The position numbers and the translations under genes were made by a program. A stretch of DNA of 64,000 nt, taken from assembly GCA_030390025.1 (NCBI GenBank), contig JASTWF010000180.1:310001-374000 (forward strand). The letters are read 5' to 3'. The stretch's first letter is position 1. Each line of letters begins with the position of its first letter. This DNA comes from Squalus acanthias. Its lineage: Eukaryota. Below are positions 1 to 64,000 of this stretch, piece by piece. The notes below the pieces were generated by a model. It was not told where the DNA came from. It did not search any database and saw only the letters and a list, made by a program, of their open reading frames with translations.

Positions 1-570
1 ATAGGTTGAGACAGGTCCTAATGTAATACAAGCAGATACACGGTCTTGTGCAGTGATGACTGAGAGAGGGAAGTGTAATATAAAGAGTGCTATAGTCCAG
101 TGCAATAATAACTGAGAGAGGGCCTACTGTAATATAAACAGATTCCGGGTTCCGTGTAATATAAACAGATACATGGTCTAGTGTGATAATAACTGAGACA
201 GGGTCTAGTGTAATATAAACAGAGAAAGGGTCTAGTGTAATATAAACAGAGACAGGGTCTAGTGTGATAATAACTGAGACAGGGTCCTGTGTAATACAAA
301 CAGAGACAGGGTCTATTGTAATATAAACAGAGGCAGGGTCTAGTGTGATAATAACTGAGACAGGGTCCTGTGTAATACAAACAGAGAGAGGGTCTAGTGT
401 ATTAATAACAGAGACAGGGGCTAGTGTAACATAATGAGTGACATGGACTAGTGAATTAAAAACTGAGTCAGGGGATGGTGTAATTTAAACAGAAACATGA
501 TCTAGCGCAATATATGCAGGGACATAGTGTAGTGCAGTAATAAATTAGACCGGGTCTAGTGTAACATAAA
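1..570. repeat. ~27-bp degenerate minisatellite (acagggtctagtgtaatataaacagag)
   Basis: Repeated cagggtc(c/t)(a/t)gtgtaata units; explains spurious ORF 90..380. Confidence 0.85.
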
Positions 571-574
571 ACAA

Positions 575-2125
575 ATCCAGAAATAATGGGGAACCACGGG
601 TCTAGTGAGAATCAGGAACTTAAAGAAATTATTATTAGTAAATAAATAGTACTGGAGAAATTAATGGGACTAAAAGCCAACAAATCCCGTGGACCTGACG
701 CCCGACATCCTAGGTTTTTAAAAGTGGTGCCTGCAGAGACAGTGGTTGCATTGGTTTTGATCTTCCAGAATTCCTTATATTCTAGAACGGTCCATGTGGA
801 TTGCAAGATAGCAAATATAACCCCGTATTCAAGAAAGGAGTGAGACAGAAAACAGGGAACAATAGACCAGATAGCTTGACATCAGTAGTCAGGAAAATGA
901 TAGAATCTATTATTAGGGACGTGGTAACATGGCACTTAGAAAATCATAATATGATTGAGCAGAGTCAACACGGATTTATGAAAGGGAAATCGGGTTTGAC
1001 AAATCTAATAGATTTGTTTGAAGTTGTAGCTAGCAGGGTAAATAAGTGGTTGTAGTGTATTTCGATTTTCAGAAGGCATTCTATACAGTGCGACACTGGA
1101 GGTTATTACCCAAAATTAGGGGTCATGGGATTGGGGGTAATATATTAGCATAAATTGAGGATTGGTTAACGGACCGAAAACAAAGTAGGAATAAACGGGT
1201 CATTTTCGGGCTGGCAGGCTGTAACTAGTGGGTTACCGCAAGGATCAGTGCTTAGGCCTCAGCTATTTACAATCCATATCAATGCCTTAGATGAGGAGAC
1301 CGAGTGTAATGTATCCAAGTTTGCTGATGATGCAAAGGTACGTAGGAGAGGAAGTTGTGAGGAGGATGCAAAGAGGCTGCAAAGGGATACAGACAGGTTA
1401 AATAATGGGCAATAGCATGGCAGATGGAATGTAAACTGGAGAAATGTGAAGTTATCCACTTTTGTAGGAAAAATAGAAAAGCAGAATATCTTTTATACAT
1501 GGAGAGATTGGGAAATGTTGGTGTTCAGAGGGATCTATCTGGCTGTCCCTGTACACGAATCACTAAAAGTTAACATGCAGGTATAGCAAGCAATTAGGAA
1601 AGCACATGGTATGTTAGCCTTTATTAAAAAGGGATTGAAGTATAAGAGTAAATAAGTCTTACTGCAATTATATAGGGCCTTGGTGAGACCACACCGGGAG
1701 TACAGTTTTGGTCTCCTTAACTACGGAAGTATATACTTGCCTTAGAGGAAGTACAACGAAGGTTCACCAGACTAATTCCTTGGATGGGGGGATTGTCCTT
1801 GAAGAAGGATTGAGAAAATTAGGCCTATATTCCCTAGAATGTAGAAGAATGAGAGGTGATCTCATTGAAGCATATAACATTCTTACAGGGCTTGACAGGG
1901 TCGATGCAGGGAGGATGTTTCCCCTGGCTGGGGAATCAAGAATCAGGGGTCACAGTCTCAGAATAAGGGGTCGGCCATTTAGGACTGAGATGAGGAGAAA
2001 TTTCTTCACTCAACGGGTTGTTAATCTTTGTAATTCTCTACCCCAGAGGGTTATGGATGCTCAGTCGTTGAGTATATTCAAGACAGAGATCGATAGATTT
2101 TTGGATATTAAGGGAATCAAGGGTT
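575..2125 (+). mobile_element. CR1 LINE ORF2 (RT) fragment, degenerate
   Basis: Broken ORFs with SQHGFMKGKS-LTNL, KFADD and RGDLIEAY...FFTQRVVNL motifs. Confidence 0.9.
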
Positions 2126-2179
2126 TATCACCTGCAGGCTGAAGTGTTCCGTAACACCAGGTACAGAAGTGCCTGCAAA

Positions 2180-2634
2180 GGCAAAATACTGCGGTTGCTG
2201 GAAATCTGAAATATAAACAGAAAATGCTGGAAATACTCCGCTGGTCAGGCAGCACCTGTGGCGAGAGAAGCAGAGTTAATGTTTCAGTTCGAAGACCTTT
2301 GGTCAGAGCTTGAAAATGTCACCGATCTTACAGGTTTTAAGCAAGTACAGAGGCAGGGAAAGTGGGGGTGGGGAGGAAGGAACAAAAGGGAAGGTCTGTG
2401 ATAGGGCTGAATGCAGGTGTGATTAAATGACAAAAGGGATGATGGTGTAAGGCGAAAGGAGGATGTTAATGGTACAAGTAAAAAAAATAAAAGATGAGTC
2501 TAGAGGAGGTGTAAATGGATGCAGCAGAATTATTACCAGCATCTGCTGTCCTTAAAAATGGGAGCAGTGGCTTTGATCTGAAATTGTTGAACTCAGTGTT
2601 GAGTCCGGAAGGTTGTAAAGCGCCTTATCGAAAC
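2180..2634 (-). mobile_element. Penelope-like element 3' end (GIY-YIG C-terminus plus pLTR)
   Basis: Minus strand encodes GALQPSGLNTEFNNF-like peptide, followed by pLTR with ctgaccaaaggtcttcgaactgaaacattaac, related to 22779-22922. Confidence 0.7.
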
Positions 2635-2845
2635 CGAACTGTCCCTTTGTTTCTACTGTTCGCTTTTACTGCCACCATGTGGCCAAAGACTACCATTGCA
2701 CCTAATGTGAAAATGGCGATGCCAGTAACTGTTTCTGATATTAATGTATCAAGAAACAGCTTACATGGATGTACCACCTCGTCACCTTCTCCGGCAGGTC
2801 CCAAAGGAGTTAACGTGCAACTAATTGCAGATGTACGAGGCCGAT
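2625..2845 (-). other. Candidate orphan connecting-peptide/transmembrane exon
   Basis: Polypyrimidine tract + CAG acceptor (ctcttttgctgatctttctgcgcgcag), phase 1; encodes DRPRTSAISCTLTPLG...HPCKLFLDTLISE-TVTGIAIFTLGAMVVFGHMVAV-KANSRNK. Confidence 0.3.
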
Positions 2846-3239
2846 CTGCGCGCAGAAAGATCAGCAAAAGAGCAAAGTGGCTCGATTTCTGTTAATGTAT
2901 TTCTGTTGAACTTGGTTGAAGGGAGGAATGTTGACCGGTACACAGTGTGGGGCCCTGGGAGCTTTAATGTCCACCTCAGCTGACAAGGTTCGTTGGGGGG
3001 GGGGGAATAGGTAATTGGTTCATGATACTACCTGAAAGATAGGGCCTTTTCAGGACTGCACCGATTGGAATCCTCATTAATAAGCTCGGGTTCATAAGAT
3101 GAAGTGGAATCCACAAGATACTGATTCTGAAACCAGATGCAATTCACTTTAGCCAAGATGCTCCTAAAATGCGAAATGGGTTCACGTGACACTTTGAATC
3201 TACTTTGTGAAAATTATACCGGTAATATCGTTACCAAAA

Positions 3240-3645
3240 AGAAGGCAGAGGGGTGACCTAATAGATGTCTATAAAATTATGAACGGTTTTGATAGAGTGG
3301 ATACAGAGAGAATGTTTCCACTTGTGGGGAAGAGCATAACTAGAGGCCATCAACATAAGATAGTCACCAAGAAATCCAAAAGGGAATTCAGAATAAACCT
3401 CTTTATCCAAAGAGTGGTGAGAATGTGGAACTCACTACCACAGGGAGCAGTTGAAGTGAATAGTGTAGATGCATTTAAGCGGAGGCTGGGCAAACAAATG
3501 AGGGAGAAGGAAATAGAGGATTATGCTGATAGATTTAGATGAGGAAAGACGGGAGGAGGCTCGAGTGGAACATATACACCGGCATGGATTGGTTGGGCCG
3601 AAAGGCCTGTTTCTGTGCCGTATATCCGATGTAATCCTATGTAAT
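3240..3645 (+). mobile_element. CR1 LINE 3' fragment
   Basis: RGDLIDVYKIM...QRVVRMWNSLP peptide and CR1 3' tail. Confidence 0.85.
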
Positions 3646-3729
3646 CCATTAAATATACATATACTAATATCACAAATAGCAACATCAAGAGTACAATTAC
3701 AAAACTTGTGATTAGTGCAATTTAAATTC

Positions 3730-4770
3730 ATAGAATCTTGAGTCTTATGGCACCGACGGAGGCCATTTCTCCCATCGTGCCTGTGCTGGCTCTTTCAAAC
3801 AGCTATCTAGTCAGTCCCACTCCCCTGCACTTTCTCCAAAGCCCTGTAAATCTTTCCTTTTCAAGTATTTATCCAGTTCCCTTTTGAATTTACTATTGCA
3901 TCTTGAAGCAGTGCCTTCCAGATCATTACACGCTGCGTAAAAACATCTCCTCATCACCCCCCTGGTTATTTTTCCAATTAGCTTAAATCTGTGTCCTCTG
4001 GTTACCGCCCCGCCTGCCAGTGAAAATAATATTATGGCCCGTATTTTCCGATCCCTACGGGTGTATAAGAGTTTAAAACGCAATTTTTTAAAACTTATTT
4101 ATAATTGTAAAATTCTTTTTAAAAAGGTAAGCTCATTTTTAGTCCGGTAAAACTTTTATTTTTTTTCCAAAAATTACATTTTTGTTTAAAATATTTAATT
4201 GAATGTAATTTCAGCTAATTTTATAAACGTGATTTGTTTTTAAATTTATTTAATATTTTAATGTGTTTTTGGAATAATCTCCATTCATTCTTTTGACAGG
4301 TCTAAGCTGTCAAAAGTATAAAGGGGAAATTCCCTTCTTTCATTGGTTTCCCATGGCCCACGTGATCCCAGGGACGCTTGCGAACCGCATGCGCCCCTGG
4401 TCTACCTGGGCCCTGCGCATTTCGTGGAGCAGAGGCCCAGGAGCGGAAATCGCCGGTCCTCTGGAGCCCTCAGCTAAGGGCGTAGATTTTTTTCCAGATC
4501 GGAGGCCTCCGCACGCAGGAAGCCTCCGATCGGAAAATGCGGGCCTGTATCTCACTGTGAAGTCTATCACAATCCTTCATAATTTTGAACACCTCTATTT
4601 GATCTCCCTTTAATCTTCACTGCTCTAAGAAGAACAATCACAACTCCTCTAGTCTCCGCATAACTGAAGTCCCCCATCCCTTGTACAATTCTAGAAAGTC
4701 TCCCCTGTACCCTATCCAAGGAGTTGACATCCATCCTGAAGTGTGGTGGAAATAAATTGAATCAATATTT
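3730..4770 (-). mobile_element. CR1 LINE 3' fragment interrupted by a MITE
   Basis: TRGHRFKLIGK...LDKYLKRKDLQG on minus strand, resuming after 4546. Confidence 0.75.
4036..4545. mobile_element. Non-autonomous TIR DNA transposon (MITE, possibly PIF/Harbinger-like)
   Basis: TIRs ggcccgtattttccgatc / gatcggaaaatgcgggcc (17/18 match), AT-rich interior, inserted in CR1. Confidence 0.7.
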
Positions 4771-5329
4771 CTCCTAGAGATTATTCCTCTGATCTCTGAA
4801 AATTGGACGGAGAAGCAATCTGTGTATTATTAATATTGATAACAACATTAATTGATATGATAGGTTACACAGTGCCCTGGGTACTCAGCAACATCGACCT
4901 CTGTATGTTTCATGTTTCAATAAGATCACTGTCGCCACCTGCTACAAGACGCTGAGATTTTTTTAGAACAGGATTCATAATTCCGTACACAACAACATAC
5001 ATGTACCCAGTGACGTTCACCGATAGGATTTTCTCAGAGTAAACCACAAGAGGGACAAGAGATCAGGTGGAACTATGGGCGGAAGGAACAAAACCACTGT
5101 TACAAATTCTGAGGACGTTTTTTATGGGAAGTGTAAAGTTATTTCGGAAGAAACTGGCAAAGAAGAAGGGAATCTCAGCTGCAAAAATAGCACAAAACCG
5201 CCTCTAATGGTGGAGTAGGAGGATCAGCTACATCTGAGTTTCCAGTGGGCGGCTGCGCAGCTGCGCCGCTCTTACGCCGGGTTGAAACTTGCTGCAATGA
5301 GCGCAGAGCGCATGAAACCGTCCACATTT

Positions 5330-5500
5330 CACATGCGTTTGCGTGACGAACAGTCGGCCATTTCGCTGTGACGTGCTGCGGTCATGTTTGTGTGACGTAC
5401 AGCCGGCCATGTTTTTGGGACGTGCCGTCGGCCATGTTTGTATGACGTACTGGCGGCCATGATTGGTCCACGTACTGTCGCCCATGTTTGTGTGACGTCT
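5330..5500. repeat. ~26-bp degenerate tandem repeat (cggccatgtttgtgtgacgtac)
   Basis: About 6 units with TGACGT cores; reverse-complement relative at 50540-50710. Confidence 0.7.
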
Positions 5501-6560
5501 CGTCAGGTGAACCTATGTTTATTTTAATAAAACAACACGGTTGAAATAAAACATGACTTCAATTTCCACCAAAGAAGCCTTCTCACTTTCTAAATAAAAA
5601 TAAGAGAATTTACTGCCGTCATAAAGCTGCAGACAGCGACGATTAAAACCGGTGGCGAGTTGCGCATATGCGAAAAGAGCTCCCAAAGTGCAGCGCGGCC
5701 GAGATCCACATCGGGGCATTTGTGTGCCGCTTAGCATTGTGGGACTCTCTGTCCTTCAATCATTGACAGGGTGTAATGCAACTGAAACACTTTTGCCAAT
5801 TTAGTCCAGCCTCCTGAGGGGCTCCTGCCACACGGACCGAGCGCTCCGTATAGACTAATAGAACTTGGTCAGATTTATCCCAGGTAATCTAATGCACGGA
5901 AGTTAAATGATGCGGCCAGAGACCAGAACAGCAAGAACAGAAAAAGAGTTCAGAAATCTCTCTATTTTCCCCGCAGGTCTGCCGAAACATTCAACTATGT
6001 TTCTCTTTCATGTCCTCTCCCATTCGGCTGTGTGTTTCCAACTCCTCTGTTTCCAAGTTTGGAAAGTTGCATCTATCTTTCCGTGGAGCTAAAAGAAAGT
6101 AATGTGTCAGAAAATTTTCCCAAGCCCACAACTCATTAAATATCCGGTTTTGAAGGAATACACGGGATGAAATAACAAACACAGGAGGAATATGGGAACC
6201 AGATCCTGTCCTATTAACGAAGCGACCAGCAGGAAGTTCCTGGCGCTGTCAGCAAACCTCTTTCTCGGAGCTGATCGGAACATCGATCCATAACTTTAAG
6301 GGAAAACAGCTGATCAGAAGCAGAAAGGACAGCTTAACCGATCGATTCATTCTGCGATCGATCTTTCGGGCCGATTGGATTCTGCAGTTTGTTTTCTCGG
6401 CCGCTCCTGGAAGCAGTTGGGTGACAGTTTGATCAGAGGTTAATTTGGTTTCCTCTCCGTGTGTGTTTGAGCGCCTGACAGCGCTGCTCATTGTGGCTGC
6501 ATCTGCCCGCGATTCCACACAACCCCAACAGACAGGAGCTCCACTCTACAGTACAATGGC

Positions 6561-6599
6561 AGTTTTTGTACAGGGCTGAGACTGCTTTCCATCATTGTG
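6561..6599 (-). promoter_or_regulatory. 23-RSS of V1
   Basis: CACAATG-23 bp-ACAAAAACT immediately after YYCAFSLG. Confidence 0.95.
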
Positions 6600-7069
6600 T
6601 GTCCCAGAGAGAATGCGCAGTAATACACGGCAGCGTCAGTCAGCTGCAGCCCGGAGATGGTTAAACTGGTGAATTTAGTCGAGGTCTTGAGCTCTACAGC
6701 GAAACGGGTTTTCGCAAAATCTGCTTTATCTTCAGCACCGCTCGAGTATTTGTTCAGTATAAACTCGGGCTGTGTGTCTGGGTGTTGTCGGTACCAGTAT
6801 AAATAATAGTAGCGCTGTGTAGTATCATAGGTACAGTTTAAAGTCACCGCTTCTCCTTCTGTCTTAACTGCTGAGGACAGCGGCTGAGTGACAGAATCTC
6901 CAAGACTCAGATCTGAAAAACATGTTCAAACAGAAAAAGATCAGACCGGCGGGTGTTTTAAATTCAGATTCAAACCATGTTAGAAATGAGAGAAAAGATG
7001 AGATGTGTTTGGTCCACAATTACCTGTCAGAAATGCCCCCCACACAGCCCAGATGCTGAGTAGCCGCAT
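6600..7069 (-). CDS. TCR delta/alpha-type V segment (V1), inverted; leader exon 7024-7069, V exon 6600-6912
   Basis: Leader MRLLSIWAVWGAFLT with G|gtaatt donor; tttttcag acceptor; DSVTQPLSSAVKTEGEAVTLNCTY...YLYWYRQHP...LTISGLQLTDAAVYYCAF; open frame; 23-RSS. Confidence 0.93.
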
Positions 7070-7164
7070 TGCCGCTGTCCGCTCTGTAAAAGGGGGGTTG
7101 GATATTTGAAGACACCCGTTCTAAGCCCCGCCCTCAATAATCTGCTGTCGTGTCTCAGGATGCT

Positions 7165-7180
7165 CTCACCTCACTTCCTG
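7165..7180 (-). promoter_or_regulatory. Putative V1 promoter ETS + CRE/decamer-like element
   Basis: CAGGAAGTGAGGTGAG ~100 bp upstream of the V1 ATG. Confidence 0.4.
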
Positions 7181-7854
7181 GTGTCCCCAGTCGTGCTGTG
7201 AGACCGGTAGGTGGTGAGCTGGCTGCCAGTAAATGGAAACACCCCGAACTGGGCCACAGTCAGTGTCCTTATAGGGGATGGGTTAGAGGCCATGTGTGGG
7301 AACGAAACCCTTGTCTGCTAATTGTAACCGGGAAGCTCAGGGATTGTTAATGGTGACAGAAAACATTCCAGCATTAGTGGGACATTCTGAAGGGCAATGG
7401 ACCAAGGGGGAACTTTGTGCTTAGGGATTGTTTTAAAGAACACAATCACTAACTTGTGAAATCAGTTCAATGTGTATAAACTGTCTCTGGCCCAGCAACA
7501 TACACTGATGAATAAAACGCTCTGTACAGGCCGCGATAAAAGGGTCCGGGAAACTGACATGGGAGATGTGAAAAGGGCTGCACAATATTGCAGGCAGGCA
7601 CAGAATGTGCATCAAAAGACAAAAGGGGAGTTAAGGCGCCACAGATGGATGTAGTGAACCACACATGCTGTTGCTGAGAATTTTCTTTTTTTTGCCCTTT
7701 TAAGAATCTCCCTGCGATTCTCGCAGTGGGGGCTGAATTCTTGATTCTGTTTATCGGTGTGAAGGAGCCCTCTGGTGAGCACTAACTGGAACTCTCAGTG
7801 TGGGTTTTTGTGCGGGATCCGCCATATCTCTGCAGCAGTGTGGGGTCAATGGAG

Positions 7855-8222
7855 CACCTTTATCTCTCTCCCTCTGTTCGTGTCTCTCTGTATCACTGTG
7901 CTCAGTCACACCTTTATCTCTCTCCCTCTATTGGTGTCTCTGTATCGCTGTGCTCAGTCACACCTTTATCTCTCTCCCTCTGTTGGTGTGTCTCTCTTTA
8001 TCACTGTACTCAGTCACACCTTTATCTCTCTCTCTCTGTTGGTGTCTCTTTGTATCACTGTGCTCAGTCACACCTTTATCTCTCTCCCTCTGTTGGTGTG
8101 TCTCTCTGTATCACTGTACTCAGTCACACCTTTATCTCTCTCCCTCTGTTGGTGTCTCTCTGTATCACTGTACTCAGTCACACCTTTATCTCTCTCCCTC
8201 TGTTGGTGTCTCTCTTTATCAC
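7855..8222. repeat. 52-54-bp satellite, array 1 left part (RSS-like monomer)
   Basis: Monomer tctctccctctgttggtgtctc(tc)tgtatcactgtgctcagtcacacctttatc. Confidence 0.97.
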
Positions 8223-8405
8223 TGTCGTAAGAATGAGCCTTACGCGTGGTAAACTTAATGTAAGCTTTAATCAACTTAAAACGGTGCTGCATACAAAAGA
8301 GGTCTTACCCTATGCCTCTTCCAGAGCTAACTGATCAGTCCAGTATTTATCCTGGACTGATTACAGGAAGTGATGTCATACAGGAAGCTGAAAAGTGTTA
8401 CCACA
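8223..8405 (-). repeat. 3' LTR of Gypsy element
   Basis: 183 bp, identical to 12460-12642, preceded on the element strand by a G-rich polypurine tract. Confidence 0.95.
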
Positions 8406-8423
8406 TTCTCCCCCCCCAAAAGA

Positions 8424-11400
8424 TTAGGAGGCCGGAATGCTCCCTCCATTTCGTAGCCGTTGGATGAGGGAGAGCCGCACCCGTTTGGGTTCTCGTAGCG
8501 GTAGAGGGCCCCTAGCCCGTTTACCCGCTGCGGGCCATGGACCAGAGTCCGAGTGCTCCAGCCCGCTCTGTGAGGGGTCAGAACGATCCTGACTGTGTAC
8601 TGGTACCCGAATGGGTGTCGGGCAGGGCTGTGGCAGATCCGTTTCTGAGCGTACGGTACAGGGTTGATCGTGGCTGCGCGTGCGAGCCCCGACGGGCTCA
8701 TAGTCAGTCTGCCCCAGGTCGGCACGCTGGAGTGAGGTACCAGCCGGCGTCAGATCCCGATCATGATGAGAGGCACCTGGCAAGCCCAGAGATGTGCCTG
8801 GTACAATATCATCCCCTGGTGTCCCTCTATGTTTCGGCGGGCAGGGAGCCAGATCCCGCAATGACACGGTAGATTCCCGACCGTCAGGATACCGAATATA
8901 GGCGTAGGTAGGGTTGACGTCAGTGAGCTCAACCTCATCTACCAGGGGGTCATTCTTAGACGCCCGGACATATCTTCGGAGTAGCACTGGTCCCGGTGCA
9001 GTCAGCCACGACGGGAGAGATGTCCCATAGGATGAGCGACGCTGAAATCGGAAGAACCGTTCATGAGGCGTCGTATTTGTGGCGGTCGAAAGGAGGGACC
9101 GTGTGGAGTGTAATGCGTCTGGAAGTACTGCTTCCCAATGCTGGTTGGGTAGGCCCCGAGATCTCAAAGCCAGACGTACCGCATTCCAGATGATAGCGTT
9201 AAAACGCTCGACTTGCCCATTCCCAACCGGATGATAAGGCGTCGTTTTGCTGGCAGCAATACCCCGTTCCGAGAGATAGGCCTTGAGTTCTCCCGACATA
9301 AAAGAAGGGCCCCGATCTGAATGAACATAGGATGCCATGCCACAGAAAGCAAATACCTGTTCAAGGCAGCTGATAACCGTGGTTGTCAGCATATTGGGGC
9401 AGGGAAAGGCAAACGGAAAACGAGAATACTCATCAACCATTGTTAATAGATAAGTGTTGCGAGTCGAAGAGGGCAACGGCCCCTTAAAATCGATGCTAAG
9501 CCTTTGCATTGGCTGGGTCGCATGTATGAGTATACCACCCGAGGGGCGGAAAAACCGAGGTTTCAATTCCGCACAGACTCTGCAGTCCGAGCACATCTTC
9601 TTTACATCCCCGGTAGAGAATGGGAGATTTCGGGACCGCACGAAGTGCAGCATGCGAGTAACGCCTGGATGACACAACCCATCATGGATGTCTACGAGCG
9701 TAGAGGGTGCCATGGCGGAGCAGAATGCTCGTGTGAGGGTATCCGGAGCCACATTCTCCTTGCCAGGTCGATAGTGGATGGTGTAACCAAAAGAGGCCAA
9801 TTCCAGCCGCCAAAGCTGGATTTTATTATTTTTAATTTTGGTCCGTTTTCGATTATCGAGCATGAAGGCGACCGATCGCTGGTCCGTGATTAAGGTAAAG
9901 TGCTGGCGAGCCAGGAGATGACTCCACTTCCGTACTGCCTCTATGATGGCTGTAGCTTCTTTCTCGACTGGAGGATAATGTAGCTCAGCCCCTTGAAAAG
10001 TCCTGGACAAAAATGCCACCGGACGACCTTCCTGATTCAGAGTGGCTGAGATTGCCACCTCCGAGGCATCACACTCAACCACGAAAGGAAGACTCTCATC
10101 GATGGAGTGAAGAGCCGCTTTCTCCAACTGCTTTTTCAGGAGGTTAAAGGCTGCAACAGCCGTTGTGTCTAGTGGGAATGTGCTGGCCTTCAGTAGAGGT
10201 TGGATTCGGTCCGAGAAGTTAGGAATCCATTTCGCATAGTATGCAAACAGGCCGAGGGCCCGGCGCAAGGAGGCCGGATTCTTAGGTGGCGGGAGTTCTT
10301 GGAGTGGGCGAAGCCTTTCAGGGTCAGGTTTAATGATGCCATTGCCCACACAATAGCCAAGGATGTTGATAGTTGGTTGTGACTCAATGGATTTAGCCGC
10401 ATTCAATGTCAAATTACGGTGCTGGAGTGCATCCCAAAATCGTTGGAGATTGGCGTCATGTTCCTGCTGATTGCGACCTGCGACAGTAATATTGTCCAGA
10501 TAAGGAAACGTATCCTTCAAGTCTTCCTGTTTGACCAGGTCATCCATTGCTCGCTGGAAGACAGCCACTCCATTAGTGACCCCAAAGGGGAGGCGACGAA
10601 ATTGATACAGCCGCCCATTGGCTTCAAAGGCTGTATACTGCTTGTCTGAGACCTTCAAGGGTACCTGATGATAGGCGCTTTTCAGATCATAAGTCGAGAA
10701 CACCGTGTACTCAGCCAATTTATTAACCATATCATCGATGCGCGGCAATGGGTATGCGTCCAAGTCCGTATACTGATTGATGGTCTGTGAATAGTCAATG
10801 CACAGCCGTTTCTTGTGAGGTTGTAGAGGGTTCTTAACAATAACGACCTGGGCGCGCCATGGCGACGAACAAGGCTCGATGATATCCTCTGCTAAAAGCC
10901 GAGAAATCTCAGCCGCAATAAAAGACTGGTCTTCCTGACTGAAACGGCGTGACTTTGTTATAATCGGTTTGCATCGAGGAGGGATACTGGCAAACAGTGA
11001 GGGTTCATCCAGTGAAGCTGCTGACAAGGCACAGAACGGTAATCGAGGTCGTATATTAGAAATAGTGAGTTCAGGTTTGGATCCGCCGAACTCAATGGTA
11101 AGCTTCTTATGCTGCTTTTGAAAATCCAGCCCTAAGATAAGATCACTACATAAGTCCTTGAGCACCGAAAGCCGGGTGGAGGGATACCTGTGACCTTTAA
11201 GCATTATTTCAACTACACAGAAGCCAGAAATTCTGGTATTAAGTGATGACTGAGCCATCGCAACTGCCTGGTCCGATGGAAAAACATGTAGCTTTAACTG
11301 TGCAACAGTCTGTTCCCTAATGAAACTATCAGTGCTACCTGAGTCAATTAAGGCATCTAAAGTATGTCCTTTAATTGATGCTTTTGGAGCTGCATGGAAT

Positions 11401-12380
11401 AGATTCTGAGGACAAGCAGCTGTAATTGGTGTCGTTGCACAAAGAGTGGCTGAAATTCTAGGTGTGTTTCTTCGAGAAAAAACCCGAGAGGAAGCACGAT
11501 AGTTTTTAGTTGGAACATCCTGATAGGCCCTTACTGGGGCAGTTCGGTAGGACTTAGCTTGATAAGCCCTCGTAGAGGCTCTTGATAGGCAAACCTTTAC
11601 AAAATGACCCTTTTTGTTGCAATGACTGCAAAACGCATTGCGAGCAGGGCAGAATCTCCGAGGGTGAAACTCATCACCACAAAAAAAGCATTTCTTAGAT
11701 TGCCAAGAGGCTGCCACAGTGGGGTCATCATCCTCTTCATCAGTGAAGTCATCAGATCGATCGTCAGGGATAAAGTCCTCCCTAATAGAGTTCACCTGTG
11801 GCCTCTTAAATTGCCTGACTGTAGTTAAGGCAGCAGACCGAGGTCTGGGCACTGTAAAAAGGTCTGCATTTCTTTTTGCCAGATCTAGAGAGCAAGCCAG
11901 GTCATAAGCTCTCTGCAGCTCAAGTGTCTTACTTTCCAGTAGACGCTGGCGTATAAATGGGGAGGCAAGCCCGCAGATGAACGCATCACGGATCATTTCT
12001 TCGCGGTATAGCTCAGCTGAGGCTGCCCGAAAGTTACAGTCCATACTAAGTCTGCGAAGCTCTTGGAGGAATTTATCAATGGATTCCTCCGGCCCTTGTT
12101 GGGCTGTAGCTAGTAGATGTCTAGCATAGACCTCATTCGGTGTCTTAGTATATAGTCTCTTAAGCGTCTGAATTGCCTCCTCATAACTGTCCCAGTCTTC
12201 CACATACTGAAATACATTCGGGGTGACACAGTTGATGAGTATCCGCAACTTTGAGTTATCATCAGCTTTGCAATACTCAAGAAAATTCTCAAACGTGCGA
12301 TACCAGTGTTTCCACACCTTACCGGCTGCTGGGGTGTTTGGGTCCAAGTCAAGACGCGATGGTTTAAGGATGTTTTCCAT
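8424..12380 (-). CDS. Gypsy Gag-Pol polyprotein, 1318 aa
   Basis: Two Zn knuckles (CFFCGDEFHPRRFC, CSHCNKKGHFVKVC), protease LIDSGST, RT (LPFG, YLDN), RNase H VECDAS, integrase HHCC and SIDFKG/HSDRG/GQVER; PR-RT-RH-IN order. Confidence 0.96.
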   Translation of the reverse strand: MENILKPSRLDLDPNTPAAGKVWKHWYRTFENFLEYCKADDNSKLRILINCVTPNVFQYVEDWDSYEEAIQTLKRLYTKTPNEVYARHLLATAQQGPEESIDKFLQELRRLSMDCNFRAASAELYREEMIRDAFICGLASPFIRQRLLESKTLELQRAYDLACSLDLAKRNADLFTVPRPRSAALTTVRQFKRPQVNSIREDFIPDDRSDDFTDEEDDDPTVAASWQSKKCFFCGDEFHPRRFCPARNAFCSHCNKKGHFVKVCLSRASTRAYQAKSYRTAPVRAYQDVPTKNYRASSRVFSRRNTPRISATLCATTPITAACPQNLFHAAPKASIKGHTLDALIDSGSTDSFIREQTVAQLKLHVFPSDQAVAMAQSSLNTRISGFCVVEIMLKGHRYPSTRLSVLKDLCSDLILGLDFQKQHKKLTIEFGGSKPELTISNIRPRLPFCALSAASLDEPSLFASIPPRCKPIITKSRRFSQEDQSFIAAEISRLLAEDIIEPCSSPWRAQVVIVKNPLQPHKKRLCIDYSQTINQYTDLDAYPLPRIDDMVNKLAEYTVFSTYDLKSAYHQVPLKVSDKQYTAFEANGRLYQFRRLPFGVTNGVAVFQRAMDDLVKQEDLKDTFPYLDNITVAGRNQQEHDANLQRFWDALQHRNLTLNAAKSIESQPTINILGYCVGNGIIKPDPERLRPLQELPPPKNPASLRRALGLFAYYAKWIPNFSDRIQPLLKASTFPLDTTAVAAFNLLKKQLEKAALHSIDESLPFVVECDASEVAISATLNQEGRPVAFLSRTFQGAELHYPPVEKEATAIIEAVRKWSHLLARQHFTLITDQRSVAFMLDNRKRTKIKNNKIQLWRLELASFGYTIHYRPGKENVAPDTLTRAFCSAMAPSTLVDIHDGLCHPGVTRMLHFVRSRNLPFSTGDVKKMCSDCRVCAELKPRFFRPSGGILIHATQPMQRLSIDFKGPLPSSTRNTYLLTMVDEYSRFPFAFPCPNMLTTTVISCLEQVFAFCGMASYVHSDRGPSFMSGELKAYLSERGIAASKTTPYHPVGNGQVERFNAIIWNAVRLALRSRGLPNQHWEAVLPDALHSTRSLLSTATNTTPHERFFRFQRRSSYGTSLPSWLTAPGPVLLRRYVRASKNDPLVDEVELTDVNPTYAYIRYPDGRESTVSLRDLAPCPPKHRGTPGDDIVPGTSLGLPGASHHDRDLTPAGTSLQRADLGQTDYEPVGARTRSHDQPCTVRSETDLPQPCPTPIRVPVHSQDRSDPSQSGLEHSDSGPWPAAGKRARGPLPLREPKRVRLSLIQRLRNGGSIPAS

Positions 12381-12459
12381 GATGGGTGATTCCCTGGATC
12401 CTTAGCTCCGAGTTCGTCCAAAAAGTTTGAGTGCGAAGTTTTACAAAAGTTGATTAAAT

Positions 12460-12642
12460 TGTCGTAAGAATGAGCCTTACGCGTGGTAAACTTAATGTAA
12501 GCTTTAATCAACTTAAAACGGTGCTGCATACAAAAGAGGTCTTACCCTATGCCTCTTCCAGAGCTAACTGATCAGTCCAGTATTTATCCTGGACTGATTA
12601 CAGGAAGTGATGTCATACAGGAAGCTGAAAAGTGTTACCACA
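12460..12642 (-). repeat. 5' LTR of Gypsy element
   Basis: 183 bp TG...CA; TATA-like GATAAATA inside a 10-bp inverted repeat; ATTAAA. Confidence 0.95.
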
Positions 12643-15600
12643 ATCACTCTGCTCAGTCACACCTTTATCTCTCTCCCTCTGTTGGTGTCTCTCTGTATCA
12701 CTGTACTCAGTCACACCTTTATCTCTCTCCCTCTGTTGGTGTCTCTCTTTATCAGTCTGCTCAGTCACACCTTTATCTCTCTCCCTCTGTTGGTGTCTCT
12801 CTGTATCACTGTGCTCAGTCACACCTTTATCTGCTTTCCTCTGTTGGTGTCTCTGTATCACTGTACTCAGTCACACCTTTATCTCCTTTCCTCTGTTGGT
12901 GTCTCTGTATCACTGTGCTCAGTCACAGATTTATCACTCTCTCTCTGTTGGTGTCTCTCTGTATCAATGTACTCAGTCACACCTTTATCTCTCTCTCTCT
13001 CTCTGTTGGTGTCTCTCGGTATCACTGTACTCAGTCACATCTTTATCTCTCTCCCTCTGTTGGTGTCTCTCTGTATCACAGTGCTCAGTCACACCATTAT
13101 CTCTCTCCCTCTGTTGGTGTCTCTGTATCACTGAATTCAGTCACACCTTTATCTCACACCTTTATCTCTCTCCCTCTGTTGGTGTCTCTCTGTATCACTG
13201 TGCTCCGTCATACCTTTATTTCTCTCCCTCTGTTGGTGTCTCTGTATCACTGTGCTCAGTCACACCTTTATCTCTCTCCCTCTGTTGGTGTCTCTCTGTA
13301 TCACTGTACTCAGTCACACCTTTATCTCTCTCCCTCTGTTGGTGTCTCTGTATCACTGTGCTCAGTCGCACCTTTATCTCTCTCCCTCTGTTGGTGTCTC
13401 TGTATCACTGTGCTCAGTCGCACCTTTATCTCTCTCCCTCTGTTGGTGTCTCTCTGTATCACAGTGCACAGTCACACCATTATCTCTCTCCTTCTGTTGG
13501 TGTCTCTGTATCACTGTGCTCAGTCACACCTTTATCGCTCTCCCTCTGTTGGTGTCTCTGTATCACTGTGCTCAGTCACACCTTTATCTCTCTCCCTCTG
13601 TTGGTTTCTCTGTATCGCTGTGCTCAGTCACACCTTTATCTCTCTCCCTCTGTTGTTGTCTCTCTGTATCACTGTGCTCAGTCGCACCTTTATCTCTCTC
13701 CCTCTGTTGGTGTCTACTGTAGCACTGTGCTCAGTCACACCTTTATCTCTCTCCCTCTGTTGGTGTCTTTCTGTATCACTGTGCTCAGTTTCACCTTTAT
13801 CTCTCTCCCTCTGTTGGTGTCACTCTGTAGCACTGTGCTCAATCACACCTTTATCTCACTCCCTCTGTTGGTGTCTCACTGTATCACTCTGCTCAGTCGC
13901 ACCTTTATCTCTCTCCCTTTGTTGGTGTCTCTCTTATCACTGTACTCAATCACACCTTTAACTCTCTCTCTCTCTGTTGGTGTCTCTCTGTATCACTGTG
14001 CTCAGTCACACCTTTATCTCTCTCCCTCTGTTGGTGTCTCTCTGTATCACTGTACTCAGTCACACCTTTATCTCTCTCTCTCTGTTGGTGTCTCTCTGCA
14101 TCACTGTGCTCAGTCACACATTTACTCTCTCCCTCTGTTGGTGTCTCTGTATCACTGTATTCAGTCACACTTTTATCTCACACCTTTATGTCTCTCCCTC
14201 TGTTGGTGTCTCTCTGTATGACTGTGCTCAGTCACACCTTTATCTCTCTCCCTCTGTTGGTGTCTCTCTTATCACTGTACTCAATCACACCTTTAACTCT
14301 CTCTCTCTCTGTTGGTGTCCCTCTGTATCACTGTGCTCAGTCACACCTTTATCTCTCTCCCTCTGTTGGTGTCTCTCTGTATCACTGTGCTCAGTCACAC
14401 CTTTATCTCTCTCCCTCTGTTGGTGTCTATCTGTATCACAGTGCTCAGTCACACCATAATCTCTCTCCATCTGTTGGTGTCTCTGTATCACTGTGCTCAG
14501 TCACACCTTTATCTCTCTCCCTCTGTTGGTGTCTCTCTGTATCACTGTACTCAGTCACACCTTTATCTCTCTCCCTCTGTTGGTGTCTCTGTATCACTGT
14601 GCTCAGTCGCACCTTTATCTCTCTCCCTCTATTGGTGTCTCTCTGTATCACTGTGCTCAGTCACACCATTATCTCTCTCCCTCTGTTGGTGTCTCTGTAT
14701 CACTGTACTCAGTCACACCTTTATCTCTCTCCCTCTATTGGTGTCTCTCTGTATCACAGTGCTCAGTCACACCATTATCTCTCTCCCTCTGTTGGTGTCT
14801 CTGTATCACTGTACTCAGTCACACCTTTATCTCTCTCCCTCTATTGGTGTCTCTCTGTATCACAGTGCTCCGTCACACCTTTATCTCTCTCCCTCTGTTG
14901 GTGTCTCTCTGTATCACTGTGCTCAGTCACACCTTTATCTCTCTCCCTCTGTTGGTGTCACTCTGTATCACTGTACTCAGTCACACCTTTATCTCTCTCC
15001 CTCTGTTGGTGTCTCTGTATCACTGTGCTCAGTCACACCTTTATCTCTCTCCCTCTATTGGTGTCTCTCTGTATCACTGTGCTCAGTCACACCATTATCT
15101 CTCTCCCTCTGTTGGTGTCTCTGTATCACTGTACTCAGTCACACCTTTATCTCTCTCCCTCTATTGGTGTCTCTCTGTATCACTGTGCTCCGTCACACCT
15201 TTATCTCTCTCCCTCTGTTGGTGTCTCTGTATCACTGTGCTCAGTCACACCTTTATCTCTCTGCCTCTGTTGGTGTCTCTCTGTATCACTGTACTCAGTC
15301 ACACCTTTATCTCTCTCCCTCTGTTGGTGCCTCTCTGTATCACTGTGCTCAGTCACACCTTTATCTCTCTCCCTCTGTTGGTGTCACTGTATCACTGTTT
15401 TCAGTCACACCTTTATCGCTCTCCCTCTGTTGGTGTCTCTGTATCGCTGTGCTCCGTCACACGTTATCGCTCTCGCTCTGTTGGTGTGTCTTTGTATCAC
15501 TGTGCTCAGTCACACCTTTATCTCTCTCCCTCTGTTGGTATCTCTCTGTATCACTGTGCTCAGTCACACCTTTATCTCTCTCCCTCTGTTGGTATCTCTC

Positions 15601-18600
15601 TGTATCACTGTACTCAGTCACACCGTTATCTCTCTCCCTTTGTTGGTGTCTCTCTTATCACTGTACTCAGTCACAGTTTAACTCTCTCTCTCTCTGTTGG
15701 TGTCTCTCTGTATCACTGTGCTCAGTCACACCTTTATCTCTCTCCCTCTGTTGGTGTCTCTCTGTAGCACTGTGCTCATTCACACCTTTATCTCTCTCCC
15801 TCTGTTGGTGTCTCTCTGTATCACTGTGCTCATTCACACCTTTATCTCTCTCCCTCTGTTGGTGTCTCTCTGTATCACTGTGCTCAGTCTCACCTTTATC
15901 TCTCTCCCTCTGTTGGTGTCACTCTGTAGCACTGTGCTCAATCACACCTTTATCTCACTCCCTCTGTTGGTGTCTCTCTGTATCACTGTAATCAGTCATG
16001 CCTTCATCTCGCGCGCTCTATTGATGTCTCTCTGTATCACTGTACTCAATCACACCTTTATCTCTCTCCCTCTGTTGGTGTCTCTCTGTATCACTGTGCT
16101 CAATCACACCTTTATCTCTCTCCCTCTGTTGGTGTCTCTCTGTATCACTGTGTTCAGTCACACCTTTATCTCTCTCCCTCTGTTGGTGTCTCTCTGTATC
16201 ACTGTGCTCAGTCACACCTTTATCTCTCTCTCTCTGTTGCTGTCTCTCTGTATCACTGTGGTCAGTCACACCTTTATCTCACTCCCTCTGTTGGTGTCTC
16301 ACTGTATCACTGTGCTCAGTCACACCATTATCTCTCTCCCTCTGTTGGTGTCTCTGTATCACTTTGCTCAGTCACACCTTTATCTCTCTCCCTCTGTTGG
16401 TGTCTCTCTGTATCACTGTGCTCCTTCACTCCTTTATCTCTCTCCCTCTGTTGGTTTCTCTCTGTATCACTGTGTTCAGTCACACCTTTGTCTCTCTCTC
16501 TCTCTGTTGGTGTCTCTGGAGCACTGTGCACAGTCGCACCTTTATCTCTCTCCCTCTGTCGCTGTCTCTCTGTATCACTGTGGTCAGTCACACCTTTATC
16601 TCTCTCCCTCTGTTGGTGTCTCTCTGTATCACTGTGCTCAGTCACACCTTTATCTCTCTCCCTCTTTTGGTGTCTATCTGTATCACTGTGCTCAGTCACA
16701 CCTTTATCTCTCTCCCTCTGTTGGTGTCTATCTGTATCACTGTGGTCAGTCACACCTTTATCTCTCTCCATCTGTTGGTGTCTCTGTATCACTGTATTCA
16801 GTCACTCCTTTATCTCTCTCTCTCTGTTGGTGTCTCTGTATCGCTGTGCTCAGTCACACCTTTATCTCTCTCCCTCTGTTGGTGTCTATCTGTATCACTG
16901 TGCTCAGTCACACCTTTATCTCTCTCCCTCTGTTGCTGTCTCTCTGTATCACTGTGGTCAGTCACACCTTTATCTCTCTCCATCTGTTGGTGTCTCTGTA
17001 TCACTGTATTCAGTCACACCTTTATCTCACACCTTTATCTCTCTCCCTCTGTTGGTGTCTCTCTGTATCACTGTACTCAGTCACACCTTTATCTCTCTCC
17101 CTCTGTTGGTGCCTCTCTGTATCACTGTGCTCAGTCACACCTTTATCTCTCTCCCTCTGTTGGTGTCTCTGTATCACTGTTTTCAGTCACACCTTTATCG
17201 CTCTCCCTCTGTTGGTGTCTCTGTATCGCTGTGCTCAGTCACACGTTATCGCTCTCGCTCTGTTGGTGTCTCTTTGTATCACTGTGCTCAGTCACACCTT
17301 TATCTCTCTCCCTCTGTTGGTGTCTCTCTGTATCACTGTGCTCAGTCACACCTTTATCTCTCTCCCTCTGTTGGTGTCTCTGTATCACTGTGCTCAGTCA
17401 CACCTTTATCTCTCTCTCTCTGTTGGTGTCTCTGTATCACTGTGCTCAGTCACACCTTTATCTCACTCCCTCTGTTGGTGTCTCTCTGTATCACTGTGCT
17501 CAGTCACACCATTATCTCTCTCCCTTTGTTGGTGTCTCTCTTATCACTGTACTCAGTCACACCTTTAACTCTCTCTCTCTCTGTTGGTGTCTCTCTGTAT
17601 CACTGTGCTCAGTCACACCTTAATCTCTCTCCCTTTGTTGGTGTCTCTCTTATCACTGTACTCAGTCACACCTTTAACTCTCTCTCTCTCTGTTGGTGTC
17701 CCTCTGTATCACTGTGCTCAGTCACACCTTTATCTCTCTCCCTCTGTTGGTGTCTCTCTCTATCACTGTACTCAGTCACATCTTTATCTCTCTCCCTCTT
17801 TTGGTGTCTCTCTGTACCACTGTGCTCATTCACACCTTTATCTCTCTCTCTCTGTTGGAGTCTCTCTGTATCACTGTGCTCAGTCGCACCTTTATCTCTC
17901 TCCCTCTGTTGGTGTCTCTCTGTATCACCGTGCTCAGTCACACCTTTATCTCTCTCCCTTTGTTGGTGTCTCTCTTATCACTGTACTCAATCACACCTTT
18001 AACTCTCTCTCTCTCCCTCTGTTGGTGTCTCTCTGTATCACTGTACTCAATCACACCTTTAACTCTCTCTCTCTCTGTTGGTGTCTTTCTGTATCACTGT
18101 GCTCAGTCACGCCTTTATCTCTCTCCCTCTGTTGGTGTCTCTCTGTATCACTGTACTCAGTCAAACCTTTATCTCTCTCTCTCTGTTGGTGTCTCTCTGT
18201 ATCACTGTGCTCAGTCTCACCTTTATCTCTCTCCCTCTGTTGGTGTCACTCTGTAGCACTGTGCTCAGTCACAGCTTTATCTTTCTCCCTCTGTTGGTGT
18301 CTCTCTGTATCACTGTGCTCAGTAGCACCTTTATCTCTCTCCCTCTGTTGGTGTCACTCTGTAGCACTGTGCTCAATCACACCTTTATCTCTCTCCCTCT
18401 GTTGTTGTCTCTCTGTATCACTGTGCTCAGTCTCACCTTCATCTCACTCCCTCTGTTGGTGTCTCTGTATCAGTGTGCTCAATCACACCTTTATCTTACT
18501 CCCTCTGTTGGTGTCTCTGTATCACTGTGCTCAGTCACACCTTTATCTTTCTCCCTCTGTTGGTGTCTCTCTGTATCACTGTGCTGAGTCACACCTTTAT

Positions 18601-18955
18601 CTCTCTCCCTCTGTTGGTGTCTCTCTGTATCACTGTGCTCCTTCACTCCTTTATCTCTCTCCCTCTGTTGGTTTCTGTCTGTATCACTGTGCTCAGTCAC
18701 ACCTTTATCTCTCTCTCTCTCTGTTGGTGTCTCTGTATCACTGTGCACAGTCACACGTTTAGTTCTCTCCCTCTGTGTGTCTCTCTGTATCACTGTGCTC
18801 AGTCACAGCTTTATCTCTCTCCCTCTGTTGGTGTCTCTCTGTATCACTGTGCTCAGTCACACCTTTATCTGTCTCCCTCTGTTGGTGTGTCTTTGCATTA
18901 CTGTACTCAGTCATAGCTTCATCTATCTGCCACTGTTCTGTGTATCTCTTTATCA
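12643..18955. repeat. 52-54-bp satellite, array 1 main part (RSS-like monomer)
   Basis: About 115-120 monomers estimated from length; source of all LSHTFISLPLLVSLCITV-type ORFs. Confidence 0.98.
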
Positions 18956-19310
18956 ATCAGACTATCCCCAAATCATGTCCTCTAGAAGTGCCAGTGATAT
19001 TCTGAAATGTTACATTCCCGTATTTAATATCCACCTGGATATAGTGACATTATCCTGTAGATCTAACTACCAATTCAATGTGGAAAATTACATTAACCAC
19101 TTGGGCATTAAAATAACTGACGCAAGTAAGGACATCATACAAAGTAATAAAATGGCAGCAGTTATCGTAATAATAACAACAGCAATAATAACAATATTAA
19201 TAACAAAAACTTACAGCAATAGTAATAATAATCTAGTGTAAGCATGCAGCAATGTTCGCTCATACATTGAGAATTCATGTTTCGCAGACTGGCTTCCAGT
19301 TCTCTCCTGT

Positions 19311-19328
19311 TGCCAATAGATGGCGCTC
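19311..19328 (+). promoter_or_regulatory. Putative CTCF site
   Basis: GCCAATAGATGGCGCT resembles core CCASYAGRKGGCRS. Confidence 0.5.
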
Positions 19329-19835
19329 CAGCACCGTGTTTGAGTTTCCACTGCTCCATATCGTGGGTTTGGCATTTGTTACGCGGGTAGGCGATTCCTC
19401 TCAATGAAACTGCGCATGTTCATCACACCATTGCATGTTGGTCCCTTCCTGTACGTCAGACCAACGAGGGATGGGCTTTCTGACTCGGCTCGGAGACGGT
19501 ATGAAAACTGTGGGTTTCTTCTTTAAACTTGTTGTTCATTCCCAGCACACAGAGCCGGAGATTCAGGAACAGCTCGGCCCATCGGTGATCTCCGGGACAC
19601 CGCTCTGTGCAAATGAACTCGATCGCTGAAAAATAATTAAGCCCAGCTCTGAGGTACTGTCACCCTGAGCAGTTAGGGCTGCAGTCTCCAGCATACAGTG
19701 TCTGTGACAGGTGACACGACGTTGCGATACACACAGGTACAGGAGTGTAGTGTTTATGGGAGTAGAGTAGCAACGCTGATCTAACGAGTTTTCATCCCAC
19801 GTTGGCAAGTTAGAACATTGAGTTCAATGAATCAG

Positions 19836-20295
19836 ATAAGACTTGCATTTATATAGCAACTTTCACGACCTCAGGTCGTCCTAAATCGCTTTACAGCCAC
19901 TTTTTGAAGTATAGTTACTGTTGTAATGCAGGAAATTCGACAGCCAAAATGTGCACAGCAAGATCCCAGAAACAGCAATGTTCTAATGACCAGATAATCT
20001 GGTTTAGTGATGTTGATTGAGGGATAAATATAGCCTCCAGCGAGACCTCTCCTCCTCTTCTTCGAAATAGTGGCCGTGCGATCTGTTCCGTCTACATTGA
20101 GGGGGCAGAGCGGGCCTGGGCTCAACGCCCCATCTGAAGGATGGCACCTCCGACAGTGCAGCACCCACTCAGTACTGCATTGGAGTGCCAGCTTAGCATT
20201 TTTGTGCTGAAGTCTCTGGAGTGGAACACCACAAGTGAACTCACAAACATTCTGACTCAGAGGCGAGGGTGCTACCCGCTGAGCCACGGCTGATA
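19836..20295 (-). mobile_element. tRNA-derived SINE with Deu-domain-like core (SacSINE1/AmnSINE-like)
   Basis: Minus strand starts tcagccgtggctcagcgggtagc (A-box-like), ends gctatataaatgcaagtc; partial copies near 36770-36890, 42080-42360, 51500-51645. Confidence 0.7.
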
Positions 20296-20339
20296 CTGAC
20301 ATTTTGGGGAGGTGGGGTGGGGGGGGGGATCTGAGAGCA

Positions 20340-23300
20340 CTAAGGTAGTGTAGGAGTCCCCTGAGCCCAAACTGCTCACCAACCAGTATTCGGTGCTGAG
20401 TGGGGGCGATGTTTCCTCTGGGGAGTGCAGCCAGAGCAAGTCCACAGCACCATGGAAGGCTCATCTGCACGGAGGAGGTGGGGTGGGGGTGGGAGGGGGG
20501 GTGCTGGCTAAGAGGAGAGGGAGAGCAATAGTGATAGGGGATTCAATAGTTAGGGGAGCAGACAGCCGTTTCTGCGGCCGCAGACGTGACTCCACGATGC
20601 TATGTTACCTCCCTGGTTCCAGGGTCAAGGTTGTCACTGAACGGCTACAGGGAATTCTGCGGGGGGGAGGGTGAACAGCCAGAGGTCGTGGTCCAAATCG
20701 GTACCAACGACATAGGTAGAAAGAGGGATGAGGTCCTGTAGGCAGAGTTTAGGGAGCTAGGAAAGAGGTTAAAAAGCAAGACCTCAAAGGTAGTAATCTC
20801 AGGATTACCCCAGTAACAGGCGCTAGTGAGTACAGGCATAGGAAGATGGAGCAAATGAAAGCGTGGCTGCAGATATGGTGTAGGAGGGAAGGCTTCAGAT
20901 TCATGAGGATTTGGAACCGTTTCTGGGGGAGATGGGACCTCTATAAGCCAGATGGTTTGCACCTCAACGGGAACGGGATCAATATCCTCGCGGGAGGGTT
21001 TGCTAGTGCTGTTGGGGAGGGTTTAAACTAGTTTGGCAGGGGGATGGGAACCTAAGAGTAGAGTCAGTAGGGAGGGAAGTAAAACTGGAATTGGAAAACG
21101 CAAAACGTAGAAAGTAACTTGGAAGGACAGAGGAATCAAGGGCTAGATAGTAGTCAACAAGGAGGTTTGCTTGTACTAAATGGTATATACTTCAATGCAA
21201 GGAGCATAGCGAATAAGGCAGATGAGCTGAGGGCACAAGTAGATACTTGGGACTATGATATTATAGCTATTACAGAGACGTGGCTGAAAGAGGGGCAGGT
21301 ATGGCAGCTCAACATCCCTGGTTACAGGATTTTCAGACGTGATAGAGAGGGAGGTAAAAAGGGAGGGGGTCGCGGTATTGATTAAATAAACTATTACAGC
21401 TGATATGTTGGAGGGATCATCAAACGAGGCCATATGGGTCGAATTCAAAAACAAAAAAGGGGCGATCACACTGCTGGGAGTGTACTACAGACCCCCAAAC
21501 AGTGAGAGGAAGATAGAAGAGCAAATATGTCGACACATTTCTGAGAAGTGCAAAAACTTCAGGGGAGTAATAGTAAGGGATTTCAGCTACCCCAATATTA
21601 ACTGGGATAAAATTCGTGTGAAGGGTATAGAGGGTGCAGAATTCCTAAAATGCATCCAGGAGAACTTTTTTTAGCCAGTATGTAGCAAGCCCAACAAGAG
21701 AGGGGGCGGTTCTGGACTTAGTTTTGTGAATGAAGCTGGGCAGGTAGAAGGCTTATCAGTGGGGAACCATTTTGGTGCTAGAGACCATAATTCAGTTGGA
21801 AGTAAGGTAGTTATGGAAAAGGACAAGGATAGACCGGGAATAAAAATTCTAAAATGGGGAAAAGCAAATTTTGCTAAGCTCAGAGGGGATTTAGCCATAG
21901 TGGACTGGAAACAGCTACTTGAAGGTTAATCAGTGTCAGAGCAGTGGGAGGCATTCAAGGAGGAGATCCGGCGGGTTCAGAACAAATATGTGCCCTTAAA
22001 GAAAAAAGGTGGGACTAACAAATCTAGAGCCCCCTGGATGTCTAGTGACATACAGGGTACGATAAATAAAAAAGGGAGGTGTATGACAGATACCGAGGGC
22101 TAAATACTCCAGAATCTTTAGAGCAGTGCAGAAAGTGCAGGGGTGCAATTAAAAAGGATATTAGGAAAGCAAAGAGAGAGCATGAAAAATTCTTGGCAAG
22201 AAAAATCAAGGAAAACCCAAAGATGTTTTATAAATATATTAAGAGGAAGAGGATAACTAAAGAAAGGGTAGGACCTATTAGAGATCATGAGGGTAATCTG
22301 TGTCTGGAGGCGGGAGACGTCGGTAGGGTTCTTAATGAATACTTTGCGTCTGTTTTCACAAAGGAGAGGGGCGAAACAGACATTGCTATCAGGGAGGAGG
22401 AAAGTGAAATATTAGATGAAATAAACATAGTCAGAGAGGAAGTATTAAGGGCTTTAGCAGCTGCAGAAGTGGATAAATCCCCAGCCGCGGATGAAACGTA
22501 TCCCAGGCTGTTAAGCGAAGCACAAGAGGAAATAGCAGAGGCCCTGACCATCATTTTCAAATCATCTCTGGCTTCAGGTGTGGTGCCGGAGGGCTGGAGG
22601 ACTGCTAATGTGGTACCCTTGTTTAAAAAGGGAGGTAAGGATAGACCGAGTAATTACAGGCCACTCAGCCGAACCTCGGTGGTGGGTAAATTATTGGAAA
22701 GAATTCTGAAGGACAGGATAAATCTTCATTTAGAAAGATACGGATTAATCAAGGATAGTCAACACGGATTTGTTAAGGAAAGTGACCAGACGAAAGGTCT
22801 TCGACCTGAAACGTTAACGCTGTTTCTCTCTCCACGGATGCTGCCTGGCCTGCTGAGTTTTTTCCAGCGTTTTCTGTTGTTATTTCGGATTTCCATCACC
22901 CGCAGTATTTTGCTATTATGTTATTTGTTAAGGGAAGGTCGTGTCTGACAAACTTGATTGAATTTTTTGAGGAGGTAACAAGGAGGGTAGCAGAAGATAG
23001 TGCGTTTGATGTAGTGTATATGAACTTTAGCAAGGCTTTTGATAAGGTTTCACATGGCTGACTGGTCACGAAGTTAAAAGCCCGTGGGATCCAGGGCAAA
23101 ATGTCAAGTTGGATCCAAAACTGGCTCGGAGGCAGGAAGCAGAGGGTAATGGTTGATGGGTGGTTTTGTGATTGGAATGCTGTTTCCAGTGGGGTTCCGC
23201 AGGGCTCAGTACTGGGTTCCTGCTTTTTGTGGTATATATCAATGATCTAGACTTGAATATAGGGGGTATGATTAAGAAGTTTGCAGACGATACTAAAATC

Positions 23301-35215: not shown

Positions 35216-37043
35216 CCTGTGCCGATGTGTCTGTGCCGCTCTTTGTTGATGGAAGCCAACGCACCGCTCTTTCCCCGCAGCCCTGTACCTACCTCTGCAT
35301 GAAAGATTGATGCACTTATCTCTTCAACATGCGATGATGTTGCAATCTCTCTCTGTAGCACAGCATTCCATGCTCTAATAATGATCTGCCGCCAAGACAT
35401 TTCCCCAGAGCAATCGTGCACTATGCAACAGGCAAGATAAATATATATATATGCATATAAATATTTGTTGTGTCGTACTCTACATGCAACACACAGCCCT
35501 GCCGTCACACATGCCGTTCCTCGCTTGCTTCCCTCGGTTCGTTTACTTAAGCACTGACTGCAAATATCTGAGACTTAAATTGAAACGCAGCTCGCTACGC
35601 ACGGGGGTAACGAGATATTTATCCTCACGTATGATCATTAAACAAGTGACAATTCTAGCGCAGCGAGCCAAGAGAGCACTAAATAGGTTTACCTCTACGC
35701 CAGTCCGGGAACCACTTTGAAGCGGGGTTAGTGTTGGATTACCGTAGCAAAAAGAGTCGGCACGGATACAATGGGCTGCACGGCCGACTCCCGCTCCTAT
35801 GTTCCTCGATACAATGGCCGAATGGCCGCCGGCTTTGTTTAAAACCGCTACGGATCTCTGGTAATCCTGCGGAAGGGGTACTGCTGGTCCTTGATCAGGT
35901 GAAACCGCACAATCAAAGCGGCACGCCGCAAGAATAACCTTCCTGCTACTTGTCCAGCTAGGACCCCCGTAGACCTGTCGTCCGTTGGCATGTGGAGTAA
36001 GATGGACAAATGCTGGTCTGGCCCCGAGAGGGAAACCTCTCCACACGCATTAGAACGCTGTACTTCAGATGCGGGCCTTACCAAAGCTCTATACACCTTT
36101 CATTCCACCCCTTCTTATTCCAGTCCGCGTCAGAGAGAGGCATACGGTGCATTAGCCTTAAGATTGCTTGTTTGTAAATGCTCACTGGCTTTTAGTGATT
36201 TGTCTACTTGGACTACTCTTTGCTCCTGCATAGTTTCCTAGTTTCTCGTCCATTAGAAAATATTTCCTTATGTCTTTCTTGGATCCAAAACGGATGGCCT
36301 CAGACTCCCCCGCATGGAACTCCATTTGCCACACTGTCTTGCCCACTCACTGAATCTGTCTATGTCCCTTTGTCACTTCCTGCTCGCATCTGCGCTACTT
36401 ACTGTGCCTCCCTGATCCCCGTAGACTCGCAAGCCAACCCACGAAGGAGTTCAGCGGTCCTTTGCCAGTCAATCAGCAGGACTGCTACCCTTGCTGCCCG
36501 CAGGTATTCTGTACGATTTTGCCTGCAGCCGGAGCCTAAAACCAGTTGGCCCAATTCCAGCCCTGCCGATTCTTACCTAGAGTAATCCGAAATCTAATCC
36601 CAAGGGCCCTGCTCCTTCCCCATCAATCGTAATCTTCCTCTGCTTCAAATCGTTAATCACTTTAGTTTAAGAGATGCAATGACCTCAGCCTCAATTATTC
36701 CCGTGGCAAAGCATTGCATTCAAAAAAAAACTTTATAAACTTGAAAAAATCACGCATTTCGGAGCAATCCTAATGTTTCCCTACGTCACACCAGTGACTA
36801 CACTTCAAAAGTACTTCATTGGCTGTAAAGCGCTTTGGGTCGTCCTGAGGTCGTCAAAGACGCTGCAGTAAAAAACCCGACGTCCTTCCTTTGAATCCAA
36901 CAGCAACGTACTCACGTGACCGAGAATTAGTTTTTAGCTTTAGTTCTAGGTTTGGTGCATTCAATTCGTGTTCGGCTGGTGTTGGTCTGCGCACCTTGGC
37001 CTCGTGTATAACTTGATCTATCAGGACCTACCGCGCCCTGCAG

Positions 37044-37460
37044 ATGAATGTGTTACCCGTCATTGTGCTTCTGCTAGCATGTAGGTCCAGGAACGGTGGC
37101 AAAATAACCTGGCGGCTTTTCCAATTCGCGTTGCTCCCGGAGTTTTAAACAGCTGGATTTTTTTTCACCGGTCGATGGCTCTCCGATCAGGTCCGCCAGT
37201 CCCCCGATTGGAAAACCGTCTAGGCTGTTGATTCGGTGCCGGTGGACTGCAGCTATGACACCTCCAACTTCAATACCATCCTGTGGTACAGGCAGAAATA
37301 CAGCCAGGGACCGGAGAGGATAATAAGAAAAAGGTCTGATGGCAAAGAGAGCCGAGGCCGCTTTGAATCGGATCTTTCCACGGCGGACAAACGCGGGCAA
37401 TTTACCGTTACCAGCACAGATATTTCGGATACCGCAGTTTATTACTGTGCGATGGAGCCG
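37044..37460 (+). pseudogene. V pseudogene (V5), paralog of V4; leader 37044-37080, V exon 37171-37460
   Basis: Leader MNVLPVIVLLLA with T|gtaggt donor; acceptor AG changed to CG (ttcaccg); in-frame TAG at 37221-37223 where V4 has CAG; WYRQ and DTAVYYCAM retained. Confidence 0.9.
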
Positions 37461-37499
37461 CACCCTGACAGGAAACGCGGCAGTCACTGTTCAAAAACC
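37461..37499 (+). promoter_or_regulatory. 23-RSS of V5
   Basis: CACCCTG-23 bp-TCAAAAACC. Confidence 0.85.
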
Positions 37500-37589
37500 T
37501 CGCCCCACTTTAAAATCCTGTAAAGTGTGGTGCAGACATCCGCATTTCTTTCAACTGCAGAAAAAATGCCGGCTCCTGTTCATATGCCC

Positions 37590-38350
37590 CTAGATACAAT
37601 GGGCTGAATGGCCGACTCCTGTTCCTAGATACAATGGGCTGAATGGCCGACTCCTGTTCCATGATACAATGGGATGACTGGTCGACTCCTGTTCTTAGAT
37701 AAAATGGGCTGAATGGCCGACTCCTGTTCCTAGATACAATGGGCTGAGTGGCCGGCTCCTGTTCCTAGATGCAATAGGTTGACTGGCCGACTCATGTTCC
37801 TAGATACAATGGACTGAATGGCCTGTTCCTGTTCCTAGATGCAATAGGTTGACTGGCCGACTCCTGTTCCTAGATAGAATGTGATGAATGGCCGATTCCT
37901 GTTCCTAGTTACAATGGGCTGACTGGCCGACTCCTGTTCCTAGACACAATGGGCTGACTGGCCGACTCCTGTTCCTAGATACAATGGGCTGACTGGCTGA
38001 CTCCTGTTCCTAGATACAATGGGCTGACTGGCCGACTCCTGTTCCTAGATACAATGGGCTGACTGGCCGACTCCTGTTCCTAGATACAATTGGCTGACTG
38101 GCCGACTCCTGTTCCTAGATACAATGGGCTGACTGGCCGACTCCTGTTGCTAGATACAATGGGCTGACTGGCCGACTCCTGTTCCTAGATACAATGGCCT
38201 GAATGGCCTGTTCATGTTCCTAGATACAATGAGCAGAAGCGCCGACTCCTGTGCCTATATTCCTAGATATATTGGGCTGAATAGCCGAATGCAATTCTTA
38301 TGCTCCTAGATACAGTGGACTGAATGGCCGACTCCTGTTCCCATGTTCCT
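37590..38350. repeat. 35-bp minisatellite (tagatacaatgggctgactggccgactcctgttcc)
   Basis: About 20 tandem units; resembles the CR1 3' tail gggccgaatggcctactcctgctcct. Confidence 0.92.
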
Positions 38351-38364
38351 AGAAACAATGAGGG

Positions 38365-40155
38365 AAAAACCTACTTGACCTCGTCCTCACCAATCTGCCT
38401 GTCGCAGATGCATCTGTCCATGACAGTATTGGTTGTAGTGACCACCGCACAGTCATCGTGGAGTCGAAGTCACGCCTTCACACTGAGGACACCCTCCATC
38501 GTTTTGTGTGGCACTACCACTGTGCTAAATGGGATAGATTCAGAACAGATCTAGCAGATCAAAACTGGTCATCCATGAGGCGCCGTGGGCCATCAGCAGC
38601 AGCAGAATTGTATTCCATCACAATCTGTAACCTCATGGCCCGGCATATCCCTCACTCTAGCATTACCATCAAGCCAGGCGACCAACCCTGGTTCAAGGAG
38701 GAGTGTAGAAGAGCATGCCAGGAGCAGCACCAGGCGTACCTAAAAATAAATTAGGTGCAAATCTGCGGAAGTTGCAACACAGGACACATGCACGCTAACA
38801 GCAGCTTGGTATAGACAGAGCTAAGCGATCCACAATCAACGGATCAGATCAAAGCTCTGCAGTCCTGCAACATCCAGTCGTGAATAGTGGTGGACAATTG
38901 AACAACTAACGGGAGGAGGAGGTTCCATTAATATCCTCAGCCTCAATGATGGTGGAGCCCAGCATGCGAGTGCAAAACATAAGACTTAAGCGTTTGCAAC
39001 CGTCATCAGCCAGAAGTGCCGAGTGGATGATCCATATCAACCTAGTCCCGAGGTCCCCACCATCACAGAAGCCCGTGTTCAGCAAATTCGATTCACTCCA
39101 CGTGATATCAAGAAACGGCTGTGCGCACTGAATACAGCAAAAGCTATGGGCCCCGACAACATCCCGGCTGTCGAGCTGAAGACTTGTGCTCCAGAACTAG
39201 CCGCACCTCGAGCCAAGCTGCTCCACTACAGCTACCACACTGGCATCTACCGAAAAGTGAAAAATTGCTCAGGTATGTCCTGTCCACAAAAAGCTGGACA
39301 AATCCAATCCAGCGAATTGCCGCCCCATCAGCCTACTCTCAATCATCAGCAAAGTGATGGAAGGTGTCACCGACAGTGCTATCAAGTGGCACGTACTCAC
39401 TAATAACCTGTTCATCGGTGCTCAGTTTGGGTTCCGCCAGGACCACTCGGCTCCATACCTCATTACAGCCTTGGTATAAAAATGAACAAAAGAGTTGAAT
39501 TCTGGAGGTGAGGTGAGAACGACTGTCCTTGATATAAAGTTAGCATTTGACCGAGGGTGGCATCAAGGAGCCCTAGTAAAATTGAAGTAAATGCGAATCA
39601 GGGGGAAAATTCTGCACTGGCTGCATTCATATCTAGCACAATGAAAGATGGTTGTGGTTGTCGGAGGCCAATCATCGCAACCCCAAGACATCGATGTAAG
39701 AGTCCCTCAAGGCAGTGTCCGAGGCCCAATCATCTTCAGCTGCTTCATCAATGATCTTCCCGCCAACATAAGTTCAGAAGTGGGGATGTTCGCTGATGAC
39801 TGTACAGTGTTCAGTTCCATTCTCAAATCCTCCGATAATGAAGCAGTCCGTGCCCACATGCAGCAAGACTTGGAAAGCATTCAAGCTTGGGCTGATAAAT
39901 GGCAAGTAACATTCGCGACACACAAGTGTCAGGTAATGACTATCTCCAACAGGACAAAGTCTAGCCACCTCCCCATGACATTCAACGCCATTATCATCGT
40001 CGTCTCCCCACCATCAACATACTGGGAGTCACCATTGAACAGAAACTTAAAAGAACAAAGCAGTCCGATTGGCACTCCATCCAACACCTGAAAGATTCAC
40101 TCCCTTCACCACCGGTGCAACGTGTCTGCAGTATTTACCATCTACAAGATGCACT
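38365..40155 (+). mobile_element. Second LINE family ORF2 fragment
   Basis: KAMGPDNIP, VPQGSV.GPIIFSCFINDL, MFADDCT. Confidence 0.88.
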
Positions 40156-40156
40156 A

Positions 40157-41525
40157 AGAACATAACAACATAAGAAATAGGAGCAGGAGTAGGCCATTCG
40201 GCTGATCTTCTGCCTCAACTCCATTCACCGGCACTATCGCCATATCCCTTGATGCCCTTACTAGTCAGAAATCTGTCGACTTCTGTTTTGAATATACCCA
40301 ATGACTGAGCCTCCACTGCCCTCTGGGGTAGAGAATTCCAAAGATTCACCACCCTCTGTGTGAAGAAATTTCTTCTCATCTCAGTCCTGAATGGCTATGG
40401 CCCCTGGTTCTAGACTCCCCAGCCAAGGGAAACATTCTCCCAGCATCCACCCTATCAAGCCCTGTAATAATTTTGCATGCTTCAATGAGATAGCCTCTCA
40501 CTCTTCTGAATTCAAGAGAATACAGGCCTAGTTTACTCCATCTCTTCTCATACGACAGTCCCGCCATCCCAGGAATCAATCTCGTGAACCTTTGTTACAC
40601 TCCCTCTATGGCAAGTATATCCTTCCTTAGGTAAGGAGACCAAAATTGTACACAGTACTCCAGGTGTGGTGTCACCAAGGCCCTATATAATTGGAGTAAG
40701 ACTTCTTTACTCCTGTATTCAAATCCTCTTGTAATGAAGGCCAGCATACCATTTGCCTTCCTAATGGCTTGCTGCACCTGCACATTCACTTTTAGTGACT
40801 CATGTACAAGGACACCCAGGTCACTTTGAGGATCTGCATTCCCCAATCTTTCACCATTTAGGAAATACTCTGCCTTTCTGTTTTTCTACCAAAGTGGATA
40901 GCTTCACATTTATCCACATTATATTCCATCTGCCATGTTCTCGCCCACTCACTGAGCCTGTCGAGATCCCCTTGAAGCCTCTTCTCATCTTCTTCACAAC
41001 TGGGGACACTGCCACCTAGTTTTGTATCATCAGTAAATTTGGAAATGTGACAATTAGTCCCCTCATCCAAATCATTCATATAGATTGTGAATAGCTGGGG
41101 CCCAAGCACCGATCCTTCCGGTACCCCATTAGTCACAGCCTGCCATCCTGTGTATGTCCTCTTGAAGTCTATCACTATCCTCCTCACTTTTCAGTATACT
41201 TCCAAGTTTTGTGTCATGTGCAAATTTTGAAATTGTGCCCTGTACACCCAAGTCTAAGTCATTACTATATATCAAGAAAAACAGTGGTCCGTGTACCGAC
41301 CCCTGGGGAATACCACAGTGTACCTTCCTCCAGTCCGATAAATAACCGTTCAGCACTTCTATGTTTCCTGTCACTTAGCCAATTTCGTATCCATGCTGCC
41401 ATTGTCCTTTTATTTGATGTGGCACTTTATCAAACTCCTTTTGGAAGTCCATGTACACCACATCAACCGTATTGCCCTCATCAACACTCTCTGTTAGCTC
41501 ATCAAAAAACTCAATCCAGTTGATC
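40157..41525 (-). mobile_element. CR1 LINE fragments
   Basis: VPEGSVLGPQLF, KFTDDTKLGG, LEYCVQFWSP on minus strand. Confidence 0.85.
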
Positions 41526-42364
41526 ATCATCCTACTTTCATTCCCATCATCTTTTATATATTCCAATATATATAATTTCTTAATTATCACATCTTTGCTC
41601 TCTCAAATCGTGCACTCAAATGATTCCCTGTGTCAGGCTTATAAGTATGTAATCGACAAAACCGTCATTTGACACACGATCCAGGATTTCTGCCTGTGAT
41701 ATGACCAATCACAATTAAAAACAGAGATCGTGGTTGCATACAGGAACCGGAATGGACTCGCCCGCTGAGTGATCAAACCAATCAGAATTCAGAAAAAGAA
41801 AGGTGGGCCACCGGCTCATTTGCAGGAACAAGTGAGGCCAATGTTACAATGAAAGTTTAATTGAGAAAGTTGAGTGTTGATGAAAAAAACATTGGTTGCT
41901 TCTCATAGTCATTCAGTCTCCAAGTATAATGTGCGTGTAATTATTCAATATGGATTCAGTCACGTAACGGATACCATTTGCAGCATTTAATGCATTGATC
42001 AATAGTGGATTTAAAAGGGGTTCAGTTCTCTCTTACATCAGCACTTTTCACTGTTTATCGAACCGTTGCCCAAAAGCAAAGAAAGACTCACAGTTATATA
42101 GCGCCGTTCACGACCTCGGTATATTCTAAAGCGCTTTTCAGCCAATGAAGTACTTTTTTGAAGAGTACTCACTCCTGGAATGTAAGAAACGCGGCAGCCA
42201 ATTGCCGCACAGCAGGATCCACAAACAGCAATGTCATCAATTGTTTTCAGCTGTTGGTTAAGGGATAAATATTGCCCAGGATCCTAGAGAACTCCCTTGG
42301 TCTTCTTCCAATAGCGCCATGAGATAATTACGCCAAAACGAGAGGACAGACGGGGCCTCGGTTA

Positions 42365-44830
42365 AAGAACATAAGAACATAAGAAATAGGAGCAAGAGTA
42401 GGTCATTCGGCCCTTCGAGCCCGCTCCGCCATTCAATGAGATCATGGCTGATCTTCTGCCTCAACTCCATTACCGGCCCTATCGCCATGTCCCTTGATGC
42501 CCTTACTAGTCAGAAATCTATCGACTTCTGTTTTGAATATACCCAATGACTGAGCCTCCACAGCCATCTGGTAGAGAATTCCAAAGATTCATCACCCTCT
42601 GTGTGAAGAAATTTCTTCTCATCTCAGTCCTGAATAGCCTACCCTTTATCCTGAGGCTGTGGCCCCTGGTTCTAGACTGCCCAGATAAGGGAAACATTCT
42701 CCCAGCATCCACCCTATCAAGCCCTGTAATAATTTTGTATGCTTCAATGAGATCCCCTCTCGTTCTTCTGAATTCAAGAAAATACAGGCCTAGTTTACTC
42801 AATCTCTTTACATACGACAGTCCCACCATCCCAGGAATCAATCTCGTGAACCTTCGTTGCACTCCCTCTATGGCAAGTATATCCTTCCTTAGGTAAGGAG
42901 ACCAAAATTGTACACATTACTCTAGGTGTGGTCTCACCAAGGCCCTATATAATTGGAGTAAGATTTCTTTACTCCTGTACTCAAATCCTCTTGTAATGAA
43001 GGCCAGCATACCATTTGCCTTCCTAATGGCTTGCTGCACCAGCACATTCACTTTTAGTAACTCATGTACAAGGACACCCAGTACCCTTTGAGCATCTGCA
43101 TTCCCAATCTTTCACCATTTAGGAAACACTCTGCCTTTCTGTTTTTTCTGCCAAAGTGGATAACTTCACATTTATCCACATTATATTCCATCTGCCATGT
43201 TCTCGCCCACTCACTGAGCCTGTCGAGATCCCCTTGAAGCCTTTTCACATGCTCTTCGCAACTGACACTGCCAGCTAGCTTTGTGTCATCAGCAAATTTG
43301 GAAAGGTTACTTTTAGTCCCCTCATCCAAATCATTGATATAGATTGTGAATAGCTGGGGCCCAAGCATCGATCCTTGCGGTACCCCACTAGTCACAACCT
43401 GCCATCCTGAAAAAGACCAGTTTATTCCTACTCTTTGTTTTCTGTCTGTTAACCAATTCTCAATCCATGCTAATATATTAACCCCAGTTCCATGTGCCAT
43501 AATTTTGTTCACCAACCTCTTGTGTGGGACCTCATCGAAGGCCTTCTGAAAATCCAAATACACCACATCTACCGGTTCCCCTTTGTCTACTCCAATAGTT
43601 ACTTCCTCAAAGAACTCCAATAGGTTTGTCAAACAGGATTTCCCTTTCATAAATCCATGTTGACTCTGCCCAATCTTACTATTAGTTTCTAAGTGCCCAG
43701 TTATTGCATCCTTTGTATTAGATTCCAGAATTTTCCCAACTACTGATGGAAGGCTAACAGGTCTGTAGTTTACCGTTTTCTCTCTCCCTCCTTTCTTAAA
43801 TAGCGCGGTTACATTTGCTATCCTCCAATCTGCAGGAACCGTTCCAGAATCTATAGAATTTTGGAAGATGACAACCAATGCGTCCACTATTCCAATGGCC
43901 ACCTCTTTCAAAACACTGTGGCAACTCGCCAAGGCTTCTTCGGCAGCATCTCTCAAACCCGCGACCTCTATCACCTAGAAGGAAAAGGGCAGCAGGTGCA
44001 TGGGAACACCACCACCTCCAATTTCCCTTGCAAGTCACACTCCGTCCTGACTTGGAAATATATCGCCGATCCTTCATCATCGCTGGGTCAAAATCCTGGA
44101 ACTCCCTCTGTAAGAGCGCTAAGGGGCTGCTTTCACCACACGGACTAGAGTTGTTCAAATAAGGTGGCTCACCACCACCTTCTCAAGGGCATTTAAGTGT
44201 GGGAATAAATGCTGGCATTGCCAGCGACGCCAACATCCCAGGAATGAATAGCAAACAAATACAATATCTACAACACAGAAGGATGTCATTTGGCCCGTCG
44301 TGCCTGGGCTCTGACAGAGAGATGTCCAATTTCGTCCCGCACTCCAGCCTTTTCCCCATAACCCTGCAAATTAGTCCTCTTCAAGTACATGTCCAGTTGC
44401 CTTTTGAAATTTCCCATAGAATCTGAATCCACTAGCCTTTCAGATAGTGCGTACCAGATCTTAACAACCTTCTGATTGAAACCATTTTACCACATGTCCC
44501 CTCCAGTTATTTGCAAATTATTTTAAATCGATGATATTTGAACCAACTTGCCAAGAGGAAACACTTTGTCCCTACTTGCTCTATCAAAACCCCTCATAAC
44601 TTTGAAAACCACTGTTTGATCTCCCCTTAATCTTCTCTGCTCTAAGAAGAAAAATCGCAGCTTCTACAATCTCTCCACATAACTGAAATCCCTCATCCAT
44701 GGTATCATCCTGCTAAACGTTCGCTGTACCGTCTCCAAGGCCTTGACATCCTTCGTAAAGTGTGATGCCCAGAATTGTAAACAAATCTCCAATTGAGGCC
44801 TAACCAGTGATATATAAAGGTTACGCGTGA
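42365..44830. mobile_element. Cluster: CR1 RT (minus, 42365-43915), second LINE 3' end (plus, 43915-44250), CR1 3' (minus, 44265-44830)
   Basis: SQHGFMKGKSCLTNLLEFFE, KFADDTK and characteristic tails. Confidence 0.85.
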
Positions 44831-45231
44831 CTTCATTGCTCGGCAGAGAGATAGAATCAAACGCAGATAGATAGATTCAATAAAAGTTTGACAATCCGAG
44901 GAAACAGTAGTCAATGGAGAAACTATACCTGGAGAAAGTATTATGTAATTTACGCTTTCTGATTTTAAAAGTGTATAATCTGTTTTGTTGCGCTATTTGG
45001 TTTTTAAAATCCTTTACACAGTGTCAATGAAACACTGCAACGTATATTCGACGTACACGTGCATGATTCCGATAATCTATGACCGCTTCTCGTTATTTGA
45101 TAACAGGTTATCACAAACAAGCGATTGGTGGTCAGATAATCCATTATGTGGCGCTATCACCATATGAATGCGTGTGGAAAAATAAACACCAACCAAAATC
45201 GAATCACCATATGACCATTTCAATGGGAAAG

Positions 45232-48200
45232 GTTGGTGTCTCTCTTTATCACTGTAATCAGTTTCACCTTTATCTCTCTCCCTCTTTTGGAGTCTCTCAG
45301 TATCACTCACTGTGCTCAGTCAAACCTTTATCTCTCTCTCTCTGTCGTGTCTCTCTGAATAACTGTGCTCAGTCAAACCTCTAACTCTCTCCCTCTGTTG
45401 GTGTTTCTCTATATCACTGAACTCAGTCACACCTTTATCGCTCTCCCTCTGTTGGTGTCGCTGTGCATCACTGTGCTCAGTCACACCTTTATCTATCTCC
45501 CTCTGTTGGTGTCTCTCTCTATCACTGTGCTCAGTCACACCTTTATCTCTCTCCCTCTGTTGGTGTCTCTGTATCACTGAGCTCAGTTACACCTTTATCT
45601 CTCTCCCTCTGTTGGTGTCTCTCTGTATCACAGTGCTCAGTCACACCTTTATCTCTCACCATCTGTTGGTGTCTCTGTATCACTGAGCTCAGTCACACCT
45701 TTGTCTCTCTCTCTCTGTTGGTGTCTCACTATATCAGTGTGCTCAGTCACACCTTTATCTCTCTCCCTCTGTTGGTGTCTCTGTATCACTGTGCTCAGTC
45801 ACACCTTTGTCTCTCTCTCTCTGTTGGTGTCTCACTATATCAGTGTGCTCAGTCACACCTTTATCTCTCTCCCTCTGTTGGTGTCACTCTGTATCACTGT
45901 GCTCAGTTTCAACTTTATCTCCTTTCCTCTGTTGGTGTCTCTCTGTATCACTGTGCTCAGTCACACCTTTATCTCTCTCTCTCTGTTGGTGTCTCTCTGT
46001 ATCACTGTGCTCAGTCACACCTTTATCGCTCTCCCTCTGTTGGTGTCACTCTGTATCACTGTGCTCAGTTTCAACTTTATCTATCTGCCTCTGATGGTGT
46101 CACTCTGTATAACTGTACTCAGTCACACCTTAATCTCTCTCCCTATGTTGTTGTCTCTCTGTATAACTGTGCTCACTCACACCTTTATCTCTCTCCCTCT
46201 GTTGGTGTCTCTCTCTGTAACACTGTGCTCAGTCACACACTTTTCTCTCTCCCTCTGTTGGTGTCTCTCTCTGTAACACTGTGCTCAGTCACACACTTTT
46301 CTCTCTCCCTCTGTTGATGTCTCTGTATCACTGTACTCAGTCACACCTTCAGATCTGTCCCTCTGTTGGTGTCTCTCTGTTTCTCTGTGCTCAGTCACAT
46401 CTTTATCTTTCTCCCTCAAGGTGTCTCTCTGTATCACTGTGGTCAGTCACATCTTTATCTCCCTCCCTCTGTTGGTGTCTCTCTGCATCACTGTGCTCAG
46501 TCACATCTTTATCTCCCTCCCTCTGTTGGGTTCTCTCTGTATCACTGTGCTCAGTCACACCTTTATCTCTCTCCCTCTTTTGGAGTCTCTCAGTATCACT
46601 CTGCTCAGATTCAACTTTATCGCTCTCCCTCTGTTGATGTCTCTCTCTATCACTGTACTCAGTCACATCCTTATCTCTCTCCCGCTGTTGCTGTTTCTCT
46701 GTATCACTCTGCTCAGTCACACCTTTAACTCTCTCCCTCTGTTGGTGTCTCTCTGTAACACTGTAAACAGTCACAACTTTATCTCTCTCCCTCTGTTGTT
46801 GTCTCTCTGTATTACTGTGCTCAGTCACACCTTCATCTCTCTCCCTCTGTTGGTGTCTCTATTTATCACTGTGCTCAGTTACACCTTTATCTCTCTCCCT
46901 CTGTTGGTGTCTCTGTATCACTGTGCTCAATTATACCTTTATCTCCCTCCCTCTGTTGGTGTCTCTCTGTATCACTGTGCTCAGTCACCCCTTTATCTCT
47001 CTCCCTCTTTTGGAGTCTCTCAGTATCACTCTGCTCAGTTTCAACTTTATCGCTCTCCCTCTGTTGATGTCTCTCTCTATCACTGTACTCAGTCACATCT
47101 TTATCTCTATCCCTCTGTTGGTGTCTCTCTCTATCACTGTAAACAGTCACAACTTTATCTCTCTCCCTTTGTTGGTGTCTCTCTGTATCACAGTGCTCAG
47201 ACACACCTTTATCTCTCTCTCTCTGTTGGTGTCTCTCTGTATCACTGTGCTCAGTCACACCTTTATCTCTCTCTCTCTGTTGGTCTCTCTGTATCACTGT
47301 GCTCAGTCACACCTTTATCTCTCTCCCTCTGTTGATTTCTCTGTATCACTGTGCTCAGTCACACCTTTATCTCTCTCTCTCTGTTGGTGTCTCTGTATCA
47401 CTGTACTCAGTCACACCTTTATCTCTCTCCCTCTGTTGGTCTCTCTGTATCACTGTACTCAGTCACACCTTCAGTTCTGTCCCTCTGTTGGTGTCTCTCT
47501 GTATCACTGGGCTTAGTCACATCTTTATCTCTCTCCCGCTGTTGGTGTCTCTCTGTATCACTGTGCTCAGTTACACCTTTATCTCTCTCCCTCTGTTGGT
47601 TTCTGTCTGTATCACTGTGCTCACTCACACGTTTATCTCTTTCCATCTGTTGTTGTCTCTGTATCACTGTGCTCAGTCACACCTTTATCTCTCTCTCTCT
47701 GTTGGTGTCTCTCTGTATCACTGTGCTCAGTTTCACCTTTATCTATCTGCCTCTGTTGGTGTCTCTCTGTATCACTGTGCTCAGTTTCACCTTTATCTAT
47801 CTGCCTCTGTTGGTGTCTCTCTGTATCACTGTAAACAGTCACAACTTTATCTCTCTCCCTTTGTTGGTGTCTCTCTGTATCACAGTGCTCAGTCACACCT
47901 TTATCTCTCTCCCTCTGTTGGTGTCTCTCTGTATCACTGTGCTCACTCACACCTTTATCTCTCTCCCTCTGTTGGTGCCTCTCTGTATCACTTTGCTCAC
48001 TCACATCTTTATCTCTCTCCCTCTTTTGGTGTCTCTCTCTGTAGCACTGTGCTCAGTCACACCTTTATCTCTCTCCCTCTGTTGATTTCTCTGTATCACT
48101 GTGCTCAGTCACACCTTTATCTCTCTCTCTCTCTGTTGGTGTCTCTGTATCACTGTACTCAGTCACACCTTCAGTTCTGTCCCTCTGTTGGTGTCTCTCT

Positions 48201-49375
48201 GTTTCTCTGTGCTCAGTCACATCTTTATCTCTCTCCCTCAAGGTGTCTCTCTGTATCACTGGGCTTAGTCACATCTTTATCTTTCTCCCTCTGTTGGTGT
48301 CTCTCTGTATCACTGTGCTCTTTATCTCTCTCCCGCTGTTGGTGTCACTGTGCATCACTGTGCTCAGTCACACCTTTATCTCTCTCCATCTGTTGGTATC
48401 TCTCTCTATCACTTTACTCAGTCACACCTTTATCTCCCTCCCGCTGTTGCTGTTTCTCTGTATCACTCTGCTCAGTCACACCTTTAACACTCTCCCTCTG
48501 TTGGTGTCTCTCTGTAACACTGTGCTCAGTCACACCTTTATCTCTCTCCCTCTGTTGGTGTCTCTCTCTATCACTTTACTCAGTCACACCTTTATCTCTC
48601 TCCCTCTGTTGGTGTCTCTCTCTATCACTGTACTCAGTCACACCTTTATCTCTCTCCATTTGTTGGTGTCTCTCTCTATCACTGTGCTCAGTCACTCCTT
48701 TATCTCTCTCCCTCTGTTGGTGTCTCTCAGTATCACTGTGCTCAGTTTCAACTTTATCTCTCTCCCTCTGTTGGTGTCTCTCTGTCTCACTGTGCTCAGT
48801 CACTCCTTTATCGCTCTCCCTCTGTTGGTGTCTCTCAGTATCACTGTGCTCAGTTTCAACTTTATCTCTCTCCCTTTGTTGGTGTCTCTCTGTATCACTG
48901 TGCTCAGTCACACAATTATCTCTCTCCCTCTGTTGGTGTCTCTCTGAATCAGTGTGCTCAGTTTCACCTTTATCTATCTCCCTTTTATTGGTGTCACTCT
49001 GTATCACTGTACTCAGTCACACCTTTATCTATCTCCCTCTGTTGGTGTCTCTCTGTATCACTGTGCTCAGTTTGAACTTTATCTCTCTCCCTCTATTGTT
49101 GTCACTCTGTATCGCTGTACTCAGTCACACCTTTTCTCTCTCCGTCTGTTGGTGTCTCTCTGTATCACTGTGCTCAGTCACTCCTTTATCTCTCTATCGA
49201 TTGGTGTCACTCTGTATCACTGTGCTCAGTCACACCTTTATCTCTCTCCCTCTGTTGGTTTCTCTCTGTATCACTGTGCTCACTCACACCTTTATCTCAC
49301 TGCCTTTGTTGGTATCTCTCTGTATCACTGTACTCAGTCACACCGTTATCTATCTCCCCCTGTTGTTATCTGTGT
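45232..49375. repeat. 52-54-bp satellite, array 2 (same monomer and orientation as array 1)
   Basis: About 75-80 monomers estimated from length, somewhat more diverged than array 1. Confidence 0.97.
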
Positions 49376-50539
49376 GCATTACTCACTTTACTCTGGCATA
49401 CTGTCACTCTGTCGGTTGCAATAATCCTAGTCACTTCCCTTGTTTTCGGCTAAACTTATCGGCCTGGGGCTGTCATTGAGGTCTGCAGCTCCCACAATGC
49501 AGCGCTGTAGAGAAGGTCCCTATCTATGAAATGGGCTGCACTGCACTCTCGGAGAGCTGTTGGCAGCTGTGGACTTCTACAGTTCTTTTAACGAGTACTA
49601 TGTTGTCCCGGCGCGCCACACTTTCCCATTCATCGATTATATGATCGAGCCGCTATTTTGATCGAAATTGAAGCCTCTTTTCCTTTCAATCCAGTTGTTT
49701 CATTTATATAAACTTTAAATATAACTTCTTAACTGTTCTTCACAGTTTATAATGATGATTTAGATTTTGGAATCAAAAACACATTGGCGGAAATATTTCG
49801 TTGGGGTGGATGTCAGCGGTTGCTTTCGGTGGCGGGTCGGCTCGGAATTTCTTTTGATTGCGGGTCAGGAGCATATGGAGGGAGTCATGGGAGAGCCTGG
49901 GTGCAGCTGTGCATCTTTGTGCAGTGCTTGTCAGTGTTTGCAGCACCTCAATGCTGTAGAACACACAAAGCACAACTGCCAATACCAATTTGCGCATGGT
50001 CCCTTTAATGAAACAGGCTGATGAAAGGATTAATTAATAATCTTGTAGTAAAGGGGCCTTTAGGGAAGTGTGACCATAATATTGTAGATTTTATAATGAG
50101 TTTGATTTTGATTTCGTTAAATCGGAAACTAGGGTCTTAAATCTAAACAAAGCAAACTACGTAGGTATGAGGAGCGAGTTGGCTAAGGTAGATTGAAAAA
50201 CTACATTAAAAGTTATGATGGTAGACAAGTAATGGCTAGCATTTAAATAATTAATGCATAATTTACATAAAATATACATTCCTTTAAGGCACATAAACCC
50301 CACAGGAAAAGTGGTCCAACCGTGGCTAACAAGAGAAGTTAAATATAGTATTAGATCAAATGAAGAGTATTATAATAAAGGAAATAGAGGGTTATGCTGA
50401 GAGAATTAGCTTAAGAAAGACAGCAGGAGGCTCGAGTGGAGCATAAACGTCGGCATGGTCTGGTTTGGCCGAGTGGCCTGTTTCTGTACCTTATATCCTA
50501 TATAATCCTATGTAAGCTGCCTCAATGCGCAACATTTTA

Positions 50540-50710
50540 CTTCACACAAACATGGCCGACTACGCGTGACACCCATAGCGAAGCAAATGTGACACAAACA
50601 TGGTCGACAGGACGTCACATAAATATGGCCGACTGCGTATCACACAACCATGATGGACTGCTATCACCAAATGTGGCTGACAACACATCAAAAAAACATG
50701 GCCGCTGCCA
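50540..50710. repeat. ~26-bp degenerate tandem repeat, inverted relative of 5330-5500
   Basis: cacacaaacatggccgac units. Confidence 0.6.
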
Positions 50711-50969
50711 GTTTGCCCTGCAGTGGATGACGAAAGAATGCTTTTTTCATGTCACAGCACCGTGATTGAGTTTTACTCCAATTGATTCAGGGTCAGGGCG
50801 TCACGGACCGTCTCCTGCCCCCTGCTCAGCTCTCAACAGCCCCACTTTGTGCAGCCTGTGCCCCTTGACCCAGGGCTGTGACGAGGGGATGGGGTCATTT
50901 CGGGACCTTTTAAAGAGGCCCTGCACTGCTCGAGGGTGTCCTTTTAAACTTTTGACGGGTAGCCACTGT

Positions 50970-51500
50970 TTTATTTTATTCGCTTATGGGATCTGGGCGT
51001 CGCTGGCAAGGACAGCATTTATTGTCCATCCCTGGTTGTCCTTGAGAAGGTGGTGGTGAGCCGCCTTCTTGAATCGCTGCAGTCCGTGTGGTGAAGGTGC
51101 TCCCACAGTGCTGCAAGGAGGGACTTCCAGGATTTTGACCCAGCGACGATGAAGGATCGGCGATATACTTCTAAGTCAGGATGGTGTGTGACTTGGAGGG
51201 GAACTTGGAGGTGGTGGTGTTCCCATGCGCCTGCTGCCCTTGTCCTTCTAGGTGGAAGAGATCGCGGGTTTGGGAGAAGCTGCCGAAGAAGCCTTGGCGA
51301 GTTGCTGCAGTGCATCTTGTAGATGGTACACACTGCAGCCACGGTACGCTGGTGTTGGAGGGAGTGAATGTTTAAGGTGGTGGATGCGGTGCCAATCAAG
51401 CGGGCTGCTTTGTCCTGGATGGTGTCGAGCTTCTTGAGTGCTGCTGGAGCTGCACTCATCCAGGCAAGTGGAGAGTATTCCATCACACTCCTGACTTGTG
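50970..51500 (-). mobile_element. Second LINE family 3' fragment
   Basis: MEYSPLAWMSAAP...RTVAAVCTIYKMHC on minus strand. Confidence 0.85.
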
Positions 51501-51645
51501 TAACGTGGAAACGCGGAAGCTATTTTGAGCACAGCAAGATCCCGCAAACAACAATGATATAATGACCAACTAATCTCTTTTTGTGATGTTGATTTGTAAA
51601 TCTTGGCGAGGGCACCTTGAAAACGCCCCTGCTCGTCTTCAAAAT

Positions 51646-51840
51646 AGTCTGGGTATCTTGTTGCAAAGTCTGGGTATCTTGTTGCAAAGTCTGGGTATCT
51701 TGTTGCAAAGTTTGGGTATCCTATTGCAAAGTCTGGGAATCTTTTTCATAAGTCTTGATATCTTTGTTAAAAAGTCTGTGTATCCTATTGCAAAGTCTGG
51801 TGATTTTGTTACAAATACTTGGTATACTGTTGCAAAGATT
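51646..51840. repeat. 21-bp tandem repeat (agtctgggtatcttgttgcaa)
   Basis: About 9 units decaying to the right. Confidence 0.85.
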
Positions 51841-52001
51841 CGTTCTTTGTTTCAAATACTGGATTGAAACGGGAGGTCCAAACCGGATATATGTGGTAAA
51901 CAATAGATGGGGACAGTGGTACAGAGCGGGACCTACCTGCACCTTCTCACAGAACATTGCTGTTGTTGGTCCCACACCAGTAGCTTGATAAAATTCTCCA
52001 A

Positions 52002-52797
52002 ATGTTCTTCAAAGTGATTCAGGACGAAACGCTGGCATTAATGTTCTTATCATTTCTCCGTGAGTCGCTATATTGGTTCAAAAACCTGTCCTGCTTCAAT
52101 ATTGCAATTAAGTTTATTTATTTTGTTTTACATAGAATTTACAGCTCAGAAACAGGCCATTCGGCCCAAAAGGTCTACGCCGGTGTTTATGCTCTGCTTG
52201 AGCCTCCTTCATCTAACCCGACCAGCATATCCTGCTATACCTTTCTCTCTCGTGTACTTAGCTAGCTTCCCCGTAACTGAAGCTTAGTTATTCGCCTCAA
52301 CAACTCCATGTGGTAGCGAGTTCCATGTAATAACCACTCTCTGGGTAAAGAGGTTTCTCCCGAATCCATTTTGGATTTATGAGCGACTATTGTATACTGA
52401 TGGCCCCCTAGTTTCTGACTCCACGGGCAAGTGGAAACATCTTCTCCGGGTCTATTTGTCCAACCTTTCTTTGTCCTTATTTGCACCCTGTAGATTGCGC
52501 CGAATGCCACCTAGTATTGGAGCAAACGCCAGCCAGGGAATCGGTGAGGGAGGGCGGAGAAGCTGTCCTGCTCTGCAAGATGCTGGGCCAGGACTCGAGG
52601 AGGTCGGGTATCTTTCACTGGTACCGGCAGATTCATCACCAGACACCCGAATGGGTTTACAGCGCGGGAGATTACTACGGGGAAGGTTTTCAACAGAGGT
52701 TTAAAGGATTGCTGTACCGCGATAAGAACGTGTTGGCTTTGCAGATTAAGAACTCTCGTTTCCAGGACAGCGCAGTCTATTACTGTGCTTCGATTGA
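52002..52797 (+). CDS. Ig-like V segment (V6; TAILV-like candidate); leader exon 52002-52059, V exon 52494-52797
   Basis: Leader MFFKVIQDETLALMFLSFL with C|gtgagt donor, ccctgtag acceptor; LVLEQTP...AVLLCKM...FHWYRQ..TPEWVY...YYGEGFQQRFKG...DSAVYYCAS; open frame. Confidence 0.88.
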
Positions 52798-52836
52798 CAC
52801 AGCCCTGCACACACCGCCTAAAGCAGCACAAAAACA
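52798..52836 (+). promoter_or_regulatory. 23-RSS of V6
   Basis: CACAGCC-23 bp-ACAAAAACA. Confidence 0.92.
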
Positions 52837-52844
52837 AGCGATAA

Positions 52845-53478
52845 AACAGACATGACAGACAAAAGGAGACGGACATGAAAAGGGAGAGAAATAGAGGGCC
52901 AAAAACGGAGAGAGGGAGAGAGAGAGATAGAGCGACAGACATAGAGAAGGCAGAGCGACAGAGTCCGACGTGGAGAGGGAGAGAAACAGAGAAAGAAACG
53001 GAGAAATAGAGACAGAGACAAACCTGAAGAGAATGAGAGTGAAAAACAGAAAGACATATATGGAGAGTCTGAGAGATACAGAGACAGACAGGGCGAGTGA
53101 GGGACAGAGACAGATATGGATATGGAGAGAAACAGAGGAACAAACATGGCGAGGGAGAGAGAGACAGAGTGGAAGACATGGAGAGAGAGAGGCAGATAGA
53201 CAAACATAAAGAGGGCGAGAGAGAGAAGGACAGAGACAGACATGAAGAGCGGGGAAAAGAAACATTGAGACAGACTTGCAGTAAGAGGCAGAGACAGACT
53301 TAGAGAGGGAGAGAGAGACAGTGAGAAATGGAGAAGGACAGAAAGAAACGGAACAACAGACATGGAAAGGGAGAGAAACAGAGGGACTGACATGGGGAGG
53401 GACACAGAGACAGACTTAGAGAGAGACAGAGAGAGACAGAGACAGACATGAAGAGGCAGAGAAACACAGAGACAGTCT
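52845..53478. repeat. GA-rich low-complexity repeat (gagacagagacagacatggaga)
   Basis: Continues at 58470-59050 on the far side of a CR1 insertion. Confidence 0.85.
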
Positions 53479-53484
53479 TGAAGA

Positions 53485-56400
53485 TCATAGAATAAAATCA
53501 TAGAAATATACGGAACAGAAGAGGCCATTCGGCCCATCGTGTCTGTGCCGGATGAGAAAGAGTTATCCAGCGTAATCCCACGTTCTAGCTCTTGGTCCGT
53601 AGCTTTGTAGGTCACAGCACTTCAAGTGATTATCCAAGAACTTTTTAAATGTGATAAAGGTTTCTGCCTCAACCACACTTTCAGGCAGTGAGTTCCAGAA
53701 CCCCACAACCCTGTGGGTGAAAAAAGTTTTCCTCAACTCCCCTCTAATCCTTCTAGCAATTACTTTAATTCTATGGCCCCTGGTAATTGACCTCTCTGCA
53801 AGGGGAAATAGCAAATAGGTAATAGGTCCTTCCTCTCCACTCTATCTAGGCCCCTCATAATTTTATACACCTTAATCAAATCTTCCCTCAGCCTCCTCTG
53901 TTCCAAAGAAAACAACCCCAGCCTATCCAATCGTTCCTCATAGCAGAATTTCCCCAACCCAGGCAACATCCTCGTAAATCTCTTCTGTACCCTCTCTCGT
54001 GCAATCACATCTTTCATAATGTTGTGAACAGAAATGTACGCAGTACACTAGCTGTGGCTTAACTAGTGTTTTATACAGTTCAAGCATAATCTCCCTGCTC
54101 TTATATTCTATGCCTCGGCTAATAAAGAAAAGTATCCCGTATGCTTTCTTAACCACTTATCTACCTGTCCTGTTATCTTCAGGGATCTGTGGATATGCAC
54201 TCCAAGGTCCCTCTGCTCCTGTATACTTCTCAATATCCCACCATTTATTGTGTATTCCTTGCCTTGTTAGCCCTCCCCAAATGCATCACCTCACACTTCT
54301 CCGGAATGAATTCCATTTGCCACTTTTCTGATCACCAGGCCAGTCCTTGATATCTTCCTGCAGTCTAAAGCTTTCTTCCTCACTATCAACCACACGGCTA
54401 ATTTTTGTATCATCTGCAAACTTCTTAATCATGCCCCCTACATTTAAGTCTAAATCCTTTATATATAGCACGAAAAGCAAGGGACCTAGTACTGAGCCCT
54501 GCGGAATCCCACTGGAAACAGCATTCCAGTCACAAAAGCACCCGTCAACCATAACCCTTTTGCTTCCTGCCACTGAGCCAATACGATCCAACTTGCCACT
54601 TTCCCTTGGATCCCATGAGATTTAACTTTTCTAACCAGTCTGCCATGTGGGACATTGTCAAAAGCCTTGAAAAAATACATGTAGATCACATCAAACCCGC
54701 TACCCTCATCAGACCTCCTTGTTACCTCCTCAAAAAATTCAGTCAGACACGACCTTCTCTTAACAAATCCATGCTGACTGTCCTTGATTGATCCGTGCCT
54801 TTCTAAATGACGATTAATACTGTCCCTCAGAATACTTGCCAATAATTTGCCAACCACCGAGCTTAGGCTGACTGGCCTGAAATTATTCAGTCTATCCCTT
54901 TCTCCCTTTTTAAAGAATGGTAAACAATAGCAGTCCTCCAGTCCTCTGGCACTACACCTGTAGCCAGAGAGGATTGGAAAATGATGGTCAGAGCCGAAGC
55001 TATTTCCTCCCTTGTTTCTCTTCATAGCCTGGGATACATTTCATCTGGGCCTGGCGATTTATCTACTTTCAAAGATGCTAAAACCCTTAATACTTCTCTC
55101 ACTATGCTTGTCTCATCTAATATTTCCTCCTTAACTACAATGTCTGCTTCATCTCTCTCTTTTGTGAAGACAGACACAAAGTAATCATTGAGAACGATGC
55201 CCACATCTTCCGCCTCCACACTCAAGTCACCTTTTTGCTCTCTAATAGGCTCTAATAGATCAAAACCCTCTCTTTAGTTATCCTCTTGCTCTTTATGTAT
55301 TTATAAAGAACCATTGGGTTTTCCTTCATTTTACTTGCCAATATTTTTTCATGCCCTTTCTTTGATTTCCTAATTTCCTTTTTAATTTTTCCCCTGCACT
55401 TTTTATACTCCTCTAGTCTTTCTGCAGTATTTAGCTCTCGGTATCTGATATAAGCTTCCCTTTATTGCCTTATCGTACCCTGTATGCCCCTTGACATCCA
55501 GGGTGCTCTAGATCTGGGAGTCCCATCCTTTTTTCTGTTTGGGAGCATATTTGCTGTGAACACTCACAATCTCCTCCTTGAATGCCTCCCACTGATTTAC
55601 CTTAAAGTAGCTGTTTCCAGTTCACTTTTGCTAAATCACATCTCAGCTTAGTAAATCGGCCTTTCCCCAATCGAGAACTTTTATTCCTGGCCGATCTTTG
55701 TCGTTTTCCATGACCACGCTAAATCTACCTCACTGCCCCACCAATATGTTCTCTCACTGAGATCCTTTTCACCTGCCCAGCTTCCTTCCCTAAAACTAAA
55801 TGCACAGCCGACCCTCTCTTCTTGGGTTTGCTACCTACTGGCTAAAAAAAGCTCTGCTGAATGCATTTTAACAATTTTGCACTCTCTCTACATGTTTCAA
55901 TTATCATATCCCTGTTATTGGGATAGTTGAAAACCCCTACTATTACGGCGCTGTTGTTTTTACACTTCTCTGCAATTTACCAATATATTTGCTGTTCTAT
56001 CTCCCTCTGACTTTTTGGGGGCTTATGGTACACTCCCAGCAGTGTGATTGCCCCTTTTGTTTTCTTCAGTTCAACCCATATGGCCTCATTTGATGATTCT
56101 TCGAACATATTATCCCGCCACCACAGAAGCCAGTCTTCAGCCAATTCGATTCAAACCACGTGATATCAAGAAACGGCTCAGCGCCCTGGATACAGCAAAG
56201 GCTATGGGCCCCACAACATCCCGGGTGTCTTGCTGAAGACTTGTGCTCCAAAACTAGCAGTGCATCTAGCCAAGCTGTTCCAGTACAGCTGCAACATTGG
56301 CATCAATCCGACAATGTGGAAAACTGCCCAGGTATGTCCTCTCCACAAAAAGCAGGACAAATCCAAACCGGCCAATTACCGCCCCATCAGTCTACTCTCA

Positions 56401-58400
56401 ATCATCATCAAAGTGATGGAAGGAGTCGTTGACAGTGCTTTCAAGCGGCACTTACTCACCAATAACCTGTTCACCGACGCTCAGTTTGGGTTCTGTCAGG
56501 ACTACTCGGCTCCCGACCTCATTACAGCCTTGGTCCAAAAGTCGGCAAAGGAGCTGAATTCCAGAGGAGAGATGAGAGTGACTGCCCTTGGCATTAAGGC
56601 AGCATTTGACCGAGTGTGGCATCAAGGAGCCCTATTAAAACTGAAGTCAATGGGAATCGGGGGGAAAACTCTCCAGTGGCAAGACATCGCTGCAGCAGTT
56701 CCCCAGGGCAGTGTCCTGGGCCCAACCATCTCCAGCTGCTTCATCAATAACCATCTCTCCATCATAAGGTCAGAAGTGGGGATGTTAACTAATGACTTCA
56801 CAGTGTTCAGTGCCATTCGCAACTTCTCAGATAATGAAGCAGTTCATGCCCGCATGCAGCAAGACCTGGACGACATTCAGACTTAGTCTGATAAGTGGCA
56901 GGTAACAATTGTGCCACACAAGTGACAGGCAATGCCTATCTCCAACAAGCGAGCGTCTAACCACCGCCCCTTGACATTTAACGGCATTACCATCGCCGAA
57001 TCCCCCATCATAAACATCCTGGTGGTTAACATTGACTAGAAAATTAACTGGACCAGCCACATAAATACTGTGGCAACAAGAGCAGGTCAGAGGCTGGGCA
57101 TTCTACGGCGATTGTCCCACCTCCTGACTCTCCAAAGCCTTTCCACCATCTACAAGGCACAAGTAAGGAGTGTGATGGAACACTCTCCACTTGCCTGGAT
57201 GAGTGCAGCTCCAACAACACTCAAAATGTTCGACACCATCCAGGACAAAGTAGCCCGCTTGACTGGCACCCCATCCATCACCTTAAACATTCACTTCCTC
57301 CACCACCGGCGCACCGTGGCTGCAGTGTGTACCATCTACAAGATGCACTGCAGCAACTCGCCAAAGCTTCTCTGCAGCACCTCCCAAATCCGCGACCTCT
57401 TCCACCTGGAAGGACAAGGGCAGCAGGCGCATGGGAACAACCCCATCTCCAATTTCCCCTCGAAGTCACACACCATCCTGACTTGGAAGTATATCGCCGT
57501 TCCTTCATCGTCGCTGGGTTAAAATCCTGGAACTCCCTCCCTAACAGCACTGTGGGAGTACCTTCACCACACGGACTGGAGCGGTTCAAGAAGGCGGCTC
57601 ACCACCGCCTTCTCAAGGGCAGCTCGGGATGGCCAATAAAATTTGGCCTTGCCAGCGAAGGTCCACATCCCATGAACGAATAAAAAAAATCCTGGAGTCA
57701 CACTGTGGCCGCTGAAACTCTTGTCTGTACCCCTAACTATTATCACTATTGCTTTTCTGAACTTCCTCCTGCCCCCCTTTACAGCTGAGCCACCCACGGT
57801 ACTGTGGACTTGTCTTTGGCTGTACTCCCCAAAGGAACCCTCGCCCTCACTCGTACTTAGAACTGAATAACGGTTAGACAGCGAGATTCATCAGGGGGCT
57901 CCTGTCCTCCTTGTCTGGCTTCCGGTCACCATTCCCTCTCCGTCTGCAAACTCTTAAGCTTCGGGGTGACCACCTCCTGAAACGTGCTATCCATGTAGCT
58001 CTCAGCCTCGCAGGAGCACTGCAGTGACGCCAGCCGCTGCTCAAGCTCCGAAACCCGGAGCTCGAGCTCCTCCAACTGACGAAACGTTCAACACATGTAG
58101 TTGTCCAGGACACGAGAAGCACACTGGAGTTCGCACAGGGCACAGGATGTGCATTGGATGGGACTGAGGTGCCCCGTCATACCTCTATGAATAGACTACA
58201 AGCTAAACTTCTTAGTCTAACCCACTGACTTAACTTAGAGAGAGAAAAAAGACAAAATTATTGACTCAAGTTTAACAAGAACCACAGACATACTAAACAC
58301 GAGTCCTCTGGTTCTGCGGCTCCACTCCTTCTCCTGAGTTGAACGTGAGAAACCGCCTTCCTCCTCGCCACCGAATTCCTACTATCACCACGTTCTTCCA
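53485..58400 (-). mobile_element. Long degenerate CR1 LINE with nested LINE
   Basis: RT, APE and ORF1 remnants in order on minus strand. Confidence 0.85.
56115..57690 (+). mobile_element. Second LINE family copy nested in CR1
   Basis: NYRPISLLS, VPQGSVLGP; tail ccacatcccatgaacgaataaaaaaa. Confidence 0.88.
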
Positions 58401-58469
58401 CTCTGCTTGAGATCCAATCCGATTGCGCTTCACCCAGCTCTGTCTCCAAGCGCTGTGTTCAAGCTCTGA

Positions 58470-59050
58470 TAGAGATAGACATAGCCATAGAAAGGAAGAG
58501 AGTAAAGCAGAGAGACAGACATGGAGAGGGAGAGAAAGAAACAGAGACAGACATGGAGAGGGAGGGCGACAGACAGGGAGAGCGAGAGAGAGACAGAGAC
58601 AGACATGGAGATGGAGAGAGAGACAGAGACAGACATGGAGATGGAGAGAGAGACAGAGACAGACATGGAGAGCGAGAGAGAGACAGAGACAGACATGGAG
58701 ATGGAGAGAGAGACAGAGACAGACATGGAGAGGGGGGGGACAGACATGGAGAGCGAGAGAGAGACAGAGACAGACATGGAGAGGGAGGGGGACAGACATG
58801 GAGAGCGAGAGAGAGACAGAGACAGACATGGAGATGGAGAGAGAGACAGAGACAGACATGGAGAGGGAGGGGGACAGACATGGAGAGCGAGAGAGATACA
58901 GAGACAGACATGGAGCTGGAGAGAGAGACAGAGGCAGACATGGAGAGGGAGAGGACAAACATGGAGAGGGAGAGAGACAGAGACAGAGATAGAAAGGAAG
59001 AGAGCAAAACAGGGAGACAAACATAGAGAGGGAGAGAGAGACACACACAC
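58470..59050. repeat. GA-rich minisatellite (~30-bp gagacagagacagacatggagatggagaga)
   Basis: Tandem units. Confidence 0.88.
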
Positions 59051-59137
59051 AGGGACATACACTGCTCCGACTCAACAGATTGGGGCAAAGTACGGAGGGC
59101 AATCAATAGCCCCGGGATAACTAACTGCGGACATTTT

Positions 59138-59913
59138 GGGCCGGAATTTGATGTAGAAATAACGGCGAGGCTAACAGCGCTCGCCATTATTAAAGTGTAA
59201 ATCGGACAGCAGCTTCCAGCGACCATACTTGCGCAGTTAATCAGGAAGTTGCTGTCCGAGTTGCCCTGCTCCGAAAGAAACTTAGCTATAACAGTATTCC
59301 GCCGATAGACTCGGCACTGAAACAAAAAGAATGACGTGGAGTTGCTGTAGTTACCTGTTAGATACCCACTAAACTCGCCAGATAAAGTTAGGGCTGGTCC
59401 ATTCCAGTGCAATTAAATTTGAACGCTGTGATAAGTCTTAATTATTAACAAACAACCTCACTGAGACTGAAAATTAACTTTCACAAGCGTGGAGACTCAT
59501 TCCTTCAGATTTTAATTATAATTGGAGATTTGAAAAGGTAAACATTTTAAATAAAACATTTTTTTTACTATTTCTTTGTCGTTTTTTCTCTCTCTTAATC
59601 TCGTCTTCCTTTCCCTCTCATTATTTCACTTTCTGTACCTGATTTGGCTTTGAATTAAATATTCCAACTGACACTTCCTGGTTCAGGCGCTACGCTGCTC
59701 ATTAACGATTCTTCACTCTGATTGGTTAAGGAGATTCACCGTTCATCGCCCTATTCACACAGGTCCAGGATCCCCTGTAGAGGGAGCTGTGTCGAAATCG
59801 CTCTCTAATTTACAGTAAATTTCATTTAAAATGCCATAGAAAGTCTGCGGGAAAGTGCAAGTTTAATGAACGGAGGGCGCCGTTCGTACGCCGCTGAGCG
59901 TCAAAACCGGCCC
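59138..59913. mobile_element. MITE / non-autonomous TIR element
   Basis: Imperfect TIRs gggccggaatttga / tcaaaaccggccc with AT-rich centre, same layout as 4036-4545. Confidence 0.55.
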
Positions 59914-59959
59914 AATAGAAAATAGCGGAGTTGCTAAATAGTATTTCACTTTCTCCTCT

Positions 59960-61895
59960 GCTGTACAATATATATCAATGATTTGGATGAGGGGACCAAT
60001 TGTAATATATACAAGTTTGCTGATGATACAAAGCTAGGTGGGAATGTAAGTTATGAGGAGGATGCAACGAGGCTTCAAGGGGATATAGACAAAACATGGC
60101 AAATGGAATATAATGTGGAGAAATGTGAAGGTATCCTCTTTGGAAGAAAAAATAGAAAATCAGAGTATTTTTCAAATGGTGAAAGATTGCGAAATGTTGG
60201 TGTTCAGAGGGACCTGGGTGTCTTTGTACACGAATCACTGAAAGTTAACATGCATGTACAGCAAGCAATTAGGAAAGCAACTGGTATGTTGGCCTTTATT
60301 ACAAGGAGATTTGAGTATAAGGGTAAAGACATTTTGCTCCAATTATATAGGGCCCTGGTGAGACCACACCTGGAGTATTGTGTAGTTTTGGTCTCCTTTC
60401 CTAAGGAAGGATATACTTGCCATAGAGGGAGTGCAACGAAGGTTCACCAGACTGATTCCTGGGATGGGGATATTGCCCTATGAGGAGAGATTGAGTAGAC
60501 TAGGCCAATATTCTCTAGCGATTAGAAGAATGAGAGAAGGCGGTACAGCAGGCGGTTAAGAAGTCAAATGGTATGTTGGCCTTCGTAGTGAGAGGGTTTG
60601 AGTACAGGAGCAAGGATGTCTTGCTGCAGTTGTACAGGGCCTTGGTGAGACCACACCTTGAGTATTGTGTGCAGTTTTGGTCGCCTTATCTGAGGAAGGA
60701 GGTTCTTGCCATGGAGGGTGTGCAACGAAAATTCACCAGACTGATACCTGGGATGGCCGGAATGACGTACGAGGAGAGATTGGGTCGATTGGGCTTATAC
60801 TCGCTGGAGTTTAGAAGAATGAGAGGAGATCTCATTGAAACTTATAAAATTCTAATAGGGCTAGACAGACTGGCAGCAGGAAGGATGTTTCCGATGGCAG
60901 GTGAGTCCAGAACAAGAGGTCACAGACTAAAGATAAGGGGTAAGCCATTTAGGACAGAGATAAGGTGGAATTTCCTCACCCAGAGAGTGGTGAACCTATG
61001 GAATTCTCTACCACAGAAGGCAGTTGAGGCCAAGTCAGTAAATATATTCAAGAAGGAGTTAGATATATTTTTTAAGGCTAAAGGTGTCAAGGGATATGGG
61101 GAGAAGGCAGGGACAGGGTACTGAGTTTGGATGATCAGCCATCACAGAATCACAGAAGCACAGAATCCCCACAGCGCAGATAGAGGCCATTTCGGCCCAT
61201 TGAGCCTGCACCGACACATATCCCACCCTATCCCCGTAACCCTATGTATTTAATCCCCCCCTAACACTAAGGGTCAATTTATCATAGCCAAATCAACCTA
61301 ACCCGCACATCTTTGGACTGTGGGAGGAAACCGGAGCACCCGGAGGAAACCCACGGGGAGAATGTGGAAACTCCACACAGACAGTCACCCGTGGCCGGAT
61401 TCGAAACCGGCTCCCTGGCGCTGTGAGGCATGATCTCACCGAATGGCGGAGCAGGCTCGAGGGGCCGAATGGCCTACTCCTGCTCCTATCTTCTATGTTT
61501 CTATGTTTCTCTGAAACATACAACATTCTTACAGGGCTTGACAGGGTAGATGCAGGGAGGGTGTTTCCCCTGGCTGGGGCGTCTAGAACCAGGGATCACA
61601 GTCTCAAAATAAGGGGCCAGCCATTTTGGACTGAGATGAGGAGAAATGTCTTCACTCAGAGGGTGTTGAATCTTTGGAATTCTCTACCCCAGAGGGCTGT
61701 GGAGACTCGGTCGTTGATTATATTCAAGACAGAGATTGATAGATTTTTGAATATTAAGGGAATCAAGGGATATGGGGATAGTGTAGGAAAGTGGAGTTGA
61801 GGTAGAAGATCAGCCATGATCTTATTGAATGGTGGAGCAGGCTCGAGGGCTCGAATGGCCCACTCCTGCTCCTATTTCTTATGTTTGTGTTTCTT
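59960..61895 (+). mobile_element. CR1 3' fragment with a second CR1 (~60540-61510) and a SINE nested inside
   Basis: Duplicated LEYCVQFWSP/RGDLIE segments with separate tails. Confidence 0.85.
61145..61430 (-). mobile_element. HE1/V-SINE-like SINE
   Basis: gtctgtgtggagttt...ccgggtgctccggtttcctcccacagtccaaagatgtgcgggttagg core on minus strand. Confidence 0.85.
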
Positions 61896-62054
61896 ATATC
61901 GGCTAACTCACGAAAAACCGGGGGAGTTAAATTGGGAATCTGTCTGGTATCCGTGGTTGCGATGTAAAAGTGGCTGTGAATTTACTAACTGGGCTATCAA
62001 TGGACAATGATACCTCTGATCACTTCCCCGCTGATACATTTAACTGTGTGTAAT

Positions 62055-62550
62055 TTCATAGAAGCTTGCAGTACATAAGGAGGCCATTCGGCCCATCGTG
62101 TCTGCGCCGCCGCTTTGAAAGCTCTATGCAATTAGTCCCACTCCTCTGCTCTTGCCGCATAGCCCTTGTTTACCACCTCCCCCCAACTTCAAGTATTTAT
62201 CCAATTCTCATTGGAAAGTTTCTATTTAATCAGCTTCCACCGCCCTTTCAGGCACTGCAACCCAGATAATAAAAACTCGCTGCGGAAAACAAATTATCCT
62301 CACCTTCCCTCTGGCTCATTTACCAATTATCTTAAATTTGTGTCCTCTGATTACCGAACCTCGCGCCAATGGAAATTGTTTCTCCCTATCTACTCTGTCA
62401 AAACCAGATATAGTTTTGAATACCTTTAATAAGTTCCCTCTCTGCTTTGCTCTCAGGAGAACAAACTCAACTTCTCTAGTATCTCCACATACTGAAATCC
62501 CGCATCCCTCGTGCATCTCTAGTCAATCTCTGCTTCACCCCTTCAATGCC
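62055..62550 (-). mobile_element. CR1 3' fragment
   Basis: GFDRVDREKQFPLARGSVIRGHKFKI. Confidence 0.75.
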
Positions 62551-62639
62551 TTAATATATATTTGATTGGGTTTTCATTTATGCTGACATTTTATTTAAAC
62601 ATTTGTTACTTAACTTAACACGGAAAATGAAATGGACCA

Positions 62640-62875
62640 TGACATAAGAAAACTACTAGGCACTTGGTCTAAGCGTTAAACCAAGCTTTAATCAACTGTT
62701 TTTCAACATGGAGGTCTAGTTGTGTCCTTAGCTAGCTCCTGTTAAAGATTGTTCTGAGCAAGCTAGGCCCATGCCCGAGTATTTATACTCTCCCAGGACA
62801 GCGCTACCAGCAGGCCGCCCGGTATTATTTCATAAGTCATTTCCACATGAATGACAAGATTCATGTCAGACCACA
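62640..62875 (-). mobile_element. Possible solo LTR related to the Gypsy LTR
   Basis: Begins tgacataagaa (cf. tgtcgtaagaa), shares aagctttaatcaact and gtatttat, ends ccaca; no clean TSD. Confidence 0.5.
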
Positions 62876-63110
62876 ATTCACCCAGCTTCTTATTGGTCGT
62901 TATGCGGATTTCAAGCTATGTTTGGTTAAGGGCACAGGATAGGAAGAGCAGTGAGTGATATGGGTGGGAGGTGTCATCTGGGCCACACCTCCGCTCCGCC
63001 GTTCACTCTCGGGAACCTAGTTATGTCGCCAATCGTGTCTCGCTGCTCCAGATTCGGCCAGGGGCCCTGAGGTCGTCCTAACAGCCCATCAGTCACACAA
63101 GCTCCAAGTC

Positions 63111-63972
63111 ATGGAAATCGTCACCTGTCTCGGAGTGATTCTGGCTCATGTGGCCCGTGAGTTTCCCTTCGCGTTTTTCACTCCAATAAGATATTCGGAG
63201 AAACGACTATCAGGAAAAGATTAAACAGTCTGAGCCTCTTTTCTCTAGCAATTAGAAGACCGATAGGTGACCTAATAGAGGTATTTAAAATTATGAAAGT
63301 GTTTGATCGGGTAGACGTAGAGAAGATGTTTCCATTTGTGGGGGGAGTCCAACACTAGGGACCATAATTATAAGGTAAATAATAAATCCAATAACGGATT
63401 CAGGAGCAAGTGTCTTACTTGGATTGTGGTGAGAATGTGGAATTCGCTATGTAAGGGCAAGCTAGATAAGTTCAGGAGGGAGAAAATAATAGTGGATTGG
63501 TGTTTCGGGTGAGGTGAAGTAAATAGAATGGGAGGATAATCGTGTGGAGCATCAACAGCGTAATAGACCGTTTGGGCCCAGAGGCCTGTTTCTGTGCTGT
63601 AAATACTATGTGAAAAATTAAGTTATTTCCACTTTAAATTCTCTTGCCCTTTGTTCTTCTTCTATTAACAGAAGCCAGCTCTGACATTGTGCTCACCCAG
63701 TCAGATTCGGCCACCACAAAGACAGACGGGGTCCCATCAACTATCGTGTGAATTCACTGGGGGCGACATTGATGACCACATTATATACTGGTATCGGCAG
63801 TTTCCAGGGAAGGGCCTGGAATGGGTAGCCAGATTTTACGATTCCTCGAATATCAATTATGCTACTGGGCTTCGAGACCGATTCTCTGCTTCAGCCGACA
63901 GCTCTACGTTATATTTAAGATTGAGGGACATTGCGGCCGACGATGCTGCCGTGTATTACTGCGCAGCCAACA
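63111..63972 (+). pseudogene. IgHV-like V segment (V7) with +1 frameshift; leader exon 63111-63156, V exon 63672-63972
   Basis: Leader MEIVTCLGVILAHVA with C|gtgagt donor, attaacag acceptor; DIVLTQSDSATTKTDG/SHQLSCEF...IYWYRQFPGKGLEWVA...NYATGLRDRFSAS...DAAVYYCAAN; one extra nt at or near GGGG 63728-63731; absent from the ORF track. Confidence 0.88.
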
Positions 63973-64000
63973 CACAGCCAGAGGAACACCAGCTGAGCTG
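63973..64000 (+). promoter_or_regulatory. RSS of V7 (truncated by window end)
   Basis: CACAGCC heptamer; no nonamer at 12 bp, so the spacer is probably 22-23 bp. Confidence 0.7.

Follow-up and report, generated by a model that had tools for sequence, protein, structure and literature searches.

RIC-passing cryptic recombination signals occur in mammalian DNA at ~5e-4 per bp, a satellite included. The tandem unit of the mouse γ-satellite (Cowell et al. 2003, PMC2193808), like the 54-bp shark repeat described here, holds an RSS-like site. In that study, γ-satellite signals recombined in plasmids at 0.02-0.6% (2/3 tested) and the satellite underwent RAG-dependent breaks in a cell line; its authors already suggested that the satellite offers RAG a substrate, or a safe place to break DNA. 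Table III of the same paper reports activities of 0.03-0.6% for five of six cryptic signals embedded in VH genes, that of 3H9 being undetectable; one VH signal with a 1/9 nonamer, whose last four bases are those of the 54-bp unit, reached 0.6% recombination in plasmids. Germline-joined immunoglobulin genes (Lee et al. 2000, PMC2193156) provide a precedent for RAG-like rearrangement fixed in the shark germline.

Here, the window (the whole 64,000-nucleotide stretch of Squalus acanthias DNA that was analysed) contains two arrays of a 54-bp unit that resembles a 12-RSS on its minus strand. We consider it likely that these are an ordinary 54-bp minisatellite whose cryptic 12-RSS is accidental and weak, a kind already known from mouse.

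A sequence-only reading of this DNA had taken 7855-18955 (array 1) for one continuous satellite. This is not the case; 8223-12642 is an LTR retrotransposon, and the span is made up of 0.37 kb of repeat, a 4.4-kb Ty3/Gypsy element and 6.3 kb of repeat. Period 54 is thus found in two stretches of array 1: a proximal part (~7855-8222, minus strand) with ~6.8 copies of the unit and an abrupt end at 7855, and a main part (12643-18955, minus strand) with ~117 copies and a degenerate end near 18.9-19.0 kb. The inserted Ty3/Gypsy-type element, on the minus strand, is intact and very recent: its LTRs (8223-8405 and 12460-12642) are identical, 183 bp each and bounded by TG...CA, its target duplication is 5 bp (ATCAC), and a single ORF (8424-12401, 1325 aa) encodes protease, RT, RNase H and integrase, with the domain order of Ty3/Gypsy. 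Array 2 (45232-49400, minus strand) has ~77 copies of the same unit in the same orientation and is more diverged than array 1; no RSS was found at its ends.

The arrays have the make-up of a minisatellite, with head-to-tail units in the 10-100 bp class, kilobase lengths and interspersed variant units. The unit itself is a GA/CA-rich degenerate dinucleotide repeat (period-2 identity 28/54); an internal subrepeat was not significant (95 of 200 shuffles were equal or better), and three 67-mers among the units are 13-bp internal duplications. The window holds about ten tandem-repeat families. Kinship of the 54-bp unit with the window's other tandem repeats was likewise not significant (best 29/500). 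Arrays 1 and 2 have unrelated flanks, whose similarity scores are reached by 6 of 100 shuffles on the 5′ side and 65 of 100 on the 3′ side, and a segmental duplication of a V-plus-array cassette is unsupported. Because the flanks are unrelated, two arrays 26 kb apart at one locus suggest that the unit may belong to a family dispersed genome-wide.

The setting among V genes with 23-RSSs, as originally proposed, is borne out. We take the cluster to be of the chondrichthyan TCRα/δ type, judging by the kind of sequence and by PMC12227049. The nearest neighbour of array 1 is the TCRα/δ-type exon V1 (6561-6925, minus strand; 23-RSS 6561-6599). On the plus strand lie V2 (24887-25220; 23-RSS 25182-25220), V3 (26228-26661; 23-RSS 26623-26661), V4 (33678-34061; 23-RSS 34023-34061), V5 (37185-37499; 23-RSS 37461-37499), which has an in-frame stop near its start, and V6 (52412-52836; 23-RSS 52798-52836). 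All six exons scanned match the V-set domain. The V1 protein is 69% identical to a Chiloscyllium protein and 54-59% to Callorhinchus proteins; its matches carry no more specific name than "hypothetical protein" or "Ig-like domain". A further genuine but V-less signal, the orphan RSS (7803-7842, minus strand), has the heptamer CACACTG, a 24-bp spacer and a perfect nonamer, a quality reached by 1 of 1000 shuffles of non-satellite sequence. The nonamers of the V-type signals (six complete and the orphan) match at 7-9/9, and all have A at position 6.

The unit's minus strand had been read as a perfect heptamer, a 12-bp spacer and a 5/9 nonamer, and this arrangement is indeed present in 12643-18955. 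Among its 116 minus-strand units, 69 have CACAGTG and 81 have any CAC; in 41 of the 69 perfect-heptamer units the nonamer ACCAACAGA (5/9) lies exactly 12 bp past the heptamer. The combination of perfect heptamer, 12-bp spacing and at least 5/9 nonamer is kept in 47 of the 115 complete units. Of the others, 22 have the heptamer but a nonamer that is displaced or poorer, 12 carry a different heptamer that includes CAC, and 34 lack CAC. Two A-tract variants carrying ACCAAAAGA, at 16663-16690 and 17797-17824 (both minus strand), were correctly identified before. They are the best and second best 12-cRSS variants (heptamer 7/7 and nonamer 6/9 in each, with A at 4-7 in the first), and they alone among the 69 perfect-heptamer units have A at nonamer positions 5-7. 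The 52-bp monomers and CAC-less variants described earlier are also real: 29 of the 116 units are 52-mers, having lost two spacer bases, and 27 start with TACAGTG. The usual unit has C at nonamer positions 3 and 6, the second of which was the subject of an earlier caveat. Minus-strand sites with a perfect heptamer and at least a 5/9 nonamer at 12 bp number 78 in 10.9 kb of satellite, versus 1 in the 52 kb elsewhere, and no 12-RSS with three or fewer mismatches was found in the window outside the arrays. A purine-A/T-purine motif at nonamer positions 4-6 is present in 2 of these 78 satellite sites and absent from the common nonamer. The coding flank of each unit's heptamer is the previous repeat unit; no D, J or V coding segment adjoins. 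A 23-type reading of the unit gave nonamers of only 1-3/9.

The 54-bp unit shares its first 14 nt, and 20/28 overall, with the 12-RS of mouse Vκ4-86 (Cowell 2003 Table I). In the standard pJH290 12-RS the first spacer base is C rather than A, and the claim that the unit's spacer start is that of the consensus was not found in the literature searched. The unit also holds a quasi-palindrome (8/11, zero-loop) centred exactly on the cut site, a signal-joint-like arrangement. Its back-facing heptamer matches at 5/7 and starts with something other than CAC in 109 of 111 cases, and the back-facing arm has nonamers of at most 2/9 at six spacings (11-13 and 22-24). A dimer of the unit folds at z = -4.6, a result to be expected of any palindrome-bearing tandem repeat.

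How far this resemblance exceeds chance was judged against 200,000 circular dinucleotide shuffles of one 54-bp unit. A perfect heptamer appeared in 7.9% of these, a heptamer with at least a 5/9 nonamer at 12 or 23 in 1.1%, a CAC site with at least 12/16 matches in 1.9%, a match of at least 20/28 to Vκ4-86 in 0.05% (99/200,000), and the 13-mer in 0.013%, all for features chosen post hoc, after the sequence was seen. Among 100,000 shuffles, 520 gave an 8/11 zero-loop palindrome and 9 combined heptamer, back heptamer and at least a 5/9 nonamer; a 5/7 back arm occurred in 91 of 7850 heptamer-bearing shuffles. The usual 54-bp unit scores 12/16 as an RSS, versus 11/16 for a 27-mer repeat at 8-570. 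The likeness to a 12-RSS goes beyond what chance mostly yields, and this, like the palindrome on the cut site and the genuine RSS 12 bp from array 1, weighs against an accident; the statistics are post hoc, however, and an accidental likeness is the best explanation.

Published comparisons bear on whether such sites could be cut. We lean towards the view that ~40% of units would be weak RAG substrates on naked DNA, much as the mouse γ-satellite and VH-embedded cryptic signals are, with recombination of the order of 0.1-1%, and the unit's RIC12 may pass the physiological threshold (about -40), judging from the comparison that Table III of PMC2193808 allows. In SARP-seq, CACAGTG-AT ranks second among AT-spacer heptamers (PMC9723617 Table 1). 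A change of A to C at nonamer position 3 nearly abolished paired-complex formation in single-molecule assays (PMC7337519), and this change is present in every common unit. The 1000 top-ranked nonamer predictions in PMC12711392 (Table S2), a study whose screen used a 23-RSS and mouse RAG, include neither ACCAACAGA nor ACCAAAAGA.

The pattern of variation among units argues for the ordinary minisatellite. Heptamer C1 is the most substituted of the 54 columns in array 1 (34/120 units) and the second most substituted in array 2 (17/76), and two spacer bases are lost from 32 of 120 and 10 of 76 units, respectively. In each array the heptamer T variant is found beside an intact spacer as well as beside a shortened one, and among head-to-tail units all combinations of C>T at the heptamer and GA-slippage in the spacer occur. 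Pointing the other way, column variation in the nonamer of array 1 is lower than in the rest of the unit (0.020 versus 0.045), though its positions that depart from the consensus vary no more than those that match it; in array 2 the gap is small (0.059 versus 0.073). At the edges of both arrays, the last units that can still be recognised begin with T rather than C. No purifying selection is evident on CAC or spacer length. There is no sign of selection for RSS likeness: C1 heads the substituted columns of array 1, spacers are shortened, only 47 of 115 units are intact and only two have A-tracts. We propose that slippage, unequal exchange and gene conversion drive both the growth of the arrays and the mixing of their units, with the RSS likeness unselected. 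In thymocytes, units would at most form rare non-productive joins with neighbouring V 23-RSSs: V2-V5 with array 2 would give deletional, J-like joins, and V1 with array 1 an inversion.

Searches with the unit returned no close relative. Translated in the minus frame, the repeat gave 0 of 5568 candidates at E ≤ 1e-5; in the plus frame, three weak matches were found among 8000 scored, none close; against representatives there were 11 matches at E ≤ 1e-3 and none at 1e-10. Prokaryotic genomes scanned with the unit gave 0 matches, as did Rfam at gathering scores. Six pieces of the unit searched as text had no literature match, and no publication on the 54-bp unit or on an RSS-derived satellite was found in the literature outside subscription journals.

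An alternative that we consider unlikely is that the unit is a RAG fossil: a 12-RSS, or a signal joint formed head-to-head by a 12-RSS and a second, truncated signal, that was captured by the germline, was amplified and is now decaying without function. The likeness to a physiological 12-RS (14 nt identical, 20/28 overall), the quasi-palindrome at the cut site with its 5/7 back heptamer, the position in an antigen-receptor locus and RAG-like joining in shark germ cells (PMC2193156) all point this way. However, the back arm lacks a nonamer, the departure from consensus is in the nonamer rather than the spacer, and a full 12+23 joint would be 67 bp, not 54, with the 67-mers being internal duplications. 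The T that begins the outermost recognisable units and the post hoc nature of the test statistics also tell against it.

The junction of array 1 with the orphan RSS raises a related question. Array 1 stops 12 bp from this signal, and the intervening 12 nt (7843-7854, minus strand) probably once formed the 3′ end of a V exon that has been lost. The presumed Cys codon lies 16 nt from the orphan heptamer, versus 13-20 in V1-V6, and the segment has a weak likeness to the end of V6 (13/200 shuffles); no V-exon remnant upstream of array 1 was present among the tblastn and blastn matches listed. A GTG in the Cys codon may have served as the microhomology at which exon and repeat were joined. On this view, one end of a germline deletion lay in array 1, and its repair at this short microhomology would have removed the exon and left the RSS at 7803-7842. 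It seems to us quite unlikely that the junction (7843-7855) is instead a germline RAG hybrid joint that deleted the V exon, in which an intact signal end met a satellite coding end that had lost 8 nt, with 12 nt added between them. The array signal and the orphan RSS have one orientation, so that the sequence removed by a hybrid joint would be precisely the exon that is missing; moreover, the presumed break falls at the cut site of a cryptic heptamer in V framework 3, and germline joining is known in sharks (PMC2193156). Against this, the same source reports little TdT activity in shark germline joints, which makes an addition of 12 nt unlikely. This short stretch can be read as a V 3′ end, which the Cys-heptamer distance and V6 likeness fit, and the GTG microhomology accounts for the join without RAG.

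Still less credence belongs to an origin in the terminal inverted repeat (TIR) or hairpin of a DNA transposon (Transib/RAG-like or MITE), although it would explain both heptamer and palindrome. The ends of Transib elements look like RSS heptamers. Tandem-repeat units are known to arise from TIRs (PMC9659126), and the 8/11 palindrome is rare in shuffles, with the dimer fold (z = -4.6) in keeping. However, no transposase ORF was noticed beside either array in the window's ORF list, and the array flanks have nothing in common. Decidedly improbable is a composite history in which a RAG signal joint or 12-RSS was fixed in the shark germline, amplified in the TCRα/δ V region and is still RAG-reactive, a germline reaction having deleted the V exon and left 7803-7842.

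Maintenance of the arrays as a functional RAG sink or a V-deletion/editing substrate, as the sequence-only reading suggested, is highly improbable. The concentration of sites (78 in 10.9 kb of satellite versus 1 in 52 kb elsewhere), the J-cluster-like convergence of array 2 with V2-V5 and the fact that poor nonamers still work in plasmids (PMC2193808) are consistent with it. However, few features of the unit are as poorly conserved as CAC and spacer length, array 1 holds a retrotransposon, and joins would yield neither a J nor a product. The 12/23 rule would keep recombinase bound at a J (12-RSS) from pairing with 12-type sites, and cryptic sites in convergent orientation are the ones that scanning favours (PMC13190342). 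What survives of the 12-RSS reading is a likeness above shuffles, the 23-RSS V setting and plausible weak cleavability. Neither an amplified D/J-type RSS nor a functional sink is supported: no D or J coding sequence adjoins, CAC and spacer length show no purifying selection, the nonamers lie outside the top 1000, and the common one lacks the motif at positions 4-6. Finally, the unit's plus strand reads SLYHCA, much like VYYCA (the antisense of which is a known VH cryptic heptamer), but descent from a V-exon 3′ end is effectively refuted: despite matches of 11/12 nt to the V6 YYCA codons and 11-15/24 nt to V1-V7, 738 of 1000 shuffled units score as well with a profile HMM of 15 V sequences, 4467 of 5000 shuffles do as well with a framework-3 PSSM, and DNA similarity of the unit to seven V+RSS regions is not significant after correction (best 15/500, 13 targets).

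If the ordinary minisatellite is the right explanation, the consequences are small: satellites with cryptic recombination signals are known, and a shark example among V genes is added. The arrays nevertheless offer a neat way to ask whether ~80 weak 12-type sites, clustered within an antigen-receptor locus, attract off-target RAG cuts. An origin from germline RAG products, if true, would mean that V(D)J products can seed satellite DNA and reshape the germline V repertoire, that a satellite born from V(D)J recombination now prunes that repertoire, and would bear on the extent of RAG action in shark germ cells.

Compared with known systems, the unit shares a perfect heptamer and a 12-bp spacer with physiological 12-RSSs (mouse Vκ4-86; Jα and Dδ type), but it differs from them in its 5/9 nonamer, its C at positions 3 and 6, the absence of a gene segment, its tandem arrangement and its lack of selection. 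As in V(D)J signal joints (PMC6509286), two arms that resemble heptamers meet at its cut site; unlike them, its second arm is 5/7 and has no nonamer, and 54 bp is too short for 12+23. The 12-type cryptic signals of VH replacement resemble it in that ATACA follows the heptamer and the nonamer is poor and ends in CAGA or CAGC (PMC2193808 Table III), yet VH-embedded signals are single-copy by-products of YYC codons, and a V-exon origin is unsupported for the 54-bp unit. Germline-joined shark immunoglobulin genes are V-J coding joints with little N addition, whereas here a repeat abuts an orphan RSS across 12 nt. The mouse γ-satellite (PMC2193808) has a 234-bp, 23-type unit, in which nonamers are good but heptamers imperfect, and accounts for ~6% of the mouse genome; the shark repeat, in contrast, is a 54-bp, 12-type unit with a perfect heptamer and a weak nonamer, lying among V genes with 23-RSSs.

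A cluster of antigen-receptor V genes from a cartilaginous fish makes up the window. All six V exons scanned in it match Pfam V-set, and a seventh (V7, 63670-64000) lies at the right edge, its RSS extending past that edge. Six V exons carry 23-spacer RSSs with nonamers at 7-9/9, that of V1 being at 6561-6599 on the minus strand. The V1 protein shares 69% identity with a Chiloscyllium protein and 54-59% with Callorhinchus proteins, and we take it to be TCRα/δ-type. In elasmobranchs, V exons of TCRαδ and intermediate type are located in a single complex (PMC12227049); V6 (52412-52836) and V7 resemble Ig more than V1 and V3 do and may be the Ig/TCR-intermediate V types known from elasmobranchs. 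V5 (37185-37499) resembles V4, but its heptamer (CACCCTG) is weaker and an in-frame stop falls near the beginning of the exon; it is probably a pseudogene. Outside the repeats, an RSS scan of the window found no D, J or good 12-RSS. Two N gaps lie at ~26747-27620, just downstream of V3, on either side of GATA/GACA repeats (737 N in the whole window).

Tandem Repeats Finder places period-54 arrays at 7855-8225 and 12643-18955 (array 1) and at 45232-49365 (array 2). The sequence-only reading had described array 1 as a single satellite span, 7855-18955; the repeat does occupy both ends, but 8223-12642 is an intact Ty3/Gypsy-type LTR retrotransposon whose two 183-bp LTRs do not differ from each other; it has an ATCAC target duplication, and its single 1325-aa ORF encodes protease, RT, RNase H and integrase. 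The insertion is very recent, and it shows that array 1 was formerly continuous; its target duplication coincides in part with where the heptamer of one repeat unit lies. The 12-RSS-like motif is present as that reading claimed: 69 of the 116 main-block units have a perfect heptamer, ACCAACAGA follows after 12 bp in 41 of those 69, and two ACCAAAAGA variants lie at 16663-16690 and 17797-17824. The low-coordinate ends of both arrays are abrupt, with CCATTGA within ~5 nt of each junction (7846-7852 and ~45221-45227, minus strand), and the opposite ends are degenerate, with a GTAATGCA variant common to both; these shared features could be chance or a clue to array seeding. Unrelated tandem repeats of 27, 25, 35/43 and 21 bp occupy 8-570, 5337-5498, 37589-38362 and 51646-51842. 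CTCF-like 14-mers occur at 19313-19326, 45141-45154 and 28722-28735, two of them close to array ends; the 19 matches across the window are not above chance (6/100 shuffles).

How strong is the resemblance? The unit is identical to the mouse Vκ4-86 12-RS over the first 14 nt and at 20/28 positions overall (sequence from Cowell 2003, Table I, PMC2193808). When one unit was put through 200,000 rounds of circular dinucleotide shuffling, 7.9% of the products had a perfect heptamer, 1.1% a heptamer plus at least a 5/9 nonamer, 0.05% at least 20/28 to Vκ4-86, and 0.013% the 13-mer. Because unit copies are not independent, the array is one count. The features were chosen post hoc, the window holds ~10 repeat families, and the unrelated 27-mer array (8-570) has an RSS-like score of 11/16 versus 12/16 for the 54-bp unit; the resemblance is thus unusual, not compelling.

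Among the columns of array 1, the first heptamer position carries the most substitutions (34/120); in array 2 it ranks second (17/76). Two spacer bases are missing in 32/120 and 10/76 units, respectively, both arrays show all combinations of the two changes, and only 47/115 main-block units keep the full layout. Counting against an absence of selection, variation in array 1 is 0.020 in nonamer columns versus 0.045 elsewhere; its non-consensus nonamer bases are as fixed as the consensus ones, and in array 2 the difference is small. Nonamer positions 4-6 follow the purine-A/T-purine rule described in PMC12711392 in only 2 of 78 satellite sites, and neither satellite nonamer appears in the top-1000 table of that paper. 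The two arrays, both in one locus, have the unit in common but differ in their flanks, as would fit a dispersed minisatellite. No close relatives of the unit were found in protein and prokaryote collections, Rfam or paper text; such sets are ill-adapted to finding a shark repeat that does not code for protein, so the blank searches carry little weight. We consider it likely that this is an ordinary minisatellite bearing a real motif, whose 12-RSS likeness is fortuitous and unselected.

A genuine orphan RSS that the sequence-only reading had not noticed (7803-7842, minus strand; 6/7 heptamer, 24-bp spacer, 9/9 nonamer) lies 12 nt from the array-1 end; one this good arose in 1/1000 shuffles. V1 and this RSS (6561-7842) are inverted relative to V2-V7 (24887-64000), so orientation switches between ~8 and ~25 kb, across array 1. 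Among the matches listed there is no V exon upstream of the orphan RSS; the presumed Cys codon is 16 nt from its heptamer, versus 13-20 nt in V1-V6. The intervening 12 nt (7843-7854) fit a V 3' end joined to the array at GTG microhomology. A germline RAG hybrid joint predicts an identical junction layout, and sharks are known to have germline joining, although the same source (PMC2193156) gives low TdT activity in such joints; we regard this origin as improbable. The unit also holds an 8/11 palindrome, likewise unnoticed before, centred exactly at the heptamer 5' edge, and it therefore resembles a signal joint. A 5/7 heptamer forms the back arm (91/7850 heptamer-bearing shuffles), and back arm, heptamer and nonamer occur jointly in 9/100,000 shuffles; the unit nevertheless does not qualify as a signal joint, as the back arm has neither CAC nor nonamer and a 12+23 joint would need more than 54 bp. 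A V-exon origin of the unit and its membership among physiological 12-RSSs were tried and rejected.

An ordinary minisatellite with a chance motif is the reading we prefer; its unit may function as a cryptic 12-RSS, and RAG could possibly cut it, weakly. The data on this point all come from mammalian RAG. Two results favour cleavability: SARP-seq, run with a consensus nonamer, ranks CACAGTG-AT second among AT-spacer heptamers (PMC9723617), and a VH cryptic signal whose 1/9 nonamer has the same CAGA end recombines at 0.6% versus ~31% for Vκ4-86 (PMC2193808). Against it, a poor cryptic nonamer lowers output to 1% of reads (PMC9723617), and changing A to C at the third nonamer position leaves almost no paired complexes (PMC7337519). 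The unit is perhaps weakly cleavable; by geometry, array 2, facing V2-V5 like a J cluster, would yield deletion, and array 1, co-oriented with V1, inversion. That a satellite could serve as RAG substrate or safe sink has already been proposed in print for mouse γ-satellite (PMC2193808).
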